From: a virus | Length of the DNA: 64,000 bases | Strand: one strand, 5' to 3' | IMG/VR virus record: IMGVR_UViG_3300026290_000001 | Part shown: positions 1 to 64,000 of the stretch, one piece after another | Layout: each line of letters begins with the position of its first letter | Position numbering within the stretch: position 1 is the first letter of the stretch | The notes under the pieces: model-generated | The model's input: only the letters and a program-made list of their open reading frames with translations | Database searches by the model: none | Told to the model about the DNA's origin: nothing | Made by a program: the position numbers and the translations under genes

Positions 1-210
1 CATATACAAGTTAATATTGGTATTAATGAGATATGGTTTAATATCTATGAATCGGAAGTATTGATAACTATTGATACAAAAAAGAAAGAAATTTACGTTG
101 ACTGTGAATTATCAAACCATCATTTAACTAGCAGTATGTTATACGAATTATATATGATTACTGAATTATTAGAAACTAAATGGGATGTGTTTGAGGAATT
201 ATTAAAATAG
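1..210 (+). CDS. 3' end of an unidentified CDS (partial, enters from the left edge)
   Basis: Frame 1 is open from base 1 to TAG at 208-210 (..LLETKWDVFEELLK*). No start inside the window and no recognisable motif. Confidence 0.45.
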   Translation, partial: HIQVNIGINEIWFNIYESEVLITIDTKKKEIYVDCELSNHHLTSSMLYELYMITELLETKWDVFEELLK

Positions 211-224
211 AAAGGAAAGGTAAA

Positions 225-896
225 TTGATTAAAGTAGAAAATATAGAAGTGTTCAATTTTCAAGGGGCTTTAAGGGGCATGCGGAATCCTTTAGAATCTT
301 GGGATAAATCAGATAGTTATTGGAATGACACTACTATTGAAAGTGTCAAAGATTTCATCATTGGTGAAAAAGATATGACACTTGCTTTAAAACTTATTAA
401 AGCAGGAAATGAACATGCAAAATTCATGCGTCAAATTTTTGTCTCAATGGATATTACTGCGCCTTTATATTGGTGGAAGGAAGCAGACACATATAAAATT
501 TCTACAGTAGCAAACAGTACATCCACTATGCACAAAATGGGCAGCAGACCATTAATTTATGAAGATTTTTCTTGGGATAAATTCTTTGAAACAAATTTAG
601 GTAATATTACTGATGAATATATCTACAACTCAATTGAAAAATACCGACAGGATACTTTATCTCACTTAAACGAATTGATAGAAATATGGCAGGAACGAAG
701 AGATAAGAAAATATGGCTGGCAATAATTCAAAACTTACCTTCTTCGTTTAATCAAATGAGAACTTGGACTGGTAATTATCAAGTATTAAGAAATATGTAT
801 TTTCAGAGACGTAATCACAAGTTAAAGGAGTGGAAAGATTTTTGTAAGGTGATTGAGGAGTTACCTTATAGTGAATTGATTATAGTGGAAAAATAA
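225..896 (+). CDS. ThyX-fold (flavin-dependent thymidylate synthase family)-like protein, divergent
   Basis: TTG start after AAAGGAAAGG. N-terminal ALRGMRNPLES and C-terminal NYQVLRNMYFQRRNHKLKEWKDF resemble conserved ThyX segments. The canonical RHRxxSxxxxSxR motif is not evident (STVANSTSTMHK in its place). Confidence 0.4.
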   Translation: MIKVENIEVFNFQGALRGMRNPLESWDKSDSYWNDTTIESVKDFIIGEKDMTLALKLIKAGNEHAKFMRQIFVSMDITAPLYWWKEADTYKISTVANSTSTMHKMGSRPLIYEDFSWDKFFETNLGNITDEYIYNSIEKYRQDTLSHLNELIEIWQERRDKKIWLAIIQNLPSSFNQMRTWTGNYQVLRNMYFQRRNHKLKEWKDFCKVIEELPYSELIIVEK

Positions 897-913
897 AAAG
901 AAAGGAAGAATAT

Positions 914-1444
914 ATGAAAATAATAAATATATCGGGCAAGGCGCAACACGGGAAGGACACAACGGCATTAATTTTAAAAAAGAAATTAGAATCAAAAAAT
1001 AAAAAAGTTATAATAACTCACTATGCAGACCTACTCAAATATGAAGCAAAACAATTTTTTAATTGGGACGGAAATAAAGATGAAAAAGGTAGACAAATAC
1101 TTCAGTATATGGGTACTGATGTAATAAGAAAAATAAATCCTGATTATTGGGTTAATTTCATTAAAGAATTTATGTCAATGTTTGAAAATGAATGGGATTA
1201 TGTAATAATTCCTGATTGCAGGTTCCCCAATGAGATTGAAGTGTGGGGCATTGATAATTGGCCTAATGTATCGGTTAGAATTATTAGAGATAATTTTATT
1301 AGTAATCTCACTCCTGAACAATTAAATCATCCATCTGAAACTGCTTTAGATGATTATGAATTTGATTATTACATATTTAATTCTGATGATATAAATTATT
1401 TAAATAAAGAAGTAGATTATTTAGTTGAATGGCTGGAGGTATAA
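914..1444 (+). CDS. deoxynucleoside monophosphate kinase (T4 gp1-like)
   Basis: N-terminal P-loop ISGKAQHGKDTT, followed by LQYMGTDVIR, YVIIPDCRFPNE and HPSETAL. These occur in the same order as in T4 gp1-type dNMP kinases. Confidence 0.75.
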   Translation: MKIINISGKAQHGKDTTALILKKKLESKNKKVIITHYADLLKYEAKQFFNWDGNKDEKGRQILQYMGTDVIRKINPDYWVNFIKEFMSMFENEWDYVIIPDCRFPNEIEVWGIDNWPNVSVRIIRDNFISNLTPEQLNHPSETALDDYEFDYYIFNSDDINYLNKEVDYLVEWLEV

Positions 1445-2002
1445 ATGAAAAGAAAGTTTTTTATTGATTTTGATAATACAATTATAGATACAACCAACGC
1501 TTTCTGCGCAGTTTATAATGAGCTTTATTGCGATCATCCTAATTTTAAAACAGCAGAACCAGATCAAGTTAAGGTTTACAATTTTTCTGACGAATGTCCT
1601 TTAGTTACAAATGTAGAAGAAATTTTTACTCATCCATTATTCTTTCAATTTGCAGAATTTATAAATCACAATACATATGAAACTCTAGAAAAATTAAACA
1701 ATAAATATCAACTTATAGTATGTTCAATAGGTTGGCCTAAAAACTTAGCATACAAGGCACGTTGGTTGGAAGAAAAACTACCTTTTATTAAAGACTATGT
1801 TCTAATCAGTAATCCTACATGCAAAATGAATAAGAGCATTGTAAATATGGAAGGTGCAATATTTTTGGACGATATACCGTCAAACTTATATAGTTCAAAT
1901 GCTGAAAGAAAGATATTATTTGGTAAGAGATATATTTGGAATAAAGAATGGGATGGAGAATGGGTAAGAAGTTGGAGTGAAGTTGAAGGAAGGTTTTTGT
2001 AG
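1445..2002 (+). CDS. HAD-family 5'(3')-deoxyribonucleotidase-like protein
   Basis: HAD motif I FIDFDNTIIDT at the N-terminus and a later FLDDIPSN motif. Size and layout match NT5C-type nucleotidases. Start overlaps the upstream stop (TAAATG). Confidence 0.65.
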   Translation: MKRKFFIDFDNTIIDTTNAFCAVYNELYCDHPNFKTAEPDQVKVYNFSDECPLVTNVEEIFTHPLFFQFAEFINHNTYETLEKLNNKYQLIVCSIGWPKNLAYKARWLEEKLPFIKDYVLISNPTCKMNKSIVNMEGAIFLDDIPSNLYSSNAERKILFGKRYIWNKEWDGEWVRSWSEVEGRFL

Positions 2003-2054
2003 AAGAATTAAAATAGTAATATAAATATATGTTTATATAATAAACATTATTTAA

Positions 2055-2390
2055 GATTTAGTTAAATTTAGTTATAGGACAATCATAGGTGTTCATAAGT
2101 TTATATGGGAAAATGGTGAACCATATAGACCAAATTATTTAAGTGATTTATTTAAAAAGACAGTTACTGATAATAATTTACCACCAATAAGACTGCATGA
2201 TTTAAGACATACATTCGCAAGTGTAGCAAATGAATTAGGAGTTGGATTATATGATATTAGCAAAGCATTAGGTCATAGTCAAATAGGTACTACTAGCGAA
2301 ATATACACACATATGTTTGATAAGACCCATAAGAAAACCATTAGTAAAGTTGCCGATGCCTTTAAAGAAACAGAAAAAAATAAGGAATGA
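2055..2390 (+). pseudogene. C-terminal remnant of a tyrosine recombinase/integrase
   Basis: Open frame with no usable start near its 5' end. It translates to ..IRLHDLRHTFASVANELGVGLYDISKALGHSQIGTTSEIYTHM.., i.e. the HxLRHT box and catalytic-Tyr segment. The N-terminal two thirds of a normal integrase are missing. Confidence 0.7.
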
Positions 2391-2447
2391 TATTTCTACC
2401 ATTCCTTACATTCTTTATACATTTTTTAAAGTTATCCACAGGCTACA

Positions 2448-2511
2448 AATCCCAATATATAGGCATTTGTTTTTCTGAAAATCATGATAAAAACCTTATT
2501 TGGTTCAAATT
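2448..2511. repeat. Repeat A: 16-nt core AATCCCAATATATAGG plus 14-nt arm ATTTGGTTCAAATT
   Basis: The core at 2448-2463 is identical to 5033-5048 (direct). The arm at 2498-2511 is the exact reverse complement of 5065-5078. Lies between the integrase remnant and the holin stop codon. Confidence 0.7.
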
Positions 2512-2512
2512 A

Positions 2513-2872
2513 TTATCTAACTTGTTCTTTCCATGCATTTCCAAATTGCTTTTTCAATGTTTTTAAAGACGATTCAATTAAAATTTGAATTTCACTTTCA
2601 GTTAAAGCAATACCTTTTTTATTCAACATTTCCGATAAAGCAATAAATGCTTCTCTATATTTAGTTTGACCATCAACATCTTTAAAACTCTTTTGAACAT
2701 ATAAAACTGCAAGTCTAGCTAATTCTTGATTAGTCTGAATTTCATGATCAATCTTTTTAAGATTCTCTATACCTAATTTTTTCTTTAAAAGTGCAATTAT
2801 AAAATATGAAAAAATCAATCCTATGATATACATAATATTTAAAAATAATTCACTAATGATTTGATTATCCAT
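2513..2872 (-). CDS. holin, LL-H family-like
   Basis: Single N-terminal TM (IMYIIGLIFSYFIIALL) followed by a helical tail (ARLAVLYVQKSF..GQTKYREAFIALSEML..GIALTESEIQILIES), typical of LL-H holins. It is the last gene of the lysis cassette. Confidence 0.65.
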   Translation of the reverse strand: MDNQIISELFLNIMYIIGLIFSYFIIALLKKKLGIENLKKIDHEIQTNQELARLAVLYVQKSFKDVDGQTKYREAFIALSEMLNKKGIALTESEIQILIESSLKTLKKQFGNAWKEQVR

Positions 2873-2892
2873 ATGTAACCTCCCTCTACCCT

Positions 2893-3609
2893 CTACTTCT
2901 TCAATTCTTTAAGTAAATATTCAACGGCATTATCAATTAAAACAGCACATTCTATTCGTGTAATACTACTATTAGGATCTAAAATCCCATCGCCTTTACC
3001 AGAAAGTATTTTCTTCTCATATAATCTATCTGCACTTTTTGCTCCCCAATGATCTTTAGGCAAGTCTTTAAAATACTTTGACATTTCTTCAATCACCTTA
3101 CCTTTCAACAATTCCTTCTGAACTTCATTTTTAAATTTATCCCATGTCCAACCTAAATGACCTGCTCTTATTAAACGTGGACAATTTTTTCCATTCCAAT
3201 CCCAATGCTGTCTTAATGATTCTACATTTTTATTTTTAGATTTTAATAATTCTGCCACAAGTAAAACTGCATTTTCTAATGTTTTTTGGTAATTCCCACT
3301 TTCACATATTTCAATTCCTATACTACGTCTATTACCAGCACCACTTCCTCCATCTCCTGCGTGCCAAGCATTTTCAAATAAAGGAATACATTCAATTGCT
3401 TGTTTTTCATCAATGGCAATATGATAACCTGTAGAAGATGTATTTGAAGGATTGGTTAAATAATCTCTTTCATTTCTTGCAGTAGATTTTGAATTCCCTG
3501 TGTTGTGAATAGTAATATATTCCCAATCCATTTTATATTTTGGACGTTTATTAGAATTCATAGGAATGTGATCTATTACATAAGGAAAAGGTAAATTAAA
3601 TTTACTCAT
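2893..3609 (-). CDS. endolysin: N-acetylmuramoyl-L-alanine amidase (Amidase_2/PGRP) with C-terminal SLH domain
   Basis: Catalytic domain segments YITIHNTGN, GYHIAIDE, WHAGD and NCP. The C-terminus FKDLPKDHWGAKSADRLYEKKILSGKGDGILDPNSSITRIECAVLI matches the S-layer-homology motif. Confidence 0.85.
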   Translation of the reverse strand: MSKFNLPFPYVIDHIPMNSNKRPKYKMDWEYITIHNTGNSKSTARNERDYLTNPSNTSSTGYHIAIDEKQAIECIPLFENAWHAGDGGSGAGNRRSIGIEICESGNYQKTLENAVLLVAELLKSKNKNVESLRQHWDWNGKNCPRLIRAGHLGWTWDKFKNEVQKELLKGKVIEEMSKYFKDLPKDHWGAKSADRLYEKKILSGKGDGILDPNSSITRIECAVLIDNAVEYLLKELKK

Positions 3610-3873
3610 TTATTTTTCACCACCTTTAACTAATCTCTCAATAAAGTCCGTTCCAGCATATCCAACGGTAATAAAAACTATCATTATCAACTTGCTTGTT
3701 TCAACACCTAGTAAGGCAATAGCAGTTATAGTCCCAATAGCACAACTTACCAATAAACTTATAAATATTTGAGGTAAACTTTTATTGTTATTTACAACCA
3801 TTCGTAAGACTTGACCTGCCATTCCTAAGATTGCACCTAGCAAAATAAATGATTGAACTTCAAAAATATTCAA
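3610..3873 (-). CDS. holin-like small membrane protein
   Basis: 87 aa with three hydrophobic spans and a charged C-terminus (ERLVKGGEK). Its stop abuts the endolysin start, the usual holin-endolysin arrangement. Confidence 0.55.
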   Translation of the reverse strand: MNIFEVQSFILLGAILGMAGQVLRMVVNNNKSLPQIFISLLVSCAIGTITAIALLGVETSKLIMIVFITVGYAGTDFIERLVKGGEK

Positions 3874-3895
3874 TTTACCACCTCAGAATTAAAAA

Positions 3896-4192
3896 TTAAA
3901 TACTAGGAATATTGTCATTATCATCCAAAGTATTTATATCATTTATATTATTACTATAATCAGGTTTATCAGGCCAAGTATTATGTTTACTTAAATTTTC
4001 AAATAATGATTTTACACAATAAATTAATGTCACTCCGATTATTTGAATGACGATTTTTTCTGAAAGATTTTCAGCAATTTGTTCTCTTCCTAGAAAGGCC
4101 AATAAATAAGAAAGATAAACCCAAATTACGCTGTTAATCATTAATAAATAAACTATTCTTTTGCTAAATTCATCTATGTTAAATATTTTCAT
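3896..4192 (-). CDS. small membrane protein in lysis cassette
   Basis: Two hydrophobic spans (IVYLLMINSVIWVYLSYLLAFL and VIQIIGVTLIYCV) and an acidic tail. No family recognised. Confidence 0.4.
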   Translation of the reverse strand: MKIFNIDEFSKRIVYLLMINSVIWVYLSYLLAFLGREQIAENLSEKIVIQIIGVTLIYCVKSLFENLSKHNTWPDKPDYSNNINDINTLDDNDNIPSI

Positions 4193-4203
4193 AACTCACC
4201 TTC

Positions 4204-4428
4204 TCACAAACGTATTTGTTGATGACAACTTGGACAATGTTCAATAGGTGAAGCAGGATAAGTTATTATATAATAAATAACCCATAAAATTACTAATAAC
4301 CAAAACAATGGAGAACGAATAATAGTTGATAATATATTCCAAACTAAAAACAAGATACCTTGAATAAAAGATGTAGTTATATCTGTTATGTTATTAAAAA
4401 ATATATCTACTTTGTTTTTATATTTCAT
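4204..4428 (-). CDS. small membrane protein in lysis cassette
   Basis: 74 aa with two hydrophobic spans and a C-terminal CPSCH motif. No family recognised. Confidence 0.4.
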   Translation of the reverse strand: MKYKNKVDIFFNNITDITTSFIQGILFLVWNILSTIIRSPLFWLLVILWVIYYIITYPASPIEHCPSCHQQIRL

Positions 4429-4435
4429 AATCTAC

Positions 4436-4888
4436 CTACTTTAAAACCATACTTATCACTGCACCAAATCCCATAGACATTGCAATTATAAATAAATTCT
4501 TTAAAATATCTGATAATTTTATTTTATTATCACCACTTACTTCATCAATCTTCTTGCTTAATTTCTCCACACTAACTTCTGTACTGTTCATTCTATTGCT
4601 TAGTACGTCTAATGAATTACTGATCTTCGCTTGATTTTCACTAATTTCAGCAATCAATTTATCTCTTTTAATTCCGTCTTCTCTCTGTAATTTTGTGAGC
4701 AATTGGAGTTCGGACAAAACACTTGTAATATCATATATTTTGTTTGTTTGGCTTTCCAAATCATCTATACGGTGATTTGCCACCTTTATTTTTTCATCAA
4801 CATTCTTAAATACTTCGGCACAAATTTTTGGTTGTTCACATTCTTGATTTATGACCAATTCACAACACCATCCAATCTTTGTATTCAT
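4436..4888 (-). CDS. XhlA-like lysis-associated protein (coiled coil plus C-terminal TM)
   Basis: I place the start at the ATG at 4886-4888, preceded by AGGAGGA; the longer track ORF to 5017 has no RBS. Cys-rich N-terminus, HRIDDLES coiled coil and C-terminal TM FIIAMSMGFGAVISMVL. First gene of the lysis cassette, as xhlA is in PBSX. Confidence 0.55.
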   Translation of the reverse strand: MNTKIGWCCELVINQECEQPKICAEVFKNVDEKIKVANHRIDDLESQTNKIYDITSVLSELQLLTKLQREDGIKRDKLIAEISENQAKISNSLDVLSNRMNSTEVSVEKLSKKIDEVSGDNKIKLSDILKNLFIIAMSMGFGAVISMVLK

Positions 4889-4907
4889 TCCTCCTTTGCG
4901 GTATAAT
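4879..4907 (+). promoter_or_regulatory. sigma-A-type promoter candidate (TTGTAT-17 nt-TATAAT)
   Basis: -35 TTGTAT at 4879-4884, a 17-nt spacer, and -10 TATAAT at 4902-4907. Overlaps the antisense RBS and start of the XhlA-like gene and points away from it. Confidence 0.45.
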
Positions 4908-4913
4908 GGGTAC

Positions 4914-4996
4914 AAGGTAATTAATTTGACCGCAAAATTAATTACCATAACGAATAAGGCAGGATACCTATTTTTATCCTGCCTTATTTTTATTTT
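4914..4996 (+). ncRNA. candidate ~80-nt small RNA, antisense to the leader of the lysis cassette
   Basis: Lies downstream of the 4879-4907 promoter. Perfect 12-bp hairpin GGTAATTAATTT/AAATTAATTACC (4916-4946). Then a 10-11-bp GC-containing hairpin (4956-4985) followed by ATTTTTATTTT on the plus strand, an intrinsic terminator in the plus orientation only. No plus-strand ORF. Confidence 0.4.
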
Positions 4997-5032
4997 ATTA
5001 AATTTAAAAAATCTCAAAAAATCATTTTTAAG

Positions 5033-5097
5033 AATCCCAATATATAGGGATTTCTAAACCCGAAAATTTGAACCAAATTAAAGATTTGTTATGATAC
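5033..5097. repeat. Repeat B: partner of repeat A
   Basis: 5033-5048 equals 2448-2463 (direct). 5065-5078 (AATTTGAACCAAAT) is the reverse complement of 2498-2511, with an imperfect extension to about 5097. Lies 16 nt past the stop of the recombinase gene. Confidence 0.7.
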
Positions 5098-5112
5098 AAA
5101 ATAAAAACATAA

Positions 5113-6117
5113 TTATTGATAGAAATATTGAGTATAACTTTGTTGCTTGTGTTCAAACGTTTGTTTTGCGTAAATGCCCGTAGTTTGAATATCATCATGA
5201 CCTAAAAGTTCTTGTAATACCGACATTGGACAACCGTTATTTAGCATCAAGGTTGCGAAAGTATGTCTGAGCATATGGGGATGAGTTCTCTTGTCAAGCC
5301 CTGCACGTTTACCTATTGCTGCTATTTCTCGTTGAATACCTCGATTGCTTAATCTTCTATATTCCTGCCGTTCTGTTACAAATAATGCTTCACAGTCATC
5401 CTTACGACTTTCAAGATATTTTTTAAGGTAAATTGCAGCTCTAGCAGAATAGAATACAATTCGCTCTTTGTTTCCTTTGCCTAATACCTTAATCGTCCGA
5501 TTTGATTGTCCTATATCATCTTTATTTAGTGCCGATATTTCAGATAATCGACAACCTGTTGAATACATAATTTCAGTTAATGCTTTTTCTCGCAAAGTGA
5601 AACAACTTTCACGGAATAGTTCCAATTCTTCAATTGTTAATGCCTTTGCCATTGCTTTTCCCACTTTATAAGGTTTAATTCTAATCATCGGATTTTCTTC
5701 AATAATCTGTTCCTCACAAAGCCATTCAAAGAAACTGCGAAGTACTGAGCGAATTGTCTCAACAGTACTTTTAGCATTTACTGTTGGGTCGCTTTCCCGA
5801 TCATCCAGATAGTTAATTATGTCCTGCTTGGTTATTTCATTTACTGGTTTTTCTTCGGTTCTATCGGTAAATATTTTAAGATGAAGTCGATAATTATCAA
5901 TAGTTATTGGACTTAATCCTTGCCGTTTTTTATCCTTCAAAAACAGTTTTATGTTTTTCCGCAAATTATAATATTCTGGATCGCTGTTTTGTTTTATAAC
6001 TCTGTATTCATCAAGAATGGAGGCTAATTGATTTTTAGCCTCCATCTTATTCATGCCTTTTTCTATGATTCCATCTACAATTTTAGCATATAGCTCATAA
6101 TTGAGATTAGGGTGCAT
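5113..6117 (-). CDS. tyrosine recombinase (XerC/XerD-like phage integrase family)
   Basis: N-terminal SAM-like core-binding domain (ITIDNYRLHLKIF, TIRSVLRSFFEWL). Catalytic segments TGCRLSEI, HPHMLRHTFAT and LGHDDIQTTGIYA. RBS AAAGGAGG upstream. Confidence 0.9.
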   Translation of the reverse strand: MHPNLNYELYAKIVDGIIEKGMNKMEAKNQLASILDEYRVIKQNSDPEYYNLRKNIKLFLKDKKRQGLSPITIDNYRLHLKIFTDRTEEKPVNEITKQDIINYLDDRESDPTVNAKSTVETIRSVLRSFFEWLCEEQIIEENPMIRIKPYKVGKAMAKALTIEELELFRESCFTLREKALTEIMYSTGCRLSEISALNKDDIGQSNRTIKVLGKGNKERIVFYSARAAIYLKKYLESRKDDCEALFVTERQEYRRLSNRGIQREIAAIGKRAGLDKRTHPHMLRHTFATLMLNNGCPMSVLQELLGHDDIQTTGIYAKQTFEHKQQSYTQYFYQ

Positions 6118-6218
6118 AGAATACCTCCTTTTATTTAGTTGTTACTGAAGGTTCATAGTCTACTGCGAAGTAACTTCTTAATACACATTTGCGAAGTCAG
6201 AAAACTTTTTAACCAATA

Positions 6219-6335
6219 TCAAACAACCCCGACAATTTCTCTAACTTTTTCCCTATACATATTAGGCACAAAATCAATTATAATTCGCCCACTTTCTACT
6301 GCATATACCCACATTCCTAATATAGCTTCACTCAT
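6219..6335 (-). CDS. small hypothetical protein (38 aa)
   Basis: Not in the ORF track (under 60 aa). ATG at 6333-6335 preceded by AAAAGGAG; translates MSEAILGMWVYAVESGRIIIDFVPNMYREKVREIVGVV*. Its position after the fibre genes resembles xkdX-type mini-genes, but the family is not confirmed. Confidence 0.35.
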   Translation of the reverse strand: MSEAILGMWVYAVESGRIIIDFVPNMYREKVREIVGVV

Positions 6336-6385
6336 ATCATTCATCTCCTTTTAGATTAAACAATTCGGTTCTTAACATATCGATT

Positions 6386-6616
6386 TCAGCCATCATCAAA
6401 GTGAGTAGAAGTGCTATTCCTTCTGCATCTTCGTTGAAAGCCAACTTCGATATAGTCATTCTTGTTGAACACTTGCTCATCATATTCCCAACCACTAAAC
6501 CCCTTCATGGCGTCAATATCTTCTTCCTCAATTCGCACTATATTCGTCCGAACATAGACTGTATCAGCATTCACTTCAATGGGCTTAACTGTTTCCTGTG
6601 TCCCTCTTATTCTCAC
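6386..6616 (-). CDS. hypothetical protein downstream of the fibre genes
   Basis: 76 aa with TVYVRTNIVRIEEED..FSGWEYDE, as seen in small post-fibre proteins. The last ~15 residues (RRCRRNSTSTHFDDG) look atypical, so the 3' end may be frameshifted. Confidence 0.4.
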   Translation of the reverse strand: MRIRGTQETVKPIEVNADTVYVRTNIVRIEEEDIDAMKGFSGWEYDEQVFNKNDYIEVGFQRRCRRNSTSTHFDDG

Positions 6617-6691
6617 GCTTTATCACCTCTTTATAGTATTTTCCTTGATAGGCTTCTATTCGACCCATTCGACCAATTACCACTGTTATTA

Positions 6692-7843
6692 TTAAAAATA
6701 CACGAGGCGAGCGCCGATAACCGAATACTTTTCAGACTCCGAATAACCCACATGCAGCCGAAACGCCCCCGCCTTATCCGCAGCCGACCAATCACCACCG
6801 AAACGCGGCAAGCGCGAAACATTCAGAACCGCGGAATCGGGATAATGCGTGCTTTCGCTTCCGTTTGCTGTTTTGACGATAAAACCCGTTTCCGTACCAC
6901 CTTGTATGTCGTCTATGTAACCGACTATATTCGTTGTCGCACCCTGTCCGTAATTTGTATATCCAGAACCAATATCGTTAAAACTTTCATTGCCGATTAG
7001 GATGTTTCGGTCTGCATCACTAAATAATCCGTCAATCCAATAGTAAATATTACCCCAAAAATCTTCTATGCCACAAAATTTTAATTGTTGTTTTCCTGTA
7101 GTTTCACCATAGAACATACCTTTAGCATTTGTAGCACCCGTATTAACTTTGGCACTATTCCCATCGACATAACCTCTGCCTAAAGCAGTTTGCCAATCCC
7201 TACTCTTAAACATCACCGTACCTAAGACTTGCAACATTAAAAGTTGAAAATAAGCCATTTGGTCATAACCACTGCCATTCGCCTGTGCAATAGTTCTAAA
7301 TGCACCGATAGTTTCATAAGCGGTTGTTATTTTTCCGCTTAAACTTCTTAATTTAGAACCGTCAGAATATCCTAAATAAGCTGAAATGTAACACTTGGCT
7401 TTTTCGGTTGTACCCCTCATATGTGCTAAACATTTATACCCACTATCTACCTTTGCATTAGCATATCTTACATACAAGTCAGTCCCAATGGTTTCAAATT
7501 TCCACCAAATCTTAGGAAATTCAATCATTACGTCACCATCTGCACCACTTGTAATGTCTGCATTTGTCCCGTCAATTTTTTTAGTATAATCGTTTGGATT
7601 TAGATAGTATTGCACCACTCCATTTTTAAGTAAACATGGTTTAATCTGATTAAATGGAAACTTGTCTTGCCAACTACCATAAGAAAAATTGCCATTATTT
7701 CCTTGGGCTGGAGTAAAACCTATTGCATTATCTGTATAGGCTAAAGCAGTTTCGGGGTTGCTATTTGTAGTATCAATTTTGATGCCATATATTTTAGGTG
7801 GTGATTTTACTGGTTTTCTTTTCCTAATTAATGCCTCACCCAT
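6692..7843 (-). CDS. receptor-binding protein with C-type-lectin/FGE-like fold and Mtd-like (DGR-target-type) C-terminus
   Basis: FWGNIYYWIDG resembles the GNVWEW motif of FGE/CLec folds. The C-terminus RFGGDWSAADKAGAFRLHVGYSESEKYSVIGARLVYF parallels the Bordetella-phage Mtd variable region (FGGNWNN..NIGARGV). Locally GC-rich and A-poor. Confidence 0.6.
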   Translation of the reverse strand: MGEALIRKRKPVKSPPKIYGIKIDTTNSNPETALAYTDNAIGFTPAQGNNGNFSYGSWQDKFPFNQIKPCLLKNGVVQYYLNPNDYTKKIDGTNADITSGADGDVMIEFPKIWWKFETIGTDLYVRYANAKVDSGYKCLAHMRGTTEKAKCYISAYLGYSDGSKLRSLSGKITTAYETIGAFRTIAQANGSGYDQMAYFQLLMLQVLGTVMFKSRDWQTALGRGYVDGNSAKVNTGATNAKGMFYGETTGKQQLKFCGIEDFWGNIYYWIDGLFSDADRNILIGNESFNDIGSGYTNYGQGATTNIVGYIDDIQGGTETGFIVKTANGSESTHYPDSAVLNVSRLPRFGGDWSAADKAGAFRLHVGYSESEKYSVIGARLVYF

Positions 7844-8686
7844 TTACCTCACCACCTTTAGCTGAATTGGCAAACTAACTTCAGGTTTATCCATCGCATA
7901 TAATGTTATAGAATTATTAGCAGTTGTTACACGATAAATTTTACCCCACTCATTTACTCGTTCTTTATCTGTAGCAAATGTGCCACTCATTACTACGTCA
8001 ACTATAGGATTGTCATTTGACGATATTCCAGTTACCGTTTGCGTTTTCGTATATGGGGCTTCTGTACCTGTCCAAGTAGTATCAAGTGTTGTCGTAAGCG
8101 TAGCGTGATATACGTGTCCTAATTTACTTATTGTCGCACCATCTGCCAGATGGTTAGCAAACTTTTTCCCAACCCCACTAACCAAAGGTCTTTTATCGAC
8201 AATTATATTTACAGTTTTATCCGCATTTGTACTAATAGTACCAATTAATAGACTTCCATCTGTAATTGTTCCATCTATACTACTAGCAAAATTTCCATCA
8301 TTTTTAAGATATATAGTATAGGTTATACTGGCCGATACTGGATTAATAGTAAAAGTTGTATCAGATGTTTTAGTTATAGTATTTATTGTATTTCCACTAA
8401 ATGTTTCACCAGTACCACTAGCAATAACTATACTTAATGTATCTGTACCACTCGTATAAAATGCAGATTTTATTCTAAATGGACTATCCAATTCTAATGA
8501 ATTTAATAAAAATCTCGCATCTTTCCATGTTGCTCCTAAATCTCTAGGATCAGTACCACCTAAAGTAACATTTGCATCATCAGCAACATGGATAATATCT
8601 AAACCACTATATTTATTTCTAATTTCTGCTACTTGCTCATCTGTATGTATAGCAAATACTTTGCTATTTTTAATTACACAAATCAT
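7844..8686 (-). CDS. tail fibre protein (short paralogue)
   Basis: Residues ~70-181 are homologous to residues ~106-219 of the neighbouring 587-aa fibre (..TDTLSI.I.SG.GE.F....NTITKTSDTTF.INPVSAS.TY.IYLKNDGNF..). The C-terminal domain is distinct. Confidence 0.6.
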   Translation of the reverse strand: MICVIKNSKVFAIHTDEQVAEIRNKYSGLDIIHVADDANVTLGGTDPRDLGATWKDARFLLNSLELDSPFRIKSAFYTSGTDTLSIVIASGTGETFSGNTINTITKTSDTTFTINPVSASITYTIYLKNDGNFASSIDGTITDGSLLIGTISTNADKTVNIIVDKRPLVSGVGKKFANHLADGATISKLGHVYHATLTTTLDTTWTGTEAPYTKTQTVTGISSNDNPIVDVVMSGTFATDKERVNEWGKIYRVTTANNSITLYAMDKPEVSLPIQLKVVR

Positions 8687-8705
8687 AAATTTATATCTCC
8701 CTCCT

Positions 8706-10469
8706 TTACACTATTATCCATGAACCTTTATTTCCCTCAGAATTAGGTTCAGGAGAGAAAATAGGACTGCCACTATAATTAGAACAACGTACATATCCAT
8801 TGTTATATGCAAATATATCAATTAAACCTGCATCACCAACATTAGAATTTGAAGCAAATAAAGAACCTTCTTCACAACAATCTATATTGTATTCCACATT
8901 GTTTTTTGCAATAATTCCCGAACTAAATCCTTTTCCACCATTATTAACTGTTAATCCTGATTTATTTCCACAAACACATATATTTTCTGCCATCATACCC
9001 CCACCAGTAGAATCATAAGCACCTTTTTCAGAATTACCATTTGCTATACAATTATTTATATAAATCCCTGCGAAATTGGAACATTCATAACCATTTTCAT
9101 TATTGGAAGATGCTGTATATGGTGCAGTAATACCTGCTCTGTTAGTTACAAAAAAACCAGATTTAAAACCAGATACTCCAACATTTGTACCACAAGTTAT
9201 GCTTGCGCCTGTTGTTGATAATATTCCATAATTAGTACTAGCATTAGAACCAATAATTGCAACATTATTTAATAATCCTAATTCAGAACGGTCAGCAACA
9301 ATACCATTACAATTTGTAAATTTTAACGTTGTAGTTAAAACAACAAAATCTCCACCCGTTAATGCAACAGCAGGGAATGGAGTACCTTGAAAAGTATTTT
9401 TAACCGTTACTACGTTTCCATTTATATTTATAATTTCATACATTCCACGTAAAACTTCATGATTACCTGTGCCTGTAGTATTTTTTATAATAGCATATTG
9501 TCCTACTTGCATACCTACTGCACTAGCAACTGTTATAGGTACAGACCAATTTCCAGCAGTATCAGAAACACTACCTACGTTTGAAACGGTTGTGGCAATA
9601 GGAGTAGCACCAATTATTCTTATATTAGAACCATTAACATGATTTATTTTAAGTTGAGAAGTATGTTCATACATTTCTGTTAATAAAGAAATAGTTACAG
9701 TAGTTGAACTAGTTATACTAGCAGTTTTTATACTATCTAAAGCATTTGGTATTGTAGTAAAATCACATCCAGTAGAGCCAACAGTTATAGTTTTATTGGC
9801 ATCTATAATAGTATCTGTTAAATGTTTAATAAATTCACTACCTACAGCACTAACTAAAGGTCTTTTATCAGTAATTGTATTTATAGATTTATCTGCATTG
9901 GTACTAATTGTTCCTATTAAAATACTTCCATTTGGAATACTACCATTTGTACTTTTATCAAAATTACCATCATTCTTTAAATAAATATTATAGGTCACGC
10001 TAGCACTTACTGGATTAATATTAAAAGTAGTATCAGATGTTTTTGTAATAGTGTTTAAAGTAGTACTATTAAAACTTTCACCTGAACCCGAAGTAATTAT
10101 TATTGATAAAGTATCTGTTACTGAATTATATTCAGCAGATTTTATCTGAAACGGATACCCATATACATCTTCTACATTACTTTTTAAACTATCATGATCA
10201 TATGCTGTAAATAATCTTCCTATTATCGTTCCATTACTCCATGTCTGTGCTGTCCCTTGAAATCCCCTAGTTACACCAACCAAACTACTACCACTTTTAT
10301 CTGTATATAAAATAGTTTCTGCATTATTACCAGTTCCTATAGTAGCAAGATTAGGTGCATTGGGAAAAACTGAAATATCAGTTACGGGGATGGTAGTTGC
10401 AATACTATTTATATCAGAAGAAAGTGTTGTAAGAGGGGAGTTAATTTTAGCATTATACATTGTTTCCAT
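8706..10469 (-). CDS. tail fibre/tailspike with C-terminal parallel beta-helix
   Basis: N-terminus of the widespread prophage-fibre type (ATIGTGNNAETILYTD..VTRGFQGTAQTWSNGT..TAYDH). The C-terminal half consists of Gly/Asn-rich ~22-aa turns (NCNGIVAD, NVAIIGSNAS, GASITCGTNVG, NNCIANGNS), typical of PbH1 beta-helix depolymerases. Confidence 0.7.
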   Translation of the reverse strand: METMYNAKINSPLTTLSSDINSIATTIPVTDISVFPNAPNLATIGTGNNAETILYTDKSGSSLVGVTRGFQGTAQTWSNGTIIGRLFTAYDHDSLKSNVEDVYGYPFQIKSAEYNSVTDTLSIIITSGSGESFNSTTLNTITKTSDTTFNINPVSASVTYNIYLKNDGNFDKSTNGSIPNGSILIGTISTNADKSINTITDKRPLVSAVGSEFIKHLTDTIIDANKTITVGSTGCDFTTIPNALDSIKTASITSSTTVTISLLTEMYEHTSQLKINHVNGSNIRIIGATPIATTVSNVGSVSDTAGNWSVPITVASAVGMQVGQYAIIKNTTGTGNHEVLRGMYEIININGNVVTVKNTFQGTPFPAVALTGGDFVVLTTTLKFTNCNGIVADRSELGLLNNVAIIGSNASTNYGILSTTGASITCGTNVGVSGFKSGFFVTNRAGITAPYTASSNNENGYECSNFAGIYINNCIANGNSEKGAYDSTGGGMMAENICVCGNKSGLTVNNGGKGFSSGIIAKNNVEYNIDCCEEGSLFASNSNVGDAGLIDIFAYNNGYVRCSNYSGSPIFSPEPNSEGNKGSWIIV

Positions 10470-11687
10470 TTACTCTATCACCCCTTCATAATTAACCTTC
10501 CAAACATCATTAACTTTGCCATAGATGCCAATGATAGGTTTCCATTTTCCATTAATTTTTACATAAACATTATTAATATTTTTCCAATTACCATTTACTT
10601 TATAAATCAGCGCAGTATTGTAAACTGAAATATCATTAATATTTAATAATAAATTATCATTAGCATTGGTTTCTACAAATACATTTGTAGTTTCATGTAT
10701 ATTTATATTTAAACTATCATTAGAATTAATATCAACATTTTTGTGAATATAACTTTCATTAATAGACAATCTAATTGAATCAGTTATATTATTAGATGCA
10801 GTTAAATTATTTACATTATCCGTTGAAGAAATATTTAATGTATCACTAACATTTGGCAAGGCAGTAACATTTGCATTGTCAGCACAATAAATATTAATAG
10901 CATCATTTTTATTAAACTCATTAATAGTTAAATCTATGCCATTAATATCTAAATTTTCAGATGTGCTAATATCTACCAATATATTTTTGGTTTCATTTAC
11001 ACCTATATTTAAATTATCACCAGTATTTATATTAGTAATTAATTGACTTTCTTCGGTAATATCTAAATATAAATTGTTTTCAATATCCTTGGATAATACT
11101 AATAAAGAATCTTCTTGTAGATTGATATCTAAAGAATCTTCTAGGTTTAAAGAAATATATGATGATTCATCTATTGTTAAATTAATATCATCTTCTACTT
11201 CAATGTTTTTATCTAAATTATTAGTTTCACTTAATGATAAATCAAGATCGTCATAAGTTTTTATATTGTAAGCATCAGGAGAATCCCATATAGATAATTC
11301 TTGTATATTTATAGACAAAGAATCATTAACATTTATATTTACATTTAATGATTGCGAATCACTTACAGTTAAGTTAAGTGCATCTTGAAGTGTATTAGTT
11401 ACTTCTAAATCCGAAACATCATTTAGTGTAATTATAGGCGGGTCAGTACCTGAAGCATTTACAAGCCTTTCACTTTCCTCTACAGATGTAATAATTAAAT
11501 TGTCAGAAACACTAAAAGTCCAAATTTTATTACTTTCTTCAGTTATAGTTATTGTTAATTCATCATGTACATTTATTTCTATAACTGCTGATTCTGTAAT
11601 ATTTAGTGTTAATTCATCCGAAGAGGAAGATGATATATCGTTTAATGTGTTGAAAGATGTTTGGTTAAAACGTCCTTGATTAAACAA
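10470..11687 (-). CDS. repetitive acidic fibre-like structural protein
   Basis: About 25 iterations of an 11-12-aa unit of the form D-x-L-x-I-x-I-x-E-x-S (DELTITITEES, DSLSINIQELS, DSLDINLQEDS, DSLNINIHETT). The C-terminus has a triple NGxWK motif. Confidence 0.5.
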   Translation of the reverse strand: MFNQGRFNQTSFNTLNDISSSSSDELTLNITESAVIEINVHDELTITITEESNKIWTFSVSDNLIITSVEESERLVNASGTDPPIITLNDVSDLEVTNTLQDALNLTVSDSQSLNVNINVNDSLSINIQELSIWDSPDAYNIKTYDDLDLSLSETNNLDKNIEVEDDINLTIDESSYISLNLEDSLDINLQEDSLLVLSKDIENNLYLDITEESQLITNINTGDNLNIGVNETKNILVDISTSENLDINGIDLTINEFNKNDAINIYCADNANVTALPNVSDTLNISSTDNVNNLTASNNITDSIRLSINESYIHKNVDINSNDSLNINIHETTNVFVETNANDNLLLNINDISVYNTALIYKVNGNWKNINNVYVKINGKWKPIIGIYGKVNDVWKVNYEGVIE

Positions 11688-11747
11688 TAAATATCACCTC
11701 CTCATTAATTAAAAATAGGACTATATATAATTTTTATATTAATAATA

Positions 11748-12128
11748 TTAACTAATATTAATTGTAAGTGTTACGGTAAGAAGCCAGTTTCCACCGGATT
11801 TTGTGCCTAAATTTTCCACCTTCCTATTCAACATAACTCCTCCACTAGAAGCATTAAAAACTCCCCATTCCTGCCATGCAAAATTAGCATCAGTAGTTCC
11901 AAAACTAGATTTAAATACTAACTGATTATTAGTTCTTGTAGGGAAAGTGGCTTCCATGCCCTTTCTTACTTTGTTAGAACTTGCTTGTAAATCAATCTGT
12001 GAAGCTGCAAAAGCAGTAGTAGAATCACCGACTCCGATATGCGAATTTGTCGAATTAAAGAATACGGGTGAATCATCATTAATTATACAAGCTGCTATAA
12101 AATCTCTACCACTATTTGTTAATGCCAT
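11748..12128 (-). CDS. conserved phage tail-associated protein (function unknown)
   Basis: 126 aa with the pattern MALTNSGRDFIA..IGVGDSTTAF..Q.DLQA..NKVRK..ANFAWQEWGVFN..GGVMLNR, recalled from prophage fibre clusters. No named family assigned. Confidence 0.45.
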   Translation of the reverse strand: MALTNSGRDFIAACIINDDSPVFFNSTNSHIGVGDSTTAFAASQIDLQASSNKVRKGMEATFPTRTNNQLVFKSSFGTTDANFAWQEWGVFNASSGGVMLNRKVENLGTKSGGNWLLTVTLTINIS

Positions 12129-12192
12129 TTTTATAATTCCTCCTTAAATTTATATTTGTAAAATAATAAATAATTTAATAAATATTTAAATA

Positions 12193-12372
12193 TTAAATAT
12201 TAAAACCCATATCTTTTAAATTATCTTCTGATGCCATAAAATCATCTTCAGATATAATAACTTCAATGGGTTTTACCAAACCTTTATCAATTTGTTCCTG
12301 TGTTGCCCAATCAGGATATTTTTCTAATCTGAGCGTTGCTTTCATGCTAATTCCCATTTTTTCATTATTCAT
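12193..12372 (-). CDS. small hypothetical protein (59 aa)
   Basis: Not in the ORF track. ATG at 12370-12372 downstream of AAGGAGG; translates MNNEKMGISMKATLRLEKYPDWATQEQIDKGLVKPIEVIISEDDFMASEDNLKDMGFNI*. Confidence 0.4.
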   Translation of the reverse strand: MNNEKMGISMKATLRLEKYPDWATQEQIDKGLVKPIEVIISEDDFMASEDNLKDMGFNI

Positions 12373-12435
12373 AAAATCTAATAATTACCTCCTTATTTTT
12401 CTAGTATATTTATATTAATAAAATAATTAATATCT

Positions 12436-12942
12436 TTATTCTTGATAGACGAACCAAATGTCCCCATCCTCACCGTCTTCATTACTAGGTTGTACAGTAG
12501 AAAATATAAAATGGTGTGCAGAAGTTTGTATTATATCTTCAAGTGTTTCTTTAATATCATAAGAACCACTACCATTAGATTGAAAACTACTATAAATCCT
12601 ACTTGCGGGTATATAAACTCCACCACTACCATAAAAAGAAAATTGTAATATACTTCCACTTACATCAGGATGAAAATAAACGTATCCATATACATAATCT
12701 ACTTTATATGTACCAATTTTACTTTCTGTGTCTAATGTAGGAAAACCATCAACAATTTCATACCACTGGTAAGTTTCCAATCCAAAATTACCCATGACCT
12801 GAACTTTATTTTGCCTATGCGGAATTTCTGATAATATTACTAATCCATTTATTATTTTTTTATATTCACTTAATGAAACTAAAGGTTGCTCATTATTACC
12901 TCTTCGTATTGAAATAAAAGGATCATAAAAAATTTGATTCAA
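12436..12942 (-). CDS. tail/baseplate-associated protein
   Basis: TTG start after GGAGGTG. 168 aa with YKVDYVYGYVYFHPDVSG, resembling N-terminal anchor domains of fibre/baseplate proteins. Call rests mainly on position. Confidence 0.45.
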   Translation of the reverse strand: MNQIFYDPFISIRRGNNEQPLVSLSEYKKIINGLVILSEIPHRQNKVQVMGNFGLETYQWYEIVDGFPTLDTESKIGTYKVDYVYGYVYFHPDVSGSILQFSFYGSGGVYIPASRIYSSFQSNGSGSYDIKETLEDIIQTSAHHFIFSTVQPSNEDGEDGDIWFVYQE

Positions 12943-13104
12943 AATTTATCACCTCCAACCTAATTTTTCAAAAAATAGAAAAATCAAAAATGTTCAAAAA
13001 TTTATCTTCTGTTTTCTCTTGTTTTCTTCCATTTACTCTGTTTTTCAAGCACAAAATTTGAATAAAAGGAATATTTTATTGTTGAGCCAAGAACACTCGT
13101 GACT

Positions 13105-14397
13105 TCAGTCATGAGATGAATTGGCTCTGTTCTGTTCATATATAATCCATGATTTTCTTGCATTAATTCTTTGCATGTTAGATATTTTCGGTGTCTTCAT
13201 ACCTCTGGGTGCATTACTAAAATCTATTTTTTCACCATCTATACCCATAAGAATGGCATAACCCGTAGACATTCTACCTTTAATAAAATATTCATTACCT
13301 ATATACCTTACTTTATCAAACTTCCTAAATCCTTCTATTTTACCTGTAGGTATCTTCTGATGACTTCTTACTCCTTTTGCCTGTTGGTAATCGCCTTTAG
13401 GGATACACTTTTTTAATACAGCTTTTTCAGTTTTAAAGCTTACATCAATTAACCCTATATCTTCAATATTATTTAAACAGGCAATAGCTACAGCATCGTA
13501 GTAATGCTCTTTTGGTAATCCCATTAGCTGTCTATGTTCTTTGGTAATAAATCCAAAGGTTTCTTTTGCATTTGGTAGCTGTCTTAATAATTGTTGTCTT
13601 ATACTATTCATCTGTGTTGTGTGTTTTAATTGTCCTTTAATTTTACCATTCTTCTTTAATTTAATTCCTCCTTTGTGCAAACTATTATGACAAGTTTTAC
13701 AAAGTGTAATTAAATTTTCTGCATCATCTGAGCCACCATTTTTTCTAAAAACTATATGATGTACCTCTAATCTGCTGTCTTTACTTTTTCCTTTGCAATA
13801 CTGGCAAATATATTTATCTCTACTTAATACATAAGCTTTAGTATTAGCAAATCCATAATTAGTTCCTTTTTGATAAAGCCATTTATTACTTAATACTGCT
13901 GGATTTTTTAAAGCATGTGGGTCAAATGTTGCTGTTTCTATTATTATATTTGTAATGGGCATTATTGATTTTGCAAAATCAATTTCTTTTAAGTGTGAAT
14001 TAATTTTACTTGTCATTGTAGGAGAAAATCTATCTTTTTTAATGCTGTTTTTCCTATTATTAAATCTAGGTTCCCTATATCTAGTTTTCCTATTCCTTCT
14101 AGTTCTCCTATATTTAGCTCTTTTGTCCATTTTGTCAGATATATCATTTCTAATTTCTACTTCTGATATATAATACACTTCATTTTCGTCATTTGCTACT
14201 GCACTTCCTATTTTACTACTACCAGTATCAATTCCTAAAGTTAAATCTTGTGTATAGTCTGTAGCATGATATAGTAATTTAATTGTAAATGGAGTTCTTC
14301 TTATGCATTTTGCTTTACCATCTTTTAACAATAATCTTGCTATTGCTGGTTTACAAGGCATTAAAGGACTCCCATCTTCATTAATTACATAAACCAT
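13105..14397 (-). CDS. iscB: IscB RNA-guided endonuclease (PLMP-RuvC-bridge helix-HNH-RuvC)
   Basis: Domains in order: PLMP (SPLMPCKPAIARLLLKDGKA), RuvC-I (LGIDTGSSKIG), Arg-rich bridge helix (RAKYRRTRRNRKTRYREPRFNNRK) and RuvC-II (IIIETATFD). Then HNH (CQYCKG..EVHHIVFRKNGGSDDAENLITLCKTCHNSLH), RuvC-III (EHYYDAVAIA) and a C-terminal beta domain (FDKVRYIGNEYFIKGRMSTGY). Confidence 0.9.
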   Translation of the reverse strand: MVYVINEDGSPLMPCKPAIARLLLKDGKAKCIRRTPFTIKLLYHATDYTQDLTLGIDTGSSKIGSAVANDENEVYYISEVEIRNDISDKMDKRAKYRRTRRNRKTRYREPRFNNRKNSIKKDRFSPTMTSKINSHLKEIDFAKSIMPITNIIIETATFDPHALKNPAVLSNKWLYQKGTNYGFANTKAYVLSRDKYICQYCKGKSKDSRLEVHHIVFRKNGGSDDAENLITLCKTCHNSLHKGGIKLKKNGKIKGQLKHTTQMNSIRQQLLRQLPNAKETFGFITKEHRQLMGLPKEHYYDAVAIACLNNIEDIGLIDVSFKTEKAVLKKCIPKGDYQQAKGVRSHQKIPTGKIEGFRKFDKVRYIGNEYFIKGRMSTGYAILMGIDGEKIDFSNAPRGMKTPKISNMQRINARKSWIIYEQNRANSSHD

Positions 14398-14681
14398 AAA
14401 ATCAAATCCTTTCGGATAAATACTCTGCTTAAAAGCAGGTTATGCGTATCTATATACTATTACCATATATAGAATTCGTCCTCATCTCGACAATGATAAA
14501 ATAGCTTATATGTATATCACACCGAGCCTTACCCTCCAACTCTACTTAGTGATATACGATAGAGCAATGGTCTGATGCGTCAACCAAAGGTATCATAACT
14601 ATTCTATCGTAGTATAAATTTCTCTATACTAAGTCTGGTGAACTTAGACTTTAGAAGCCTCCGACTTTAGTCGGGGGTAGT
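14398..14681 (-). ncRNA. candidate IscB omega-RNA scaffold
   Basis: Non-coding and visibly GC-richer than its surroundings, directly upstream of iscB. Minus-strand helices: CCCCCGAC/GUCGGAGG, AAGUCU/AGACUU, long-range CUACGAUAGA/UCUAUCGUA, CUGCU/AGCAG, and AUCC-GAAA-GGAU just before the start codon. Confidence 0.6.
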
Positions 14682-14927
14682 TCACTCTATTTCAGGATTG
14701 ATAGATAAATCATCTTTGCTTGTACTATTTACATTAGATAAATTATCTTCATTGGACAAATCATCATTAATAATTTGACTTAATTCGTCTATTTTAGAAC
14801 TTAATTTGATAATCTCTATCTGATACATATTATTTTGTAAACATAAAGTGACTACATCTAAGGGCAAATTACTATTGTTTATTAACTCTGCCAGTTTAAT
14901 ATTAAAATCACTTATAATAAAAATCAC
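14682..14927 (-). CDS. hypothetical protein
   Basis: 81-aa acidic ORF in the minus-strand tail array. Its TGA stop (14682-14684) directly abuts the omega-RNA-like region. Confidence 0.4.
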   Translation of the reverse strand: MIFIISDFNIKLAELINNSNLPLDVVTLCLQNNMYQIEIIKLSSKIDELSQIINDDLSNEDNLSNVNSTSKDDLSINPEIE

Positions 14928-14984
14928 TTCCTTTATATTATTTTTTTATCTTATTATATTGTTATTTTTTATCTTACTATCTTG

Positions 14985-15305
14985 CTATATTGTTATCTGC
15001 GCTTTTATTTCAATCCTACAAGTGTTATTAAAAATATCTTTGTTAATATTTATTACTTTTCCATCTAATAATCTATTTATCTCATTTTCGTATTTATCAA
15101 TAAAAACCACATCGATTTTATTATCTAGATTTAATTCTAAAAAACTACAAACATCTGAACTTTTATTTGTTGGGATTTGCCCTATAAATCTGTGATAATA
15201 AATATTTTCCATTTCATGATAATAAACATCTAAAGTTCCTTGTTGAAAATCGTCTGAATAGATATGGTTGTCTAGGCAATTAAATTTTATTTTTAATTTC
15301 ATCAC
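14985..15305 (-). CDS. hypothetical protein
   Basis: 106-aa ORF in the co-directional tail array. No motif recognised. Confidence 0.4.
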   Translation of the reverse strand: MMKLKIKFNCLDNHIYSDDFQQGTLDVYYHEMENIYYHRFIGQIPTNKSSDVCSFLELNLDNKIDVVFIDKYENEINRLLDGKVININKDIFNNTCRIEIKAQITI

Positions 15306-15335
15306 CTTCTTTCAAGTTTATTTATTTTTATATTG

Positions 15336-16262
15336 TTATTGAACTCCGTTTAATTTATCTTCAAGTGTTATAAAATATGAACCATACACTATATCACCTG
15401 GAATCCTATCTGTAATCCCTGTTGAATTCATATTTCCTATTGCTGTTCTTGCAATATTAAATTTCAAAGCAGTTAATGTTTTATTGCTAGATGAAACTTT
15501 TGCATTAGTTATATGATAAGATGTTCCACCTACTGTTACATATTCAGTTAAACCTTTGTAATTCCTAAACTCTACTATTTTATCAACAAACGAATTCCAT
15601 CGATCCCATGTCAAAGTTGTTACTGCACCATGATTATTGAAAGCATTTCTTTCTGCTGTAGTCCAAGACCAATTAGTAGGACGAGATTTTGAAGTAGTTA
15701 AATAAGTATAACCAGACCAATCCGAAACCTCATAATTATAATTACGATCCCTTGCTCTACATCTAAATCCATATTGTGTATTTGGTTGTAAATTATTAAA
15801 TGTGTCTGAAGGAGAATATGGTGAAGCAGTAATTCCATTAGTGCATTGAATATCATAAACATTAGCATTAGATACATTAGAATAGTTTATAGTAATTGAA
15901 TTAGAAGATATTGATGAACTAATATAATATGGTGTAGACAATTTTGATCTTGCTGTAGTTACATATATTGTATCTATTAAATACCAAGTTCCGTTCCATT
16001 TTCCAGATACTGAAACTTTATATTCAGTATTAGGTGTTAATTTTTGATATAAAGGAGGACTAGGCATTGAATTATAAATATCGTGCCATGTATTATAAGT
16101 AGAATTGGTTGATGTCCAATTATTCCAATATACATACTCTTGTGTACTTGACTTTACAAGCACAATCTCAAATCCACCATAATCTTTTGCAGGATATGTT
16201 AATTCAGTAACATTGATTCGCATAGAATTGGAAGTTACATTATTGGCATATATTCTAGCCAT
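15336..16262 (-). CDS. tail protein with two fibronectin type III-like domains
   Basis: Two FN3 signatures (LTPNTEYKVSVSGKW..YVTT and LQPNTQYGFRCRARD..WSGYTYLTT). Confidence 0.55.
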   Translation of the reverse strand: MARIYANNVTSNSMRINVTELTYPAKDYGGFEIVLVKSSTQEYVYWNNWTSTNSTYNTWHDIYNSMPSPPLYQKLTPNTEYKVSVSGKWNGTWYLIDTIYVTTARSKLSTPYYISSSISSNSITINYSNVSNANVYDIQCTNGITASPYSPSDTFNNLQPNTQYGFRCRARDRNYNYEVSDWSGYTYLTTSKSRPTNWSWTTAERNAFNNHGAVTTLTWDRWNSFVDKIVEFRNYKGLTEYVTVGGTSYHITNAKVSSSNKTLTALKFNIARTAIGNMNSTGITDRIPGDIVYGSYFITLEDKLNGVQ

Positions 16263-16345
16263 AAAATCACCTAAATTTCTTTATAATTGAATAAATTATT
16301 TAAAAAAGAATAATAATAATTAATAAGCAAAATAGTTAAATAGTA

Positions 16346-16374
16346 TTGTAAAAAATTAGATAATATGATAGTAT
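16346..16374 (+). promoter_or_regulatory. sigma-A-type promoter with extended -10 for the plus-strand moron
   Basis: TTGTAA (16346-16351), a 17-nt spacer, then TG-n-TAGTAT (-10 at 16369-16374). The 14-mer AATATGATAGTATA (16362-16375) is identical to 62502-62515. Confidence 0.5.
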
Positions 16375-16391
16375 AAATATATATTATTAAA

Positions 16392-16991
16392 ATGAAAGGA
16401 TGTATAATAATGAAAATTAAAAACTTATCTTATCTGTTTATTGGTTTGCTAGTTGGGTGTTTATTTCCCATTCAATCTTTATTTGCCGAACAACCTATTA
16501 CATTAATTATCAATGGTAAAACAATTACTAATGCTTCACCACAAATAGTTTCAGATAGAACGTATGTACCTTTGAGGGTAATATCCGAAGAATTAGGTGC
16601 AACAGTTGAATGGGACGGAGTAAATAGGGTAGTTAGGGTTAATAGTGGGGATGGACAAAAAATTGAAAAGATTAATCAAAATCAAACTCAAAACAATAAT
16701 GATAATAGTAATGTGGAGAGCAACCCTAGAGATAATATCAATTATATTAGTAGTGATGATATGGAAAAATATTACGAAAGAGATACAAATAAAGGTTTTG
16801 TAAAAAATCGTTGGGTAGATGGTAAATATTTTATTGACTATGATAGAAAAATTACACGTTTTGAAGATTATGAATATTATTATGATAGAGAAAGAGATAT
16901 ATTTTATTGGGCAGATTATAAGGCAATTTTAATCTTTGGAGAAACAATAAAAGATTATCCTAAATATAAATTTAACCAAATACAGCAGTAG
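16392..16991 (+). CDS. secreted lipoprotein with copper-amine-oxidase-N-terminal-like (stalk) domain; moron
   Basis: Only plus-strand gene in the tail module. Signal peptide with lipobox LLVGC (the likely start is the second ATG at 16410). Domain motif ITLIINGKTI..PQIVSDRTYVPLRVISEELGATVEWD. Has its own promoter and overlaps the convergent tail gene by 20 nt. Confidence 0.7.
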   Translation: MKGCIIMKIKNLSYLFIGLLVGCLFPIQSLFAEQPITLIINGKTITNASPQIVSDRTYVPLRVISEELGATVEWDGVNRVVRVNSGDGQKIEKINQNQTQNNNDNSNVESNPRDNINYISSDDMEKYYERDTNKGFVKNRWVDGKYFIDYDRKITRFEDYEYYYDRERDIFYWADYKAILIFGETIKDYPKYKFNQIQQ

Positions 16992-19845
16992 AAGAAATAG
17001 CATCTCCTTCAACTAAAACTCTTTTTGCTCCATACCAACTACTACCAACATAAACTTCATCACCTAATAAAACTTGATTAGCACTTATTTGTAAATGTGG
17101 ATAAGTAGAACCACCTGCTGAAATAATAACATTATGACCAGAAGTAGTGTACATTAAAATTTCTTTATTACTACTATTTTTTCCACCTATTTGCAAAGAA
17201 TTAAATGCAGTAAAATCTCCAGCAGTTATTTGATTAGCATATATTTTACCAGTAATAACATAATCTTTTCCTAATTGTGTAGTTAAGGCAGTATTAGTAA
17301 CATAGTTTGCTAAATCACCAGAATATACTAAATCTGTTGGTTTATCTATCACTTTGCCCCATGCTATATAAGCATTCGGACCCATTTGAATATTGTCACC
17401 AACAATTAACTCATTAACTTTTAGTTTATTTGCACCAACACTACCATTGGACAAATAATTACCATTGATTTTATTTAAAGAATCCAATACATTAGTACCT
17501 GCAATTTTTAAACTCGAACAATCTATATTACCTTGAATATCTGCTGATGTTGCCACTAAGTGACCTGAAAGGGAAACCCTGAAGGGTGCATAATTATAGT
17601 TACTACTACCTAAATATATTCCATTCGTGTCGGCTTTAAATATGGCATTACCCGATCCTATCTGCATATGTCCTTTTAATATTAAATTACCATCAATGTC
17701 AGCATATAATTTTTTGTTCCATTGAGAACCTTCATATTTTTCAATAGTGAATCCATCTGTTGCGTTAGATATGGAACGTACTTTATTGTCTGAACGGGTA
17801 ATTGTTAGTCCATCTGTTATATCTATTTTTACACCATTATAGAGTTTATTTTCTAAGAGTACTCCTTCTGCTAATTCTGAAACTGGTAATCCACCATCCG
17901 TTATTTGTAGGGAAAGACCTGAAATTTTTACTCCCGTTTCATTGACGGTGAAGAATTTTTTACCTTCGTTGTTTGATGCGTCTATTATGAGGTTTTGACC
18001 AATTAATAAAGTACCTAAAATTCTTTCTGCTACAATCCGATCTGGCAAAATCGCAGTATGAAATGTATTACCTCCATCTTGGGTAAGAGTAATTACACCA
18101 TGCATCATACGAATAAATTTATCAGAATCGTTCGGATCTATAATACTGATGCCTCTTCTATCAGTAATTACCGTCTCATTACCACAAGCAATTACTGCTT
18201 GTTTAGTAGCATCCCATGCATTATTTATAATTTTCTGTACTTCATTATTAGCATTTTCACCCAATGACCATTTATATTTTTCCATATCAACAGTAGTAGA
18301 TGTGCTCACTGCTTGATTTATTCTCTTTAAAAACAAATCATAATCACGATTAATATTTTCAATATTACTAATTACAAGATTGACACTATTTTCTTCAAAA
18401 TCAAAATCCATTTCAATAATTTTTGCCATAATGCTAATATCAAAAGTTTCATGGTCAATTCTAACCAAATCACCTAAAATCAATTTACCTTTATCTAATT
18501 GACAATCTTCATCTAAATATTGATCAATATTTATCGAATCTATCTCTATTAATATTTGTGGTGTATTTATTTTTACAAACTGTTCTTTACCCCAAGATAA
18601 TAATTCTTTAGCATCAAAGATGTATTGATTTTCAACAGTTTTTACAACTATATAATCAGTAAGTTCAAATAATTCAGATTGAGTAAAATTACTTTCCATA
18701 CGCAATGTGTCACCAAGAGAAATTATATTAGATTGTACAGAATTTATTTGTGATTGTTTATTACTAATTTCAGTGTTTTTATTATTTATTTCATTTTGTT
18801 TGGCAGATTGTTGTGCTAATAAATCATAAGCACTTTGACCCTTAGATTGTGCCAAATCTATATTGTCTTGAATTATTATTAATTCAGATTGTAGTGTAAT
18901 TAATTGACTATTTAAAATTATTAGTTCTGCTTCATATGTTTCTAATTGAGATAAATAACCTTGATATATACCATCATTATCTTGTAATTTTTTATTATAA
19001 GCCAATAAAGCATGACATAATTCATTGGACATATAATGACTACTTTGAATTACATTGCCTTGCTCATCTTCTGTATATGGATAAAGAAAATATCCAAAGT
19101 TATCTAAATAGTCAGTACCAGTTATATTGTATTCATTTATACTTAATCCCGATTTGCCATAAATTTTTAAACGAGTGCAAAAATCTGAATCATCCAAAGA
19201 TTGATTTAGTGATTTCAAATAGATACCATAATTAAAATTTAAACCAGTGTAGTTTCCGATTTGGTCTAATTTATAAAAACTTATCTTTTTATTTTCAGTA
19301 TCCCATTTAATAATTGCACTAAATGTTTCTGAAACTGTAAATATTGCATCTAGTACCGTAGCAGAAGTAATTTCTAACATGCGAAATTTAGTGTCGAACT
19401 CTGAATTCACGTACCCCAAAGACCATGTAGTTTCCTTTAACAAATCGGTCATTATTTGTGATAATGTTTTGGATTCAACTTTATATCCTCTAATTAAATT
19501 ATCTTTTAATTTAAAGGGGAGAGAAAAACATTCCACTTGAAACGAATCTATATCTTCACCCATATTTTGAATTGGTTTTTGTATAATAAACCATTCAATT
19601 TTATTATTATATTCAAATTTTATTAGGTATTTATAACGAATCATATTAAGATGTTTGTTATAAACTAATTCGTTCTCTATTTCAATATATAAAGGAAGAT
19701 CAAACGATAATTCTGAAATATTACCAAGTTTACAGTTATATTGTATATTAAATGCCTGATTAGATAAATCTGCAATAATATTTCTATCAGGTTTTGTAAG
19801 ATATAGTTTTGGTTTTTGTAGTAAGTCTATTATAAATATCACCAC
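16972..19845 (-). CDS. tail-associated minor structural protein (prophage tail endopeptidase / Tal-like)
   Basis: 957 aa immediately after Dit. The N-terminal region is of the phage minor-structural-protein type, followed by a central coiled coil (LETYEAELIILNSQLITLQSELIIIQDNI) and a C-terminal beta-rich domain. Confidence 0.7.
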   Translation of the reverse strand: MVIFIIDLLQKPKLYLTKPDRNIIADLSNQAFNIQYNCKLGNISELSFDLPLYIEIENELVYNKHLNMIRYKYLIKFEYNNKIEWFIIQKPIQNMGEDIDSFQVECFSLPFKLKDNLIRGYKVESKTLSQIMTDLLKETTWSLGYVNSEFDTKFRMLEITSATVLDAIFTVSETFSAIIKWDTENKKISFYKLDQIGNYTGLNFNYGIYLKSLNQSLDDSDFCTRLKIYGKSGLSINEYNITGTDYLDNFGYFLYPYTEDEQGNVIQSSHYMSNELCHALLAYNKKLQDNDGIYQGYLSQLETYEAELIILNSQLITLQSELIIIQDNIDLAQSKGQSAYDLLAQQSAKQNEINNKNTEISNKQSQINSVQSNIISLGDTLRMESNFTQSELFELTDYIVVKTVENQYIFDAKELLSWGKEQFVKINTPQILIEIDSINIDQYLDEDCQLDKGKLILGDLVRIDHETFDISIMAKIIEMDFDFEENSVNLVISNIENINRDYDLFLKRINQAVSTSTTVDMEKYKWSLGENANNEVQKIINNAWDATKQAVIACGNETVITDRRGISIIDPNDSDKFIRMMHGVITLTQDGGNTFHTAILPDRIVAERILGTLLIGQNLIIDASNNEGKKFFTVNETGVKISGLSLQITDGGLPVSELAEGVLLENKLYNGVKIDITDGLTITRSDNKVRSISNATDGFTIEKYEGSQWNKKLYADIDGNLILKGHMQIGSGNAIFKADTNGIYLGSSNYNYAPFRVSLSGHLVATSADIQGNIDCSSLKIAGTNVLDSLNKINGNYLSNGSVGANKLKVNELIVGDNIQMGPNAYIAWGKVIDKPTDLVYSGDLANYVTNTALTTQLGKDYVITGKIYANQITAGDFTAFNSLQIGGKNSSNKEILMYTTSGHNVIISAGGSTYPHLQISANQVLLGDEVYVGSSWYGAKRVLVEGDAISSTAVFG

Positions 19846-19864
19846 CTTTCTAAATAATTAAATA

Positions 19865-20638
19865 CTAATAAAATCTGAATTCATATTTCATGTCCAAAAA
19901 ACACTTGCCATCAACCTTTAGTCTATTTTTACCATAAGGCAAACTCATATAATAATTATTTATAAGTTTGTCATATCTATAAATAGGTGGAGGTGTGCTT
20001 TCTAACGAACTTTCTATATTTCTTCTCTTACAATCGATTTGTACAATTTCATTATCTTCTAATTCTGAAAATCCAAATTCTTTACCGTTAGATAAATTTA
20101 AAATAGATACTTTACCTTTTTCTAGTTTTTTAATTGTTATTATAGGTAAAACATCCACATCTCCTAAATTATTAAATACAAAATGATTAGTACTTTCTTT
20201 GCTAAAATCATAAGATTCTAAATAGATATGCGAATGTGCATAAGAACTCTTACATCTAAATTGACAAGTTATATAACCTTGATTTATACCATTATGAGAT
20301 ATTTGTGGATCAGAAATTAAAATACAATAATAAATTTTATCAGGATTTTCCGAAAAACGCATTTTAGCATAATATGGTTTTCTTAACCATCGTTTAACCC
20401 TTTGTAAAGATTCTTCCGTCCATCCCTTTTTAAAAGCAAAAACTAAATCCAGTATTAAAGGTTTTGGTTTAACTTCTTGAAAATAAGGTTCATTTCTACC
20501 ACGTATTTCAGTTTCAATTATTTCTACTTCTGCTACAAAAGGTTCTTCTGTCATTCCAGAAGAAAGATTACAATTTATAATATCGTAATCATATGAATAT
20601 TCATTATCAAATTCAAAATACGCAGAATCTTTTATCAT
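19865..20638 (-). CDS. distal tail protein (Dit-like)
   Basis: 257 aa directly downstream of the tape measure and upstream of the Tal-like gene, the canonical siphovirus order TMP-Dit-Tal. Confidence 0.65.
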   Translation of the reverse strand: MIKDSAYFEFDNEYSYDYDIINCNLSSGMTEEPFVAEVEIIETEIRGRNEPYFQEVKPKPLILDLVFAFKKGWTEESLQRVKRWLRKPYYAKMRFSENPDKIYYCILISDPQISHNGINQGYITCQFRCKSSYAHSHIYLESYDFSKESTNHFVFNNLGDVDVLPIITIKKLEKGKVSILNLSNGKEFGFSELEDNEIVQIDCKRRNIESSLESTPPPIYRYDKLINNYYMSLPYGKNRLKVDGKCFLDMKYEFRFY

Positions 20639-20652
20639 TGCTGTTCACCACC

Positions 20653-20688
20653 TTAAAACAAAACAGAAGGGGAGTAGATACCCCTTCT
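20653..20688 (-). terminator. intrinsic terminator between tape measure and Dit
   Basis: Minus strand reads TAGAAGGGGTATCTACTCCCCTTCTGTTTTGTTTT: an 8-bp GC-rich stem overlapping the TMP stop codon, followed by a U-run. Confidence 0.7.
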
Positions 20689-23600
20689 ATTTACCAAGTT
20701 TACTCATTCCATTATTTATCCGTTTAAAGAAACCATCAACACCTTTTTCTGTGTTTTCTACTTTATCTATATGAACATTCATATTATAAGTTACGTTACC
20801 TCCACCAGCAAACTGTAATTGTGGAGTTGCATTGGCAATTAATTTTTGCATATTAGGAATTAGATATCTTTCAATATTTTTTGGTGGAATTAAAATTTCA
20901 TTTGTTAGTGCTTTGATTATATGTTCATTGGCACTGGTATTGAAAAATTTATTAAATTTATCAACAAAACCAAATGATTTATCTCCGACTATACCACCTT
21001 CATGATATATCCTAATTTGTCTTTTCTTTTCATCCCATTCTACTTGATGACCTAATGCTTCTGCAACTTCCCTGATAGAAAGATATGTTGTTCCGTCAAC
21101 ATTTTTAGCTGGTTTAAATCTCTTTCCACCAATTATAATTGTCTGGTTTTGTCCATAACCTTCCCAATCAGCAGATGCTCCTAAAAGTGATGCAAGAAGT
21201 CTAGATTGCATAATTGCTCTATTATTGACAAGTTCAAAAGAACCAGAATCCAATACTGCCATAGGTTGTCTACCAGATGTGTTAGAACTAGGATTAGTAC
21301 TTTCCAAAGAGGGAATAGACATATTCGCACTATTTGCACTTTCTAATAATGCTAATGCCTGTTCCATTTTTGTAATTAAATTAGCACTAATACTATTACC
21401 AATAAACTCTAAATTGCCATTTACAAAAGTTTTAAATTCTGCAAAAGCTGATTTAACTTTATCAATATTACCATTTATAATATCAGAACGAATTTGGGCA
21501 AACTTTTGTTCGTCATTAATTAAATCGTCATAGTGTTTTTCGGTTTCTCTTTTAATTCTATCCAACCTATCTTTTTCTAAGTTAAGTTTAGTATCTTCTG
21601 CTTTTTTCTTTGCATCAATATCTTTTTTATAAGCATCTAATTGGTCTTTAAGATTTTCTTTACGTAAATCAATTGAATGGTCATGTTGATATTCATTAAT
21701 TTCATCCTCTTGTTCTGCCAATTGTTTTATTAATTCTGCTTTTTTTGCTTTTGCTTCAAAAGAATCATCTAATGATAAAACGTCAATATTTTTTTGAGTT
21801 TCTAATATTGCTTTTTGTTTCTTTTCCAATTCACGATTATAATCATGCTCATTTTCTTCTCTATCTAGTGCTTTGATTCGTGCATTGATGTAATCTTCAA
21901 ATTGTTTTAATTCATCATCAAGATTATCAGTTGCTTGTTTATGACGTTTTTCTTCTGCTTTCATTTGTTCATCTATGGCATCTAATGCAACTTGTTTTTG
22001 TTTTTCATAGATATTTTTATAGATAGAGATGATTTCGTCTGCTATGGATGCTAGTTGTTGTTTGATAGAGAATTGGAGATTGATATATTCTTGCTTTAGT
22101 TGTTTTAAAGTATTTATCAATTCTTGTTTTTGGTCAGCATTGTATCTATCACTTGCTAATTCCTGTTGAACTAATGCTATTTTATTTCTTAAAATATTAA
22201 CACTTTCAATATTAATTTGATTTTCTCGTTCTAATAATGCAATATATTCAGCAGACCCTTTTTCTAATAAAGACATTTCATTTCTAAGGTTTTCTTTTTC
22301 TTGAGTTAAATCAGATAGTTTAATATCTTCAATTGATAAATTAATTTTAAATTCAGCAAAACTCAAATCTCTTATTTCATCATCTATACCTTGAATTTCT
22401 TTTTTAAGACCTTCTGCACTATCTTTGAGTTTTTTAAAATCTTCAATCGCTTTTGCAATTTTTTCATTCTTTATATCAACTTCAATTGTATCTGTTGAAC
22501 CAGACATTATTTTGTTAAAGTCAGATTCAGACAACCCTTTTCCAATATAAGACCGTAGATTCTGTTCTGCTTGTTTTAGACTTGAATCAAAAGTGTTATT
22601 TATATCTAAAAGCAGGTTTTGTTTTTTTTGTAATAAAAGTATCATTTGGTCATATATTTCTGTTTTTTGTTCAAAAGAAGTTACATCGTCAAGTTGATCT
22701 TTAAAAGTTTCTATTTCTCTGTTAATTGCTTCGAGTGCTTCTTTCCAAACTTCAAAGGTTTTGGTAAAGGATTTGGAGGATTTAGAGGAAGAACCATATC
22801 TATCTAAAGAACTAGATACATTAAGATTTTTAAACTTAGATGCCATATCTCTAGTGGCTTTTTGAAATTCAGCATAATCTTTAAGCATCTGGTTTGTTTT
22901 AGAATCAACAGCTAAAGCACTACCGCTTTCAATACGTCTAAAATCACCCATACTCGAAGGATTTACTAATAGCGTACCTGCATTAAAAGCATCAAAATAT
23001 TTCGCCCATTCAGAACCTAATTTGCTTATTAATTGCAATTCAATTGCTTCTCTTGCTTGAGCTAAATTTGCCCATTGAGTTACATTATTGCCATATAATT
23101 TTGATAAATGATTAAATAATTCAGCATGGTTATTTTTAACACTGTTATAGAAATTAATATCTTGTTCTTTAGTTTTTATAAAGGCATCATAAATTGCATT
23201 TTGGTAATCTTCTGTGTCTTTGACAAGTTGTTGTCTTAATTTGGACTCATCTTCAAGTAGAGGAATATAATCTTGATAATCAGATATTATTTTTTCTATT
23301 GAAGATTGAGTAAGACCTTTGTCAGATAATTCATCAAGAAAACCTTTTAGGTCTTTTATTTTAGATACATTGTCTTTGTAAGTGGTTTGAAAATCGGAGA
23401 GAGCTTTTTCATATTGATTTAAAGTATTAATCGCATTTTTTGAATCAATAGTAGAAGGATATAGTGATGCAAAATTAATAGCAAATTCTTTTAAATCGGG
23501 ATTACCTTTAGTTAATGTATTAATTAAATTAGTTATTTCCTTAGATGTTTTTGATAATCCATCTCTATTTTTCTTAGAATCATCGCCACTATTAATAGCA

Positions 23601-26600
23601 GAAGTTAATTTATTATATTGTTCAATTAAAGAATCTAAATCAGAATTAGCAACTTTAGTAGCAAAATCACTTAATGCTTGTTGTTGAGTTTCTATATCTT
23701 CGGGTTGTAAAGCAAGTGATTTAGCAAATTCGGAAACAACTAATTTGGCAGAATCAGACATTTCCTTACCATTAGATTCTAAAGTTTTAATGGTTTCTTG
23801 CGCTTCGTATTCTAAATATTTTTGTTTGTTTTTAGAAAGATTATATATTTCTTCTTGTTGTCTTTGATATATATCTTTCCAATCTTCTAATTTTCTGAGG
23901 TTATACCATTCAGTTCCTTTATTATTATCAATCATTAATTGATATTCTTCTATACGTTTTTCTGCGGTGTCTCTGAGGTTAATTGCTTTTTTAATTTCTT
24001 TATTAGTTTGTTTATCTGATGCTTTAACTTTAAATTCTAATAATTCCTGTTCTTTTTTTAATTCTTCATCTAAAGCCAAAATTCTTAGTTTAATTACTTC
24101 TATAGAATCAGAATAAGCTTCTCCTTCAAGATTAATACCAGTAGCAGATACACCATATTTATCAACAAGTTCTTTTTGAATTTCTAATAATCGTTTCTTT
24201 TCTTCGGTAGTTGCGGTAAGATTTTTCTCTTTATCTTTAAGAGTTTCATATTCAGAAGTTAATTCTTTTAACCCCTCTTTTTGTTGTTTTAAATTTTGTA
24301 TTTGATTTTGACTTGTTTCTATTTGTTTTTGTTGTTCTTCTCTATGTTTTTTAGTAGCATTAGTGAGTCCATAAATAGCAACCATTGCAGTTGTTGCAAC
24401 AACTGCCAATAATCCTAATGGATTTGTTGCCATCGTTGCTTTTAAAAAATTCATTGCAGCAGTAAGTCCTTGTGTTGTTGTCAATAATGCTAAAAGGGAA
24501 ATATTGGCAGCATTAGTAGTAGTAATGAATGCGATCATTGCTTTTATACTAGAAGTAATAGCAGTTCCTTTCCAAATTAAAAAAGCCGTAGTTAAAAGTG
24601 CTACAACAACTTCTGCATTTCCAAGAACTTCAACTAAAGTTGTCATAGCAATTACAAAACCTTTAATTACGTCAGAATTTAATGCTTCTTGCCATTTCCC
24701 CATTACTGTGTTTTTGAATTGTGCAGATTTTGCCTCAATTGATTCCATATACTTTTCGTTTTCAATTAAAGCAGAATTTGTCGAATTTAAGGCAGTAGTT
24801 AGAGAGTCCTGCATATCCTTGTAATTAGTCATCATAGCCATTACTATGTTTCCTTGTCTTTTTCCTGCGACAAGTTCCGACATATTAGCCCTCTGTACGT
24901 CTGTAAGTTTTTCCCAAACTAAGGCTAATTCTAACATAATGTCATAGGTGGATTTAAAGGTATTTTCATCTTTGCGAATTTGAATACCAATATTTTTAAA
25001 TGATTCTTCAAGTTTAGGAAGATATTCTAAAACATCTTCACCATCTTCGGATACACCTCTAAGTCTCATTGAAATTGTTTTGAGGGCTGTTCCTACGGTT
25101 GCTGGGTCTTGTACCACTGCGTTAGCAGCAGTTATCAATGCAACTGCTTCTTCCATTGTATTGCCAGCAGAATATAATGAAGCAGCAGATCTACGCATAG
25201 CTTCACCAATACCTGCACTTGAAATTGCAAAATTATTTCCAACTTCATTATAAATATCTACAATTTTCTGTATATTTCTACCTTCTTCATCTACTGCAAC
25301 ACCAAAACCTTTTACTGCTGAAATAATTGCTAGACTAGCTTCTTCTACTCCAATATCACCTACATTAGAATATAATAATGCTTGTTTTGCTAATTGAGCA
25401 GATTGTTCAAGGGAATAACCCAAACGGGCAAACTCTGTCGTACTATTAATAACTTCCACACTAGTTTTTGCCAAATTTCGACCTATAGCATTTGCCTCAA
25501 GTGAAAATTTATTTAATGTTTCTCTAGTTTCGTCAGTAACTTTATTCAAATTTGTGAGAGCAGTATCTATGTCGATGATACTTTGAATACCATTTTTTAC
25601 TGCTGTTATTGTTTTGATTATTACATCACCGATGAGCAACCAACTAGCGAATTTCTTGCCCGCTTCAAGTAAACTTTGTCCAAAAAGTCCAGTATATTTA
25701 TTAGCATCTTGAATTTCTTTCTTATAAATACTTGTGGTAGTAGAAATTTCTCTAAGTTTAGAATTGGCTTCTGCCATATTCTTACTGAAATTTTTATTAG
25801 TTGGATCAAAACCACGTATTTGAGATTCAAGAGTATTTAAAGCACTTAAATTATCACCAACAATAAACTTTCCATCTACACCTCTCATGCCCCTGATTCT
25901 ATTTAATAAATCTTGTTGAGCAAGAGATTGTTTATGTATTTCACTTGTTAACTTTTGCTGTTGAATAATATCTTTATCAATATTTTTTGCTTTTATTGTA
26001 CCAACATTCCGTAATGTTTGTTCTCTAATTTTTTCAAGTTGAATTAATTTTTCAGCTTCTATTCCTTCTATTTTGGTTTTTTCACCAATGTCAATTTTTC
26101 TTCTAATAATATTATTATATTGACCTTGATGATAGGTTATTTGTTTAGTTAATTCTTTTGCCTGTTCTGTATCTTTATTTCCTAAACTATGATAATCTTG
26201 TCTTAATTTATTTAATTGTGTTAAATGCTGTTTGGCTTCATTAAAATTTTTATTTTGTGTATTTTTAATAGTTTCTAAATTAGTTTTTTCAAGATTATCA
26301 TAATAATCTGCCATTTTAACCAGTTCATCTGGTTTCTTTGTCATATCACCTACAGTTTCTTTAACTCTCTGTGACCAATATTTGGACTGTTCTTTATTTA
26401 ATTTTTCTAACTCTGTACGTTGTTTTTTATAATTAATAGTAGTTTCTGTTACTTTTTTATATACTTCGTCTGTTCCTGCTTTTAAATGTTCAATTTGTTT
26501 TACACTCTCACCATTTGCTTTTGTCCACTCTTTAGTTCTTTCAGTAATTTTTGCTTCAGCATTTTCAATTTGTACATATTTTTCTTTATACTTGTCTAAA

Positions 26601-26731
26601 CCCTTACTATCAACATCAATTTTTATTTTAGGATTAACTCGTTGTTCAATATCTTTTTTTACTTTATTTAGTTCTGATTCTGATGCTCTATCTAATAACG
26701 TTTTTATTCGGATTACAATATCATCTGCCAC
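20687..26731 (-). CDS. tail tape measure protein (2014 aa)
   Basis: Long coiled coils and a TP901-type core (NEVGNNFAISSAGIGEAMRRSAASLYSAG). Central hydrophobic helices. The C-terminus carries a copper-amine-oxidase-N-like motif (IIIGGKRFKPAKNVDGTTYLSIREVAEALGHQVEWD). Confidence 0.95.
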   Translation of the reverse strand: MADDIVIRIKTLLDRASESELNKVKKDIEQRVNPKIKIDVDSKGLDKYKEKYVQIENAEAKITERTKEWTKANGESVKQIEHLKAGTDEVYKKVTETTINYKKQRTELEKLNKEQSKYWSQRVKETVGDMTKKPDELVKMADYYDNLEKTNLETIKNTQNKNFNEAKQHLTQLNKLRQDYHSLGNKDTEQAKELTKQITYHQGQYNNIIRRKIDIGEKTKIEGIEAEKLIQLEKIREQTLRNVGTIKAKNIDKDIIQQQKLTSEIHKQSLAQQDLLNRIRGMRGVDGKFIVGDNLSALNTLESQIRGFDPTNKNFSKNMAEANSKLREISTTTSIYKKEIQDANKYTGLFGQSLLEAGKKFASWLLIGDVIIKTITAVKNGIQSIIDIDTALTNLNKVTDETRETLNKFSLEANAIGRNLAKTSVEVINSTTEFARLGYSLEQSAQLAKQALLYSNVGDIGVEEASLAIISAVKGFGVAVDEEGRNIQKIVDIYNEVGNNFAISSAGIGEAMRRSAASLYSAGNTMEEAVALITAANAVVQDPATVGTALKTISMRLRGVSEDGEDVLEYLPKLEESFKNIGIQIRKDENTFKSTYDIMLELALVWEKLTDVQRANMSELVAGKRQGNIVMAMMTNYKDMQDSLTTALNSTNSALIENEKYMESIEAKSAQFKNTVMGKWQEALNSDVIKGFVIAMTTLVEVLGNAEVVVALLTTAFLIWKGTAITSSIKAMIAFITTTNAANISLLALLTTTQGLTAAMNFLKATMATNPLGLLAVVATTAMVAIYGLTNATKKHREEQQKQIETSQNQIQNLKQQKEGLKELTSEYETLKDKEKNLTATTEEKKRLLEIQKELVDKYGVSATGINLEGEAYSDSIEVIKLRILALDEELKKEQELLEFKVKASDKQTNKEIKKAINLRDTAEKRIEEYQLMIDNNKGTEWYNLRKLEDWKDIYQRQQEEIYNLSKNKQKYLEYEAQETIKTLESNGKEMSDSAKLVVSEFAKSLALQPEDIETQQQALSDFATKVANSDLDSLIEQYNKLTSAINSGDDSKKNRDGLSKTSKEITNLINTLTKGNPDLKEFAINFASLYPSTIDSKNAINTLNQYEKALSDFQTTYKDNVSKIKDLKGFLDELSDKGLTQSSIEKIISDYQDYIPLLEDESKLRQQLVKDTEDYQNAIYDAFIKTKEQDINFYNSVKNNHAELFNHLSKLYGNNVTQWANLAQAREAIELQLISKLGSEWAKYFDAFNAGTLLVNPSSMGDFRRIESGSALAVDSKTNQMLKDYAEFQKATRDMASKFKNLNVSSSLDRYGSSSKSSKSFTKTFEVWKEALEAINREIETFKDQLDDVTSFEQKTEIYDQMILLLQKKQNLLLDINNTFDSSLKQAEQNLRSYIGKGLSESDFNKIMSGSTDTIEVDIKNEKIAKAIEDFKKLKDSAEGLKKEIQGIDDEIRDLSFAEFKINLSIEDIKLSDLTQEKENLRNEMSLLEKGSAEYIALLERENQINIESVNILRNKIALVQQELASDRYNADQKQELINTLKQLKQEYINLQFSIKQQLASIADEIISIYKNIYEKQKQVALDAIDEQMKAEEKRHKQATDNLDDELKQFEDYINARIKALDREENEHDYNRELEKKQKAILETQKNIDVLSLDDSFEAKAKKAELIKQLAEQEDEINEYQHDHSIDLRKENLKDQLDAYKKDIDAKKKAEDTKLNLEKDRLDRIKRETEKHYDDLINDEQKFAQIRSDIINGNIDKVKSAFAEFKTFVNGNLEFIGNSISANLITKMEQALALLESANSANMSIPSLESTNPSSNTSGRQPMAVLDSGSFELVNNRAIMQSRLLASLLGASADWEGYGQNQTIIIGGKRFKPAKNVDGTTYLSIREVAEALGHQVEWDEKKRQIRIYHEGGIVGDKSFGFVDKFNKFFNTSANEHIIKALTNEILIPPKNIERYLIPNMQKLIANATPQLQFAGGGNVTYNMNVHIDKVENTEKGVDGFFKRINNGMSKLGK

Positions 26732-26767
26732 ATATATCCACTCCTTTCTTTACAAATTTAAAAATAG

Positions 26768-26804
26768 GCAACAAAAAAGAAGTGGATATAATAATCTCAC
26801 TTCT
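26768..26804 (-). terminator. intrinsic terminator upstream of the tape measure gene
   Basis: Minus strand reads AGAAGTGAGATTATTATATCCACTTCTTTTTTGT: a 7-bp stem followed by a U-run. Confidence 0.55.
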
Positions 26805-26845
26805 AAAAATTCAAACTATTAAAATTATTAAATTTTAAATTATAT

Positions 26846-27082
26846 CTAAGTAATCATTCCATGAAACAATCCACCAACCTTAACTTTTCTACCATCTTTC
26901 AATTTAATATACACAATCTTACAGCACATTCTATATCGCAACATACTCTGAGCATATGATCTAGGTGGAGGTGGAGCTAGATATGATTCTTTCCAATGCT
27001 TGTATTCATATTCAATAATTTCATCTTTGTATTTTTCAACTAATTGATTTAATGCTTGTTTATTAGTTTTGTCTGTAGGCAT
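26846..27082 (-). CDS. hypothetical protein
   Basis: Start placed at the ATG at 27080-27082, preceded by AAGGAAGTGATTATT. Translates MPTDKTNKQALNQL.. with a PPPPR stretch. No family recognised. Confidence 0.4.
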   Translation of the reverse strand: MPTDKTNKQALNQLVEKYKDEIIEYEYKHWKESYLAPPPPRSYAQSMLRYRMCCKIVYIKLKDGRKVKVGGLFHGMIT

Positions 27083-27163
27083 AATAATCACTTCCTTTTG
27101 ATTGTATGATTATATTATATGCGAAAAGGGGAGTGAAAATTAAGATAAAATGAAGTTTCTATC

Positions 27164-28201
27164 TTACAAATCACTTAAAGATTTATTTTCTACTTGTTTA
27201 ATCCCATCTTCATCAAAATACTTACCTAATTCCTCATCTATCTCAGTGTCATTATATAATGACACCATATTCGTACTCTCCCAGCCAACTACATCTTTAA
27301 TTACATCTGCTGGAATATTTGCTTGGCAAAGTGCGGTTGTAAAATAATGTCTATTTGAATGCCAATACCAATCTATACCTAAAATATTAGAAAAAGTTAT
27401 TGCCCAAGAATTTAATAAAGATATAGTGCCTGGTTTCCATACACTATTTCTTTTATTCCAAAATAACTCTTCCCCTTCAATGCCTAATTCTTCACGTTGC
27501 TTCATCCATAAATCAAAATAAGGTTTAAATTTAGAAACCAAGATATACCTATAAATCATTTTACCCTTAGAACTTCTACCCTTTGTTTTTATCTTTTCAG
27601 GAGTTTTATATAAAGCACCGTATTTAATATTTTCTTCTGTAAAATGACTTACTTTAAACCTTAATAATTCTGCCTTTCTTGATCCACTACTTACTGCCAA
27701 TGCAACTGCACATGCTTGTTGATATTTGCCTTTTTCAACTAAATAATTAAGCAATTCGTCAACTTGTTCATCTGCAAGGACAGTTTTATCCCTAACATTT
27801 ACTTTTACTGGTGCAGGGATTTTATTAACTATATTGCGAAAATTAGGGTGAATGTCATCTAGCATTGCCTCTATATAATTAGACATACTACTAATTGCTG
27901 ACTTCAATCTTCTTACTCTATTAGGACTAAGATTTTGTGTATTCACAAGCCAATTCTGATATTTTAAAATATCACGTTTAGTAAAATCTATAAAAAATTT
28001 ATTATCATTATATTGTAAATTCCATACCCAACAAATTTCAATATCATTTTCATAACCTTTTATAGTGGCATGAGACATATCTTTCCCTCTGCAATAATCT
28101 AAAAATTCATTAAGTAAATCTTTATTTTCTTTTGAAACTCGTTTCCACAATTCAGGAGTTACAATTGTATGTTGTTCGGTTTTCCTTGCGATTATAATCA
28201 C
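27164..28201 (-). CDS. tyrosine recombinase embedded in the tail module
   Basis: Catalytic segments SSGSRKAELL, WHSNRHYFTT and GWESTNMVSLY, plus a core-binding-like N-terminus (ATIKGYENDIEICWVW). The start is non-canonical: the GTG lies inside the SD-like AAGGAAGTG, and ATC occupies the position where the sibling leader has ATG. Confidence 0.8.
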   Translation of the reverse strand: MIIIARKTEQHTIVTPELWKRVSKENKDLLNEFLDYCRGKDMSHATIKGYENDIEICWVWNLQYNDNKFFIDFTKRDILKYQNWLVNTQNLSPNRVRRLKSAISSMSNYIEAMLDDIHPNFRNIVNKIPAPVKVNVRDKTVLADEQVDELLNYLVEKGKYQQACAVALAVSSGSRKAELLRFKVSHFTEENIKYGALYKTPEKIKTKGRSSKGKMIYRYILVSKFKPYFDLWMKQREELGIEGEELFWNKRNSVWKPGTISLLNSWAITFSNILGIDWYWHSNRHYFTTALCQANIPADVIKDVVGWESTNMVSLYNDTEIDEELGKYFDEDGIKQVENKSLSDL

Positions 28202-28263
28202 TTCCTTATGTTCTATATAATAAAATAGGGCAAGGGATAGATAAAAACATCTACCACTTACCC

Positions 28264-28776
28264 TTACACAACATCTATACCTCTAGTTTTTAAAGCACTT
28301 TTCATCGTTTGAACATGTAACCCTTTACTTCCAATTTCTTCTCGTGTATTCTTAATAAATGGTCTTGGTTTGCTCCAAGGATCATTCCCATATCCAAATT
28401 CTATATTATGTGCCAAACTTTCACCTAAATCAACACCACCATATCCACCATGATTGTATGCAAATGAATGATTAAAATCGGCATTATCAACAACTTCAAG
28501 TACTCCATCTTCAATTAAATGAGAATTCATTTGTCCTGTATCCCCAAGACCGAGTGAACCTTCAATAAAACCTCTACGTTTATACATAACTGGATTAGGA
28601 TATTTATCATAAACATCTGTTTTTACATGATCTGAAATTTTATCTTTAACCATTTCAGACATTTCTTTTTGAAGTGAAGAATTAACTTGTTGTGTAATAT
28701 ACTGCTCAAGTTGTTTTAAACTACTAAAGCTTTTACCCAATTTCCTCACCTTCACTTTGATTGCCATTTGCAACAT
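28264..28776 (-). CDS. HK97 gp10-like tail-component protein (tentative)
   Basis: MAIKVKVRKLGKSFSSLKQLEQ.. N-terminus and a later KPRPFIKNT resemble the gp10 family. The true start may be the ATG at 28765-28767. Confidence 0.4.
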   Translation of the reverse strand: MLQMAIKVKVRKLGKSFSSLKQLEQYITQQVNSSLQKEMSEMVKDKISDHVKTDVYDKYPNPVMYKRRGFIEGSLGLGDTGQMNSHLIEDGVLEVVDNADFNHSFAYNHGGYGGVDLGESLAHNIEFGYGNDPWSKPRPFIKNTREEIGSKGLHVQTMKSALKTRGIDVV

Positions 28777-29296
28777 TCCACATATCCTTCAACATAGGTA
28801 ATTTATCCCAATCTAATTTATTTATATCTTTTACTAAACTTTTACTGAGACTTTTTATTTGCTTATCTGTGGGGAGTTTTTCAACCACTTTATCTAATTT
28901 ACTTGCCAATATTCCCTCAATACTATTATTTAACTTTATAATCTGAGTAAGTTCACAATCCACCAAATCCAATATAAATTCAACTTCAGTTATTGGTATT
29001 TGATTTAAAATCCTTTCTATCCCCACATTCTCACAAAGATAATCATAATCTTCAATAAGATTTTCTGAGAACTCGATATTAGTGTAATTCACCAATAATG
29101 AAACATCACTGGTTAATTTTTTATAAAAGTAATCTATTTTGCTTAAACCATTAATTTCATCTAAGACAATACAACTATCTATAATTTTATTTACTATTAA
29201 ATTTTTTTCTATAATGGATAAATACTGTTTAACTTCAAGCAGATCATCTACGAATTTACCTGCTTCAATTTGTTCTTTTATTTCTTGAACTAACAT
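28733..29296 (-). CDS. acidic hypothetical protein
   Basis: Start placed at the ATG at 29294-29296 after GGAGG (MLVQEIKEQIEAGKF..). Acidic and helical. A chaperone-like role is possible but unsupported. Confidence 0.35.
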   Translation of the reverse strand: MLVQEIKEQIEAGKFVDDLLEVKQYLSIIEKNLIVNKIIDSCIVLDEINGLSKIDYFYKKLTSDVSLLVNYTNIEFSENLIEDYDYLCENVGIERILNQIPITEVEFILDLVDCELTQIIKLNNSIEGILASKLDKVVEKLPTDKQIKSLSKSLVKDINKLDWDKLPMLKDMWNVANGNQSEGEEIG

Positions 29297-29321
29297 ATTA
29301 AATACCTCCAATATATTTATT

Positions 29322-29768
29322 TTAATAATATATAAAAATCTCTGTGCGAGGCCACTCTTTGTCATAGCCACATTTCAAAGTTAAACTTGTTAAATGTAAA
29401 GAATCATCATCAATTATTAATCCTGATTCAGCAATACCGTCTAAAATAAATTTAGGGACAGTATTGTCACAATCTTTACGGATTTTGGTTTTGAAGTAAC
29501 TAACAAATGTCATTTCACACTGTTCTATTTTTTTATTTGTAAGTTTGTTTTCTTCTACAAACCAGATTATGAAATCTTTCCATTTTTGTTTTAAATCATT
29601 CATTTGAGGACGTTTCATTATCATCCATTTATTGATAGATGGATGAGTAGGTTTATCAATAGGAATTTTTTTACGTTTTGGATATTTAGCAAAATAATAT
29701 TTATTGTATTTTTCTAAAACATTATTATCTATAATTAGTTTTATTTCTGAAATAATAAATTCCTCCAA
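29322..29768 (-). CDS. RusA-like Holliday-junction resolvase (tentative)
   Basis: KPTHPSINKWM parallels the RusA PPSxNxYY segment. RKDCDNTVPKFILDGIAESGLIIDDDSL parallels [27 protein letters not shown] of E. coli RusA. Confidence 0.5.
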   Translation of the reverse strand: MEEFIISEIKLIIDNNVLEKYNKYYFAKYPKRKKIPIDKPTHPSINKWMIMKRPQMNDLKQKWKDFIIWFVEENKLTNKKIEQCEMTFVSYFKTKIRKDCDNTVPKFILDGIAESGLIIDDDSLHLTSLTLKCGYDKEWPRTEIFIYY

Positions 29769-29830
29769 ACAAAAAGAGAGATTATTTATAATTTCTAACC
29801 CCTCTTTATATATTAATTTATATTGTTGTT

Positions 29831-30793
29831 TTAAAACACCACATAACTCACACCACTACCAACAATTGCATCTTCACTACCACCAGCAAACGGTACTGGT
29901 TCACTTAAAATATCTAATGGGAAACCTGCTTGATAAGTACCAACCACAAATAATGCTGCTAATTCAGGGGTATTATTAATTATACTTTCTACATTACCTG
30001 GCATTATCTGGTCTGGATCGCCATCAACATTAGTAGGAGAAGTAATTGTTAATAAATTATTAGCAAAACCAACAGTCCCTTGTTGACTTATTCCCGTACC
30101 AGCAACTAATATCACCGAATAATCATTTCCACTTACACCTGCTGTTTTACAATTAATTACCATAGAACCACCTGTTGAACCTGTTACAGTTACACTTGCT
30201 GGAATGGCAAGTTGAGTATCAGCAAATCCTATAGTATCACCAATGGAAGATGTTATTGTTCTTATATATTCAGTGTTATCTACACTGAATTTTATTGTTT
30301 TTGTGTTAAGCGAATCTAATTCAAAATTTTTAGTTGAATCTATTAATGTTGAAGTTGTTCCTATAGAAGTAGATGTACCATGAAGAAGTGCAGTTTGAAT
30401 GGGAGTAGTTATGGTTGCGTTTAGATTAGTAGGGATATTGGTTATTAAACTTGCTCCTACATCAACTACACGACCTGTAATTTTTAATGTTCCTCCACTA
30501 ACGGCAGATACTCGACATCTTACTCCTGCAAAATGTGCTAAATCTATGACGAAAACCTGATTGGCATTACCTGTGACAGATGTAGCAATTGTTAATTCTG
30601 GTAATTTAACAGCAGGAATAGGAAACCAATTAGGTGTAGATGAACCATCACAACCTTCAAAATGTACAGTATAATTAGCCGAACTAATAATATAAACCGC
30701 CATTTGATTGTTTCTACCTGTTTTAAAAGTTACTCCATTACCTGTAGTTGTTACATTATCTTGGAAAATCCAAGAGTTTGTTTGTACGTTCAT
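29831..30793 (-). CDS. structural protein, unknown role
   Basis: 320 aa, Thr/Gly/Val-rich and beta-type in composition. Preceded by a strong RBS (AAAGGAGGC) and the 150-nt CA-rich leader. Confidence 0.45.
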   Translation of the reverse strand: MNVQTNSWIFQDNVTTTGNGVTFKTGRNNQMAVYIISSANYTVHFEGCDGSSTPNWFPIPAVKLPELTIATSVTGNANQVFVIDLAHFAGVRCRVSAVSGGTLKITGRVVDVGASLITNIPTNLNATITTPIQTALLHGTSTSIGTTSTLIDSTKNFELDSLNTKTIKFSVDNTEYIRTITSSIGDTIGFADTQLAIPASVTVTGSTGGSMVINCKTAGVSGNDYSVILVAGTGISQQGTVGFANNLLTITSPTNVDGDPDQIMPGNVESIINNTPELAALFVVGTYQAGFPLDILSEPVPFAGGSEDAIVGSGVSYVVF

Positions 30794-30806
30794 TTTATTT
30801 GCCTCC

Positions 30807-30956
30807 TTTTGATTTATGGATTTATGTTGTTTTGAGTGGTTGGTTGATTGATTGGTTAGTTAGTTGGTTGATTTGATTGGTTGAATGATAGTTGATTTGA
30901 TTTGATTTGATTGTTATTTGAGTGATAGTTGAAAGGTTAATAAAATAGGGTAGATA
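30807..30956 (-). other. 150-nt leader with no G on the transcribed (minus) strand
   Basis: By direct reading, no C on the plus strand from 30807 to 30956. The minus-strand RNA is CAA/CCAA/AUCAA-rich and includes a tandem AAATC run. Confidence 0.6.
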
Positions 30957-30976
30957 CTGTAGGAATGTATCTACCC
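30939..30976 (-). terminator. intrinsic terminator after gene 30983-31273
   Basis: Perfect 9-bp stem GGGTAGATA/TATCTACCC (30948-30976) followed on the minus strand by UAUUUUAUU. Confidence 0.6.
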
Positions 30977-30982
30977 ATGTGA

Positions 30983-31273
30983 TTATTTTTGTGGAATAAT
31001 TTTGTCAAATGTTTTCATTGTTTCTTTTATTGTTTCTTTTACCATTTCCTTTTCTTCTGAAAAATCTACATCAACCCAATCGCAATTTTGGGGAGAAAAA
31101 AGCATTTGAATATACCAGATATCCGAGTCTTTAACATGTTCCATATAATTACCATCTGTAAAATAAAAACCTTTTTTATCTTTACCTATGGTGTAGATTC
31201 TATCCATATAAAGACCAGGGGGTGGGGCGGCAGGACAAGTATAAGTTAATTTAACTTCATTGTATTTCATCAT
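30983..31273 (-). CDS. hypothetical protein
   Basis: 96-aa ORF downstream of the putative major tail gene. No motif recognised. Confidence 0.4.
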   Translation of the reverse strand: MMKYNEVKLTYTCPAAPPPGLYMDRIYTIGKDKKGFYFTDGNYMEHVKDSDIWYIQMLFSPQNCDWVDVDFSEEKEMVKETIKETMKTFDKIIPQK

Positions 31274-31339
31274 TTCGGAATCACCTCTTTTAAATTATAG
31301 GAGATTATGTAAAGACATAACCTCCTATAAAAACTATAA

Positions 31340-32095
31340 TTAAACTTCTACATAATGCATCATATCACCAGTTGAATCAGCGAGAATATCCCATTCAATC
31401 GATAATCTTGCTACGTTATCTGCGTCCATAGTAAGAGATACATTAGATTTTGGCTTAACATTTAATAATTGATACTGTACAAATGTATCAACCTGATTTG
31501 TTCCACGAACAGCACTATCAGCATAAATAGTATAACCACCAGGGAAACTTACATTATCAACGGTAAATGTATTATGAGTTCCTTCTAACATATAATAACA
31601 TACTACTTTTCCTGCGGTTGAAAATGTAGTCGGATTAAAAGTTAAGGCTTTATCTGTTATAGAATACTTATCTTCAGCACTTGCTGGAGTTCCTGCTGTT
31701 TGTTCAGCGTCATGGGTAATACCATCACTATTTAATTTAAAAATAACTAGACTACCAGCTTTGGGAAGTTCAGTTAATGATGCACCTCCACCACCGGCTT
31801 GAACATTTAAAACTTCACGTTTTGCTACAGGCATAGTTTTATTAGACATAGTTGTTCCGAAGAGCAAAGATAACCATTTAAGTTCAAAAACTTCCATCTC
31901 TGTCTTAAATGTACCCTCTCTCTGTTTATCCCATCTAATAGCTTTTGTAGTCTTATTGTAAGCATAAACGGAATCAGCAGTAAAATCTATTGAACTTGTT
32001 TTGGCGTAATCAGCATAAAGAACTGGTTTTAATCCACCACCAGCAACTTGTTCATATACATGAAGATTGGCCGCATCTTTAATACCATATAGCAT
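31340..32095 (-). CDS. major tail protein (tentative)
   Basis: 251 aa with beta-rich composition. Followed by a 14-bp stabilising hairpin (about 31295-31330) and positioned between the neck genes and the tape measure region. Confidence 0.5.
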   Translation of the reverse strand: MLYGIKDAANLHVYEQVAGGGLKPVLYADYAKTSSIDFTADSVYAYNKTTKAIRWDKQREGTFKTEMEVFELKWLSLLFGTTMSNKTMPVAKREVLNVQAGGGGASLTELPKAGSLVIFKLNSDGITHDAEQTAGTPASAEDKYSITDKALTFNPTTFSTAGKVVCYYMLEGTHNTFTVDNVSFPGGYTIYADSAVRGTNQVDTFVQYQLLNVKPKSNVSLTMDADNVARLSIEWDILADSTGDMMHYVEV

Positions 32096-32165
32096 ATTAT
32101 AAATTCCTCCTTTAATTATTTTTGTTTAATAAAAAGAGTAGATAATAGAAATCCAATCCTTACAT

Positions 32166-32885
32166 CTATTCTTTATATTGATAATTTAACTTTAATAAAT
32201 CAGTCCAATGTTTATTTTCAATTAATGATTTTTCACCACTAACTAAATAGATTCTAAAATGATCATTATAAGTACTAATTCCCATTATCGAACTATAGCA
32301 ATTTATTATTCTCCAAATAGTCCACTTTTTTATTTCTTCAATCGGAATATAACTTCTCCCACCAAACTCACAATAGTTTATTATATCTTCTAATTTAACC
32401 TCATTATTTTTAGCATTTCTACGTCTACCTTCTTGAAGTTTTTCCCATATATCTCTTTGTCTATCATTTTTAAATACAGGTTTTTTCTCTTTTACTGGTC
32501 TTTCCCTACCACATATTTTTAATATAATCTCGGCAAATTCATCAAAATTATTTTTATTCAATCTACCTTTAAACCCATCAAAAAAAATACCTTGTTCATC
32601 AACATCGAATTTATTCTTACAGAAAAACTCTAAAGATAAAAATAAGAAACTTACAACATCCTGTGAACTACACAATAAATCAAAAGTGTTTAATCCTTCT
32701 TTTTCTTCCTCTGTTATCTCATCATCAAATAAACTATCAACTGTTATATAATAGGGAAGTAGTAACTTCTCAAATTCTTCAAGACGATAATCTAATATTT
32801 CTTCAAAACTTGGTTGATAAATCATACAAATATCATAAAAAGGAATTGGTTTCTGTAATTTAAGATAAAGATTTAAATTTTCCAT
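32166..32885 (-). CDS. hypothetical protein
   Basis: 239-aa ORF in the neck/tail array. No motif recognised. Confidence 0.4.
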   Translation of the reverse strand: MENLNLYLKLQKPIPFYDICMIYQPSFEEILDYRLEEFEKLLLPYYITVDSLFDDEITEEEKEGLNTFDLLCSSQDVVSFLFLSLEFFCKNKFDVDEQGIFFDGFKGRLNKNNFDEFAEIILKICGRERPVKEKKPVFKNDRQRDIWEKLQEGRRRNAKNNEVKLEDIINYCEFGGRSYIPIEEIKKWTIWRIINCYSSIMGISTYNDHFRIYLVSGEKSLIENKHWTDLLKLNYQYKE

Positions 32886-32899
32886 ATTCTCACTTACTT

Positions 32900-33376
32900 T
32901 TATTGAAATTCCGTAGACCTGTACCCAATATATGCACCTGAATAATAATCATTTACAGAAAAATCTGCCATATCATAAAATTCTAATTTCCCTAAACCAA
33001 TATCTCTTGAATAATTCATTAATTCATCAATCTGATTTATTAAGAAATCATACCTTAAAAAACCATGATCTGTTTTAATCAAAGAATTATGAGAAATCAC
33101 GTAAAAATAAATAGATCCATTTTTATAAGACATACCTTTTGCTCTATAATTAAAAGATGTTGTTATGAATGTTTTAGGTGTTGTTTCAATAGTGGGTATG
33201 TACTTGTATGGATATATATTTTCGTAAATTAAACTACTGGCATCGAAATCTTCTGGTAAAGGTATATCTAAAAAATTAGATTCATTATTAACCAAGCATT
33301 TTACAATTTCTTGATCTTCAATTAATTTTGAAAGAATAATATATTTATTTGTACTAAGTTCAGCAAATCGTCCCAT
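32900..33376 (-). CDS. hypothetical protein (neck/tail-completion position)
   Basis: 158-aa ORF. Call rests on position only. Confidence 0.35.
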   Translation of the reverse strand: MGRFAELSTNKYIILSKLIEDQEIVKCLVNNESNFLDIPLPEDFDASSLIYENIYPYKYIPTIETTPKTFITTSFNYRAKGMSYKNGSIYFYVISHNSLIKTDHGFLRYDFLINQIDELMNYSRDIGLGKLEFYDMADFSVNDYYSGAYIGYRSTEFQ

Positions 33377-33393
33377 TAGATACCCCCCTTTAC

Positions 33394-34566
33394 CTAAAAT
33401 AAATTCCTTATCATAATTCTAAATGCTGGTGTTACAAGACTTCCGCTTTCATTCCTTGCAAAAAGCTTTACATATCCAATAGTACTTCCAGCAGTTATCA
33501 CACAACTATCAGTATCATAACTTGATATAGTTGCTAAATTTGTATTACTCACACCATCATCACTTTTTAGATAAAATAGCATATCTCCAGGCACAATAAT
33601 TCCATTATCACGAACAATACAATTATAATTAGATGATTTACCTTTTATAATTGAATCACTTCCAATAATTTCTGCTGTAATATTGTGTTGGACTTCTTCA
33701 ACCACGGTTACGGTAATACTATCACTTACCCCATTGGCACTTGCAGTTATTGTACAACCACCTGTTTTTATAGCAGTTACCAAACCTGTACTGCTAACTG
33801 TGCAAATTCCTTCGTTTGAACTGATATAGGATAGGGCAGGGGAGGGAGATAATAAAAATTCATTATCATATACATTTACATTAAGTTGAAGGGTATCACC
33901 ATCTTGAAGATTTATGGTTGATCCGTTAAGGATTTCTATAGTGTAAGTGTGAGTTATAACTTCTTCAATGCAATATTCCATTTTTAATACTATTAGACCA
34001 GGCATGACTAAACGATTTATATCAATAACTCTATAATTATCATTTGATATAGAAAATACTTCGCCACGTTCAATCAAAGAAGTTATATTATCATTTTTAA
34101 TATAAACAATAATACTTGACTCAGGTATTGTTAAATATTTATTACTGTTATATCCCATTGAATATAAACGAACATTACCATCTATTACAACGGGATAATT
34201 ATATACAGTATTGTTTTTGTTTAAAGTTATATTTTGTGATGATAAATAAACTGTCCCAAATTCATAAACTGGATTAGTATCATCTATTCCAATGCACAAC
34301 CATGTTTTATTATCAAAAACAATTTTGTCCCCAACACTGATACTATCACCAGGTTTCATTAATACTTTTTTAATAAAATAATCATCAGTATCAATTACTT
34401 GTATGTCAGTTGTAAATATTGAATCATTAAAATATGCTGAACGATAGGATGGATTACTACTAAAATCTTTTGTTATAGAATTTTTCATATAATCAATTTG
34501 CCTATCGTTTATAGTATAACCATTGATTTTCAATTTTCGTTCATATAAATCCCAATTTGTAGTCAA
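33394..34566 (-). CDS. structural protein with Big_2 (bacterial Ig-like) domain
   Basis: ICTVSSTGLVTAIKTGGCTITASANGVSDSITVTV is a typical Big_2 signature. Confidence 0.55.
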   Translation of the reverse strand: MTTNWDLYERKLKINGYTINDRQIDYMKNSITKDFSSNPSYRSAYFNDSIFTTDIQVIDTDDYFIKKVLMKPGDSISVGDKIVFDNKTWLCIGIDDTNPVYEFGTVYLSSQNITLNKNNTVYNYPVVIDGNVRLYSMGYNSNKYLTIPESSIIVYIKNDNITSLIERGEVFSISNDNYRVIDINRLVMPGLIVLKMEYCIEEVITHTYTIEILNGSTINLQDGDTLQLNVNVYDNEFLLSPSPALSYISSNEGICTVSSTGLVTAIKTGGCTITASANGVSDSITVTVVEEVQHNITAEIIGSDSIIKGKSSNYNCIVRDNGIIVPGDMLFYLKSDDGVSNTNLATISSYDTDSCVITAGSTIGYVKLFARNESGSLVTPAFRIMIRNLF

Positions 34567-34590
34567 TAATCCACCCCCTTTTCATTTATT

Positions 34591-35124
34591 TTAATAAGCC
34601 TCAGGAATAAACTTTTTCCAAACAACTGTCGATTCAGAACCTTCTTTTTCACACCAGTAGTAATGTGGTGAAGCATAAACTACCACATTTCTCAACATAC
34701 TTGGAGTACCTAAAGAACCACTGGATAGTTTTTCTACATCATCTCCCCAAGATGCATTAGTGCAGTCTTCCGCAACTGCAACATCATTTCCGTCAGTACC
34801 TATAGTTTTATATTCAACCACAACAGTATCATCTTCTTTAGATGCTACAGCAGTTACTAATACAGAATTAGCATTTATAGCTTTTGCCAATTCTTCAACT
34901 GCCTTATCTGCTGTTAAAGTTTCTCCTAAAACAACTGCAATGTTTCCTTCTTGAGCATTCTCAGCAGCAACAACAAATTCATAAATTTCCGTTCCTCCGA
35001 TAGTAACTGTTTCTGCTACTACGGGAATTCCTTTAAAAGTAAGAGTAGCAGTAGCCTTGTGTGGATTTGTTGGGTGTTCTTCGCTAAACCATTTCTCCTG
35101 CAATTGCAAAGTTCCATATGCCAA
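34591..35124 (-). CDS. hypothetical structural protein
   Basis: 177 aa, Ala/Val/Glu-rich, in the head-tail region. No family recognised. Confidence 0.4.
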   Translation of the reverse strand: MAYGTLQLQEKWFSEEHPTNPHKATATLTFKGIPVVAETVTIGGTEIYEFVVAAENAQEGNIAVVLGETLTADKAVEELAKAINANSVLVTAVASKEDDTVVVEYKTIGTDGNDVAVAEDCTNASWGDDVEKLSSGSLGTPSMLRNVVVYASPHYYWCEKEGSESTVVWKKFIPEAY

Positions 35125-35149
35125 AATTAATTACCTCCTTTTCTTTATA

Positions 35150-35190
35150 AATAAAAAGGAGAGGGAAGGTTATTATCCTTCAAATTCTCC
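35150..35190 (-). terminator. intrinsic terminator (copy 1 of a repeated terminator module)
   Basis: Minus strand reads GGAGAATTTGAAGGATAATAACCTTCCCTCTCCTTTTTATTT. About 35 nt are nearly identical to 39369-39406. Confidence 0.6.
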
Positions 35191-35193
35191 TAG

Positions 35194-35514
35194 CTAGTTA
35201 TATTTATTTATCAATTTCTTAATAATATTAATACTCTTAAATACTTCTCGTTTTATCTCACTATGAGAATATTGATTTTCAGACAACGCTTGCAATGTTG
35301 CTATTAAAGATAAAAAACTAGCATCTTTTTTTAACTTCAAAATCAAATCCTTACTGCCCGTCAACTCAAGAATAAGACTATCCAAATATGATTTTAAAGT
35401 TTCTGGTTCTGACTCACTTATTGGAAGGATTTTGTACACACGACCAATCAAGAAATTCAGATAATTTAGAAAGAATTCATTGTCAATAATATTATCAATA
35501 TGTACTTTAACCAT
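35194..35514 (-). CDS. hypothetical protein
   Basis: 106-aa ORF whose start overlaps the upstream stop (ATGA). No motif recognised. Confidence 0.4.
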   Translation of the reverse strand: MVKVHIDNIIDNEFFLNYLNFLIGRVYKILPISESEPETLKSYLDSLILELTGSKDLILKLKKDASFLSLIATLQALSENQYSHSEIKREVFKSINIIKKLINKYN

Positions 35515-35969
35515 TATGAATCACCATAGGTATATAAAGTATAATCTACTATCATCCTTGAAATCTCTTTATCTAGTTCTTGTGCTAAAACCGTAAGTCT
35601 CAATAAATGTTCTGCCTGGGACGTTAATTTGAAATCCTTCGTTGTCATCCTTTGTTGCAATAATTCAAGATTATAAATCTTATCATTCAACCAATATTTT
35701 CTCATTATTGTAGCAAGAATTAATTTTTCTTCTTCTGTAAGAGTTTCATTAAATTTACCTTCAATTGCTTCTCCAGTTTCACTTTCATCTTCACTAACTG
35801 GTTCAACCCTATCATTTAAATCTTTCTCACATGCTTTAAACCTTGTTATTGCCTTTAATAGTAATCCGTGTAAAATATCATCTCTTTCAGATTCCGTAAA
35901 ATCTAAAAGAGAATCATCTTTTATATCACTAAGAAACATATTATATATTTCAGAATATAGTGAGGACAT
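35514..35969 (-). CDS. hypothetical protein (head-tail joining position)
   Basis: 151-aa acidic ORF downstream of the capsid genes. Call rests on position only. Confidence 0.3.
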   Translation of the reverse strand: MSSLYSEIYNMFLSDIKDDSLLDFTESERDDILHGLLLKAITRFKACEKDLNDRVEPVSEDESETGEAIEGKFNETLTEEEKLILATIMRKYWLNDKIYNLELLQQRMTTKDFKLTSQAEHLLRLTVLAQELDKEISRMIVDYTLYTYGDS

Positions 35970-35983
35970 TATCTTTGCCCCCT

Positions 35984-36706
35984 TTATTTAATGTTGATAA
36001 AATTGTCAACAGGTTTACCTTCAGGTTGTAAAAGAATATCCAATTCAATACCCATTGATTCTTCGATATAATTCTTTATTTTAATAGAATCCAATTCACC
36101 ACTTTTAATCATTTTTGCCGCTTGTTCGACCACTGAATTCTTATATCCACTAGGTAATTTATCAAACTTTTTCTTAAATGAATTAAAATCAAGTCTTAAA
36201 ATATCAGATACATTATTCAATCCAAGAATTTCTTCATAATGTTTGAAAATGTTTGCATATTTCAAAATTTCAATTTCATCATCTTCTATTACTCTAATCC
36301 AAGGCTCTCGTATAAATCTTGAGTCAGTATTTTTAAGATCAATAAATTCACCAAGTTCTATATTATTTGTATCTCCAGGGTTTTCCCAAACAATTTTATA
36401 ACCAATTTTACGTTTGGATTTATAAATCAATCTACCACTGGATATATTTTTTAAGCAAATCATACGATTAAGATCTGGTTTCCAAGGTTCTTCTTTTGGT
36501 TGGATATTTTTTTTAGATGTTTGAGAAGGTTTAGATTCAAGTTGGGAAGTATCGGTATTCAATTCTAAACTTTTTTTAATTCCTTCTACCTGTTCATCAT
36601 CTAGTTTAGTCATGTGACTTTTTACTTCATATCCTAAATCTTGTGCTGTTTCAATAATCTTTTTATTCTCAATATCTAGTTCCTTTGCCAATTCAAATAC
36701 TTTCAT
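35984..36706 (-). CDS. protein with IF2-N/Rho-N-like N-terminal helical motif
   Basis: Likely start at the ATG at 36704-36706. MKVFELAKELDIENKKIIETAQDLGYEVKSHMTKLDDEQ resembles the IF2 N-terminal (vyELAKEL..lG..vks) motif. Function in the virion is unknown. Confidence 0.4.
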   Translation of the reverse strand: MKVFELAKELDIENKKIIETAQDLGYEVKSHMTKLDDEQVEGIKKSLELNTDTSQLESKPSQTSKKNIQPKEEPWKPDLNRMICLKNISSGRLIYKSKRKIGYKIVWENPGDTNNIELGEFIDLKNTDSRFIREPWIRVIEDDEIEILKYANIFKHYEEILGLNNVSDILRLDFNSFKKKFDKLPSGYKNSVVEQAAKMIKSGELDSIKIKNYIEESMGIELDILLQPEGKPVDNFINIK

Positions 36707-36734
36707 ATTAAAATTTACTCCTCTCATTCTTTGC

Positions 36735-36761
36735 AATTAAAAAGAGGGGATTAACCCCTCT
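36735..36761 (-). terminator. intrinsic terminator after the major capsid gene
   Basis: Minus strand reads AGAGGGGTTAATCCCCTCTTTTTAA: a 7-bp GC-rich stem followed by a U-run. Confidence 0.75.
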
Positions 36762-36802
36762 AAATAATTACTATAAAATTATATTGATAATTTATAATTT
36801 AA

Positions 36803-37801
36803 TTAGTCAGATATTTGATATCTGCCATAAAGGTCAGTAATTACAATACCAGTACCGTACCGAGTAGCTGCAAAGTAATCTTGGGTCAAATCTTGGTTGG
36901 CAAGTGCATCACCACTGATAATTCTCATTTCACCTTCGGTTACAAATTTTACAGGTTTTGCATCAACGGATACTATATAAAGATCACTTTCAGAAAGTTT
37001 GAAATTATATGTACCAACGGTGTGAACCTGTTTGATTCTCATCATAGGAGTACCATTAAAGTTACCATAATAACCCATTTTGTACATATCATCTTTTGCA
37101 GCATCAGCTATAATAGCAGTAGTTACTTTCCGTAGTGCTTTTCTAGTTCCTGCAATCATGGCAGATTTGCCAGTGGCGGCTTCAACGTGTTCAATTACAT
37201 CAAGTAAATCTTCTTCATCAAAAGAACCATTGTCGGTGAATCCAGCAGGTAAACCAGAGAAAGCACCAGTGAAAGCGGTGTAAATATCATCGTTAATTTT
37301 CAGTTTGAAAGCCTTATCTAATGCTTCAAGCATTTCGTTAAAGTCTACACGTCCGGCGAGTAAACGAGAAAGATGTTCGTATATTTTGATGCCTTTCCAA
37401 GAGGTGGTGATAGAAACATTAGTTCCAACATCTAAACGCTGTCTACGTAGAGATTGAGTTCCATCGGCAATTTCTGAAATTACCAACATGGTGCGGTCTG
37501 GCGCATAGAAACTATTCTGATCACCAAGGGCAAGGTTCTTATATTCCACAAAATTTTCAAAGAAATTATCATCAGGAAGTCCTTCAAGGACAGTGTTTTG
37601 AAGAATCTCTTCTAATATTTCAAACATTGCTACGCCATTTCTACGGAATGATTTATAATCCAATTTGGTAGAACCACCATTGAGTTCTATAAAATGTTGG
37701 CGCAATGCCTCTGTTGCATCGGATTTACTAAATTTATCATGTGAAAATTTATTTTTATAAATATCTTTCGCTAATTTTACCAAAGTTTTATTATCTTCCA
37801 T
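36803..37801 (-). CDS. major capsid protein
   Basis: 332 aa with a strong RBS (AAAGGAGGAA) and its own terminator. Lies downstream of the portal and scaffold-like genes. Sequence style (..GTQSLRRQRLDVG..TAFTGAF..AMIAGTRKAL..) fits HK97-fold capsid proteins. Confidence 0.75.
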   Translation of the reverse strand: MEDNKTLVKLAKDIYKNKFSHDKFSKSDATEALRQHFIELNGGSTKLDYKSFRRNGVAMFEILEEILQNTVLEGLPDDNFFENFVEYKNLALGDQNSFYAPDRTMLVISEIADGTQSLRRQRLDVGTNVSITTSWKGIKIYEHLSRLLAGRVDFNEMLEALDKAFKLKINDDIYTAFTGAFSGLPAGFTDNGSFDEEDLLDVIEHVEAATGKSAMIAGTRKALRKVTTAIIADAAKDDMYKMGYYGNFNGTPMMRIKQVHTVGTYNFKLSESDLYIVSVDAKPVKFVTEGEMRIISGDALANQDLTQDYFAATRYGTGIVITDLYGRYQISD

Positions 37802-37838
37802 TTAATTTATTCCTCCTTTATTTATATTAATAGATTAA

Positions 37839-38369
37839 TTATCTAACACTAATCATCTCTACCACATTAAGATACTTCGAACCATTGTAGATTTCTCTTG
37901 CAATGATTTTTCCATAGAAAACTTCACTCTTAGCAATGTTGGCTACTTCTGCCCACTTAACACCTGTGGCGTCAGGAGCAACATAGGAATTAACTGCGGG
38001 GATGCCACTACCACTGCTAATCGGAGTAATGCAATCATCGCTGATACTAAAAGTGTCACCAACTTCAAGAGGTATTAGAGTAATATTCGCACCTGCGGCA
38101 TTTTGAAACTTGTCTAATGCCTGACCAGATTTCGTTGATTCATCATAGATGATTTCTGGACTGGCTACAAGGTAACAATTAGGAGTAGTTTCACCCCCAG
38201 GTGCCACACACTTCCAGAGTTCTCTTTCTCCCGTAATTAGGGAATGCAATTTTACGATACATCCATTGTCAATAGCAGTAGGATCAGCACCTACATAGTA
38301 CCGTCCACTCTTGATATTACCTGCTTTAGTAGCCTTGATTGCGTCTGTTCTTACGATTCCGTATGCCAT
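37839..38369 (-). CDS. head protein (scaffold or decoration candidate)
   Basis: 176-aa ORF immediately upstream of the capsid gene. No family recognised. Confidence 0.35.
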   Translation of the reverse strand: MAYGIVRTDAIKATKAGNIKSGRYYVGADPTAIDNGCIVKLHSLITGERELWKCVAPGGETTPNCYLVASPEIIYDESTKSGQALDKFQNAAGANITLIPLEVGDTFSISDDCITPISSGSGIPAVNSYVAPDATGVKWAEVANIAKSEVFYGKIIAREIYNGSKYLNVVEMISVR

Positions 38370-38385
38370 ATTATAAATTCCTCCT

Positions 38386-39336
38386 TTAAATTTTTAGTTC
38401 ATTTTTTAAAATTTCCTCAATATTATCAAATTCCCAATAGGGAATACGAAGCAAAATTATATTATGCTTTTTACAATATTCATTTTTTAGTTCATCATGA
38501 ATTTGTAAAGTTTCAAACTCCTTCTTGGTCATCATACCTTTAACCCATTCATAATGTTGTTTCCCGTCATATTCAATCAACATTCTTAATTGGGTTTTTT
38601 CTTTGTCCCAAAATACAGGAACATCAAATTTAAGTAAACCTCCTCCAACGCCCTTTAAATCATCAAAAGTATATTGGGTGTGATGTGGAATATCATATTT
38701 TGTAAGTAAAATATCTAATTGTTTCTCTCCTTTAGATTCTGCACACTGGGAACAACCTCTATTATTGCAACTTCTACTGAATATTTTTGCTTTCCATTCA
38801 TACCCACATTCTAAACATTTCCACCAAGCGTACTTATTACAACCATAAGTTATATCATAGGGAGTTAAATCGCCATTTTTGGTAGGATGCCACTCTAAGG
38901 TTAGGTCTGGTCTTTTAGTAGCGAGACAGTTTGATAATGTTACTTGCGCCCCTACGCAAACACCACATCCATTACCACTATAAATACCACTCCAATCAGC
39001 TAGAAAAATTTCTCCACAATCTTCTTTTAAACATCTCCATTGCATTTTAGTTTTTGCATTGCTATAATTTGTACTTATTAACTCAAAAGGTTTATTATTT
39101 AATACACACCAATTTTTCATATTTTGAATTGTGTATGGATTAGAAACATCAAATTTCATTGGATTGCTTCTTAAAAATACCGATATACTTTGAAAATAAT
39201 AATAACTATCCATATCTTTAAATGTTAATTTTGAAAGCGCATTCTTATATTTCAAATCAATCAAAATATAACCTTTTGCTAATAAAGTTTCCTTCACTAA
39301 CTCATAAGTCCATTTAGTACCACTTGTATAACCCAT
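38386..39336 (-). CDS. free-standing endonuclease-like protein (zinc ribbons plus Vsr/DUF559-type PD-(D/E)xK C-terminus)
   Basis: Start placed at the ATG at 39334-39336 after GAGGAGG. Treble-clef repeats (WRCLKEDCGEIF, LEWHPTKNGDLTP..WWKCLECGYEWKA..CSQC). The C-terminus FDVPVF..MLIEYDGKQHY resembles the D..(I/V)E.DG..H endonuclease core. It interrupts the scaffold-capsid gene order. Confidence 0.55.
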   Translation of the reverse strand: MGYTSGTKWTYELVKETLLAKGYILIDLKYKNALSKLTFKDMDSYYYFQSISVFLRSNPMKFDVSNPYTIQNMKNWCVLNNKPFELISTNYSNAKTKMQWRCLKEDCGEIFLADWSGIYSGNGCGVCVGAQVTLSNCLATKRPDLTLEWHPTKNGDLTPYDITYGCNKYAWWKCLECGYEWKAKIFSRSCNNRGCSQCAESKGEKQLDILLTKYDIPHHTQYTFDDLKGVGGGLLKFDVPVFWDKEKTQLRMLIEYDGKQHYEWVKGMMTKKEFETLQIHDELKNEYCKKHNIILLRIPYWEFDNIEEILKNELKI

Positions 39337-39361
39337 AAATTCCTCCTCATCCTTGTTTACA

Positions 39362-39406
39362 AACAAAAATAAGGAGAGGGAAGGTTTTTATCCTTCAAAT
39401 CTCCTT
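39362..39406 (-). terminator. intrinsic terminator (copy 2 of the repeated terminator module)
   Basis: Minus strand reads AAGGAGATTTGAAGGATAAAAACCTTCCCTCTCCTTATTTTTG, nearly identical to the module at 35150-35190. Confidence 0.6.
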
Positions 39407-39483
39407 TTATATAAAGAGGTAGTGGGAACATACCCCACCAGGAGTAACCTCCAAATCTTAATTTCTTTTAATTTTTACTCTAC

Positions 39484-40950
39484 TTACTCTTTCTTCGAAT
39501 ACTTCTCTAAAAATTCATCAACTTTACTATGATTCTCTTCAATCTTCTTACTAAAATCCAACTTCACTTTATCATTTTTATTTTTCTCTTTTGGTTTTGA
39601 AAAATTATTAGCACTCTGAATACCTAAAATCATATAACACTCTTTTTCCAAATCTTTAATTTTAAATTCAGATGCGGTTTCTTTCAATTTTTCATATTCA
39701 GGAATACCTTGAAGTTTATCATCGAATCGAGAGAAAAGATTTTGTTCGGATTCTTTGCGTTCTTCGGCAAATTTTATTGCCTGATATTCACGCAGAGCAA
39801 TTACTTCTTCTTCTAGAGCAGAATAATTGTTTCTCATAATATCAATTGCTTCTTTTTCTTCTTTTGTAAGTCTATATTGGAAAAGTTCAATTCTTTCTCC
39901 CACAAAAGATACAACATCTTCTTCCTTTTTATATCCTTGACGATATATTTTTGTACCTTCCCAATTTTCATATTCAAAACGATCATCATAAACCTGATCA
40001 ATAAAATACCATTCATTATCTTCATCTTCCACGGGAGATAATAATTGATATAAAGCATATCTTATCTCTGAATGCGAAAGTTCAAAAGATTTGATGAATT
40101 TTTCTGGTTCGTTATTATCATCGTTTTCTGAATCTAAATCATTGGTAGAATACAATTCTTTTAATTTCTCCTCGATTTCCTCAAATTGCATCTCTTCTAT
40201 ATTAAAAGGTAATTCTTCTAAAGTTACCTTATATTCAGAAAGCAAAGCAATTATCTTTTCATCCACATTACTACCTCCTTTTTCAGTTTTATCTATATCA
40301 TAATTAGAAAGAGTATTTTTTAACTCTTCCATCATTAAGATAAACTTTTGTTTTGTATATTCTTCAAATGTTCCAGTAGTACCCAAAGCATTTTCCATAC
40401 CAGTACCAGAATCTTTATTTAAAAATGTAATACCTTGATATCTATAATCAGTTATATTAAACACCTTATCTTTTGCATTAAAAGTATATCCATCAATAAT
40501 AATTTCCATAGATAATTTTATATTTTCATCTCTTTCAATTATATCTTCTGCATAATTTGAGTACTCACGCCAAATATATGCATCCACAAAAACATAATTT
40601 TTGCCATTAAATTCTTTTATTTCATGATTACAATTTTCTGGCACAAGCCCAATTGGGGTTTCCTGAAATATTACTTTATATTCTCCTTCTTTTATCTTGT
40701 TGGGTTCTAAAGTCATATCATGGCCACCAAATTGAGGTTGTCCATCTTCATCAAAAATTACATTTGCAAGAATTGGAATGTTTTTTATAGAATCTTTTGC
40801 ATTTTCCATATCTGACACTATAAAATTACTCTTATTTGGGTTCACGCCATCATGACACACCCTTAATCGCATTTTTATAAATTTTTCAGAATCAAAAGAT
40901 TCATCCACTTCATATGTGGTAGCAAGTGAAAGATGTTGCAATTCATTCAA
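39484..40950 (-). CDS. scaffolding / capsid-maturation candidate
   Basis: 488 aa downstream of the portal. The C-terminal half is acidic and coiled-coil (EELPFNIEEMQFEEIEEKLKELY..), as in scaffold proteins. The N-terminal domain is unassigned. Confidence 0.4.
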   Translation of the reverse strand: MNELQHLSLATTYEVDESFDSEKFIKMRLRVCHDGVNPNKSNFIVSDMENAKDSIKNIPILANVIFDEDGQPQFGGHDMTLEPNKIKEGEYKVIFQETPIGLVPENCNHEIKEFNGKNYVFVDAYIWREYSNYAEDIIERDENIKLSMEIIIDGYTFNAKDKVFNITDYRYQGITFLNKDSGTGMENALGTTGTFEEYTKQKFILMMEELKNTLSNYDIDKTEKGGSNVDEKIIALLSEYKVTLEELPFNIEEMQFEEIEEKLKELYSTNDLDSENDDNNEPEKFIKSFELSHSEIRYALYQLLSPVEDEDNEWYFIDQVYDDRFEYENWEGTKIYRQGYKKEEDVVSFVGERIELFQYRLTKEEKEAIDIMRNNYSALEEEVIALREYQAIKFAEERKESEQNLFSRFDDKLQGIPEYEKLKETASEFKIKDLEKECYMILGIQSANNFSKPKEKNKNDKVKLDFSKKIEENHSKVDEFLEKYSKKE

Positions 40951-40969
40951 TACTTAATCACCACCTTTA

Positions 40970-41146
40970 CTAAAAAATCATTTTATTACTAAAAATAAAT
41001 TGCTTCTTATCTAGTTGATTGAAATCAAATGATATAGAAGAAGAATTCTCAAAAATAAATAAACTATCGGTAGAAACCAATAGTTTAAATCCATTTTGCA
41101 ACAATTTATTTTTTAGTTCTTGATTAAAACAGTGAATAAACTTCAC
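40970..41146 (-). CDS. small hypothetical protein (58 aa, GTG start)
   Basis: Not in the ORF track. GTG at 41144-41146 lies 9 nt after AAGGAGG; translates VKFIHCFNQELKNKLLQNGFKLLVSTDSLFIFENSSSISFDFNQLDKKQFIFSNKMIF*. Confidence 0.35.
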   Translation of the reverse strand: MKFIHCFNQELKNKLLQNGFKLLVSTDSLFIFENSSSISFDFNQLDKKQFIFSNKMIF

Positions 41147-41181
41147 ATTAGGATACCTCCTTCTTTAAATTAAATATTTAA

Positions 41182-42708
41182 TTATGTCCTATTATCAGGA
41201 TTATTACTATCAACCACCTGACCTGCTTCTGTTGATCCTTCTATATTATCCCCCTTACTTTTTGCCCCACCTTTATTAGAATCCTGATAAGCTGATTTAA
41301 GTGGCACAAATTTATCCGTAATTTTCATCACATCATTTTCAAGTAGTATCGAATTCATCACATCAGAAGGAGATAGTCCCAAAGACGCACAATAATGACG
41401 TTTTACTGGAAGTCCAACTGTACTTGCTTCTCTATACATAGTTGCTAATTCATTTTTGTTATATCTTGTAATGTCCAAGAAAGTAACCTTGAAATTTATT
41501 TTTTTATTTTCATCTTTCAATCTGCGATTTATCCATCTCTCAAATTGCCGTAATAATTGAAATACAGTTGCTTCATCACTCATAATGGCTTTGTTCAAGG
41601 CGGCACCAGATGCTTTATCACTATTAAAAATAAGTTTTGGTACACCAGCCGAATTATAAATTGAATTCTCTGCCAAACTTACTCCATCTAACTCTCTTTC
41701 ACTTTTATTAAGTTTAATGGATTCTACGGAATCAAAAGGGGATAATGCGATTCCGATTTGATTAGGTAAATTACTACCCATAAGCTGATAGTACTCTTTG
41801 GCAATATCTAAACTTAAGGCGAAATTATTGGCAGAATCATCACTTTTGTTATATGGAATCTTAGCAATAAGTAGTAAATAGTTTTCTAATTCAGTTTTAG
41901 ACATCTGAATATCCTTATACTCATAAAGTGAATAAATATCTTCAAATATTCCCGCCAAAGGTGGTATAGAATAATCGGTGTTAGATATTTTAATGCAAAT
42001 AGTTTTACTAGAATCTAACTCTTGCCATTTCATATTCTTTCTATCTTTTTTATAAATTTCATATTTTTCTCTAAATTCAGGAGCATACCTTTCTAAATCT
42101 TTTGGATAGGTGTCAAAATAATTGAACGAAAAACTGTAATTGTAGCACCCATCCTCAATACTACTTATAGCACAATAATCAGGGTTTAATAAATCAAAAA
42201 AGAAAGAATTTTTAGTTGAATAAATATACCCATACGCAACATCATCTATAAATGCCCTATATGTTAATTTTGAAAATTCATGTTTAATATTCATTGTTTC
42301 TAATAAATTTAATGTTGTTATATATTTTTTTTCTATTGTTGTAATTAAATCTTTAGTAATTTCATAATCAGTTTGGTTATATATATCTACCACATAATCA
42401 AAAGTTAACATTGTGGAAAAATAATCAATTAATCTTCTATAATGAGAAGAACTATCTAACAAAAACCTTGATAAATCTCTTAGTTTCTTTTCATATTTAT
42501 GAGGATTTGCTAACCATGCAATTACATCATTTTTTGAAAATGTTTTATTAAAAGTAGAATTTGGTTGAGTATTATTTAAATCTTTTTTTATGTATTTTGC
42601 AAACTCAGCAAAATGAAGCATCATACGTTGAAACTGCATATCTTCTTTACTTAATGGTACATCGGTTTTAATAATTTCTTCTTTAATATCTGTTTTAGTA
42701 TCTGTCAA
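41182..42708 (-). CDS. portal protein
   Basis: 508 aa immediately downstream of the large terminase. Size and position are canonical, but no signature was checked. Confidence 0.65.
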   Translation of the reverse strand: MTDTKTDIKEEIIKTDVPLSKEDMQFQRMMLHFAEFAKYIKKDLNNTQPNSTFNKTFSKNDVIAWLANPHKYEKKLRDLSRFLLDSSSHYRRLIDYFSTMLTFDYVVDIYNQTDYEITKDLITTIEKKYITTLNLLETMNIKHEFSKLTYRAFIDDVAYGYIYSTKNSFFFDLLNPDYCAISSIEDGCYNYSFSFNYFDTYPKDLERYAPEFREKYEIYKKDRKNMKWQELDSSKTICIKISNTDYSIPPLAGIFEDIYSLYEYKDIQMSKTELENYLLLIAKIPYNKSDDSANNFALSLDIAKEYYQLMGSNLPNQIGIALSPFDSVESIKLNKSERELDGVSLAENSIYNSAGVPKLIFNSDKASGAALNKAIMSDEATVFQLLRQFERWINRRLKDENKKINFKVTFLDITRYNKNELATMYREASTVGLPVKRHYCASLGLSPSDVMNSILLENDVMKITDKFVPLKSAYQDSNKGGAKSKGDNIEGSTEAGQVVDSNNPDNRT

Positions 42709-42795
42709 TAAAATTACACCACCTTTCTATGTGAAATTTATATTTATGTTTATTGATTTGTTATTTATATAATTAATTATATTTTTATTTTGTTA

Positions 42796-44670
42796 TTATC
42801 GTTTGCGAATTTGGGGTTTTTTAAATTGAAATAATTCTTGGACATTAATATCGTTGTTGGTTTTTCTTTGTGTAATATGTTTTCTTCTTAATTGTTGCAA
42901 ATACCATGCTAACATGGCAATGCAATATGCACGGTCATCGTGCATGATTCTTTCTTTATCAGGTGGAAGATTATATCTATATCCACCATTAGGACTATCA
43001 AATCTATAAATATTTACCAATTCTTCTTTTGCCAAATCAATATTTTTTAATGCTAATTCTTCATCAAAAGATAATTTATGTATTTTTTGACTAGATTGAA
43101 TATCTTTCTTTTTATTTTTATTATCATCTTCATATTCTACTTCCTGATTCTCAAATAAAGAAATATATCCCTTCATATCATACTCTTCTGTAAATGATAT
43201 TAAATCTAATCCCAACATTTCAACTAATGCATCAAACATTTCATTTTTATATTTTTTAGGACTCATTAATTTTAATTTATCTACTGCATTTGGAAATTTA
43301 GTAATATAATCAGCAGATTCTATTTTATCAATCAACCCTTTATGTGGATTGCCTTGTTGATCAATCCAATCCTCCATAAGATAGTCTGCAATATTTACGC
43401 CAGCACCGCCAGCACCCGAATCAATGAGAATTGCTTCAATATTTTCATAATCAGCACATTGTTTTCCATTGTAATCTAAAATCATTTGTTTTAAATATGC
43501 AATTTGTTCTGGTGTTCTCATTGGTGTTTTTTTCTTCTTACCAATGTCTACAAAACTAACACCATTGCAAATTCTCATTTTATATCCAACTTGTTCATCA
43601 AAATAAATTTCACCAACTAAAGATACCGAATTATCATAACTCCTAGCAGGATCATATCCTATCACAAACTTACTATTATCAGTGTTATATAAAATAGGAG
43701 GTCTAACTTCACTATTTCTAATTATAACTGATCTTTTAATTGCCTGATTTTCTCCGCCTTCATTAGAAAATTTATTATAATACTCTCTTAAGGCTTTAAT
43801 TTTATTCTTTTTCATAGCATCTTCTACAACTTCTTTTTTCAACAAAGATGGGTAAACCTTACCATTATAAGTAGAATTAAATACAATTTCTACATTTATA
43901 TCTGCAACAAAATAATTTTTATTACCTAAAAACATCTCTTTGGCATAATCTCTATATACCTTGTAAAAATATGTGTCCGTACCAGATGCTGAAGATGCAA
44001 ATATTGCTTGGTTAGGAAACTCTTTAGGTAATAAATCTAAGTTTATATCTCCACCTAATTTAAAGTTACTATCTTGTGTAATAAAGGGTAGGGAAGTAAT
44101 AAACAATTCTTCTGGTGCAAAACCACTTTCATCATAAATATTTAAATTACTTCTTTTACTTCTATTATGATCAAAAGCACCATTTAGTGAATTTAAAGCA
44201 CTTCCATTATAAAGTTTATATTGAAATGAAGAAGGATTATGTGTAAATCCATCAGTATCAGACCTACTTTTAACTGTTTCATTATAAAAAACATCTGTTA
44301 ATCCAGTAAAAGAAGCAATTTCTCTTTTTGCTATTTTTTCTATTTTCATAAATGCTTCTTGTGCTTGACTACCAACTCCACTCATTACATATGCTTGAAA
44401 ATTAGATATTAAATTAGTCTTTGCCATTGCAAAAGGTGCAATCATTGTAGTTTTACCACTACCCCTACTCTGACACCATACACAAAAAGGAGTTGTCCAA
44501 CTCATCATAAAAACATACTTTTGACTATCTAAAAAATCAATTCCATAGAAACGTTCACAAAAACGAATGGGGTATTGCCTCCCCCATTGTACAATTTGTA
44601 CTAAACGCATATATCCTTCTAATTTTCTTTGAGACATTTCTTGTTTTGTTTTTTGAATAATATATTCCAT
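42796..44670 (-). CDS. terminase large subunit
   Basis: Walker A CQSRGSGKTT and Walker B LNIYDESGF. C-terminal nuclease-type segments GYDPARS and LIDSGAGGAG. Confidence 0.9.
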   Translation of the reverse strand: MEYIIQKTKQEMSQRKLEGYMRLVQIVQWGRQYPIRFCERFYGIDFLDSQKYVFMMSWTTPFCVWCQSRGSGKTTMIAPFAMAKTNLISNFQAYVMSGVGSQAQEAFMKIEKIAKREIASFTGLTDVFYNETVKSRSDTDGFTHNPSSFQYKLYNGSALNSLNGAFDHNRSKRSNLNIYDESGFAPEELFITSLPFITQDSNFKLGGDINLDLLPKEFPNQAIFASSASGTDTYFYKVYRDYAKEMFLGNKNYFVADINVEIVFNSTYNGKVYPSLLKKEVVEDAMKKNKIKALREYYNKFSNEGGENQAIKRSVIIRNSEVRPPILYNTDNSKFVIGYDPARSYDNSVSLVGEIYFDEQVGYKMRICNGVSFVDIGKKKKTPMRTPEQIAYLKQMILDYNGKQCADYENIEAILIDSGAGGAGVNIADYLMEDWIDQQGNPHKGLIDKIESADYITKFPNAVDKLKLMSPKKYKNEMFDALVEMLGLDLISFTEEYDMKGYISLFENQEVEYEDDNKNKKKDIQSSQKIHKLSFDEELALKNIDLAKEELVNIYRFDSPNGGYRYNLPPDKERIMHDDRAYCIAMLAWYLQQLRRKHITQRKTNNDINVQELFQFKKPQIRKR

Positions 44671-44678
44671 TAATTATT

Positions 44679-45833
44679 TCACACCTTTAAATCACCTTCA
44701 TAATTATATATTTTTGTTTTTAATAATCTATTTTCTTCTTCTAATTTATCATTAGACTCGGTAAGATTTAAAATCATTTCACGTTGCTTAGTAATCATTT
44801 CAGTATAATCATTTTCGTCAAATATTAATTGTTCAATAATACTTTTATTGCTTATATCAGCAACTTGCTTTATACCCTTGCAAGTTTCTATATCAAATAA
44901 ATTAACTTCTGAACCTGGTATTTTTTTTTCATGCAAATCTTTAATTATTCCTGATAATGTACCTGCTCCTTTTGATTTATTAGTTGCATGATTTACTGAT
45001 ATACCATTATCTTTAGCCAATGCTAATAATGAACGATACATCTTATCTTTTGCTTCAAATAATGATTTAACTCCACCTACAGAATTTGCAACATTATTAA
45101 CATCTGCTGTCATAATTGCTAACGCTTGATTAATTTTATCTATTTGATTAAAACTTTTAACTATTTCTATGACGGTTGGCAGTTTGAACGAATCCTCAAG
45201 TGTGCTTTCGTCAAGAAAATCAACTAAAGTATTATAAAGATATTTTTTATCCATAGGGTTTTCATTCTCAAATGGATCATAACCAACCATACGAATTACA
45301 TCTTCTTTATTTCTTTTATCCAACTCATTAGTATCTAAATCAATTTCCGTTTGAAATATATTTGGATCAACATTTGTATCTAATGGTACAGATTCAGAAA
45401 ATGTTTTTGATTTCCATTGTGGTAAACTATTAATTTTTTGAAAGTAGATTTGAGCTATATTACTATTACTGTTACTTGCTTGTTGTTCAGCAGTTAAATA
45501 TACCGATGAATCAAAATAATAATCTAATAATCTACATAAAAAATATAATGCCACTTTACAATCATCATGTTTTTCAACAAGATAAGCATATAAATCAATT
45601 ACACATTGTTTACAAATGACTGTACGTTGGTTATTCCCCTTTAATATTATAGAATTTGACAAATAGTAGTTTCTTTCTTGCTCTTTTTCTTCTCCACAAC
45701 AAACGCATTTAAACATAATTTTTTCTTTTTTTTCTTGTGGTACTTTTTTAGTACCAGATTTTACTTTAGGAATAAGTACCACTCCTTTTATCCTTTGATC
45801 TAAAATAAATTTTCCCAATTCAATACACAACAA
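44679..45833 (-). CDS. zinc-ribbon protein upstream of terminase (small-terminase candidate)
   Basis: CVCCGEEK..CKQC zinc ribbon and a C-terminal coiled coil. The call rests on position only and the start is uncertain (TTG at 45833 or ATG at 45716). Confidence 0.3.
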   Translation of the reverse strand: MLCIELGKFILDQRIKGVVLIPKVKSGTKKVPQEKKEKIMFKCVCCGEEKEQERNYYLSNSIILKGNNQRTVICKQCVIDLYAYLVEKHDDCKVALYFLCRLLDYYFDSSVYLTAEQQASNSNSNIAQIYFQKINSLPQWKSKTFSESVPLDTNVDPNIFQTEIDLDTNELDKRNKEDVIRMVGYDPFENENPMDKKYLYNTLVDFLDESTLEDSFKLPTVIEIVKSFNQIDKINQALAIMTADVNNVANSVGGVKSLFEAKDKMYRSLLALAKDNGISVNHATNKSKGAGTLSGIIKDLHEKKIPGSEVNLFDIETCKGIKQVADISNKSIIEQLIFDENDYTEMITKQREMILNLTESNDKLEEENRLLKTKIYNYEGDLKV

Positions 45834-45897
45834 AACACTTTCAAAATCCCAATAGAGTAGGGAAGTGAAAGTGTTTAATGTAAATTGAATTATTTAT

Positions 45898-46206
45898 TTA
45901 ATTATCTTCCAAACTTTCTATTACAATATGATCTACCATCGTCTCAAAGAAAGATTCAAGAACGTCATGTACGCACCCAGGGCATATTTGACCATCGGCA
46001 AGTTCATAAATCATTTCAACATATCTATCTATGGTACAATTCACACAATCACAACCATCGTCTTCATCATCATAATCACTAAAATTCAATTCTTCAAACA
46101 TTTCATCAAAATCATTTTCACTACATGGTTCATCATTAATAGCATACCTAGAACCTACAAATTCTCCTGTACGATCATCATAATATTCGTCAATACTTAA
46201 TTTCAT
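45898..46206 (-). CDS. acidic Cys-containing hypothetical protein
   Basis: 102 aa, very acidic, with CDCVNC and CPGC pairs. No family recognised. Confidence 0.4.
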   Translation of the reverse strand: MKLSIDEYYDDRTGEFVGSRYAINDEPCSENDFDEMFEELNFSDYDDEDDGCDCVNCTIDRYVEMIYELADGQICPGCVHDVLESFFETMVDHIVIESLEDN

Positions 46207-46258
46207 AAATTAATCTCCTTTAATTCATTTATATTTATTTTAATAATTTAATTAAAAT

Positions 46259-47227
46259 TTAAATTGGTATCAACATCAACTTAGTTTTATCATAAATTAA
46301 TTCACCATTGTCATTCTGACACACATATATAAATCCTTGCTGTTGTGGTACAGTTAATAATCCATCGGTATAATCCATTGCTTCTGTTTCACAACAACAA
46401 CCTTGTTCATACATATATATATCACCTTGAATATAAGAACCAAGTTTATGAGTGTGGGCTAATATAATTGAATCAAAATCCCTATCAATCCTAAAAAAAT
46501 AATCAATAGCTTTTTCAGTAGTTTTTAACATTCCATTTGAAGATGTTCTAGGATGTGCAAACCATGTTTTCCCTATTTTACATTTCCAATCTTTTGTATA
46601 TTCAATATCAATATCAAAAACATTTTTAATAGGTTCATACCAAATTTCTGTTTTTTGCCTTTTATCATAATTTTTAAAACCATTATCAATAATCATATCT
46701 AAAGAAGTATCAGGCATTAATTGAAGTAAATCATCGTGTATTTTATCACTAAAATATTTTTGTAATCTCAATTCATGATTCCCATAATTTAAAATCACTT
46801 TCTTTGGTTTTAAATATTCAATTAAATCAATTATGTATTGCCTAGTTTCAATCATTTCTTCAACAAAATTAACTCTATATTTTTTACTAAATTTACTAAT
46901 TGATTGACAATCAGATATGTCTCCATTTAACTGTAAAACGTCAACTTTATTTATATATTCTCTAAAAGTTTTTACTGGAAGTTGAAATGGAACGTGAGTG
47001 TCAGATATTGATAAAATTCTAGTAGCAACACCATTGCTTTTAAGATAGTTGTCATACTCAATTAAACCATAAGCAGTTTTTCTTAAATGATCTGCACTAC
47101 AATCTAACTTTAATAAATCAACAATTTCTTGCCATTCAATATCATATTTTTCTATAAGTTTTAATTTGCATAATCTTAATTTCCATTCAAAACCCGATTC
47201 TGAATCTTTCTTATTTAAAAATTCCAT
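46259..47227 (-). CDS. calcineurin-like metallophosphoesterase
   Basis: Motifs in order: SISDTHVP, LNGDISD, NYGNHE and ILAHTHK. Confidence 0.8.
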   Translation of the reverse strand: MEFLNKKDSESGFEWKLRLCKLKLIEKYDIEWQEIVDLLKLDCSADHLRKTAYGLIEYDNYLKSNGVATRILSISDTHVPFQLPVKTFREYINKVDVLQLNGDISDCQSISKFSKKYRVNFVEEMIETRQYIIDLIEYLKPKKVILNYGNHELRLQKYFSDKIHDDLLQLMPDTSLDMIIDNGFKNYDKRQKTEIWYEPIKNVFDIDIEYTKDWKCKIGKTWFAHPRTSSNGMLKTTEKAIDYFFRIDRDFDSIILAHTHKLGSYIQGDIYMYEQGCCCETEAMDYTDGLLTVPQQQGFIYVCQNDNGELIYDKTKLMLIPI

Positions 47228-47255
47228 AAGACCTCCTTTAATTCAAAGGTTAATT

Positions 47256-47331
47256 TGGAGCCGAGTATAGGATTTGAACCCATAATCTGTTGTTTACAAG
47301 ACAACTGCCTTATCAATTTGGCTAACCCGGC
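47256..47331 (-). tRNA. tRNA-Thr (anticodon UGU), CCA encoded
   Basis: Minus strand folds by hand as GCCGGGT-TA-GCCA..AGGC-A-GTTGT-CTTGTAA-ACAAC-AGATT-ATGGG-TTCAAAT-CCTAT-ACTCGGC-TCCA. It has a 7-bp acceptor stem, a TTCAAAT T-loop and an anticodon loop with U33 followed by UGU. Confidence 0.85.
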
Positions 47332-47533
47332 AAATTAGAAAGTTGGTATCTGCCTAACTTAATAGGTCAAATCCCACTTTCTTTGTTATTAATATTAATT
47401 CAGTCGGCGTAAAGCCTTTATAATAAAATTCAAACTTTAGTAGATTGGCACTCGCTATATCTCTTCAAAGAGCATAATTTTAATAGTTTGATAGCTGTCC
47501 ATTCTACCCTCAAAGTTTAAATTTATTAATATA

Positions 47534-47920
47534 TTATTCTTTTTCAATCAAAATCTTTTTCTTTTCAGGTCTATCTAAAATTAAAGTAATAAAAGTTAAA
47601 CCATTTTTACTTTTAACTTTTATTTTTTCAATCTCATTCATAATACTATCAGCAATGGGTAATTCAAAATATGTGTCATAAGTATATCCTTCAACCTCAG
47701 TTGAACCACTTACTTTCAGGCCAAAGTTTGTTTCTTCAACCTTTACATCACTAGGATCAATACCAATCGTTTTACAAACACACATATAGGTTTTATCGTC
47801 TTTTTTGCTCCAGTATGTAGGAAGCATGTCCTTCACAATTGAATTAAAAACTAATTTTCTAGGCTTTCCAAAACCTAAAGTAAATAAATCCTCAAAAACA
47901 TCATCAAAAATCCTACTCAT
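47534..47920 (-). CDS. Hsp20/alpha-crystallin-like small heat-shock protein
   Basis: Layout P.Y..kkDDKTYMCVCKTIGIDPSDVKVEE..LKVSG....Y...FELP..I....I.VKSKNGLTFITL matches the ACD beta-sandwich pattern. Confidence 0.55.
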   Translation of the reverse strand: MSRIFDDVFEDLFTLGFGKPRKLVFNSIVKDMLPTYWSKKDDKTYMCVCKTIGIDPSDVKVEETNFGLKVSGSTEVEGYTYDTYFELPIADSIMNEIEKIKVKSKNGLTFITLILDRPEKKKILIEKE

Positions 47921-48017
47921 AAAAATTCCTCCTTAAAATAATTTTAAAAAATATTGATAAAGTGGAATACCACATTTATCCTAAAAAATAAATAATAAAA
48001 TAATTTTAATTTTTATA

Positions 48018-48227
48018 TTAATAACCTAAAAAATATTCCTCCTCATCTATTTTAAATTCTTCTCCATTTTTAATTGCTAAATATTTTTTAAATTTAAACT
48101 CATCCACATATTTCTTTTTTCGCTTGCTTTTCTTTTTTACACTTGTAGTTACCCAATTTTTATTTGTTTCTTTAAGGATACCTAAATCTATCATTTCCTG
48201 AAATTGTGCTTTTGTTATTTGGATCAA
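48018..48227 (-). CDS. hypothetical protein
   Basis: 69-aa lysine-rich ORF followed by a hairpin and U-run (about 47955-47995). Confidence 0.4.
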   Translation of the reverse strand: MIQITKAQFQEMIDLGILKETNKNWVTTSVKKKSKRKKKYVDEFKFKKYLAIKNGEEFKIDEEEYFLGY

Positions 48228-48380
48228 AGTTAATCTATAACTCCTTTATTATTTATTGTAATAAAAAATAAAAACTAATAAACATATCGACCAAATATTT
48301 ATTAGCAATATTTATATTGATACTATATTCATTACATACAAATACTTATTTTTTTAAATAGTGTTGATATATTGGGATTG

Positions 48381-49202
48381 TTAAGGATTTTCTATTACTT
48401 TAGCAGGTCTATATTTATCTTTATAATTATGCCATGCTTTTCTCTGCCATTCTAATTGTTTTTCCCTCCAACAACTCCTACAAAATTTTCTTCTATTAGA
48501 TGTTGCTTTTATTAATTTTCCACATTCATTACAATTAATAATTTTTGGATTACCATTATACAAATCAAAGTAATATCCAATATTATCAAAGGTAGTTATT
48601 TCAAAAACTACTATTCCATTTTCCTTGATATTATTCATAAATATAAGATGAATTTTCCCCTTCATTCTAACATCAACCAATCCTAAAATCTCTAATTCAT
48701 TAATTATGGCATTTATTTTATACTCATTATTAGATATTTTAGACACTTCTAATATCTCATTATATGTATTTTGATTACCACTTATATAATTATATTTTAA
48801 AACATTTCCGTATTTTAATTTATGTATTTCTTTATATATCTTCATTTCTACTAACAAAACAAACAGAATTTTTTTATAATTATACTCTATATCTAAATTA
48901 TTAATGTATTCAATTTCTTCGTTTGTTATAGGAATACTATCAATAATTATTAAAGGGTTATCTTTTCTACCTCCTTTTTTGAGTGCAGTATTAATTTGTT
49001 TGAAATATAAAACATCATTGAAATTAACTATATACTTCTTGCAAAATTCATATAATTTTTCTTTTCGTTGTTTAGGTTTTATGCCAAGTTTTTTCCAATA
49101 TTTAACTAACAAAACCAATTCATAATTATGACGTTCAGTTAAAAATCCATGTTGTTCAATTTGTTTTGCATATTCTTCTTCATTGTATTTTTCTTGAATC
49201 AA
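48381..49202 (-). CDS. hypothetical protein with C-terminal zinc ribbon
   Basis: CNECGKLIKATSNRRKFCRSCW at the C-terminus. Lies directly downstream of the RNA polymerase gene (4-nt overlap). Confidence 0.4.
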   Translation of the reverse strand: MIQEKYNEEEYAKQIEQHGFLTERHNYELVLLVKYWKKLGIKPKQRKEKLYEFCKKYIVNFNDVLYFKQINTALKKGGRKDNPLIIIDSIPITNEEIEYINNLDIEYNYKKILFVLLVEMKIYKEIHKLKYGNVLKYNYISGNQNTYNEILEVSKISNNEYKINAIINELEILGLVDVRMKGKIHLIFMNNIKENGIVVFEITTFDNIGYYFDLYNGNPKIINCNECGKLIKATSNRRKFCRSCWREKQLEWQRKAWHNYKDKYRPAKVIENP

Positions 49203-52003
49203 ATAATCACTTCTTCCAACTTGTACTTTTTATTCAAGTAAACAATACCCCCTTCTTTATTAGGCATGGGAAAAAATATAGATTCTTTTGTGTTTGATTT
49301 AATATTTGAAAAAATATACTTACCAAAGGAATTCCATAAAATATCTTTGTTTGAACTTTTATATTCACAATAAAATATTTCAACTAAATAATTAGTTAAT
49401 TCATATGCGTATGAACATATTTCAAACATTCTACTTTTAAAGTCATCATAAATATTATTTACAATACGATCAGATTCTTCATCAAATTGCTCTTTGTTGG
49501 CATTTTGATTAATACCCATAGTATTCAAGTCTTTTAATTCTTTCATAAATTTTTTATACTCATTTAATACTTTCTGATAGGTTTCTTGATTTTTAGGAAT
49601 ATCATTTTTCATATATAATTTATACAAATCACCTATTTTACTTGTTTTTAATTTACTTTTAATATCAAAATCAACATTTTCAATATGTTTACACAATAAA
49701 TTCATTACACTGTCACTATCAATTACTGGTAAAAATCTATAATATGCATCCACAAAAGACTGTTCTTTTTCATTACAATTTTCCTTAATTAATAGTTCAT
49801 TTAATGTTAATCCAAATTTTTGCTGACTAGACAAATCGTTACTTTTGACATATTTTTTATATTTATTATAGGTATTTTTATAAAGATGAATAAAAAAATA
49901 TGGATGTTTATCCAATAATATTTTATTTAAAAATTCCTTTTCTTTTTTAACTTTTTCATCATCATCTTTATAAATTTTTTGCCTTTCAATCCAAATCTTA
50001 GGAATGCCCTTAACTTTTTTACCTATTTTTGCTTTATCAATTTGAGCAGATTGAAGTTTCGTACACATTTTTAATCTATTTATCAATGTTTGATATTCCA
50101 AACTTTCTTTATTAAAAAGAGGGAGTAAGGCATAAGCACTTGTACTTTTATTTGTTATAGAGCCTATAGTGGAACCAAAGGCGAAAAGATCAGCTTTATA
50201 TAAATCTTCTTCTGTAAATACCATAGATATAGATTTAGGTGCATCATAAACCACTGGCAACTCATCTTGAAATATTGAATTTAATATTGTTTGATCAGAA
50301 GTAGTTGCAATAATATCAAAATCCCAATCACTTCCAGCCCAATTAAGAGTTTCATAACCATGTATATTTACTATTACTCCACCATCATCACAATACTTAT
50401 ACCATTTATTTAATTTATCATGATTAATTAAATTTAATTTCAAATGTTCTGATTTATAAGTAAGTGGTGCTCTCATTGAATCTACGATACAAACATTTTT
50501 TTTATTCCAATAATTACAATAATACTCTTTTTCTTTAAGCAATCCAGTAACCTTTTGCCCGCAAATATGTTGCATCATAGCATAGGGATCACTTACTAAA
50601 ACCTGAAAATTTCCATCTAAAATAATTTCACCAAGACAACCTCTTTTTATGATATTGTTAGTATATTTATAAACTTTATCTCTGATATATTTATCATTTT
50701 TTAATTCATGATTAACTATCAAACTTTTTAACCAATAATTATTACTATACTTTAAAAAATATTGAATACTTTCTTGAGTTATATTTTCTCCTAATAAAAA
50801 TAATAACGTATAATATATATTATCAAAATTGACCCCAGTAACCCAATCAACAAAAGGAGTACAAATCTTCTTAATATCTTTTTGGTTTAAATCCAAAGTC
50901 TGTAAAAATTGATAATTCATTTTTAATATATCATTAGGTTTTTTAGGAGAAGTTAAACTAACACCCCATTTTAAATCATTCATCTCGCAATTATGTATAT
51001 ATTCTTCTAAACTACCAAACGCATTCCAAAGTTTAAATTGACTTTCCGATACAACCACATCGATATCCCTTAAATCAACCTGTATTGGATTATTATTGTC
51101 TTTGTATATAGTATTTATTATATAATTACCATGATTTTCATTTTCACAATATTCATCTATATCAAATACGCAGAGCATCCCTTTCAGAAAATTCTGCCTG
51201 ACACAAAATTGACCAGGAATATAATCTAATCCTAATTCTTCTGCCCATTCTTTAGCTTTACTTGGTTTAATCAACCCTTGACCATCAAACCTATTAAAAC
51301 TCAACTCTACTTCTTTAATTACAATATCATCATCTTTATTTTCTTCTGTTTCAGTTACAAAATTAACATTAACTTTTTGCTTAATTTCATAATCAGGCAC
51401 TACACAAAATTTAGGCGTACTTACTATTTTTGTAGATGAACCCGACAATCCTTTATATGCATTGTATTTAGAAGGGCATAGGGGTATATTTTTATCTCTA
51501 TTATTATCTAAAATTTCATTAAGTTGATTTAAAATTTTCTCGTTGCAAAATACCACTGTTGAAACTCTGGATTGACTGGCAGATGATGATAATCTAAAAT
51601 ACCGTTCAGAATTTAATAATAATCCATTTTTAAATAAATAATTATAATGTGAGTTATGTTCCATTACTATAGTTATGTACTCAGGAATAAAAAGCATATC
51701 TAAAATATTATTTTGTAATTCTATTATTCTACTTGAGTTTTCCTTTGAATATATTTGTTTTTTTAACCTATCTCTTTCTTTATACCATTGTTCAAGTTGT
51801 ATATAATTAATTTCTTTACCAGTTATTTTTCTAATACTTCTAAGAATTTGATTGTCTGATAAAGCAATTAACTCACCATTTTGTTTAGCTTGTTGTGGAG
51901 TTAATTGTATATCATACCCATATTCTTTAAGCCTAGATGATTTAAATTTCATAGTATATAATTGTCTATTTATCAATATTTTTTGCCTCCAATAAATCTT
52001 CAT
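49199..52003 (-). CDS. single-subunit two-barrel RNA polymerase, YonO / cellular-RdRP-like
   Basis: GQFCVRQNFLKGMLCVFD parallels the RdRP Q.R...aKGml.vD barrel motif. VDSMRAPLTYKSEH parallels v.RnP.lhpgD. NWAGSDWDFDIIATT supplies a DxDxD metal-binding loop (coding 50315-50329). The start is uncertain (ATG at 52003, TTG at 51979 or ATG at 51952). Confidence 0.75.
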   Translation of the reverse strand: MKIYWRQKILINRQLYTMKFKSSRLKEYGYDIQLTPQQAKQNGELIALSDNQILRSIRKITGKEINYIQLEQWYKERDRLKKQIYSKENSSRIIELQNNILDMLFIPEYITIVMEHNSHYNYLFKNGLLLNSERYFRLSSSASQSRVSTVVFCNEKILNQLNEILDNNRDKNIPLCPSKYNAYKGLSGSSTKIVSTPKFCVVPDYEIKQKVNVNFVTETEENKDDDIVIKEVELSFNRFDGQGLIKPSKAKEWAEELGLDYIPGQFCVRQNFLKGMLCVFDIDEYCENENHGNYIINTIYKDNNNPIQVDLRDIDVVVSESQFKLWNAFGSLEEYIHNCEMNDLKWGVSLTSPKKPNDILKMNYQFLQTLDLNQKDIKKICTPFVDWVTGVNFDNIYYTLLFLLGENITQESIQYFLKYSNNYWLKSLIVNHELKNDKYIRDKVYKYTNNIIKRGCLGEIILDGNFQVLVSDPYAMMQHICGQKVTGLLKEKEYYCNYWNKKNVCIVDSMRAPLTYKSEHLKLNLINHDKLNKWYKYCDDGGVIVNIHGYETLNWAGSDWDFDIIATTSDQTILNSIFQDELPVVYDAPKSISMVFTEEDLYKADLFAFGSTIGSITNKSTSAYALLPLFNKESLEYQTLINRLKMCTKLQSAQIDKAKIGKKVKGIPKIWIERQKIYKDDDEKVKKEKEFLNKILLDKHPYFFIHLYKNTYNKYKKYVKSNDLSSQQKFGLTLNELLIKENCNEKEQSFVDAYYRFLPVIDSDSVMNLLCKHIENVDFDIKSKLKTSKIGDLYKLYMKNDIPKNQETYQKVLNEYKKFMKELKDLNTMGINQNANKEQFDEESDRIVNNIYDDFKSRMFEICSYAYELTNYLVEIFYCEYKSSNKDILWNSFGKYIFSNIKSNTKESIFFPMPNKEGGIVYLNKKYKLEEVII

Positions 52004-53210
52004 ACTCTAAAAAATTAAGTCCTAATTCTTTAAAATCATTCATTACATTATATTTATAATTACGTACTTTATAATGTGAATACAATAAAGAACCACTTCT
52101 ACTTTCTCGAATTCGTTTTCTAGGCATCATTAAAATATATCTATTTGCACCTTTTGATTCAACAAATTTTAATTCCTTTAATATCAATTTTGCAAGATTA
52201 AGAATATTATCAGGATAATTATTAACCATTTTAAATCTAATATTATCAAGTTTATGATCATCTTCTAAAAATAATAGATAAATAGGTTTATTATTAAATC
52301 GAGATAGTTCTTGCTTTAATTTATTTAATTCTAATTTTCTTTCTTCTTTATGTTTTTGGAATTGTTTAAAATATGATTCTTCATTTTTTCTAATAGTTTC
52401 TTGTCTTTTTAACTCTTTTTCCTTCTTTTTATCAGAATATTGTTTATTTTTATTAAATACTTCTTCTGAAAGTAAAAAATTATTATTTTTAAAAATGAGT
52501 CCATTAATATCAATAATATATTTCTTAATATCTTTATCAAAAGATATTAATTTATTATGCAACAAATGTCTTTTCTCGTTATCATAATATTTACCATTTG
52601 CAATTTTAAATCTAAAATCACTTAAGCCCAATATATTCAAATGAGTATAATTAAACATAAATAATTTGTACATTGGATCAAAATAAAAACCTGTAAATTG
52701 TTCTATTGCTTTATCTCTAAACCTATTTCCTATTTCTGCTTTTTCAATATATTTATCCGTCCCTAAAATCCAAATATCATTTATATCTGCTAATTTATAT
52801 AATTCATGTCTTTCTAAACATTCTGTTGCTATTGGACTACATTGAAATTCGAAAACAAATCTTTTATCACCTATTTCAAAATACAAATCAGGTCTTTGCC
52901 TAGTTTCTGGTATATATGATTCTAACTTTATATTTGATAAACCATCTTGCTTTAACAACCAATTATAAAGCATTATTTTACCTTTAATATGTTCGTCTGT
53001 TTCAGGTTCATAATAAATACCTTCACAATTAATATTTTTTTCTTTATGTCTAAAATATGGATAAACTATTTCTCCGTGACAATACTCATAAAAATTACCA
53101 CAATCGGGACAAAGTAATCTATTTTCTTCAGACCATTTTTTTAGAATAAATTTATCATATTTACCATCAAAACAATTAATAATTGTATTACCAATCTTAC
53201 AAGTTAACAA
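51966..53210 (-). CDS. CoiA-like nuclease-family protein
   Basis: LLCPDCGNFYEYCHGEIVYPYFRHK..ETDEHIKGKIMLYNWL..LESYIPETRQRPDLYF..FVFEFQCSPI..ERHELY..DIWILG follows the CoiA pattern (CP.C..HF.H..ES.EH...K..E..qRPD..iE.Q.S..eR...Y...Wil). Confidence 0.7.
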   Translation of the reverse strand: MLTCKIGNTIINCFDGKYDKFILKKWSEENRLLCPDCGNFYEYCHGEIVYPYFRHKEKNINCEGIYYEPETDEHIKGKIMLYNWLLKQDGLSNIKLESYIPETRQRPDLYFEIGDKRFVFEFQCSPIATECLERHELYKLADINDIWILGTDKYIEKAEIGNRFRDKAIEQFTGFYFDPMYKLFMFNYTHLNILGLSDFRFKIANGKYYDNEKRHLLHNKLISFDKDIKKYIIDINGLIFKNNNFLLSEEVFNKNKQYSDKKKEKELKRQETIRKNEESYFKQFQKHKEERKLELNKLKQELSRFNNKPIYLLFLEDDHKLDNIRFKMVNNYPDNILNLAKLILKELKFVESKGANRYILMMPRKRIRESRSGSLLYSHYKVRNYKYNVMNDFKELGLNFLEYEDLLEAKNIDK

Positions 53211-53226
53211 TAAAATTATTCCTCCT

Positions 53227-53466
53227 TTAAACAGACAATATAAAAGCTAAAAAACAAAATGCGATAATGCCAATCACTATATTTGCAGTTGTATTTGCAA
53301 CCGGATCAATAGTATTATTATTATTTTGCTTTACACTTGAATTTAAATAAAAATTACTATTCCTTTTTGCATTTCTCTTTTTTCTATCATTCTCTCTTAA
53401 TGCATAAGTAACTCCTCTTGCTATTGACCTATTTAAAACTCCATAATTTCTGGGTCTCATCATCAT
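53227..53466 (-). CDS. tail-anchored small membrane protein
   Basis: Basic N-terminus and a single C-terminal TM (IVIGIIAFCFLAFILSV). Confidence 0.4.
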   Translation of the reverse strand: MMMRPRNYGVLNRSIARGVTYALRENDRKKRNAKRNSNFYLNSSVKQNNNNTIDPVANTTANIVIGIIAFCFLAFILSV

Positions 53467-53486
53467 AATTTTTATTCCAACCTTCC

Positions 53487-53702
53487 TTAATTAATACCCA
53501 CAATATCATCCATATCCTGTGCCAACTCACTATAATATTCTTTCTTACATTCCCAATCACACCAAGGTGTTTCTGATCCTTCAGGTAATTGTTTAGAACA
53601 TTTCCAACAGTATTTAAACAATTTTTCCTTAACTTTAAATCTACCGAAACTAGTATTATTAATACCATTATTATATTTATCTTTTATTTCTCTCATTTCC
53701 AT
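53487..53702 (-). CDS. small zinc-finger protein
   Basis: CWKCSKQLPEGSETPWCDWEC. Preferred over the overlapping ORF at 53429-53668. Confidence 0.4.
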   Translation of the reverse strand: MEMREIKDKYNNGINNTSFGRFKVKEKLFKYCWKCSKQLPEGSETPWCDWECKKEYYSELAQDMDDIVGIN

Positions 53703-53997
53703 ATTTCCTTCTCTTTCTAATTACTATTTGCAATACCTCATCTGTATTATTAAACAACAATAAATCTAAATTATTGCCACATACAAAATTAGATACAATT
53801 CCATCTTTGTCTACTTTTTTCATAACCGCCCCATCTTCCTCAAAAAGCAAACTGCTCCCTTTAATTATTTTTATGTATGCTTGTTCTTTTGCCATATATA
53901 TACCATCTAATAAATTTGAAATATTAATTATACCTGTCTCATCTTCCAATTCAAATTCTGCATTATCGTTATAAATTAACTGACCGTATAATATCAT
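53677..53997 (-). CDS. hypothetical protein
   Basis: 106-aa ORF preceded by RBS GGAGG. No motif recognised. Confidence 0.4.
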   Translation of the reverse strand: MILYGQLIYNDNAEFELEDETGIINISNLLDGIYMAKEQAYIKIIKGSSLLFEEDGAVMKKVDKDGIVSNFVCGNNLDLLLFNNTDEVLQIVIRKRRKYGNERNKR

Positions 53998-54102
53998 ATA
54001 TAAACCTCCAATTTTTTATTTAATTCTCAGCCTACATTCTTAAACTTTAAATCTTACCTAACCCCCCTAAATTTTTATACACATTTTTACTATACTTACT
54101 GT

Positions 54103-54188
54103 AGAATTTCACTCTAAATTCAACGTGAATATGTTTTATGAAGTTCTATATGGTTAGAGTAGCAAAAGCGTTTTTAGAGTGAAATTCT
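54103..54188. repeat. perfect 16-bp inverted repeat with 54-nt spacer
   Basis: AGAATTTCACTCTAAA (54103-54118) pairs with TTTAGAGTGAAATTCT (54173-54188). The right arm overlaps the methyltransferase stop codon. Confidence 0.8.
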
Positions 54189-55014
54189 ATTGATTAGATA
54201 GTAATTTTTCTTTATGTTCCCTTACACGTTTAATTGCTAAATTAAAATATTGATCATGTGGTTCACTCAGACTCCATTCAAAACCTATGTAATTTCTTTC
54301 AGTATTTAAACAAGCTATCGCTGTTGTGCCTGAACCTATGCAATTATCTAAGACTAAATCTCCTTCATTTGTATATGTTTTAATTAGATATTCAAATAAT
54401 TTTACTGGTTTTTGAGTGGGGTGTGGTAATTTTTCTTTAGAATTTGAATTAACTATAGGATTATATATTACAGTTGATGGATTTTTTAATTTTGCATTGT
54501 ACACATCATAACTTCTTCCAGCATAATCTGTATTAAAAACAATTTCATTATCTTTTCTTTTTGAGATAGAACTTCTAAAATTAATATTATTATTTTCTTG
54601 CATTTGTTTCATTCTTTCGCTTTTACGTTCTATCATTTGTCTATTATATGTATATTTATTTTTTGCAAATATTAATATATTTTCATGATATTTTAAATGT
54701 CTATATTTTGCATTTGCAAAATTACTCGCTCTATCTTTTTCCCATATTAGTTCTTCTTTAAACCAATCAATATTACTACAAATTAATTTGCTTGTAAATG
54801 GTTGACTTGCTGTTAATACTATAGCACCATTATCTTTTATAATTCTTTTATACTGTTCCCAAAGTTTATCAAAAGAAATTAAACTATCCCATTTTGCTAT
54901 TGTAGTTCCATAAGGTAGATCACATAAAATCATATCTATACTTTTATCAGGTAATAAACACATACCATTTTCACCAATACAATCTTCGTTATAAATAGTA
55001 TTTAATTTAATCAA
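54187..55014 (-). CDS. DNA methyltransferase (beta-class N6A/N4C type), orphan
   Basis: Motif IV CDLPYGTT comes first, then HPTQKPVKL and motif I DNCIGSGTTAIAC. No adjacent restriction gene. Confidence 0.85.
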   Translation of the reverse strand: MIKLNTIYNEDCIGENGMCLLPDKSIDMILCDLPYGTTIAKWDSLISFDKLWEQYKRIIKDNGAIVLTASQPFTSKLICSNIDWFKEELIWEKDRASNFANAKYRHLKYHENILIFAKNKYTYNRQMIERKSERMKQMQENNNINFRSSISKRKDNEIVFNTDYAGRSYDVYNAKLKNPSTVIYNPIVNSNSKEKLPHPTQKPVKLFEYLIKTYTNEGDLVLDNCIGSGTTAIACLNTERNYIGFEWSLSEPHDQYFNLAIKRVREHKEKLLSNQ

Positions 55015-55089
55015 TTATGTATTATTCCTCCTATATTTATATTACTAAAATAATACTACGACTCAAAATTAAAAAATTATTTCTTACTC

Positions 55090-55413
55090 TTAATCTTTTT
55101 TCTCTTTCTTTTCCTTAGATTTTTTTGCCTTTTGTAATCTTTCTCCCATTTCTTTCTTTTGAGCCTCAGTTAACTTTTTCTTTTTGGTTGGTGCTCTAAA
55201 TGAAATCAACTTCTTATCACAAACAAATTCTTTTCCCACTAATTCATTATCTTCATCAAATTGATCACTAACATGCTGATATGATTCAGGATACTGTTTA
55301 CAAAGTTTATCCAGTTTGTTTAAATCTGCACGAATAAAAGTTATTATTTGTGCTTTTTTAGAATCTTCATCAATCCCTACGCAAGTATAACGCTCCATTT
55401 TTTCTAATGCCAT
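55090..55413 (-). CDS. hypothetical lysine-rich protein
   Basis: 107 aa with a basic C-terminal tail (KKKKLTEAQKKEMGERLQKAKKSKEKKEKKD). Confidence 0.4.
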   Translation of the reverse strand: MALEKMERYTCVGIDEDSKKAQIITFIRADLNKLDKLCKQYPESYQHVSDQFDEDNELVGKEFVCDKKLISFRAPTKKKKLTEAQKKEMGERLQKAKKSKEKKEKKD

Positions 55414-55454
55414 ATGTATAAATTCCTTCTTTCATTTTTATATTAATAAAATAA

Positions 55455-56204
55455 TTAAAATTCCACTAATCTATTTTTCGCTATTTCACAATATTTTTCT
55501 TCTAATTCAATTCCAATACATTTACGTTTAAGATTTCGTGCCGCCAATAAAGTTGTTCCTGAACCACAGGTAAAATCTAAAATAAGATCGTTTTCATTTG
55601 TGTATGTATTAATTAAATATTCCATTAATTCTAATGGTTTTTGTGTAGGATGAAATAAATTATTATTTGGATTTGCAAAATTTAATATATTTTTAGGATA
55701 ACCTTTAGCATTACTATTTCCAAAATGCTTTTCTTTCCCAAAAGTATATTCTCCATCCACTTTATTTTCTCTACTTGGTCTATTATTATTAAATTCTCCA
55801 TAAATTAACCCTTGCGGATTATAAATGCATTGATTTTTATAAAAAACTAAAACATCTTCTATTGCTCTCATTGGTTGTTTTTTAGCATTTAAATGACCAC
55901 TTGGTTTAGTTTTTATCCATTTCCAATCATATTTATATTCTTTAATATTACTAATTCTTAAAAAACTACTAAAAGGTTCTCCTCCAAACAATAATGTAGG
56001 TGTTGTATTTTTTGTTAATTTATGTAATCTATCCCACATGTCATTAAATTTGATAATTTCATCCCATTTACATTTAGTAGTACCGTATGGTGGGTCAGTA
56101 ATTATTGCATCAAATTTAATACCTTTCTCAATAATCTTATCCATTACCTCTAAACAATCACCTTGAAATAATCTTATGTATTCGTCTTTATAGTATAATT
56201 TCAA
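55455..56204 (-). CDS. DNA methyltransferase (beta-class), tandem paralogue 1
   Basis: ITDPPYGTT, HPTQKPLEL and LDFTCGSGTTLLAA. TTG start. The N-terminal ~48 aa and C-terminal ~66 aa are near-identical to the gene at 56249-57034, while the centre differs. Confidence 0.9.
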   Translation of the reverse strand: MKLYYKDEYIRLFQGDCLEVMDKIIEKGIKFDAIITDPPYGTTKCKWDEIIKFNDMWDRLHKLTKNTTPTLLFGGEPFSSFLRISNIKEYKYDWKWIKTKPSGHLNAKKQPMRAIEDVLVFYKNQCIYNPQGLIYGEFNNNRPSRENKVDGEYTFGKEKHFGNSNAKGYPKNILNFANPNNNLFHPTQKPLELMEYLINTYTNENDLILDFTCGSGTTLLAARNLKRKCIGIELEEKYCEIAKNRLVEF

Positions 56205-56248
56205 TTTATGTAAATATATCTCCTTTCATTTTTATATTAATAAAATAA

Positions 56249-57034
56249 TTAAAATTCCACTAATCTATTTTTCGCTATTTCACAATATTTTTCTTCTAAT
56301 TCAATTCCAATACATTTACGTTTAAGATTTCTTGCCGCTAACAATGTTGTCCCTGAACCACAGGTAAAATCTAAAATAAGTTCGTTTTCTTTTGTGTATG
56401 TATTAATAAGGTATTCTAATAGTTCAATTGGTTTTTGAGTCGGATGTAATTTTTTCCCTGACATACTAGCGTTGCTTAAAGTATAAATACTTGTTGGATG
56501 TCTATCTTTATATTCTTTATGCCCCAAGTCTTTTATGGTATGTCCTTCTCTTAATGTGCTATTTCTTGAACCATAAAATGTTTTATTAACTTTTTTTATA
56601 TCATCTCGTTTTGTTTTTTGAGGATAATAATTCATTTCATTACCTTTTGAGAAAACTGCTTTTGCTTTACTAAAAATTAAAATATTTTCATGTACTCTAC
56701 CTACTTGAAAATTCATCATTTGAAAATTAGATGGTTTTACTTTATCCCAAATAATTTCATATCTAAATAGTTGAGGATTACTCATAATTAAAGCACTCGT
56801 AAAAGGTTGAGAACCATTCAATACTATTGCACCTTTATCTTTGATTAATTGAGTAATTTTATCCCACATCTTATCAAAAGGAATTATCGTGTCCCATTTA
56901 CATGCTGTAGTACCATAAGGTGGATCAGTTATTATCGCATCAAATTCAATACCTTTCTCAATCAATTTATCCATCACTTCTAAACAGTCACCTTGAAACA
57001 ATCTTATGTATTCATCTTTATAGTATAATTTCAT
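56249..57034 (-). CDS. DNA methyltransferase (beta-class), tandem paralogue 2
   Basis: ITDPPYGTT, HPTQKPIEL and LDFTCGSGTTLLAA. The last 43 aa are identical to paralogue 1. Confidence 0.9.
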   Translation of the reverse strand: MKLYYKDEYIRLFQGDCLEVMDKLIEKGIEFDAIITDPPYGTTACKWDTIIPFDKMWDKITQLIKDKGAIVLNGSQPFTSALIMSNPQLFRYEIIWDKVKPSNFQMMNFQVGRVHENILIFSKAKAVFSKGNEMNYYPQKTKRDDIKKVNKTFYGSRNSTLREGHTIKDLGHKEYKDRHPTSIYTLSNASMSGKKLHPTQKPIELLEYLINTYTKENELILDFTCGSGTTLLAARNLKRKCIGIELEEKYCEIAKNRLVEF

Positions 57035-57107
57035 TTATGTAAAAATTTCACTTCCTTTTTATATTTATATTTATAAAATAATAAAATCCTAAAATCTAAT
57101 AAATAAA

Positions 57108-57293
57108 TTATATATATCTCCTACTATCACGTTTTCCCAACTTGTCAAATAATCCACATAGTTTTAAATACCTAACCCCCTCTCTTGTTAGTTTATTATT
57201 TAAAATTAAATAGGTTTTTGGTTTGGGTGTAGTGTTAGTGTTTATTGTATTTATCATATAGTTATTCCTTTCTATATTTTGATGTTTTGTCAC
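57108..57293 (-). CDS. hypothetical protein
   Basis: 61-aa ORF with weak support. Confidence 0.3.
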   Translation of the reverse strand: MTKHQNIERNNYMINTINTNTTPKPKTYLILNNKLTREGVRYLKLCGLFDKLGKRDSRRYI

Positions 57294-57377
57294 TTGGTTA
57301 TTTAGTTACTTAATTACTTGTATTTATTATAGCAGGGAAGAGGTGAAAAATCAAGGGTATTTATATTAAGAATTTAA

Positions 57378-58139
57378 TTAATTTTGATTATTATTTTTTT
57401 GTGTTTCACTTCTTTGTAAATTAGATTGAATTTTATCAGTGTAGACCAAACCTTGTACTTCTACCTCGCATTTAACTTGGTTATTAAAATTCTTTTTGTC
57501 GTCATATAGACCAATAAAAGTAGTGCAATAATGCTTTTCTTTTGTCCAAAAATCATTATTGTACCTAATTAAATGCAATTCATCTTGAAGTATTTTATTA
57601 TATCGTTGGATGGTACGGGAATCAGTCACCAATTGTTTTAATTTTCCTTGTGTTAAATATCCAAAATTGTTTTGAGTATTAGTTGCTCTTCTACAGGCAA
57701 TGAAATATCTTATCAAACTAAATTTTCCCAAATTGGAACTGCTCAAATATTCAAATATACTATCTATCTCTTTATTTTTAATAATCAAATAATCATTAGC
57801 AGGGGTAGGTGGCAATTCAACATAAAAAAGAAAATTTTTATTAATAATATCATCTGTAGAAATAATATTATAACGTAAATCATAAAAATTAATTATTATT
57901 TTTTTATCTTTCAAAGAAGATAGTACATTTATTAATGTTTTTACAATTCGTTTGTTAGAATTACTATTTATATACATATAATCACAAAGCATTTCTATAT
58001 TACATAAACTAATTGAATGATAATATATATAATTTCTATATAATAAAATAAGTACTGTTAATTCTTCGTTAGATATATTTAAGTCATCATACCATTTATT
58101 AGGTATTATAATAGTTGACTCTTGTAAATTGCTATTCAT
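57378..58139 (-). CDS. hypothetical protein
   Basis: 253-aa ORF in the early/middle region. No motif recognised. Confidence 0.4.
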   Translation of the reverse strand: MNSNLQESTIIIPNKWYDDLNISNEELTVLILLYRNYIYYHSISLCNIEMLCDYMYINSNSNKRIVKTLINVLSSLKDKKIIINFYDLRYNIISTDDIINKNFLFYVELPPTPANDYLIIKNKEIDSIFEYLSSSNLGKFSLIRYFIACRRATNTQNNFGYLTQGKLKQLVTDSRTIQRYNKILQDELHLIRYNNDFWTKEKHYCTTFIGLYDDKKNFNNQVKCEVEVQGLVYTDKIQSNLQRSETQKNNNQN

Positions 58140-58156
58140 ATAGTATAAAATCTCCT

Positions 58157-58351
58157 TTAATAGTTTTTATATTTTTCTTTAAGTAAAAGAAGATCACTAA
58201 CTGCATTATTAAATGCTGTAGTTTCAACAAATGAATATTTAATGATTTCTTTTCGAGAATTATTATCAATTTCATTAAATTTATAATATCTAAATCCTAA
58301 AAATGAAAGTGCTTCGGCCAGATATTTTTTATGTATTACCCGATAAGTCAT
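58157..58351 (-). CDS. hypothetical protein
   Basis: 64-aa ORF preceded by RBS AAAGGAG. It is the first gene downstream of the operator cluster. Confidence 0.4.
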   Translation of the reverse strand: MTYRVIHKKYLAEALSFLGFRYYKFNEIDNNSRKEIIKYSFVETTAFNNAVSDLLLLKEKYKNY

Positions 58352-58392
58352 GTTTTGCAGATACTCCTTTATTGTTAAAATTTTTATTGCAT

Positions 58393-58480
58393 CACCATTT
58401 TGGTGTCAAAATCTTAGGTTTGAATGTAAAGTAACACCATTTTGGTGATGCAATACGCAGAAAGTAACACCAAAAAGGTG
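58393..58480 (-). promoter_or_regulatory. three CACC-N5-GGTG operator-like palindromes overlapping a TTGACA -35
   Basis: CACCATTTTGGTG at 58393-58405 and 58435-58447, and CACCAAAAAGGTG at 58468-58480. Centres are 42 and 33 bp apart. On the minus strand, TTGACA (58404-58409), 17 nt, then TAAAAA overlaps site 1. Confidence 0.5.
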
Positions 58481-58602
58481 ACAAGAACACAGTGAATATA
58501 TTATTAAATAGTATATATTATTAAATTAATTATAAATTAATATTTTTTGCTTACGCAATAACCAAATTGTTTTATGTATATATTTATATTAATGAAATAA
58601 TA

Positions 58603-59526
58603 CTAAGGAATAATACCGTATTGTTCATATAAATGTTTTTGCGGAGCAAATTCACCGAAATATTTCTTTTCTGCTTCTAGTCTTGCTTTGATTGCATCAT
58701 CTTTATTTATAAATGAACCCAAATATATTTGTTGTTTATTACATGTTATTTTAGCAACCCATTTATTATTTTGATTAAAAGAAACACCAATAAGTCCAGA
58801 AAATTTAGATACTTCTTTATTCATTCCATTTTGACTTTTAGTTGCAATTCTTAAAAATTCTTTTCTATTATCATTTACATTATGGAATATATGATCAACT
58901 TCTACTTTTTTATCATCTAAACAATTCATTACAAATCTATGCATAAAGACAATACGAGTTTCGTTTAAGTGTGTTATTAAATATCCATCTTTATCAGTAA
59001 ACCAATAATAATTTTTTATTTTATGATAATCTTCTAAATCAAAATAAAATTCTTCTCCTTTTAAAGTGTATCCAATTCCGTATTCTCCAGATAAATCATA
59101 TGTATTATATTTTTTATTAGTTTTACTTACTATTTCTTTTTGTAAACAACCGCAAGATTTAGTTTTATTTGCTCTTAATCTATTACCTGAAACTAATATT
59201 AAACTATTTTCTCCTCCGCAATCACATTGACACCACCATTGAATTTCTTTAAAACCACTTGGAGAAATATAATCTTCTCCTCGTTTTAAAACTGTCAATC
59301 TTTCAAATTTTTGTCCTGTTAAATCTTGAAAATATTTAGATGTACAACCACATGATTGAGTATTGCCTGATTTTAAATTACCTCCTTTAACAATAATTTC
59401 TTTTCCATCACAATCACATTTACATAACCATTGAGTAGAACCTTGTACATTGTTTTCTGCTCTTTCTATCACTGTTAATTTACCAAACTTTTGTCCAATT
59501 AAATTTTTAACTTTACCTTTAGGCAA
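58603..59526 (-). CDS. HNH homing endonuclease with AP2 DNA-binding domain
   Basis: Two N-terminal GQKF(G/E)(K/R)LTV..CxCDC modules. HNH_3 core VEVDHIFHNVNDNRKEFLRIATKSQN. AP2-like GVSFNQNNKWVAKITCNKQQIYLGSF..DDAIKARLEAE. TTG start after GAAGGAGG. Confidence 0.85.
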   Translation of the reverse strand: MPKGKVKNLIGQKFGKLTVIERAENNVQGSTQWLCKCDCDGKEIIVKGGNLKSGNTQSCGCTSKYFQDLTGQKFERLTVLKRGEDYISPSGFKEIQWWCQCDCGGENSLILVSGNRLRANKTKSCGCLQKEIVSKTNKKYNTYDLSGEYGIGYTLKGEEFYFDLEDYHKIKNYYWFTDKDGYLITHLNETRIVFMHRFVMNCLDDKKVEVDHIFHNVNDNRKEFLRIATKSQNGMNKEVSKFSGLIGVSFNQNNKWVAKITCNKQQIYLGSFINKDDAIKARLEAEKKYFGEFAPQKHLYEQYGIIP

Positions 59527-59644
59527 TAGTAAACCTCCTTCAAATATATAATATATTTATATTAATAAATTAATTTTATATTTTCATATTTTCATATTTT
59601 CATAATTATCACCTCGCAATCTATATAATTAATAGTATTATAAT

Positions 59645-59693
59645 ATAAAAATAAAAATACGTCAATACTATAATTTAATTAGTTTGACGTATT
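59645..59693 (-). terminator. intrinsic terminator after the recombinase gene
   Basis: 10-bp inverted repeat AATACGTCAA/TTGACGTATT (59656-59693) followed on the minus strand by TTTATTTTTAT. Confidence 0.55.
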
Positions 59694-59713
59694 AATTTAT
59701 AATTTGTTCCATA

Positions 59714-60592
59714 TTAAATAGCACAATTATTCATACTTTTTCTTATATCATCTTGTGAAGGATGTAAATATATTTGAGTAGTAGAAAGCGAACCATGACC
59801 AAGTATCTGCTGAAGAGCCTTGAGATTCCCACCATTTTCTAAAAAATTAGTAGCAAATACATGTCTTAATGAATGACAAGTTATTACATTACTATGTTTG
59901 TTAAATATTCTTTCAACACTACTACTTTCTAATTTTTCACTTTTGTTGCTTAAAAATAAATATTTACTTCCTAATACATTATAAGCATACTTATAATTCT
60001 TTCTATCATCAATCGCTTTTTTAATAATCTCAATAGCAGTTTCATTCAATGGTATTATTCTTTGCTTACTTCCCTTACCAATAACTTTAAGATTCTTTCT
60101 TTTAAAATTAATATCATCCAACTCAATATTTAATGCTTCAGATATTCTTAAGCCAGTATTCAGAAGTAAAGCAACTATATAATAATTCCTATCACATTCA
60201 TTCTTCCTTATTCTTTCCATAAATTTTATTGCTTCAGATTTAGTAATACTAGTTGGAGATGTTAATTGTTTTTGTATGCGTATATAATCCTGTCCCAATA
60301 TCACCAAACTATCCTGATACCCCATCTTAACCAAAAATTCATTATAACTTTTCAAAGCACTTAACCTTCTATTTATTGTCTTAGCATCAACATTTCTTTC
60401 TTTAAGTAAATATTCCTTATACTCCGCAATCTGATCTCTACTAATAATCTGGGGTTCAATTCCAAAATACTCAAAAAACAAACCAATATCATGAGAATAA
60501 GATTTTATTGTATTGATAGATTTACCTTGTTCTACTAGGTGGTTGATGTATTCGGTTAAATAATTTTCATTTGCAACGAGATTCATATTCAT
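59714..60592 (-). CDS. tyrosine recombinase (XerC/XerD-like)
   Basis: Core-binding N-terminus (SINTIKSYSHDIGLFFEYF). Catalytic segments TGLRISEAL, HSLRHVFAT and LGHGSLSTTQIYLH. Confidence 0.9.
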   Translation of the reverse strand: MNMNLVANENYLTEYINHLVEQGKSINTIKSYSHDIGLFFEYFGIEPQIISRDQIAEYKEYLLKERNVDAKTINRRLSALKSYNEFLVKMGYQDSLVILGQDYIRIQKQLTSPTSITKSEAIKFMERIRKNECDRNYYIVALLLNTGLRISEALNIELDDINFKRKNLKVIGKGSKQRIIPLNETAIEIIKKAIDDRKNYKYAYNVLGSKYLFLSNKSEKLESSSVERIFNKHSNVITCHSLRHVFATNFLENGGNLKALQQILGHGSLSTTQIYLHPSQDDIRKSMNNCAI

Positions 60593-60826
60593 AATTTATC
60601 TCTCCTTTAGATTAATAATATAATTTAATATAAGTATATGCTTTGGTTAAATTAATCATACAATATAATTTAAATTATTGCAAGTAAAATATAAAAATAA
60701 ATATAAATATTTTATTTCAATGAATAATATCCTTTCTATTGGTTAATTTATATGAAACAAGTTTCTTATGTAGTGGGTTGGGATAAACCCAATCGCAAGG
60801 AGAACACAGGTTTTATAATATTCATA

Positions 60827-61060
60827 TTAACAGATTTTGCTAGGTTCAATAGTTTGACGGTAATCAGAGAGATAAACGACTTTAGGATGGTTAATACGTT
60901 GCCATTTAAGTTGTTCTTCTCTGATCCGTCTTTTTTCTTCTATTTTAATGTTCTTGTTGTATTGCTTTATTTCTTTTCTAAATCTCTTATCTCTTTCAGC
61001 AACAATTTGAAAGTAAATCCAGGTAATTATTAGAATACCTATTCCAATTAAAATTTTCAT
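60827..61060 (-). CDS. small membrane-anchored basic protein
   Basis: N-terminal TM ILIGIGILIITWIYFQIV followed by a Lys/Arg/Glu-rich helix. RBS AAAGGAAG. Preferred over the antisense ORF at 60752-61033. Confidence 0.45.
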   Translation of the reverse strand: MKILIGIGILIITWIYFQIVAERDKRFRKEIKQYNKNIKIEEKRRIREEQLKWQRINHPKVVYLSDYRQTIEPSKIC

Positions 61061-61262
61061 TTACATCTTCCTTTCTTAAATTTTGCTCCAATCATTATCA
61101 TAATGTTTATATCCTTGTGGTTTATTTAGTAATGCTTCTTTTATAGTTGCATGTTCAGAGATAATTTTTCACTTTCAGTTTCCTATACATAACCGTTTTC
61201 ATTGATGATAAAGTTATACCAAGGTACTAATAATGCTATTGGCATTGCAACTCTCCTTAATA

Positions 61263-61424
61263 TCATTTCCATTCATTAACATCTCCTTTATGATTTGATC
61301 TATATGGATTGTTTGAATTTCTGGAGTAAGGATTTGTGTGGGTGAACCACCATTGTTGAATGTAGAAAGAAAAATAGGATATCGTTTCTTGTGGATTAAT
61401 ACCTATCCAGTCTAGAAAAAACAT
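61263..61424 (-). CDS. small hypothetical protein (53 aa), first gene of the leftward operon
   Basis: Not in the ORF track. ATG at 61422-61424 lies 8 nt after AAGGAGG; translates MFFLDWIGINPQETISYFSFYIQQWWFTHTNPYSRNSNNPYRSNHKGDVNEWK*. Confidence 0.4.
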   Translation of the reverse strand: MFFLDWIGINPQETISYFSFYIQQWWFTHTNPYSRNSNNPYRSNHKGDVNEWK

Positions 61425-61440
61425 TGTAGGTAAACCTCCT

Positions 61441-62100
61441 TTCTATGTGGAAATGTGTGTAGAAATATATATGGAATTTATATAGTTAAATGTGTTATTT
61501 GATTGATTAATAATATGATTTATTTTTAGATTTTAGAAATGGTAAGTTGTGGATTGTAGGATGGGTTATAAATATGTTTTTAAAGCAAATTTAATTATTT
61601 AGTTTATTTGTAGTCGGGAAGGTATGTGGAACAGGAAGGAATAATTGAGCAGAAAGTAGAATGAATATTGATATATTGGGAGTTTAGATAGTTTTTAGGC
61701 ATGAATTTTGTGTTAATTTTGATTATTGGAAGATTGATACAGAAGGTTGATTTTTTGTTGTCGGGGAAATTGAGATGAAGTGGTGAATTTTTAGGGTGGT
61801 TTTTTATTGAGTTTATAAAGGAATTTGAGTGTAGAAATGGTGATTAGGTGGGAGGTAAGGGGTAAGGGTAGGGAGAGAGGAAATAGGGTGGTTTTAGAGT
61901 GGATTTTGTTGGAGTTTTGTTATAAAGATTGTGGGATTTTTGTTTTTGGGAGTGGGAGGATATTGGGAGAATGTAGATGGGATGGATGTAGGTGAGATGG
62001 ATGGTTTGACGAGTGAGAGACGATGTGAATTTTGGTGGTTTTAGGGATATTTTATGTTGTCGGTATGGAATTTTTGTTTATGTGTGGAATAGATGTGATA
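61441..62100. other. 660-bp cytosine-depleted (plus strand) non-coding tract
   Basis: Hand count finds 11 C in 660 nt, and none from 61763 to 62009 (247 nt). G-rich, with the G4 motif GGGaggtaaGGGGtaaGGGtaGGG at 61850-61873. No ORF on either strand. Confidence 0.8.
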
Positions 62101-62101
62101 G

Positions 62102-62115
62102 CGAACATATGTTCG
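62102..62115. promoter_or_regulatory. LexA (Cheo/SOS) box, perfect consensus
   Basis: CGAACATATGTTCG, the 14-bp palindromic consensus of Gram-positive LexA/DinR operators. Confidence 0.7.
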
Positions 62116-62283
62116 ATTAAAGTGACCGGAAATTTGTAAACTGGGGGTGGTATGGGTAGGTATATATAATACTGATATAATAATAGCACATGACAGGCTA
62201 TAACTCCCGGTATAATGGCATTAGCAAGCTATCTGATAATGCAATATAATGTATGATTATATTGTATTGGGTGAATTGGATCG

Positions 62284-62337
62284 GGGAAATAGCAGGGAAA
62301 ATAAGTGGGAAATAACCTGGGAAGCTGGTAGGGAAAT
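62284..62337 (+). repeat. iteron-like array: five GGGAA(A/G) repeats at 11-12-bp spacing
   Basis: Repeats start at 62284, 62295, 62307, 62319 and 62331 (GGGAAAT, GGGAAAA, GGGAAAT, GGGAAG, GGGAAAT). Further single copies lie at 61764 and 62440. Confidence 0.65.
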
Positions 62338-62426
62338 GACTGATCAGGAAGCATCAAAAAAACTGGTAGTATCGGTAATGAAAATAGTAAAGATAATAAG
62401 TTGTCGTGGAAATCGTTTTTAATAAC

Positions 62427-62440
62427 AGAACAGATGTTCG
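62427..62440. promoter_or_regulatory. LexA (Cheo/SOS) box, one mismatch
   Basis: AGAACAGATGTTCG has the GAAC-N4-GTTC core. It lies 46 nt upstream of the -35 of the rightward promoter. Confidence 0.55.
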
Positions 62441-62485
62441 GGAAATGATTATAAATTAATAAAATAAAAATAATTATAAAAATAC

Positions 62486-62514
62486 TTGCATCTATGTTGG
62501 CAATATGATAGTAT
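62486..62514 (+). promoter_or_regulatory. sigma-A-type promoter with extended -10 for the rightward operon
   Basis: TTGCAT (62486-62491), a 17-nt spacer, then TG-n-TAGTAT (-10 at 62509-62514). Shares the 14-mer AATATGATAGTATA with the moron promoter. Confidence 0.5.
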
Positions 62515-62600
62515 AGTATATAGATATGATCTTTGATAATAGCATAGTAACCTTAGTTTGCCTTACGCAAGCTATCTTTACAAGAAAGGAGGTGGCACGA

Positions 62601-62726
62601 ATGATAATGACTGAAAAAATGAACATAGAAATTGAAAACATTGAAAACATTTTAGCTGATAATGAACTATCCGATACAGAAAAAATCAAGCTTATTGAAC
62701 AGACTATAAAAGCAATAAGAAGGTAA
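62601..62726 (+). CDS. 41-aa helical peptide, copy 1
   Basis: ATG at 62601 lies 8 nt after AGGAGGTG; translates MIMTEKMNIEIENIENILADNELSDTEKIKLIEQTIKAIRR*. The longer track ORF starting at 62526 lacks an RBS. Confidence 0.5.
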   Translation: MIMTEKMNIEIENIENILADNELSDTEKIKLIEQTIKAIRR

Positions 62727-62751
62727 TACCTTAAATAAAAATAGGAAGGAG

Positions 62752-62940
62752 GTGAAAAAAATGAAATTATCAAAAATTGATAACAACGGCATAACCTTAT
62801 ATCTAACAATCATAAACGGCATTAACATGCTAACCGGAAACCCTGCTAAAGCTCTAAAATTTGAAACAGCTAAAGCAGCAAACAATTATAAAAACAATCT
62901 CACTCATCCAAACTTGCAGGGATTACAAGTAAGTCTATAA
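62752..62940 (+). CDS. hypothetical protein
   Basis: 62 aa with RBS GGAAGGAGGTG. Sits between the two copies of the 41-aa peptide gene. Confidence 0.5.
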   Translation: MKKMKLSKIDNNGITLYLTIINGINMLTGNPAKALKFETAKAANNYKNNLTHPNLQGLQVSL

Positions 62941-62979
62941 AACCGAGATTTTATCTTAACAGGAAAAGAGGTGAAAAAA

Positions 62980-63105
62980 ATGATAATGACTGAAAAAATG
63001 AACATAGAAATTGAAAACATTGAAAACATTTTAGCTGATAATGAATTAACAGATAGTGAAAAAATCCAGTATATTGAACAGACTATAAAAGCAATAAGGA
63101 GGTAA
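62980..63105 (+). CDS. 41-aa helical peptide, copy 2
   Basis: Not in the ORF track. ATG at 62980 after AAGAGGTG; translates MIMTEKMNIEIENIENILADNELTDSEKIQYIEQTIKAIRR*. It differs from copy 1 at 4 residues. Confidence 0.5.
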   Translation: MIMTEKMNIEIENIENILADNELTDSEKIQYIEQTIKAIRR

Positions 63106-63199
63106 TACCTTTTACCCGATAGCACTCACACCATAACAGAGTGCTATTCGTAAAGGGTATTAAAAACCCTAAAAATAAAATTAGAAGGGAATTGATAAA

Positions 63200-63670
63200 A
63201 TGGCAAAGCAAATAACGAGTGAATTAGAGGGTAAATGGTATAAAATTCCAGATTATAAAATAATGTTAGTGCGAGATAGCAATATAACAGCCGACAAAAA
63301 AAGAATATCTCATCCTAATGATGTTGTCAATGTATTCCAAACATATTTAGAAGGTTTAGACAGAGAACATTTTTGCATTGCTATGCTAGATAGAAAAAAT
63401 AATATTTTAGGTATTAATACGGTATCAATAGGTAGTATAAGTGCAAGTATAGTTCACCCGCGCGAAGTTTTTAAACCAGCTATTATAATTGGTGCATCAA
63501 GTATTATCCTTTGTCATAATCACCCAAGTGGTGATACAATGCCAAGCAATGAAGATATAACAATAACAAGAAAATTAGTAGAAGGCGGAAAACTACTAAA
63601 TATTGAAATACTTGATCATGTTATTATTGGCGATAATTATTACAGTATGAAGGAAAAAGGAATTATTTAA
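63200..63670 (+). CDS. radC: RadC-like JAB/MPN-domain protein
   Basis: HNHPSGDTMPSNEDITITRKL is the RadC (UPF0758) JAMM-like signature, and LDHVIIG occurs near the C-terminus. Confidence 0.85.
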   Translation: MAKQITSELEGKWYKIPDYKIMLVRDSNITADKKRISHPNDVVNVFQTYLEGLDREHFCIAMLDRKNNILGINTVSIGSISASIVHPREVFKPAIIIGASSIILCHNHPSGDTMPSNEDITITRKLVEGGKLLNIEILDHVIIGDNYYSMKEKGII

Positions 63671-63778
63671 TAACAATAAAATACTAGCAGGAAATAAAAT
63701 CCTGCTACATGGTATAACAGCAATGCTATATCATGTAAGAGGATTTTAAAAAAAACATTAAGGAGGTGAATAATAACA

Positions 63779-63979
63779 ATGAGTAGAAAAACCTATATTG
63801 ATAATAACGGATTTTTGCGGTATGAAGATACATGTAAGATAGTACCAAACCAACCAGACAACAAACTAGCATTAAACGAAATGTATAATATTTTTGGTAA
63901 CAGCAGTAAGAACCAACCAGAATTATCCATAGACGAAATGAATTATCTTGAAGGTAGATGTATTAAAGACTTTAATTAA
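63779..63979 (+). CDS. hypothetical protein
   Basis: 66 aa with RBS AAGGAGGTG. No motif recognised. Confidence 0.45.
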   Translation: MSRKTYIDNNGFLRYEDTCKIVPNQPDNKLALNEMYNIFGNSSKNQPELSIDEMNYLEGRCIKDFN

Positions 63980-64000
63980 TACCTTGTTAAAGTGCATTAG

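Follow-up and report, generated by a model that had tools for sequence, protein, structure and literature searches.

The left end of the window, as we call the whole 64,000-nucleotide stretch of viral DNA analyzed here, carries three tightly packed plus-strand genes, as a preliminary description had reported (Table 1). ORF1 encodes a 223-residue protein from a TTG start with a ribosome-binding site, GGAAAGG, ahead of it; ORF2 encodes 176 residues, and the ATG of ORF3 (185 residues) abuts the ORF2 stop without a gap. No terminator-like sites were found on the plus strand between positions 1 and 2002, and the small ORF 5′ of ORF1, the last of four that separate a dUTPase gene from the ThyX-like gene, appears to be co-transcribed with the trio. 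The window DNA is also present on a 138-kb ENA contig (L004), on which the genes beyond the left window edge were examined: a RecD2-type helicase, small ORFs, NrdD, NrdG, the dUTPase and the four small ORFs precede the trio on one strand. Convergent holin and SLH-amidase lysis genes lie downstream, and tail, head and packaging-size genes occupy the minus strand of the remaining window, with a G+C content of ~29%. In a megablast search with the first 6.2 kb, no phage record matched. The source is a large phage (roughly 138 kb) of a low-GC anaerobic Firmicute, and the trio closes an early replication/nucleotide operon at its distal end.

Table 1. Positions of the trio and of associated genes, in window coordinates except where contig L004 is named.
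Feature	Position	Strand	Remarks
Small ORF 5′ of ORF1, 3′ part only in window (87 aa on the full contig)	1..210	+	
ORF1: ThyX-fold protein of an unnamed family (phrog_6721); putative divergent thymidylate synthase	225..896	+	TYK...NSTSTMH replaces RHR...S.RY
ORF2: T4 gp1-like deoxynucleoside monophosphate kinase	914..1444	+	PF21448, phrog_139, PDB 1DEK; P-loop and PDxR motif aligned
ORF3: NT5C-family (HAD) 5′(3′)-deoxyribonucleotidase-like protein	1445..2002	+	PF06941, PDB 3BWV; motif I, motif IV
PF01555 N6/N4 DNA methylase	54187-55014	-	
PF01555 N6/N4 DNA methylase	55455-56204	-	
PF01555 N6/N4 DNA methylase	56249-57034	-	
dUTPase	L004 8435-8863		
Four small ORFs	L004 8929-9986		
ThyX-like gene	L004 10001-10672		

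The two downstream genes proved to be what they had been taken for. ORF2 scores 52.2 bits against the Pfam DNMK model PF21448 (cut-off 27.1), matches phrog_139 with an E value of 1.6e-36 and resembles 1DEK, the structure of the T4 dNMP kinase (E 2.6e-6). Its P-loop, SGKAQHGKDTTA, aligns with that of the T4 enzyme (MKIINISGKAQHGKDTTA with MKLIFLSGVKRSGKDTTA), as befits a T4 gp1-like dNMP kinase. Similarly, ORF3 is NT5C-like, with 40 bits against PF06941 (cut-off 24.8), a weak match to the putative deoxyribonucleotidase 3BWV (E 3e-3) and, in alignment to that structure, both HAD motifs (motif I, D8-F-D10-N-T; motif IV, D-D). Gp1-type kinases (phrog_139) and NT5C enzymes also occur in phages without an obvious modification pathway, and we know of no sequence marker of gp1-type specificity for a modified dNMP such as hm-dCMP. 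By itself the phage nucleotide trio is ordinary; it is the family behind ORF1 that merits follow-up.

ORF1 has no match to Thy1 (PF02511) in Pfam at E<=1 and none in NCBIfam, and its PHROGs match is to phrog_6721, of 'unknown function' (E 3.4e-68). Sequence searches of the PDB with ORF1 itself (phmmer) or with a 42-sequence profile returned no ThyX at E<=10. In the fold search, however, only ThyX-family structures matched, and hhalign comparison of the ORF1 family with ThyX gave Prob 71% and E 3.6e-5 over 184 columns. Both alignments in this comparison were broad, one of Thermotogae proteins and seven phage ThyX genes and the other a diverse set from the ORF1 family; an earlier run with two narrow alignments had given only E 0.15. 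The T. maritima ThyX reference sequence is identical to PDB 1KQ4 / 1O26. Pfam Thy1 is weakly matched by 15 of 42 ORF1 relatives (best E 1.2e-4), one relative (P0257) passes its cut-off with 29.3 bits against 24.8, and a broad ThyX HMM run over all loci selected these ThyX-like genes alone. A distant member in the C. perfringens phage XP41-N3 reads E-R-Y-R ... S-Q-S-T-M-H, and its R-Y-R is a plausible intermediate, judged by sequence, between the RHR of ThyX and the TYK of the ORF1 family. The earlier characterization of ORF1 as an atypical ThyX-like protein is thus upheld.

The RHRxxSxxxxSxR motif had been reported missing from ORF1, and the aligned stretch indeed reads T89-Y90-K91-I-S-T-V-A-N97-S98-T-S100-T-M102-H103. 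From T. maritima ThyX to ORF1, hhalign pairs R78, H79 and R80 with T89, Y90 and K91, and N85, E86, S88, R90 and Y91 with N97, S98, S100, M102 and H103; the register near S98/S100 is uncertain by one residue and is supported by ESTRY in the ThyX of phage F365 versus (Q/T)STMH in the ORF1 family. Ahead of the motif, R28, S30, D41, G52 and H53 correspond to R20, S25, D50, G61 and H64, and T55 and E58 to K66 and R69. Beyond it, R147 corresponds to I168, N163 to N184, R165 to Q186, N169 to N190, R174 to R195, H178 to H198 and E182 to E202. ORF1 therefore does not carry the full catalytic set of an ordinary ThyX. R78, R90 and R147, which from the ThyX literature we take to hold the phosphates of dUMP and FAD, map to T, M and I, so plain ThyX chemistry cannot simply be assumed. 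R174, presumably the arginine that reads the uracil ring, has its counterpart in R195.

The replacements are themselves conserved. In a 55-sequence family alignment D50, G61, Y90, S98, S100, H103, R195, H198 and E202 are invariant, and R20, S25, D30, K66, R69, T89, M102 and N97 nearly so. Over 155 copies (75 bacterial and 80 viral) some 30 positions are invariant or near-invariant, polar residues lining the ThyX active-site region among them; R195 and H198 are kept in all 155 and E202 in 153. From these alignments, the uracil-reading side of the pocket is kept in the family, and the phosphate-holding arginines are swapped for another set of residues that is just as fixed. Bacterial and viral copies have identical invariant residues, all of them present in ORF1, so phage and bacterial proteins should share the same chemistry. 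We also considered that ORF1 might be a defective copy, with L165 where close relatives have R, and rejected this, as the position varies across the wider family.

The ORF1 family is a very large unnamed sister family of ThyX. Clustering at 90% identity gives more than 8,000 matching clusters, and 4,788 representatives match with E<=1e-3 when the clusters are drawn at 50%; none of the members checked bears a functional name or Pfam domain. The copies of Merdimmobilis hominis and Lachnoclostridium are labeled 'hypothetical protein' at NCBI, and the 27 GenBank phage records with a member, from phages of Clostridium, Enterocloster, Clostridioides, Fusobacterium and Desulfovibrio, are all hypothetical or unannotated at that gene. 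We found no description of the family in Pfam (2025), NCBIfam (June 2026), PHROGs or the literature searched. Fusions are seen in a few members, the partner being DUF1599, a guanylate-kinase-like domain or DUF3310; the annotated T7 gp1.7 nucleotide kinase has DUF3310 as its C-terminal domain. When C-terminal extensions (39 of 150 representatives) were clustered, four recognizable domains emerged, namely DUF3310 twice, DUF1599 and the guanylate-kinase-like domain; the other extensions, mutually unrelated, may be gene-calling artefacts.

The family is not restricted to phages. A one-genome-per-species scan yielded at least 599 confirmed relatives among at least 600 pattern matches, and the best 80 of these at least 599 relatives are nearly all from Clostridia. 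Isolates with a member include Anaerocolumna jejuensis, A. xylanovorans, Amedibacillus dolichus, Merdimmobilis hominis and [Eubacterium] hominis. Their surroundings are those of housekeeping genes on a chromosome and not of a prophage: the ThyX-like gene follows TatD and a short-chain dehydrogenase, precedes NadE, Pth and Mfd, precedes RNase H and MutS, or follows an M23 peptidase, and chromosomal surroundings of this kind were seen in Anaerocolumna, Amedibacillus, Merdimmobilis and many MAGs. Seven further loci, in which the ThyX-like gene is followed by a P-loop kinase and a FolC-like Mur ligase, are probably large phages.

Within the chromosomal set, a dihydrofolate reductase (DHFR) gene (PF00186, E 8e-42) lies directly 3′ of the ThyX-like gene at three loci (L103, L156 and L161). 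A search seeded with the L161 protein delineated a Lachnospiraceae subfamily with more than 80% identity across 120 clusters. Ten places were looked up in three Lachnospiraceae lineages that differ in their flanking genes, and DHFR follows immediately at nine of them; at L186, the remaining one, the contig ends within the next gene, which is unannotated. The ThyX-like and DHFR genes abut or overlap by 1-4 nt at L161 and L181-L183, the overlap at L181-L183 being 4 nt. A thymidylate synthase gene immediately 5′ of folA is the classic thyA-dfrA layout. Chromosomal, folA-linked copies with identical invariant residues point to ordinary thymidylate and folate metabolism. They also bear on the idea that ORF1 is a ThyX relic without catalytic activity, doing no more than binding a nucleotide as a regulator or sponge. 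Loss of the canonical motif would suit such a relic, but we regard it as highly improbable given the near-invariance of some 30 positions, active-site-region polar residues included, and the close identity of the Lachnospiraceae copies; conservation of this kind together with folA operon linkage is typical of an enzyme.

In viruses, the neighborhood of the gene is one of deoxynucleotide supply. Among 80 IMG/VR loci, for which ORFs were called and clustered in 10-kb flanks and the cluster representatives annotated, same-strand neighbors include NrdD (27), dUTPase (25) and NrdG (24). A guanylate-kinase-like kinase is present at 14 loci, usually as the immediately next gene, followed in frequency by DUF3310 and NAD-dependent ligase (13 each), a PF05014 nucleoside deoxyribosyltransferase-like protein (9) and dCMP deaminase (7); DNMK-type kinases and replication proteins also recur. 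NrdDG, dUTPase, dCMP deaminase and kinases are the company expected of a dUMP-consuming enzyme that hands a dNMP to a kinase. The phage PMBT24 encodes a dUTPase, NrdDG and a dNMP kinase. Beside the ThyX-like gene, three unrelated types of kinase are common, whereas nucleotidases are not. Homologs of ORF2 and ORF3 both adjoin the ThyX-like gene at only two of ~160 loci, in this phage and in a Clostridium sp. MAG (L097; 64, 75 and 52% identity for the three proteins).

Canonical thymidylate synthases are scarce around these genes. With E. coli ThyA (verified against the PDB), T. maritima ThyX and E. coli FolA as tblastn queries, the window and L004 gave no credible match to ThyA, canonical ThyX or DHFR, and neither did PMBT24 or the first 57.8 kb of the 59.2-kb phiCTP1. 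XP41-N3 gave no ThyA or DHFR and a chance-level ThyX match of 42 residues (E 0.074). Since many phages do without any thymidylate synthase, the absence of ThyA and ThyX from three phage genomes is weak evidence. Within ±10 kb flanks, ThyA or canonical ThyX is absent from 159 of 160 loci. At the exception, L043, a ThyA-like gene (PF00303), truncated, precedes the ThyX-like gene by two genes and a carbamoyltransferase follows the latter; the locus also has a dUTPase and a dCMP deaminase. ThyA-like and ThyX-like genes beside a carbamoyltransferase would fit a modification role at that locus.

Such a role had been proposed, as a speculation, for the trio itself. Spelled out, ORF1 would make a C5-modified pyrimidine nucleotide (for instance 5-hydroxymethyl-dUMP), ORF2 would phosphorylate it and ORF3 would remove the canonical competitor, giving non-canonical DNA. 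The systematic remodeling of the ORF1 active site is compatible with this, as is the placement of a kinase 3′ of, or fused to, the ThyX-like gene at many loci. Furthermore, the third position is filled by NT5C or by a PF05014 nucleoside deoxyribosyltransferase / dNMP hydrolase-like protein, both able to destroy dNMPs, one member carries a fused DUF1599 ('nucleotide modification associated domain 1'), and the gene set of L043 can be read in the same way. We nonetheless consider the proposal quite unlikely. The same invariant residues recur in highly conserved, folA-linked chromosomal copies, and modified thymine is, to our knowledge, not known in bacteria that carry the gene. A combination of TS-like enzyme, kinase and canonical-nucleotide remover is not conserved, the full trio being confined to two phage lineages among the ~160 loci, and XP41-N3, a small phage, has the ThyX-like gene without an annotated kinase or nucleotidase. 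No ThyA-type hydroxymethylase, glycosyltransferase or similar gene was found near the trio, nor were further modification enzymes within ±10 kb of the ThyX-like gene in this phage. Three methyltransferases had been cited in support; all are ordinary PF01555 N6/N4 DNA methylases, which are post-replicative enzymes, encoded 52 kb from the trio. The PMBT24 paper reports nothing on a non-canonical base in virion DNA. Overall, the gene identities, the atypical ThyX-like character of ORF1 and its missing motif stand from the preliminary description, and the assignment of the trio to a non-canonical base pathway is disfavored. For phage biology, the presence of an ORF1-family gene should not be taken to indicate DNA hypermodification.

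A different alternative keeps the folate connection and gives up thymidylate. ORF1 could be a ThyX-fold pyrimidine or folate enzyme that acts on a non-phosphorylated uracil compound or in another folate step, with its links to DHFR and to nucleotide genes reflecting a shared cofactor pool. The loss of the three ThyX phosphate-binding arginines and of R165 could be explained in this way; the conserved DHFR pairing proves a folate link only, and the absence of host thyA and thyX applies to the ±10 kb flanks. We judge such an enzyme unlikely, since the equivalent of the uracil-reading R174 and its helix neighbors are invariant, the dUMP sources (dUTPase and dCMP deaminase) and dNMP kinases nearby fit an enzyme that consumes dUMP and produces a dNMP, and the slot directly 5′ of folA is the classic place of thyA.

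On balance we favor, by a little, the reading of ORF1 as a divergent ThyX-superfamily thymidylate synthase, with the trio, dUTPase and NrdDG forming a dTTP/dNTP supply line. The phage dUTPase would supply dUMP, which ORF1, in its most likely job, would convert to dTMP, taking the one-carbon unit from a folate. Next, the gp1-like kinase would form dTDP and other dNDPs, and the NT5C-like phosphatase may trim or balance the dNMP pool. In ORF1 the fold of ThyX is retained, and so are the residues on the uracil side (counterparts of R174, H178, E182, N163, S88 and N85); the positions at which ThyX binds the FAD and dUMP phosphates carry T-Y-K for R-H-R, M-H for R-Y and the new K66 and R69. We infer the substrate and the product, and likewise any continued use of flavin.

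More tentatively, the family could represent a third, mechanistically distinct thymidylate synthase, built on a ThyX scaffold that has lost RHR, R90 and R147, has its own invariants (K66, R69, T-Y-K and S-x-S-T-M-H) and is genetically coupled to DHFR, as ThyA is. On this reading the enzyme may oxidize folate to dihydrofolate, or use flavin in a new manner or not at all. Two enzyme families, ThyA and ThyX, are generally taken to account for thymidylate synthesis, and when antifolate sensitivity, thymidine auxotrophy or drug targets are predicted from the genomes of gut anaerobes, the prediction relies on finding one or the other. If the idea is correct, a third, unannotated family (~4,800 clusters at 50% identity) would alter such predictions in many Clostridia. 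Numerous Clostridia of gut and rumen would then depend on it for housekeeping dTMP, their phages having borrowed it, and it would be a natural experiment on how a ThyX scaffold works without its signature motif.

Comparison with characterized systems places the three proteins at differing distances from known enzymes. ORF3 shares HAD motifs and a family HMM match with the mitochondrial/cytosolic 5′(3′)-deoxyribonucleotidases (PF06941; 3BWV), but the similarity is weak, and a PF05014 protein fills its place at other loci. ORF2 resembles T4 gp1 (1DEK; PF21448) in its P-loop (SG....GKDTTA), its C-terminal PDxR region and its position directly 3′ of a TS-family gene; the T4 enzyme is longer (241 residues against 176), and a member of this family need not mean modified nucleotides. 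The succession from a TS-family enzyme to a dNMP kinase and a canonical-nucleotide remover recalls T4 (gp42, gp1 and dCTPase) and the SPO1-type hmU phages, whose pathways, however, rely on hydroxymethylases of the ThyA fold and occur in phages only, whereas the ORF1 family is also found on bacterial chromosomes.

With ThyX (PF02511; T. maritima 1O26, H. pylori 3AH5), ORF1 shares the fold. It falls short of the Pfam and NCBIfam models, however, and in its family RHRxxSxxxxSxRY gives way to (D)TYKxxTxxNSxSTMH, which is just as invariant; conservation is lost at R147 and R165, and K66 and R69 are new invariants. The structure 4P5A, annotated as ThyX in the PDB and matching T. maritima ThyX directly by sequence (E 3.7e-34), is, we take it, PolB, a ThyX-like UMP/dUMP C5-methylase of polyoxin biosynthesis. 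PolB retains the ThyX motif and FAD; the ORF1 family is far more divergent and far larger. Bacterial members differ from ThyX also in their pairing with DHFR, which is typical of ThyA. The ORF1 family has no invariant cysteine able to serve as the ThyA nucleophile, and the gene upstream of DHFR has here the ThyX fold and not the ThyA fold. In arrangement, the likeness to the ThyA-FolA (thyA-dfrA) operon of Firmicutes is close: a TS-like gene is followed by DHFR with stop and start touching or overlapping, in an order conserved over lineages with different flanks.

Among the loci compared, ThyA-like and ThyX-like genes occur together only in the viral contig IMGVR_UViG_3300045988_142712 (L043; region 7900-12800), where a truncated ThyA-like gene, a dUTPase, the ThyX-like gene, a carbamoyltransferase and a dCMP deaminase stand in a row, a candidate pyrimidine-modification cluster. 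The preliminary description had also pointed to three methyltransferases in the window, and these are indeed present as tandem PF01555 genes (54187-57034, minus strand), two of the three with DPPY at residue 37. They are ordinary post-replicative methylases.

Some neighbours of the ThyX-like gene recur across loci. DUF3310, which Pfam still labels as of unknown function, often adjoins it and is occasionally fused to the ThyX-like protein; the same domain is found in the T7 gp1.7 nucleotide kinase (residues 122-184, E 4.5e-23; gene 1.7, T7 locus L089, 467-1054). In several viral contigs the ThyX-like gene is followed immediately by a homologue of Tad3, an inhibitor of Thoeris (PF25185, E 1.6e-32). 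In contigs from uncultured Clostridia MAGs (range L099-L108, about 10001-12556), the order ThyX-like, 191-aa P-loop kinase, 426-aa FolC-like Mur ligase is conserved, and these regions look like large phage or prophage. A phage-borne gene resembling folylpolyglutamate synthase adjoins the thymidylate synthase-like gene there.

Features of the window and of the compared loci
Sequence	Feature	Coordinates	Strand	Basis
Window	Tyrosine recombinase, C-terminal catalytic part	2058-2388	+	Open frame without start codon; HDLRHTFASV, then LGHSQIGTTSEIYTHM
Window	Endolysin, Amidase_2 and SLH (S-layer homology) domains	2893-3609	-	Pfam matches to identical gene of L004 (138-kb ENA contig, same DNA)
Window	XerC/XerD-like tyrosine recombinase, full-length	5113-6117	-	PF00589, N-terminal SAM-like domain
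Window	DNA methyltransferase	54187-55014	-	PF01555 (N6_N4_Mtase)
Window	DNA methyltransferase	55455-56204	-	PF01555 (N6_N4_Mtase)
Window	DNA methyltransferase	56249-57034	-	PF01555 (N6_N4_Mtase)
Window	XerC/XerD-like tyrosine recombinase, full-length	59714-60592	-	PF00589, N-terminal SAM-like domain
L043	ThyA-like, truncated	8555-9166		PF00303
L043	dUTPase	9171-9587		
L043	ThyX-like	9968-10666		
L043	Carbamoyltransferase, 572 aa			PF02543 / PF16861
L041 (and four similar loci)	Tad3 homologue	10726-11436		
L002, Enterocloster phage PMBT24	"RNA-dependent RNA polymerase", 831 aa	923-3418		Annotation
L187, Clostridium phage XP41-N3	Distant ThyX-like family member	14417-14977		Motif E-R-Y-R...SSQSTMH

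The partial recombinase, flanked by the early operon on one side and convergent lysis genes on the other, is an integrase remnant; the same phage genome encodes two full-length XerC/XerD-like recombinases besides. Because the endolysin carries an SLH domain, it hints at a phage host with an S-layer.

Close to the dNMP kinase and ThyX-like cluster of PMBT24, a dsDNA phage, lies the 831-aa gene whose polymerase annotation looks doubtful. In XP41-N3, going by annotation only, an NTP pyrophosphohydrolase is the sole further nucleotide enzyme, with no kinase, RNR or dUTPase annotated. The motif of its distant family member is intermediate between ThyX's RHR and the TYK found in the ThyX-like family.

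Follow-up and report, generated by a model that had tools for sequence, protein, structure and literature searches.

A conserved unit at the head of a phage lysis cassette is predicted to encode an antisense small RNA of about 80 nucleotides

The region at the head of the lysis cassette in the viral record IMGVR_UViG_3300026290_000001 (IMG/VR) probably contains, as judged from sequence comparison, a gene for a cis-antisense small RNA (sRNA) of about 80 nt that regulates lysis. The whole stretch of 64,000 nucleotides that was analysed is referred to here as the window. The predicted sRNA is read from the plus strand at positions 4913-4996 (approximately 80-84 nt), with its start placed 6-8 nt past a -10 box and its end in a T-tract. 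A sequence-only reading had proposed an independent antisense unit encoding an RNA of this size at this location, and the promoter hexamers, hairpin and terminator that it described were all found at their positions when the sequence was read directly. Comparison of the -10 box, hairpin and terminator across relatives strongly supports this proposal, because the spacing between an invariant -10 box and a covarying 5' hairpin is fixed and because the covarying terminator has its T-run on the antisense strand. The polarity of G·U versus A·C pairs points to the plus-strand transcript as the one that folds. The sRNA gene is previously undescribed, and belongs to a general kind, the short cis-antisense RNA, that is already known. 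Taken together as one explanation, a conserved cis-antisense sRNA gene of about 80 nt and the lysis-delaying mechanism proposed below make up the account that we favour, with reasonable rather than high confidence.

The 84-nt RNA (4913-4996) was predicted to fold with a free energy of -33.3 kcal/mol, compared with -8.3 ± 2.8 kcal/mol for shuffled sequences (z = -8.9), and none of 200 shuffles equalled it. A covariance model of the module matched the window at 4872-5000 on the plus strand with 118 bits, and no other strong copy was present in the window. The comparison set, drawn from metagenomic relatives, comprised 19 distinct versions of the module, and the protein encoded downstream of these is only 45-93% identical. 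All 19 share a common layout on the antisense strand, consisting of the -10 box, 4-9 unconserved bases, hairpin 1, hairpin 2 and a T-run. Compensatory changes were found at 22 of the 26 base pairs in a MAFFT alignment, in which 87% of cells pair (32-50% when the partners were slid), and at 24 of 26 in a structure-aware alignment built with the covariance model, in which 90.7% of cells pair; none of 500 shuffles reached the observed covariation score, and since the relatives are not phylogenetically independent, these counts overstate the number of independent events.

Both hairpins are real, far beyond chance. Hairpin 1, the 5' stem-loop, has a perfect stem of 12 bp in the window (arms 4916-4927 and 4935-4946, plus strand) that closes the loop GACCGCA. 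Changes on both sides of the stem were found across relatives at 10 of its 12 pairs, and its stem variants range from GGTAATTAAT to GATAGTCCAA, AAAGGCAATC and AAAATGG. Hairpin 2 and the T-tract that follows it form an intrinsic terminator at 4953-4999 on the plus strand (stem 4953-4966 and 4975-4988; tail TTTATTTTATT). The terminator stem contains AAGGCAGGAT (4956-4965) and ATCCTGCCTT (4976-4985), followed by ATTTTTATTTT, and the full stem comprises 14-15 bp (4952/3-4988/9), with compensatory changes among relatives at all 14 pairs. The terminator had been claimed for the plus orientation, and this was borne out both by a terminator scan, which called hairpin 2 on the plus strand only, and by the 12-nt tail, which contains 9 T on the plus strand versus 5 T on the minus strand.

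Watson-Crick covariation by itself is strand-blind, and the strand on which the hairpins function was therefore read from their non-Watson-Crick pairs. When G·U and A·C were counted directly on the two alignments (MAFFT and covariance model), columns that close loops and the misalignment of hairpin 2 in the L010 family distorted the result, and for this reason the stems were also delimited by hand. On these hand-delimited stems, on which the count relies, the plus strand had 10 internal G·U pairs and no A·C (binomial p = 0.002), and each of the same 10 mismatches is an A·C when read on the sense strand. Hairpin 1 contributed one plus-strand G·U in each of seven stem variants and hairpin 2 contributed three, with A·C in neither. 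An automatic count, which was cruder and accepted extensions into the flanks, yielded 9 G·U versus 2 A·C, and a second copy of the module in L015, located ahead of an 18-aa ORF, added two further G·U pairs. Of 17 variants, 16 also folded more stably on the plus strand, with an average advantage of 3.7 kcal/mol (mean minimum free energy per sequence -29.9 versus -25.5 kcal/mol for the minus strand), and the 12-nt tails of the 19 variants had a mean of 7.7 T on the plus strand versus 4.9 on the other strand.

The predicted promoter on the plus strand comprises a -35-like hexamer, TTGTAT, at 4879-4884 and a TATAAT -10 box at 4902-4907, separated by a spacer of 17 nt. The hexamers and the spacer are thus as previously described, but "near-consensus" overstated the case, because the -35 hexamer matches only three of the six positions of TTGACA and a promoter scan of the window did not list the site. 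Nor is the promoter significant from the window sequence alone, since TTG-N16-18-TATAAT occurs 10 times in the window and 13.6 ± 3.6 occurrences are expected. Among the 19 distinct relatives, the -10 box is conserved position by position (T in 19, A in 19, T in 17, A in 18, A in 16 and T in 19), a G is present at -14 in 18 of them, and the four positions after the -10 box are essentially random. The TTG of the -35 hexamer is kept, and TTG-type hexamers are found in the relatives at 17-18 nt (TTGTAA, TTGTCA, TTGAAA, TTGCAA and TTGATA); lineages with a poor -35 carry an extended TGn -10 instead. These features support a plus-strand promoter of the housekeeping-sigma type, whose spacer and -35 hexamer would lie over SD1 and the first leader codons of the other strand. 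Taken together, the comparisons show selection on the plus strand for the core of the promoter, for both helices and for the direction of the terminator.

On the minus strand, SD1 (AAAGGAGG, 4890-4897) lies inside the spacer of the antisense promoter and is kept in all relatives as AAAGGAGG, GGAAGTGAT or GGGAGATGAT, followed by a short leader ORF; the TTGTAT hexamer overlaps codons 2-3 of this ORF. The AGGAGG at 4890-4895 is just 1 nt from the ATG that begins at 4888. In most relatives the gene for the coiled-coil/transmembrane (TM) protein starts 10 codons later, at the position of the conserved TTG (4856-4858), with its own SD2 (GGATGG, 4868-4873, in the window). In all relatives SD1 is followed by an upstream ORF of 3-14 codons, which ends at, or 7 nt past, the TTG or ATG start. 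In the window and in L022, the leader ORF (within 4856-4888 in the window) is fused in frame with the coiled-coil/TM gene, which starts at ATG 4886-4888. The -10 box and spacer had been described as overlapping the ribosome-binding site and start codon of this gene; the spacer does cover SD1, but the assignment needs revision, as the AGGAGG and ATG belong to the leader ORF in relatives.

The coiled-coil/TM gene (4436-4888, minus strand) is the first of the lysis cassette and encodes a protein of 140-150 aa with a coiled coil and a C-terminal TM segment. It is followed in the cassette by genes for a holin (3610-3873), an endolysin with Amidase_2 and SLH domains (2893-3609) and a Holin_LLH protein (2513-2872). 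The name "XhlA-like" can be retained on position (downstream of XkdX in relatives) and architecture, but not on sequence, as the protein scores 12 bits (E = 0.25) with the Pfam XhlA profile (PF10779), whose cut-off is 34.7. Within the intergenic region the promoter scan listed no sense promoter of the sigma-A type, from which it is presumed that transcription of the tail genes reads through to give the sense RNA. The sense-direction ATTATA was rejected as a promoter by reasoning, since its start site would fall inside SD1. No significant sense-leader structure that would hide SD1 or SD2, or that the sRNA might remodel, was found downstream of hairpin 1 (z = +0.56), and a candidate pseudoknot between the sense hairpin-1 loop (UGCGGU) and an ACCGCA by SD1, present in the window type, was rejected because it shows no covariation in L010, L016, L028 or L029.

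Open reading frames do exist on the plus strand, at 4851-5057 (68 aa) and 4703-4906 (67 aa) in a mechanical listing, contrary to the statement that there were none. They are not conserved, because loop indels of 1 and 4 nt in close relatives break the frame, and the ORF at 4851-5057 was rejected as a small protein on this ground.

The covariance model detected exactly one strong copy of the module per locus (58-120 bits), in every case on the strand opposite the leader of the coiled-coil/TM gene. The gene upstream of the module varies, being a tyrosine recombinase in the window and Peptidase_C1-SPOR, XkdX or small ORFs in relatives. The module thus follows the coiled-coil/TM leader whatever the upstream gene is, which argues against a recombinase site; a tyrosine-recombinase core site (lox/dif/FRT type) or an operator at hairpin 1 was rejected despite the 12-7-12 architecture. 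A search of Rfam, at the gathering threshold for the whole window and permissively for 4700-5200, matched no family and returned sub-threshold terminator-like matches only. Cultured relatives gave no DNA match beyond a short stretch of the endolysin gene, and no protein match was found among 50,697 phage records or the GTDB representative genomes. Exact patterns of the hairpin cores were present in IMG/VR on 10 other, unrelated viral contigs, none of which carries the module (≤28 bits), and no published description of the module was found in the literature.

The role suggested for the sRNA is damping or gating of the expression of the lysis cassette. Transcription would start just ahead of the 12-bp 5' stem-loop and stop at the strong intrinsic terminator. 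Late transcripts coming from the tail genes would carry a perfect complement of the sRNA directly upstream of SD1, and the sRNA, produced from an ordinary promoter before late transcription (and also in the lysogen of temperate relatives), would pair with this leader. Because some 16 nt separate the predicted 5' end of the sRNA from SD1, and some 26 nt separate it from ATG 4888, both of which lie downstream in the mRNA, the sRNA would not occlude the ribosome-binding site directly. The duplex of about 80 bp could instead be cut by an RNase III-type activity, or the unstructured landing region upstream of SD1 could be removed, or both, and either effect would reduce translation of the lysis genes coupled to SD1 and the leader ORF. 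RNA polymerase at or from the antisense promoter would, in addition, meet the incoming late transcription head-on. The net effect on expression of the lysis cassette would be a threshold or delay that lifts once late transcription outpaces the sRNA. The window phage has dNMP-kinase and nucleotidase genes where relatives carry an integrase, so for this phage the earlier suggestion of action in the lysogen may not hold.

The head-on arrangement of the promoter also fits an explanation in which antisense transcription alone matters, by blocking or colliding with late transcription, with the RNA having no role and the hairpins serving only for quick termination. In favour of this are the location of the promoter, which coincides exactly with SD1 and the leader ORF and points towards the late operon, the fact that the predicted RNA leaves the ribosome-binding site uncovered, and the shortness of the unit with its strong terminator, as an interference device would require. 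Hairpin 1, however, would be unneeded for termination, yet it is kept at the 5' end of the RNA in all lineages with compensatory changes and G·U intermediates, a pattern typical of selection for a stable RNA. We regard interference by itself as rather unlikely, and interference and RNA pairing can coexist. Placement of the hairpins leads to a different proposal, namely that no antisense RNA is made and that the hairpins act in the sense mRNA, as a terminator of the upstream gene together with a stabilising or processing stem-loop in the 5' UTR of the lysis mRNA, or as a DNA palindrome such as an operator or recombinase core. Hairpin 2 lies downstream of the upstream gene at every locus, the sense tail has some U, and a 12-7-12 palindrome beside a tyrosine recombinase gene resembles a lox- or dif-type site. 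This proposal is quite improbable given that all single mismatches are A·C on the sense strand, that the sense fold is the weaker one in 16 of 17 variants with the T-tract on the other strand, and that no meaning is known, in the sense direction, for a TATAAT that is invariant and keeps a fixed distance. The DNA version is further opposed by the presence of the module at loci without any recombinase (L010, L016, L024 and L025), by arm sequences that change completely between relatives, and by the hairpin-1 palindrome having no second full site within the window to serve as a partner. With regard to a simple bidirectional terminator, the scan called no minus-strand terminator, and the sense tails have 3-7 T per 12 nt in runs of at most three and are U/G-rich in some lineages; partial sense termination at hairpin 2 may occur, but would explain neither hairpin 1 nor the -10 box.

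It is also conceivable that the sRNA acts in trans, by prophage silencing of the lysis leader of incoming phages (superinfection exclusion) or by pairing with another phage or host mRNA. STnc6030, an RNA of about 786 nt that lies opposite tailspike and injection genes of the Salmonella prophage BTP1, has been shown to exclude superinfecting BTP1 by antisense pairing (PMC7067206), and among relatives the stem and loop sequences of the present module fall into several diverged types, reminiscent of antisense specificity groups. STnc6030 resembles the unit predicted here in being a prophage-encoded RNA antisense to late genes that has its own promoter and is made while the late genes are silent; the RNA predicted here would be about 80 nt long. 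The search for trans targets returned only two AT-rich matches of 14 nt, one of them at a ribosome-binding site, where the region from the SD to the TTG start of the gene at 34591-35124 is a perfect complement of nt 21-34 of the sRNA. This match, which is a lead only, is AT-rich, has E = 0.015 and falls within the closed stem of hairpin 1. The window phage moreover shows no integrase beside the lysis module, and blocked lysis of an incoming phage would not alone protect the cell, and action in trans is accordingly considered very unlikely.

The preferred reading, a cis-acting RNA at the lysis leader, can be compared with several known systems. P22 sar is an antisense RNA of 68-69 nt from the immI region that covers the ant ribosome-binding site and blocks translation directly. 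It is mentioned in a review (PMC12197685). Both sar and the present unit are short cis-antisense RNAs that end at an intrinsic terminator and whose promoter, in the 5' part of the regulated gene, fires back into the upstream intergenic region; sar lies opposite a strong phage promoter. The sar RNA covers the ribosome-binding site, whereas here the promoter overlaps it and the RNA would pair only with the leader upstream; the sar target is an antirepressor rather than a lysis cassette, and the two have no sequence relationship. Lambda OOP RNA, of 77 nt, is made from its own constitutive promoter and acts in the lysis-lysogeny decision. Its position overlapping the 3' end of cII has been described (PMC7067206). 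The predicted RNA is like OOP in that it is about as long, would be transcribed from a promoter of its own, ends in a terminator hairpin, is perfectly complementary to a phage mRNA and would presumably act in an RNase III-dependent way, but it would lie wholly in the 5' leader and intergenic region at the lysis genes. Since the predicted RNA covers neither a ribosome-binding site, unlike sar, nor the 3' end of a gene, unlike OOP, and has no Rfam or sequence match, the term "OOP-like" fits it only if taken broadly to mean any short cis-antisense RNA.

An antisense RNA tied to a lysis gene has been reported in the virulent Pseudomonas phage PAK_P4, in which PAK_P4as15, found at the endolysin gene by RNA-seq, was proposed to repress translation and delay lysis; it was not reported to be conserved and is absent from a related phage (PMC12197685). 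PAK_P4as15 overlaps the endolysin gene, whereas the present element precedes the whole cassette and is supported by conservation and covariation.

The arrangement of the leader also resembles that of type I toxin-antitoxin loci such as hok/sok, in which Sok covers the translation-initiation region of mok, a coupled leader ORF. The likeness includes a membrane-active product, a leader with a strong SD and a short overlapping ORF before a weak start, and a small, stable antisense RNA that would be made constitutively and act on the leader. The present RNA stops short of SD1, however, and the protein downstream has 140-150 aa, with a coiled coil and one C-terminal TM segment, and belongs to a regular lysis cassette, in contrast to a hydrophobic toxin of fewer than about 60 aa. 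It is possible, if doubtful, that the sRNA, SD1 with its leader ORF and the weak TTG form a hok/sok-like post-transcriptional lock within the lysis cassette, with the hairpin types as specificity groups. A constitutive antisense RNA would then silence leaky or premature lysis mRNA, and the late burst would titrate the sRNA and so set the timing of lysis; a resident prophage might also silence the lysis cassette of an incoming phage of the same type, as an RNA-based cross-immunity at the lysis step.

In conclusion, a whole family of uncultivated phages of low GC content is predicted to keep an antisense sRNA gene, with textbook covariation, at the start of the lysis cassette. The usual explanations of when phages lyse their hosts invoke proteins, in the form of holin/antiholin clocks. 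Control of lysis cassettes at the RNA level is barely documented, and the one proposed antisense RNA that was found is that of the Pseudomonas phage. The case also illustrates that, for two hairpins located between convergent signals, the strand on which they function can be read from the polarity of their G·U and A·C pairs, and the module provides a new RNA family for the annotation of phage genomes. If it is expressed, the predicted sRNA would be an example, open to experiment, of lysis being braked or held to a threshold by an RNA.

The predicted antisense unit lies in a 224-nt intergenic region between genes for a tyrosine recombinase (5113-6117, minus strand) and a 150-aa coiled-coil protein with a C-terminal transmembrane segment (4436-4888, minus strand). 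The latter is followed, in order and on the same strand, by two small ORFs, a holin, an Amidase_2+SLH endolysin and Holin_LLH, and a tail gene lies at 6692-7843 (minus strand). The description of the coiled-coil gene as XhlA-like was appropriate for its position and architecture, but not as membership of the Pfam XhlA family (12 bits, E = 0.25). For the phage itself, known as an IMG/VR viral contig, no cultured relatives were found, and no relative was present among GTDB representative genomes. To the left of the cassette and convergent with it are a dNMP kinase (PF21448) and a 5'-nucleotidase (NT5C) (914-2002, plus strand), at a position occupied by an integrase in relatives; the window phage may be non-temperate.

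Every promoter, hairpin and terminator element proposed in the sequence-only reading was located on the plus strand: a -35-like TTGTAT (4879-4884), a 17-nt spacer, a -10 TATAAT (4902-4907), a perfect 12-bp hairpin (hairpin 1, 4916-4946) and a GC-cored hairpin of 14-15 bp (hairpin 2, 4952-4989) followed by TTTATTTTATT. The 84-nt segment 4913-4996 formed both hairpins at -33.3 kcal/mol, versus -8.3 +/- 2.8 for shuffled sequences (z = -8.9), and the terminator scan reported hairpin 2 on the plus strand only. Two further claims were too strong. The promoter had been called near-consensus, but its -35 fits the consensus at 3 of 6 positions and the site was absent from the promoter scan's list. TTG-N16-18-TATAAT sites occurred 10 times in the 29%-GC window versus about 13.6 expected, and the promoter match by itself is unremarkable there. 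The region had also been described as free of plus-strand ORFs, but two mechanical ORFs cross it (4851-5057 and 4703-4906), neither of which is conserved. An Rfam scan returned no family matching the promoter-hairpin-terminator module.

A protein search yielded 47 homologues of the coiled-coil protein, and DNA of about 30 relatives' loci was retrieved for comparison. The gene upstream of the intergenic region varied (XkdX, small ORFs, Peptidase_C1-SPOR, recombinase plus peptidase, or a 76-aa recombinase N-terminal remnant), and whatever it was, the module lay directly upstream of the coiled-coil gene in every locus. On the antisense strand, all lineages shared a -10 box separated by 4-9 unconserved bases from a hairpin of 9-14 bp, then, after 0-7 bases, a second hairpin of 11-16 bp and a T-rich tail. 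Across 19 distinct aligned sequences the -10 hexamer was T 19/19, A 19/19, T 17/19, A 18/19, A 16/19 and T 19/19, with G at -14 in 18, while the four bases 3' of the hexamer were essentially random. A TTG-type -35 at 17-18 nt is present in lineages including the window and loci L011, L015, L016, L024, L025 and L029; L010, L014, L028, L032, L033, L034 and L035, whose -35 is poor, carry a TGn extended -10. A functional sigma-A-type promoter would be expected to show this pattern, and we know of no meaning for the hexamer when read on the sense strand.

The module of L027 is 100% identical to that of the window over 185 nt, including the leader, while the downstream protein is only 77% identical, and L038 carries the window's module with a different flank past the terminator; mosaic breakpoints appear to flank the module. 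A 27-nt unit covering the hairpin 2 5' arm and loop (CAAAGACAGGGTGTTATTTACTTTTGC, twice) is duplicated in tandem in L017 and L018, some 90-150 nt ahead of the gene start; one complete terminator hairpin remains. Next to the terminator, some 85 nt (5000-5085, both strands) are near-identical in the window, L008, L022, L027 and L030 despite differing upstream genes. This block holds the hairpin AGAAATCCC-TATATAT-TGGGATTCT with T-runs after it in the sense direction, and may be the upstream gene's sense terminator or a recombination boundary. A tyrosine recombinase of 323-334 aa recurs between XkdX/tail genes and the lysis cassette (window 5113-6117, minus strand; L018, L019, L021), even where relatives also have a large serine recombinase or integrase downstream; in L008 (666-896) it is reduced to the 76-aa remnant by a deletion ending at GGGATTC. 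In L037, a 1-kb metagenome contig, a distant homologue of the coiled-coil gene is directly preceded by CRISPR-like repeats (GTTTTTAGCGTACCTATGAGGAATTGAAAC, at least 3 copies, 1-190).

Stem sequences differed wholly between lineages, hairpin 1 occurring as GGTAATTAAT, GATAGTCCAA, AAAGGCAATC or AAAATGG and hairpin 2 as GGCAGGAT, GACAGGG, GGGTAAAGGA or AATGGTTAAGA. Compensatory changes were found at 22 of 26 pairs in the MAFFT alignment and 24 of 26 in the covariance-model alignment. Standard pairs filled 87% and 90.7% of cells, respectively, versus 32-50% and 35-50% when partners were slid by 1-3 columns, and none of 500 shuffles matched the observed covariation score in either alignment.

Watson-Crick covariation is blind to strand, whereas single mismatches are informative. 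In stems delimited by hand, the 10 internal pairs that departed from Watson-Crick were without exception G·U on the antisense (plus) strand (p = 0.002), which makes them A·C on the sense strand; some stem sites showed the full path from G-C through G·U to A-U between lineages. Counts taken directly from the alignments were blurred by loop-closing columns and by the misalignment of a long loop in the L010 family; a cruder automatic count allowing flanking extensions gave 9 to 2. The region has C > G on the plus strand, so mutational bias would oppose rather than favour G·U there. The same strand was indicated by fold stability (plus strand more stable in 16 of 17 variants, by a mean of 3.7 and up to 15.7 kcal/mol), by mean MFE per sequence (-29.9 versus -25.5 kcal/mol) and by the 12-nt tail past hairpin 2 (mean 7.7 versus 4.9 T).

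A covariance model built from the alignment gave a single strong hit in each locus, in every case on the antisense strand (58-120 bits; 118 bits for the window, at 4872-5000), and only weak palindromic echoes elsewhere. Ten other viral contigs with exact hairpin cores scored at most 28 bits. The exception in copy number was L015, with two tandem copies. Its second whole module (2079-2340, 58.7 bits), upstream of the regular copy, contains two further G·U pairs and is followed only by an ORF of 18 aa (VKEIIIKYWTEFVFGVNF*) and a sense terminator, an arrangement that resembles a miniature type I toxin-antitoxin locus.

On the sense strand, the start of most homologues lies 10 codons past the window ATG, at the position of TTG 4856-4858. 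All relatives have a strong first Shine-Dalgarno sequence (SD1: AAAGGAGG, GGAAGTGAT or GGGAGATGAT) and a second, weaker one 8-9 nt before the TTG. After SD1 comes a leader ORF of 3-14 codons, in many relatives MxTKIGWCCNW[S/Y]*, whose stop is at the main start or 7 nt past it; in the window and L022 a 1-nt difference (one extra base in the window) fuses it in frame to the gene. In the window, AGGAGG lies only 1 nt from ATG 4888, a poor spacing for a start codon. This two-SD leader (window 4856-4897, minus strand, and all related loci) looks like translational coupling. The promoter had been placed over the ribosome-binding site and start codon; its spacer and -35 do cover SD1 and the first leader codons, but the -10 itself is non-coding, 4 nt upstream of SD1. 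From the RNA start predicted at about 4913, SD1 lies about 16 nt and ATG 4888 about 26 nt further downstream in the sense direction, and the ribosome-binding site would thus stay outside the RNA. No significant structure was predicted in the leader downstream of hairpin 1.

Elsewhere in the window, a 430-aa IscB-type gene (RRXRR + HNH; 13105-14397, minus strand) lies directly downstream of a HEARO/omega RNA (14475-14685, minus strand; Rfam RF02033, 121.7 bits), together indicating an RNA-guided nuclease module among phage genes (13105-14685, minus strand). A 300-nt direct repeat of 75% identity (8141-8440 and 9813-10112) falls within 7844-8686 and 8706-10469, a pair of large genes downstream of the tail gene, both without a family match, and a tRNA-Thr (anticodon TGT) is encoded at 47256-47331 (minus strand).

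The comparative evidence supports a plus-strand transcription unit of promoter, 5' stem-loop and terminator that is under purifying selection and linked to the lysis-cassette leader. It is probable that the sRNA gene is real, and it is reasonably likely that it is both real and a negative control on the lysis cassette. The predicted RNA would pair with late transcripts entering from the tail genes, and cassette expression would be lowered by one or more of three routes: the duplex could be cleaved, the unstructured ribosome landing region upstream of SD1 could be lost, or there could be head-on interference at the promoter. It is unlikely that transcriptional interference accounts for the whole effect. 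An absence of antisense RNA, with the elements acting as sense RNA or as DNA, is less likely still; mismatch polarity, T-tract orientation and the invariant -10 speak against it, as do the presence of the module without a recombinase and the lack of any partner site in the window. Action in trans or superinfection exclusion is comparably improbable. At the start of gene 34591-35124, which had no family match, 14 nt from SD to TTG start (35122-35136, minus strand; GGTAATTAATTTTG) are the perfect complement of sRNA nt 21-34, and could be a trans target or a chance match (E = 0.015, AT-rich).

As an antisense RNA acting on the lysis cassette, the element would work like a classical cis-antisense sRNA. 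The label OOP-like is apt only generically, for a short cis-antisense RNA: the element belongs to neither the OOP nor the sar family, overlaps no gene 3' end or ribosome-binding site, and matches neither lambda OOP nor P22 sar in sequence or structure. A leader ORF together with an antisense RNA is reminiscent of hok/mok/sok, but here the downstream protein has 140-150 aa and the RNA does not reach the leader SD. The closest published cases are the endolysin-gene asRNA of Pseudomonas phage PAK_P4, for which a role in delaying lysis has been proposed (PMC12197685), and STnc6030, an asRNA of the BTP1 prophage responsible for superinfection exclusion (PMC7067206). Literature searches turned up no account of an RNA like this one at an XhlA-type lysis cassette.

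In conclusion, the module is, on comparative support that is unusually clean, an undescribed family of predicted phage sRNAs with a putative role in lysis. Given its ordinary housekeeping-type promoter, the RNA would be expected before late transcription, and in lysogens of temperate relatives, and its early synthesis would set a threshold or delay on lysis.

Follow-up and report, generated by a model that had tools for sequence, protein, structure and literature searches.

A candidate host-range slot, hypervariable and probably composed of separately circulating modules, at the distal end of a phage tail-fibre operon

Fibre and receptor-binding protein (RBP) genes of phages are mosaic, with C-terminal parts exchanged at conserved junctions, as in gp37/38 of the T-even phages, the side fibres of lambdoid phages and the RBP heads of lactococcal P335 phages. 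Free-standing homing-endonuclease genes of phages are single, sharp-bordered genes that are present or absent among near-identical genomes. An armless XerD-like tyrosine recombinase is encoded downstream of RBP genes at the Rin shufflon, which is found in Bifidobacterium prophages (PMC6109161). Large Bacillus phages carry Xer-like genes of unknown function in their structural modules, their stop codons closely followed by a putative 11-6-11 site; Tyrovirus gp50 is such a recombinase, and Perkons also has one (PMC9703825).

The locus described here lies in a window of 64,000 nucleotides, to which all positions refer, from a phage of ~135 kb with SPbeta-type (YomG/YomF) tail genes; its IMG/VR contig is 99.6 kb long. 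With a probability of roughly 0.7, positions 5061–8168 represent a single allele of a host-range slot whose content is hypervariable, this allele being a composite of separately circulating modules exchanged at conserved flanks. The tail-fibre operon would have this slot at its distal end, between the end of the fibre shaft (DKRPLVSGVG, 8168–8197) and the conserved dyad elements Q and P ahead of the lysis genes, and members of the lineage, differing in slot content, would swap it by recombination at these flanks. The first module would be a fibre-head domain of ~100 residues; the second, an RBP of Mtd/TaqVP fold with two small downstream genes, derived from a diversity-generating retroelement (DGR) whose template repeat (TR) and reverse transcriptase (RT) are lost; and the third, an independently mobile Xer-type recombinase gene unit of 1.06–1.11 kb. 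Like the mosaic fibre systems, the locus combines a constant N-terminal shaft with interchangeable heads, has its breakpoints at a conserved motif and presents differing alleles in otherwise near-identical backbones. Unlike in those systems, the exchange extends beyond the fibre gene to a second RBP gene, small ORFs and a recombinase, and the exchanged stretch ends at a conserved non-coding dyad element.

The block stands out by its base composition. Positions 5113–8150 have 37.1% G+C, compared with 28.3% in the remaining window (z = 4.0 against non-overlapping 3,038-nt windows with mean 0.282, s.d. 0.022 and maximum 0.340), and the 3-kb window of highest G+C in the entire 64 kb begins at 5151. 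Sliding 300-nt values are 0.33–0.48 over 5101–8250 and 0.22–0.32 on either side, so that composition is not uniform, and a two-state likelihood scan of 1001–14000 delimits the G+C-rich segment at 5141–8190. A preliminary description of this DNA had proposed a G+C-richer block of ~3 kb with edges at 5113 and 8144–8200, containing a recombinase, two small ORFs, a 383-aa protein and a 280-aa fibre; the block is real, its edges agree approximately with the scan and its gene content is as stated. GC3 is also raised, at 0.25 in the recombinase gene, 0.24 in orf41, 0.39 in orf76 and 0.31 in the gene of the 383-aa protein, compared with 0.10–0.19 in most of the backbone genes sampled, and within the fibre gene it is 0.25 in 7844–8146 and 0.106 in 8147–8686. 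Because the excess is seen at third codon positions, amino-acid content is not its sole source. In tetranucleotide usage, proposed as a further check, the windows starting at 5001–7501 are six of the seven most deviant places by raw frequency; once base composition is corrected for, the block ceases to be the extreme, which makes the anomaly essentially one of G+C. These values support the view that the block is compositionally foreign.

Judged by alignment, both edges of the block are true recombination breakpoints against sister phages. L031, a sister phage ~86% identical on the backbone, is 86.7% identical down to 8160, in the shaft part of the fibre gene and just after the DKRPLVSGVG motif, and its match resumes at 5086, within the dyad element; L032 is 92.6% identical down to 8154, where the match ends. 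These positions place the fibre-side (left) breakpoint of the slot at ~8154–8168 (minus strand), and the break in composition and homology noted earlier near 8144–8200 corresponds to it. The dyad-side breakpoint falls on either side of Q, at 5086 against L031 and at 5061 against L036. In L031, the slot contains another head, orf83 and an AT-rich recombinase (rec327), which belongs to the same family as that of the window, occupies the same place and is 45% identical to it. The relatives L032–L036 are short metagenomic contigs. Among them, L033 has the junction motif together with a single copy of the 27-nt repeat flanking the L031 gene rec327, and its ~0.3 kb ahead of Q/P holds no recombinase; in L034 and L035, the fibre end and a 47-aa ORF lie immediately ahead of Q/P; and L036, a second phage, has the same linked order of head end, RBP, two small ORFs and recombinase.

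The 280-aa fibre, encoded on the minus strand, consists of a backbone-native N-terminal part and shaft (8147–8686) and a G+C-rich C-terminal head (7844–8146; approximately residues 180–280, ending in SLPIQLKVVR). The shaft sequence at 8141–8440 repeats 9813–10112 at 75% identity. The fibre orthologues P0242–P0245 have residues 1–178 in common at 74–85% identity, followed by four unrelated heads, so the head swap is real, and it occurs just past the conserved shaft, where the earlier analysis had placed it. The same head domain (49–84% identity) terminates many fibres with unrelated N-terminal parts, and in none of 24 IMG/VR loci with the domain does the RBP or the recombinase lie downstream. 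By these matches the head is a widely shared fibre-tip module, unlinked elsewhere to RBP or recombinase.

The recombinase of the window, rec334, is an Xer-type tyrosine recombinase of 334 aa encoded on the minus strand (5113–6117; 5113–6168 with its 51-nt leader). It matches Pfam Phage_integrase (3e-41), SAM-like domains and NCBIfam NF040815 (score 229.7, cut-off 220), and its best PDB matches are XerA and XerD. The borders of the unit are sharp, running from 6167/6168, where the left junction motif GCAGTAGAC is located (6158–6168), to 5113 or 5061. A copy with 86% nucleotide identity over exactly 5113–6168 is present in L022–L026, unrelated phages in which the unit adjoins unrelated genes in three other upstream contexts and encodes an enzyme 93% identical to rec334. 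Of the 145 differences from the L022 copy, which are mostly synonymous and AT-biased, 117 fall at codon position 3. From its borders, the gene unit appears to move among phage genomes independently of its neighbours, and the substitutions indicate a recombinase that is intact and under purifying selection. Like homing-endonuclease genes, the unit shows much higher similarity between phages than its flanks do, and it sits amid conserved late genes; unlike theirs, its enzyme is a tyrosine recombinase and not a nuclease, and any target-site logic is putative at most. An HNH gene of the free-standing type is present in the window at 13105–14397. As with the Xer-like genes of Bacillus phages, rec334 is co-oriented with the late genes and has a dyad site just past its stop codon; unlike them, it lies at the fibre/lysis junction and not ahead of the tape-measure gene, varies in its presence among close relatives and appears to have been recently transferred alone. 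The window also has a second Xer-type recombinase gene, ahead of the tape-measure gene (27164–28201).

The dyad-side (right) edge of the slot is formed by Q (5065–5095, core AATTTGAACCAAATT) and P (the palindrome TTAAGAATCCC-AATATATA-GGGATTTCTAA, core 5033–5052), which together occupy 5022–5095 and are present in L031 and L033–L035 regardless of slot content. The stretch 4993–5086 is 94.7% identical to L031, compared with ~86% for the backbone. P occurs just twice in the window. Its second copy (2448–2467, 19/20) lies with a second, inverted Q (2496–2511) at the far end of the lysis cassette, adjoining a truncated recombinase gene on the plus strand (2076–2390; 104-aa remnant, Pfam Phage_integrase 1.3e-11), and is missing at the matching place in L031. 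The repeat previously noted at the recombinase stop thus exists, at 5033–5095 with its other copy at 2448–2511.

The recombinase could instead be the housekeeping Xer-type enzyme of the phage, serving integration or the resolution of genome or plasmid-prophage multimers at P, unrelated to host range and simply a neighbour of the variable fibre end, a possibility that we consider doubtful. The enzyme does belong to the Xer family, P is an 11-8-11 palindrome 46–80 nt beyond the stop codon, and similar genes with a putative 11-6-11 site are found in large Bacillus phages (PMC9703825). Furthermore, phiCp-D encodes ParM, a plasmid-like trait, and this position is filled in seven phages; recombinases of the same family separate the last fibre gene from the lysis genes in phiCp-D, TPELB_ph1, L031, L036, L041 and L042. 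However, L033–L035 keep Q/P with no recombinase in the 0.3–0.4 kb upstream, the stretch to which this statement applies; L036 has the same recombinase with P absent; no P or Q lies near the gene for the 93%-identical enzyme of L022–L026; and TPELB_ph1 and L041 additionally encode a separate, large serine integrase. The pattern of Q plus half-P has 0 matches in 185,579 reference genomes, and hence no prophage form was found there. Counting against the slot reading, Q/P could instead be a regulatory element of the lysis genes (promoter, operator or terminator) and not a recombination site. The recombinase is most likely an accessory, self-spreading late-operon enzyme acting on nearby dyad sites, and is probably neither the engine of whole-block transfer nor a lysogeny integrase.

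The preliminary description had gone further, taking the block to be acquired as one unit by recombination in the shaft module and to travel with its own recombinase. On that view, 5113–8200 forms one mobile cassette for host range, inserted site-specifically into fibre genes by the tyrosine recombinase that it encodes; we consider this unlikely. The entire stretch is replaced relative to L031 and is G+C-rich throughout, L036 has the same gene order with a nearly identical recombinase, and phiCp-D has a 37%-identical recombinase after a distantly related RBP domain (22% identity). However, identity to L036 is uneven, at 99.7% over 5061–6167, the recombinase unit, and 74% in the RBP gene, and other phages carry the unit by itself, with its left border unchanged. 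The RBP gene with orf76 lacks an accompanying recombinase in L019 and L020 and adjoins a reverse transcriptase in L037 and Perkons, and the head is found without either RBP or recombinase. A repeat search revealed no recombinase target sites and no direct or inverted repeats bracketing 5100–8200. The left breakpoint, in a conserved coding motif, is also used by the L031 allele, which has a different recombinase, and by L032, with no recombinase before its contig ends. Acquisition by recombination in the shaft module is supported by the foreign composition, the breakpoints and the head swap; one cassette carried by its own recombinase is not supported, given the unit's own borders, the uneven identity to L036 and the separate occurrence of the parts. 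The gene order in L036 would also fit a single joint acquisition in which the recombinase gene was converted later, which may have occurred.

As in the Rin shufflon, an armless XerD-like tyrosine recombinase follows directly after RBP genes in a late operon, and a constant N-terminal part is combined with C-terminal parts that vary (PMC6109161); unlike there, the variation lies between genomes and not inside one, a single genome holds no alternative cassettes, and neither repeated rix-type sites nor inversions are present. It is very improbable that the recombinase inverts DNA to join alternative fibre or RBP C-termini to a constant N-terminus, as the position of the armless XerD-like enzyme at the Rin locus (PMC6109161) and the assembly breaks (7984 and 8216) and SNPs between contigs of this phage (clustered in 7844–8146) within 7315–8216 might suggest: all ORFs in 5113–11687 are co-directional, no head or RBP segments are in reverse orientation, no 10- or 11-mer occurs at least three times in 5000–10600 (few 12–13-mers occur twice), the fibre region has no convincing inverted repeats, and the compared contigs of this phage (eight loci, of 15 contigs on record) are all collinear with no rearrangement.

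The 383-aa RBP (6692–7843, minus strand) matches phrog_5302 'tail protein' (1e-74). Its AlphaFold model (pLDDT 92.8) has TaqVP (5vf4, 2.8e-10) and Mtd (1yu0-4) as best Foldseek matches, in agreement with its earlier designation as Mtd-like. The protein thus has the same fold as the DGR variable proteins Mtd of Bordetella phage BPP-1 and TaqVP of Thermus and, like them, an A-poor, hypervariable C-terminal end, the former variable region (roughly 6692–6865). Coding-strand A is 13.8% in 6692–6850 and 35.3% in the remainder of the gene, and the entropy of the last 58 residues is 1.85 bits compared with 1.08. Close homologues in Perkons and L037 keep the RT as the next gene, with VR/TR pairs; unlike in these systems, TR and RT are deleted here and the RBP is now fixed. 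What remains of the RT gene is its 3′ end, a relic of the last ~17 codons in the spacer after the RBP gene (6609–6691, minus strand), matched in tblastn by the L037 and Perkons RTs. One reading frame of the relic gives YQGKYYKEVIKREN, and the RT C-termini are YSNKYYREVIKNENI followed by the stop in L037 and NYYKEVIKND in Perkons. The relic overlaps the ribosome-binding site and start of orf76, and L019 carries it too. The RBP appears from these traces to descend from a DGR target that lost TR and RT. Although the fold, the A-poor hypervariable C terminus and the RT-linked homologues fit an active DGR mutating the 383-aa protein as the source of the G+C peak, this is highly improbable given that the window has no TR and no RT-like ORF beyond the 17-codon relic, that the 3′ end of the variable region has no second copy in the 99.6-kb contig and that the region is identical in every compared contig of this phage (eight loci, of 15 contigs). 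Fold and family suggest that head and RBP would set adsorption specificity.

The small gene downstream of the RBP (6337–6616, minus strand; phrog_18126) consists of orf76 (6386–6616) and the overlapping orf52 (6337–6495). It is frameshifted near 6445 relative to homologues of 76–108 aa (three compared), whose C-terminal part continues in the orf52 frame, and it has 47–60% identity to the ORF after the RBP in L019 and L036 and 43% in L020. The conserved 41-aa orf41 (6219–6344, minus strand), which has no match to Pfam XkdX, is 54% identical to a 40-aa ORF that L036 has in this position.

The G+C-rich block (about 5061–8168) is a host-range allele of foreign origin that was exchanged by recombination; it is a mosaic, and the recombinase gene is its most mobile piece. 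It occupies a slot in a tail module encoded on the minus strand, in which a 405-aa fibre (10470–11687), a 587-aa fibre (8706–10469), a 280-aa fibre (7844–8686), a 383-aa protein (hereafter RBP, 6692–7843), the small ORFs orf76 (6386–6616) and orf41 (6219–6344) and a 334-aa tyrosine recombinase (rec334, 5113–6117) are followed by the lysis cassette (2513–4948). The same region recurs at 99.99% identity in anaerobic-reactor-type metagenomes, on contigs of 135,317 and 135,335 bp that encode YomG-/YomF-type tail proteins, NrdD, a dUTPase and an SLH-domain amidase. Source metagenomes are JGI 3300009607, 3300009647, 3300009671 and 3300026195, ENA ERZ27268618, and SRR5007464, SRR31904127 and SRR32329120. 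With these tail proteins (Pfam YOMG_N and YomF_N matches on neighbouring genes), a genome of ~135 kb and a tape-measure protein of 2014 aa, the phage has the backbone of a large SPbeta-like phage, of which roughly 71 kb lie outside the window. A blastn search of 4400–10500 against 50,697 phage records gave a sole match of 88 nt, and IMG/VR searches with the 587-aa fibre and with the head alone returned no phage besides the window's own.

The compositional shift claimed in the preliminary description is borne out. G+C is 37.1% in 5113–8150 as opposed to 28.3% elsewhere, making this the G+C-richest 3 kb of the 64 kb window (z = 4.0 against non-overlapping 3-kb windows), and a likelihood scan of composition bounds the segment at 5141–8190. 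GC3 is 0.24–0.39 within the block and 0.10–0.19 in most backbone genes sampled; inside the 280-aa fibre gene it rises from 0.106 (8147–8686) to 0.25 (7844–8146). The raw tetranucleotide deviation also peaks at the block, but this peak is gone once base composition is corrected for. A local maximum of 48% G+C at 6600–6900 coincides with the 3′ end of the gene for the 383-aa protein, which is poor in A: 13.8% of the coding strand, compared with 35.3% in the remainder of the gene.

The edges of the block are recombination breakpoints. The sister phage L031 (a 135,631-bp contig, ~86% identical to the window) is collinear as far as 8160 and then anew from 5086; between these points it carries 2.3 kb of unrelated DNA. 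Encoded there are a different fibre head, an ORF of 83 aa and a recombinase of 327 aa, the last only 45% identical to rec334 and native-like in composition (GC3 0.146). A short metagenomic contig, L032, 92.6% identical to the window, begins to diverge at 8154. In the alignments, identity collapses directly past the sequence DKRPLVSGVG (8168–8197), and four orthologues of the 280-aa fibre have residues 1–178 in common at 74–85% identity, followed by four unrelated heads, among them a fused domain akin to the 383-aa protein. The proposed head swap at the conserved shaft is therefore correct. The head domain itself (approximately residues 180–280, ending in SLPIQLKVVR) terminates many fibres with unrelated N-terminal parts. 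Among near-clonal contigs, 6 of 7 SNP positions fall in 7315–8105 (~18–20 kb compared), and independent assemblies terminate at 7984, at 8216 (twice), and also at 6161 and 6509; the clustering of SNPs and assembly ends in 7315–8216 suggests that the population is heterogeneous for the fibre head and RBP. Elsewhere in the tail module, homology to L031 skips from 14687 to 13079, and the inserted DNA (13080–14686) contains an HNH endonuclease gene (430 aa, 13105–14397) that looks like a free-standing homing-type endonuclease.

At the right edge, 4993–5086 is 94.7% identical to L031, exceeding the identity of the backbone, and contains two dyad elements, Q (core AATTTGAACCAAATT) and P, a palindrome of the form TTAAGAATCCC-AATATATA-GGGATTTCTAA. 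Three further relatives, the short contigs L033, L034 and L035, have the same Q/P and then the same lysis gene, with different contents upstream: small ORFs and the junction motif in L033, with no recombinase in ~0.3 kb, and a fibre end with a 47-aa ORF immediately ahead of Q in L034 and L035. Relative to L031, the breakpoint lies at 5086, with the right arm the same and the left arm different; relative to another short contig, L036, it lies at 5061, with the left arm the same and the right arm different, so that breakpoints flank Q on both sides. The slot, bounded by a coding breakpoint and a non-coding dyad element and with at least four to five alleles in one lineage, is a natural worked example of a large phage rebuilding its host range.

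Several features lie on the lysis side of this edge. A strong hairpin (4952–4989, 15-bp stem, with a T-run on the plus strand) stands just upstream of the first lysis-cassette ORF, in a neighbourhood where all genes are on the minus strand, and is kept in L033 and L034. The ORF after Q/P (4436–4948), a 170-aa coiled-coil/membrane protein, has a GC3 of 0.28, above that of its neighbours, and may be another exchanged piece, given its identity of just 75–82% to orthologues. At the far end of the cassette, a truncated recombinase gene on the plus strand (2076–2390), which encodes the C-terminal 104 aa and has a native-like GC3 (0.17), precedes a second copy of P (19/20) and an inverted copy of Q at 2448–2511. 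The lysis cassette (2.6 kb) thus has P at both ends in direct orientation and Q at both ends in inverted orientation; this copy of P (P1) is absent at the matching place in L031. Inversion or excision of the cassette between these copies was considered, and no contig has it inverted or deleted. The truncated gene is no displaced orthologue of the L031 enzyme, the similarity being confined to the catalytic motif.

Within the block, the 383-aa protein is a fossil target of a diversity-generating retroelement (DGR). Its structure is modelled with confidence (pLDDT 92.8), and among solved structures Foldseek matches it best to two variable proteins of DGRs, TaqVP (E 2.8e-10) and Mtd (2.5e-4). As in such proteins, the C-type-lectin-fold variable region is C-terminal: the last 58 residues, encoded by the A-poor end of the gene, are hypervariable and set around invariant scaffold residues. 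Homologues in the phage locus L037 (74% identity) and in phage Perkons (44%) are followed by a reverse transcriptase (RT) and have clear pairs of variable region (VR) and template repeat (TR), which served as positive controls for detection at 79% and 77% identity, respectively. The window has no second copy of 6692–6950 that could be a TR, and the 3′ 18-mer of the variable region has no second copy in the 99.6 kb IMG/VR contig. A tblastn search with the L037 and Perkons RTs found only a 17-residue relic at 6609–6659, where the 75-nt spacer after the 383-aa gene still encodes YQGKYYKEVIKREN, matching the RT C-terminus YSNKYYREVIKNENI*. The fold, the hypervariable C-terminus, the RT- and TR-linked homologues, the loss of both partners here and the relic in the spacer together argue for a target 'frozen' by TR and RT loss, yet still traded as a receptor-binding module. 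The phage locus L039, picked up by an 18-mer, is a chance match; the tentaclins were rejected as the family of this protein since their lectin domain is N-terminal (PMC10743442).

The small gene that follows (6337–6616) is split in the window: orf76 is frameshifted near 6445 relative to homologues of 76–108 aa, which read through and whose C-terminal part corresponds to the frame of the overlapping orf52. The contigs compared differ by base substitutions only, with no indels and no difference that restores the frame. The likeness of orf41 to XkdW/XkdX of Bacillus tail modules is purely positional; orf41 has no match to XkdX (PF09693) even at E values up to 5. In the phage locus L020, an orf76 homologue (43% identity) is followed by an ORF that Pfam does assign to XkdX.

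The preliminary description had read the whole of 5100–8200 as one mobile host-range cassette travelling with its own recombinase. That the block is foreign, was exchanged by recombination and has its left crossover in the shaft stands; that it is a unit moved by its own enzyme does not. In L036, the rec334 unit is 99.7% identical over 5061–6167, whereas the adjoining RBP gene is 74% identical. The other parts also occur without the enzyme: at the 24 IMG/VR loci carrying the head domain, neither the 383-aa protein nor the recombinase lies downstream, and in the phage loci L019 and L020 the 383-aa protein and its downstream small gene are present without a recombinase. The Xer-type gene at the fibre/lysis junction behaves instead as a mobile gene itself. 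An unrelated siphovirus group of 43% G+C (L022–L026) encodes a protein 93% identical to rec334 between the fibre and Dit (distal tail protein) genes, and the DNA is 86% identical over exactly 5113–6168, which takes in the gene down to its stop codon plus 51 nt ahead of its start codon; the left junction, GCAGTAGAC, is abutted by three other unrelated sequences. The window and L022 copies differ at 145 sites; third codon positions account for 117 of these, and 96 are A/T in the window and G/C in L022. The rec334 gene is therefore functional and, compared with the one in L022, shifted towards A+T. In this siphovirus group (for example, L022 9384–9949), the recombinase comes after a fibre gene, and backbones that are 97–99% identical have their own variable slot, with three different fillings between a conserved motif of the fibre, ...VNNHLA(E/D)T, and the GCAGTAGAC junction. 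The L031 recombinase gene is flanked by direct repeats of the 27-nt motif ATATTAAAA(C/T)TATAATATAAAT(G/A)TATT (11690–11716 and 12770–12796), of which L033 has a single copy and no gene; a weaker version (2006–2029) precedes the window's truncated recombinase. This motif may combine the role of a promoter with that of a substrate for recombination.

By sequence family, rec334 is Xer-like, yet no orthologue of XerC or XerD. It matches Pfam PF00589 (141.5 bits, cut-off 27.1; E 3e-41) and SAM-like N-terminal domains, and contains the motifs RLSE, HMLRHTFA and LGHDDIQTTGIYAK; residues 1–55 have no match. It scores above the cut-off of NF040815, an NCBIfam model with an XerA-type/'integron integrase' name (229.7 versus 220), and below those of XerC TIGR02224 (217.8 versus 335) and XerD TIGR02225 (199.5 versus 330), with XerA 4a8e and XerD 1a0p as best PDB matches. 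Of roughly 2,800 homologues of rec334, those in phiCp-D, TPELB_ph1 and the phage loci L041 and L042 are encoded where the last fibre or small ORF gives way to the lysis genes. Large Bacillus phages have been described with Xer-like genes of unassigned function within their structural modules (PMC9703825); the papers searched contain no description of a recurrent Xer-type recombinase at the fibre/lysis junction.

The substrate and role of rec334 are matters on which we infer. It is a doubtful but conceivable proposition that the Xer-type genes which many Firmicutes phages have between their last fibre gene and their lysis genes form a distinct element class, either a self-mobilising 'recombinase-only' form or an integron-like enzyme joining different fibre/RBP cassettes at short cores that these share. 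Candidates for such cores would be the GCAGTAGAC junction and the Q dyad, both of which have unrelated left or right arms beside them in differing phages; action on these cores, if true, would be a new route of phage cassette exchange and a possible tool for RBP-module swapping. The integron-integrase models score far below cut-off (TIGR02249, whose threshold reflects the extra domain specific to IntI, 95.9 bits versus 265; PRK15417, 51.6 versus 435). Other matches at breakpoints were set aside as too short and inconsistent: one of 10 nt in L026 (inverted), one of 9 nt in L023 (direct), and TGAACC/GGTTCA on the two sides of rec334. P and Q were rejected as the enzyme's own sites: neither is near the 93%-identical enzyme in L022–L026, L036 has the enzyme and Q without P, and P/Q occur in relatives showing no recombinase upstream.

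In TPELB_ph1 and L041 the enzyme is unlikely to be the lysogeny integrase, since both additionally encode a large serine integrase. For rec334 itself, Pfam gives only SAM-like core-binding and catalytic domains, which does not fit a lambda-type phage integrase; no prophage form with split attachment sites was found, Q plus half of P being absent from 185,579 reference genomes in a weak search that required an exact 30-mer. Rin/shufflon systems, in which a tyrosine invertase switches RBPs (PMC6109161), share with this locus a recombinase adjoining the RBP gene, here 575 nt downstream on the same strand. Unlike their alternative C-terminal cassettes, some of them reversed, the ORFs of 5113–11687 are all on the minus strand, with no reverse-oriented homologous segments; no 10- or 11-mer that could be a crossover repeat occurs three or more times in 5000–10600, and the eight loci compared for this phage, out of 15 recorded contigs, are all collinear, so the inversion reading was rejected. 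A Gin/Cin/Min-like fibre invertase, a serine recombinase, does not fit a tyrosine-type enzyme, and a DGR with the 334-aa ORF as RT was dismissed because Pfam identifies that ORF as a tyrosine recombinase and there is no TR.

The window contains a second intact tyrosine recombinase gene (27164–28201, minus strand, 345 aa, phrog_1 at 1.6e-35). It lies directly upstream of the gene for the 2014-aa tape-measure protein. An imperfect inverted repeat of 19 nt, its arms separated by 6 nt, extends across the stop codon (27132–27175), and the gene sits at the position described for Tyrovirus gp50.

Follow-up and report, generated by a model that had tools for sequence, protein, structure and literature searches.

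The 3' end of a tail protein gene in the viral sequence analyzed here (IMG/VR record IMGVR_UViG_3300026290_000001; the whole stretch of 64,000 nucleotides is hereafter called the window) is very probably a true variable region (VR) of a diversity-generating retroelement (DGR). The VR would now be a fossil, left by the deletion of a cassette of ~1.3 kb that carried the template repeat (TR) and the reverse transcriptase (RT) gene. The gene and its 3' end include the following features:

6692..7843, minus strand: target gene, coding for a 383-aa tail / receptor-binding protein with a Mtd/TaqVP-like C-type-lectin (FGE-like) fold
6695..6841, minus strand: probable fossil VR of ~147 nt, encoding ...PDSAVLNVSRLPRFGGDWSAADKAGAFRLHVGYSESEKYSVIGARLVYF, delimited by composition and by homology to the VRs of relatives
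6703..6715, minus strand: GC-only 13-mer GGCGCTCGCCTCG, the adenine-free 3' end of the VR

The C-terminus of the 383-aa protein reads ...RFGGDWSAADKAGAFRLHVGYSESEKYSVIGARLVYF and is followed by the stop codon at 6692-6694. The protein was assigned to phrog_5302, "tail protein" (PHROGs, E 1e-74); Pfam gave no match for it or for its tail neighbours, and the PDB sequence search returned TaqVP alone, as a weak match (E 0.46). It has the fold of TaqVP, Mtd, and TvpA (CLec / FGE-like), with the variable residues located at the C-terminus. The phage is SPbeta-like, and the genes around the target in its tail module include YomG/YomF-like ones, holins, and an SLH-domain amidase. The phage genome is ~135-137 kb long, in a circular or terminally redundant assembly (contigs of 134,847 to 138,134 nt), and a megablast search of window positions 5000-12000 against GenBank phages found no match.

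Other features of the window are reported here as observations in their own right. Two adjacent tail-fibre genes contain diverged direct repeats (8141-8440 and 9813-10112, 75% identity over 300 nt), and further diverged repeat families, at 74-91%, are found near 54-57 kb (55413-57031) and 62.5-63.1 kb (62573-63111). Within the tail module, an RRXRR + HNH endonuclease gene of 430 aa (13105-14397, minus strand; Pfam RRXRR 2.2e-54, HNH 3.6e-14) looks like a homing-endonuclease-type insertion. One block, corresponding to window positions ~53,200-57,100, differs between strains (positions 1-3900 of contigs L138 and L139): one contig has four N6_N4 methyltransferase genes, the other a CoiA-like nuclease and a single methyltransferase.

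The nucleotide composition of the VR stands apart from that of the genome around it. The region 6695-6841 contains A17 C32 G51 T47, that is 56% GC and an A fraction of 0.12, in a window with 28.7% GC overall. On the coding strand, 6701-6802 has 13 A in 102 nt (A13 C19 G40 T30), compared with a minus-strand average of 39.3 A per 102 nt over the 64 kb. The end of the target gene is the only place in the window where a minus-strand stretch of 102 nt has 13 A or fewer, and the only one where a stretch of this length reaches 55% GC. The compositional anomaly is thus real, unique in the window, and far beyond chance for this phage genome. Elsewhere in the window, a count as low as 13 A per 102 nt is reached only on the plus strand, at 55077-55203; this stretch is not GC-rich and is therefore probably a T-rich tract. 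The GC-only 13-mer at 6703-6715 is free of adenines, which makes it the invariant end of the repeat, and it may have an IMH-like function; its counterpart in the relative L059, GGCGCTCGCTC, is the same in VR and TR. In studies of the phage BPP-1, the IMH and a downstream hairpin/cruciform are reportedly needed for retrohoming; in the window, the sequence downstream of the VR is replaced by a scar.

Several of these traits had been recorded in the initial annotation, and most hold as described. The WGNIYYWIDG motif ahead of the C-terminus is there (FWGNIYYWIDG, ~75 residues before the end of the protein), the count of 13 A in 102 nt at 6701-6802 is exact, and the GC-only 13-mer is present. The annotation was also right that a variable region exists at this gene end; its extent had to be revised, as the VR/TR pairs of the relatives place the beginning of the VR upstream, at ~6841. 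The idea itself, a DGR-type VR on a CLec receptor-binding protein, is borne out by the fold and by 58 homologous loci with a TR and an RT directly downstream.

These loci come from a search that found 1,629 homologues of the target protein. Their C-termini share the scaffold ..Y.D.G.L.AS.LP.FGG.W...D.AGAF.L.V..SAS.....IGARL.AL, with hypervariable residues interspersed among the scaffold positions. A total of 132 loci was collected from Bacillota genomes and IMG/VR, several of them from Oscillospiraceae, Christensenellales, and Lachnospiraceae, and the 114 with a complete gene end were used for the counts. In most loci, scanning with tolerance for adenine mismatches showed that the final ~150 nt of the gene recur directly 3' of the stop codon, on the same strand. 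VR and TR are direct repeats ~180-200 nt apart. In L058, L059, L060, and L006, essentially all the mismatches within the repeat have A in the downstream copy. Among 37 non-redundant loci, 64% of the 1,489 TR adenines were changed in the VR, compared to 3.3% of the 3,580 non-A positions. The orthologues of the target are thus diversified by a DGR at homologous positions.

The 957 changed TR adenines of these 37 loci (e.g., L058 1787-1971 and L060 4875-5054) became G in 661 cases, T in 223, and C in 73. The A>G skew reaches scaffold codons, with T-G-T-F encoded by the TR and A-G-A-F by the VRs, and it could be due to selection or to a biased RT.

Gene order in the DGR-bearing relatives is always the same: target, TR just past the stop codon, RT, and a conserved small ORF. 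The RT is ~340-362 aa long (Pfam RVT_1; phrog_1423, "Reverse transcriptase", 1.8e-112), and it follows the TR without an intervening avd or other accessory gene. The state of the cassette in the 114 loci was as follows:

TR and full RT: 58 loci
TR only: 4 loci (L006, L077, L088, and L089)
TR and RT fragment: 2 loci
RT fragment without TR: 2 loci
neither TR nor RT: 37 loci
too short to judge: 11 loci

The VR of the window matches the VRs of these relatives position for position, and those VRs pair with a TR at adenine-only mismatches. Its A fraction of 0.12 falls within the range of the DGR-bearing relatives (0.06-0.2). It has K and E at positions where the homologues rarely do, which suggests that the lost TR differed from the known ones or that the sequence has drifted since the loss.

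The stop codon of the target gene (6692-6694) and the first position of the small ORF (6616) are only 75 nt apart. Three features are found in and next to this spacer:

6666..6690, minus strand: TR scrap AATAACAGTGGTAATTGGTCGAATG, in a 25-nt alignment with VR segment CGTTTCGGTGGTGATTGGTCGGCTG
6585..6653, minus strand: remnant of the 3' end of the RT gene, the last ~20 codons, reading AYQGKYYKEVIKRENKRDTGNS before the stop and overlapping the start of the next ORF
6386..6616, minus strand: conserved small ORF of 76 aa, with tblastn matches in 44 loci (phrog_18126, E 1.8e-9, function unknown)

The TR scrap matches the VR at 17 of 25 positions, and all eight mismatches have A in the scrap. Its score was equalled or beaten in one of 5,000 shuffles of the spacer (0.0002) and in none of 5,000 random 75-nt windows of the genome. 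By blastn, the scrap corresponds to positions 65-83 of the L060 cassette, which are inside the L060 TR (E 0.003), and it lies directly past the stop codon, where the relatives have their TR. The scrap is short, and the placement is uncertain for its 3' half, GGTCGAATA, which takes part in a 9-nt near-duplication at the junction (GGTCGAATG / GGTCGAATA). Concerning the RT remnant, the window positions 6619-6642 are an exact 24-nt match to positions 1334-1357 of the 1,368-nt L058 cassette (E 1.3e-8). The compared RT C-termini are those of L058, which ends in PYTEKYYKEVIKIEKGKRDNAGS, and of L059, which has ..YTNKYYKEVIQRE.. The frame of the remnant extends ~30 nt into the small ORF, as it does in the relatives. 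The scrap and the remnant within the 75-nt spacer indicate that the locus once carried a TR and an RT. A promoter and terminator scan of 6000-7000 found nothing relevant to the scar.

In the DGR-bearing loci, the interval between the target stop codon and the small ORF is 1,280-1,820 nt; the tblastn matches of the ORF are ~1,300-1,600 nt past the stop codon in loci with TR and RT and 18-150 nt past it in loci without. The ORF follows the RT in the DGR-bearing loci, and in the window it comes directly after the target gene. Its persistence in loci lacking the RT argues against a dedicated role in the DGR.

The same spacer bears on whether the lineage was ever a DGR target at all. The C-terminal module could have been recombined from a relative with higher GC, and tail-fibre tips are commonly exchanged; besides, 37 of the 114 loci have neither TR nor RT, and the 3' ends of some are A-rich and unremarkable (A fraction 0.25-0.35). 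We consider this origin very unlikely: the spacer holds both RT C-terminal codons and a TR-like scrap with adenine-only mismatches to the VR of the window itself, and the A fraction of the VR agrees with that of the DGR-bearing relatives. Moreover, even if the module had been imported, scar included, it would count as a fossil VR all the same.

Then, we looked for a DGR elsewhere in the phage. An ungapped scan in which a mismatch was allowed if the other copy had A, together with ordinary repeat finding, detected no second copy of the VR on either strand of the window. No RT match at E ≤ 1 was obtained by tblastn with eight diverse RTs of the family in the window and 10 kb of flank on each side, and the adenine-tolerant scan found no TR-like copy in these 10-kb flanks. 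The sequence examined directly in this way amounts to 84 kb. Coverage beyond it came from pattern scans of IMG/VR contigs: three TR-compatible patterns, one each for the 5' part, core, and 3' part of the VR, were designed so that any non-A base may be A while the scaffold bases are fixed. Their sole match in the two IMG/VR contigs of the phage (99.6 and 64.9 kb) was the VR, and they had no other match among 2.9 million viral contigs; these scans, which require exact matches, would miss a TR with a non-A difference within all three patterns. Window, flanks, and IMG/VR contigs together cover ~95% of the ~137-kb genome, with ~6.6 kb (window-equivalent 73.7-80.3 kb) and the host genome lying outside. 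A scan of metagenome contigs gave zero matches and did not recover the VR itself either, and is hence uninformative.

The initial annotation had reported that the window contains no TR and no RT, and for full copies the adenine-tolerant scans, the repeat finding, and the tblastn searches with eight RTs confirm this; the TR scrap at 6666-6690 and the RT remnant at 6585-6653 had been overlooked. It had also proposed looking for a repeat of the VR and for an RT in the larger genome, and neither was found in ~95% of the phage. Thus, no RT is encoded with the target, the last ~20 codons alone surviving, and of a TR/VR pair of ~100-150 nt with mismatches at TR adenines, only the 25-nt scrap is left. 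As TR and RT are deleted, mutagenic retrohoming from the locus itself is impossible.

The variability of the locus in the phage population was assessed on 13 contigs from at least 11 samples, which were probably related digester samples, and three assembly pipelines, compared as consensus sequences over 6386-8686. The contigs differ at 0-4 positions each. The 13 assemblies have one and the same VR, apart from a synonymous SNP at 6767 in a single contig, while comparable SNPs are present in the rest of the target gene and in the neighbouring gene. Coherently, the 90% protein cluster contains three variants, which differ at residue 177 or 195, outside the VR. The initial annotation had suggested looking, in metagenomic reads or related isolates, for hypervariability confined to specific codons; in these 13 consensus assemblies, the VR shows no site-restricted hypervariability. 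This invariance argues against ongoing diversification, with the consideration that assemblies, being consensus sequences, hide low-frequency variants within samples.

A VR that is orphan but live, diversified in trans by a DGR elsewhere on the phage, on the host chromosome, or on a co-resident prophage, would be compatible with the intact reading frame and the intact GC-rich 3' end of the VR, and remote targets are known for some DGRs, in Treponema and others (PMC5758913). A remote live DGR keeps some weight because the whole host genome and the ~6.6-kb gap of the phage lie outside the scans. Nevertheless, this reading is unlikely, since the scar demonstrates an in-place deletion of the cognate cassette, no RT or TR occurs in the 84 kb examined directly, the three patterns matched the VR only, both in the IMG/VR contigs of the phage and in all of IMG/VR, and the VR is invariant over 13 assemblies whose flanking positions vary. 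Between the two readings that the initial annotation had left side by side, an orphan or remote VR and a fossil one, the 75-nt scar, the lack of a TR in ~95% of the genome, and the invariant VR favour the fossil.

The population comparison also bears on the reality of the junction. Direct repeats ~180-200 nt apart, as VR and TR are in the relatives, are a classic source of misassembly, and an assembler could have collapsed the repeat and dropped the cassette. However, a collapse would fuse VR to TR with a loss of ~180 nt, not of 1.3 kb including the RT, and the 75-nt junction is base-for-base the same in every one of the 13 contigs reaching it, across different samples and assemblers (JGI; ENA MEGAHIT and SPAdes; Logan). 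The identity of the junction argues against an assembly artefact, which we regard as extremely improbable.

Two tyrosine recombinase genes are present in the window, both on the minus strand: one at 5113-6117 (334 aa, XerC/D-like), which separates the tail-fibre module from the holin/lysin genes, and a second at 59714-60592 (292 aa), near the right end of the window. The first (Pfam Phage_integrase, 3e-41) is two genes downstream of the fibre gene, a position that would suit a shufflon-like site-specific inversion of the gene end. No credible inverted repeats flank the gene end, all candidates being AT-rich pairs of 71-88% complementarity; no alternative C-terminal segments are found on the opposite strand; and relatives with or without a DGR have no such recombinase at the site. 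The probability of an inversion system is therefore close to nil.

The deletion of the cassette remains by far the best explanation of the locus. The ancestral layout, as shown by homology with the relatives, was target, TR, accessory-free RT, and small ORF. On the basis of the known DGR mechanism, in the ancestor the TR RNA would have been reverse-transcribed with misincorporation at adenines, and the resulting cDNA would have replaced the VR, rewriting ~20 codons presumably on the ligand-binding face of the C-type-lectin-fold receptor-binding domain. Deletions removed ~60 nt of the 5' part of the TR, along with ~1.25 kb that began in mid-TR and stopped ~20 codons short of the end of the RT gene. 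This left the 75-nt scar that now precedes the small ORF, composed of the 25-nt TR scrap and the 3' end of the RT gene. The G-rich, A-poor VR would be the final product of the ancestral mutagenesis, now an ordinary, vertically inherited coding sequence, and the receptor specificity of this ~137-kb SPbeta-like phage would be frozen in its last diversified state.

Losses of the same kind were found in other members of the family. At least three relatives (L064, L016, and L068) carry independent scars, each joining the first ~55-80 nt of the TR-RT cassette to its last ~35-75 nt at a different junction. The L064 scar (11119-11241) joins positions 1-55 of the L070/L008 cassette to 1351-1423, with a 7-nt overlap at the junction; the L016 scar (11113-11244) joins positions 15-80 of the L044 cassette to 1410-1443; the L068 scar (10894-11047) is similar. 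The TR-only loci keep a full TR with adenine-specific mismatches and have no adjacent RT; in one of them, from Salinibacillus aidingensis (L006, 11153-11394), the small ORF is directly 3' of the TR. RT fragments are kept in L067, L086, L092, and L113. The TR-only and RT-fragment loci form a decay series. Among the DGR-less loci, the A fraction of the gene end goes from 0.10-0.15, VR-like as in the window, to ordinary values of 0.25-0.35, a spread that would fit cassette losses at different times, or the existence of some branches in which a DGR was never present.

In the established DGR mechanism, that of BPP-1, TR RNA is reverse-transcribed with mutagenesis at adenines, and retrohoming follows (PMC5758913). 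The BPP-1 element, whose target is Mtd, is arranged as avd-TR-brt, whereas the relatives of the window have TR-RT without an accessory gene; the window protein shares 10-15% sequence identity with Mtd. Its identity with TaqVP of Thermus aquaticus (PDB 5VF4) is 14-18%; TaqVP is a cellular protein with an intact DGR, while the window protein belongs to a phage tail module (PHROG 5302). The arrangement of the relatives corresponds to architecture A1 (target-TR-RT; Wu et al. 2018, PMC5758913), matched by L058, L059, L060, and 55 others, none of which has an avd, HRDC, MSL, or CH1 gene separating TR from RT. In comparison with A1, only the target and the scars remain in the window. In the same survey, 29% of DGRs lack accessory genes, and lineage 3 lacks avd (Wu et al. 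2018, PMC5758913).

DGRs acting on Mtd-like tail proteins of temperate Bacillota phages were already known (PMC6199706, PMC11792537). By its description, the system of Faecalibacterium phage Lagaffe and others, temperate Bacillota phages in which a DGR diversifies the C-terminus of an Mtd-like protein, resembles the family studied here; in that work, DGRs without an activity signal were reported and deleted cassettes were not described (PMC11792537). Tentaclins (PMC10743442) were also considered for comparison and discarded, as their C-lec domain is N-terminal. Literature searches for fossil, orphan, or remnant VRs led to general DGR surveys only, and in the papers searched we came across neither a deleted cassette with scars nor a decay series within one target family. 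The idea of a fossil VR is in itself unsurprising, and the understanding of DGRs is unchanged by it.

TRs of the same family, ~70-80% similar, are carried by related phages that circulate in Bacillota. If the frozen VR were still a usable landing pad, a co-infecting or co-resident relative could rewrite it in trans. We consider this distinctly improbable, but, if true, DGR-less phages would borrow the machinery of their relatives, and the loss of the cassette would be functionally reversible.

An adenine-depleted, GC-rich gene end can be recognized as the footprint of a DGR even without TR and RT, the proof coming from synteny and small scars. Fossil loci of this kind escape DGR surveys that take the RT as their starting point. 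In this family, the cassette is missing from about a third of the loci, and at least four independent scars exist, including that of the window. This suggests that losing the diversifier, and thereby locking one receptor specificity, is common. For the phage of the window, this would mean a host range that is fixed rather than self-diversifying; for the family, the loci provide a well-documented decay series, usable for studying how often and why phages abandon targeted hypermutation.
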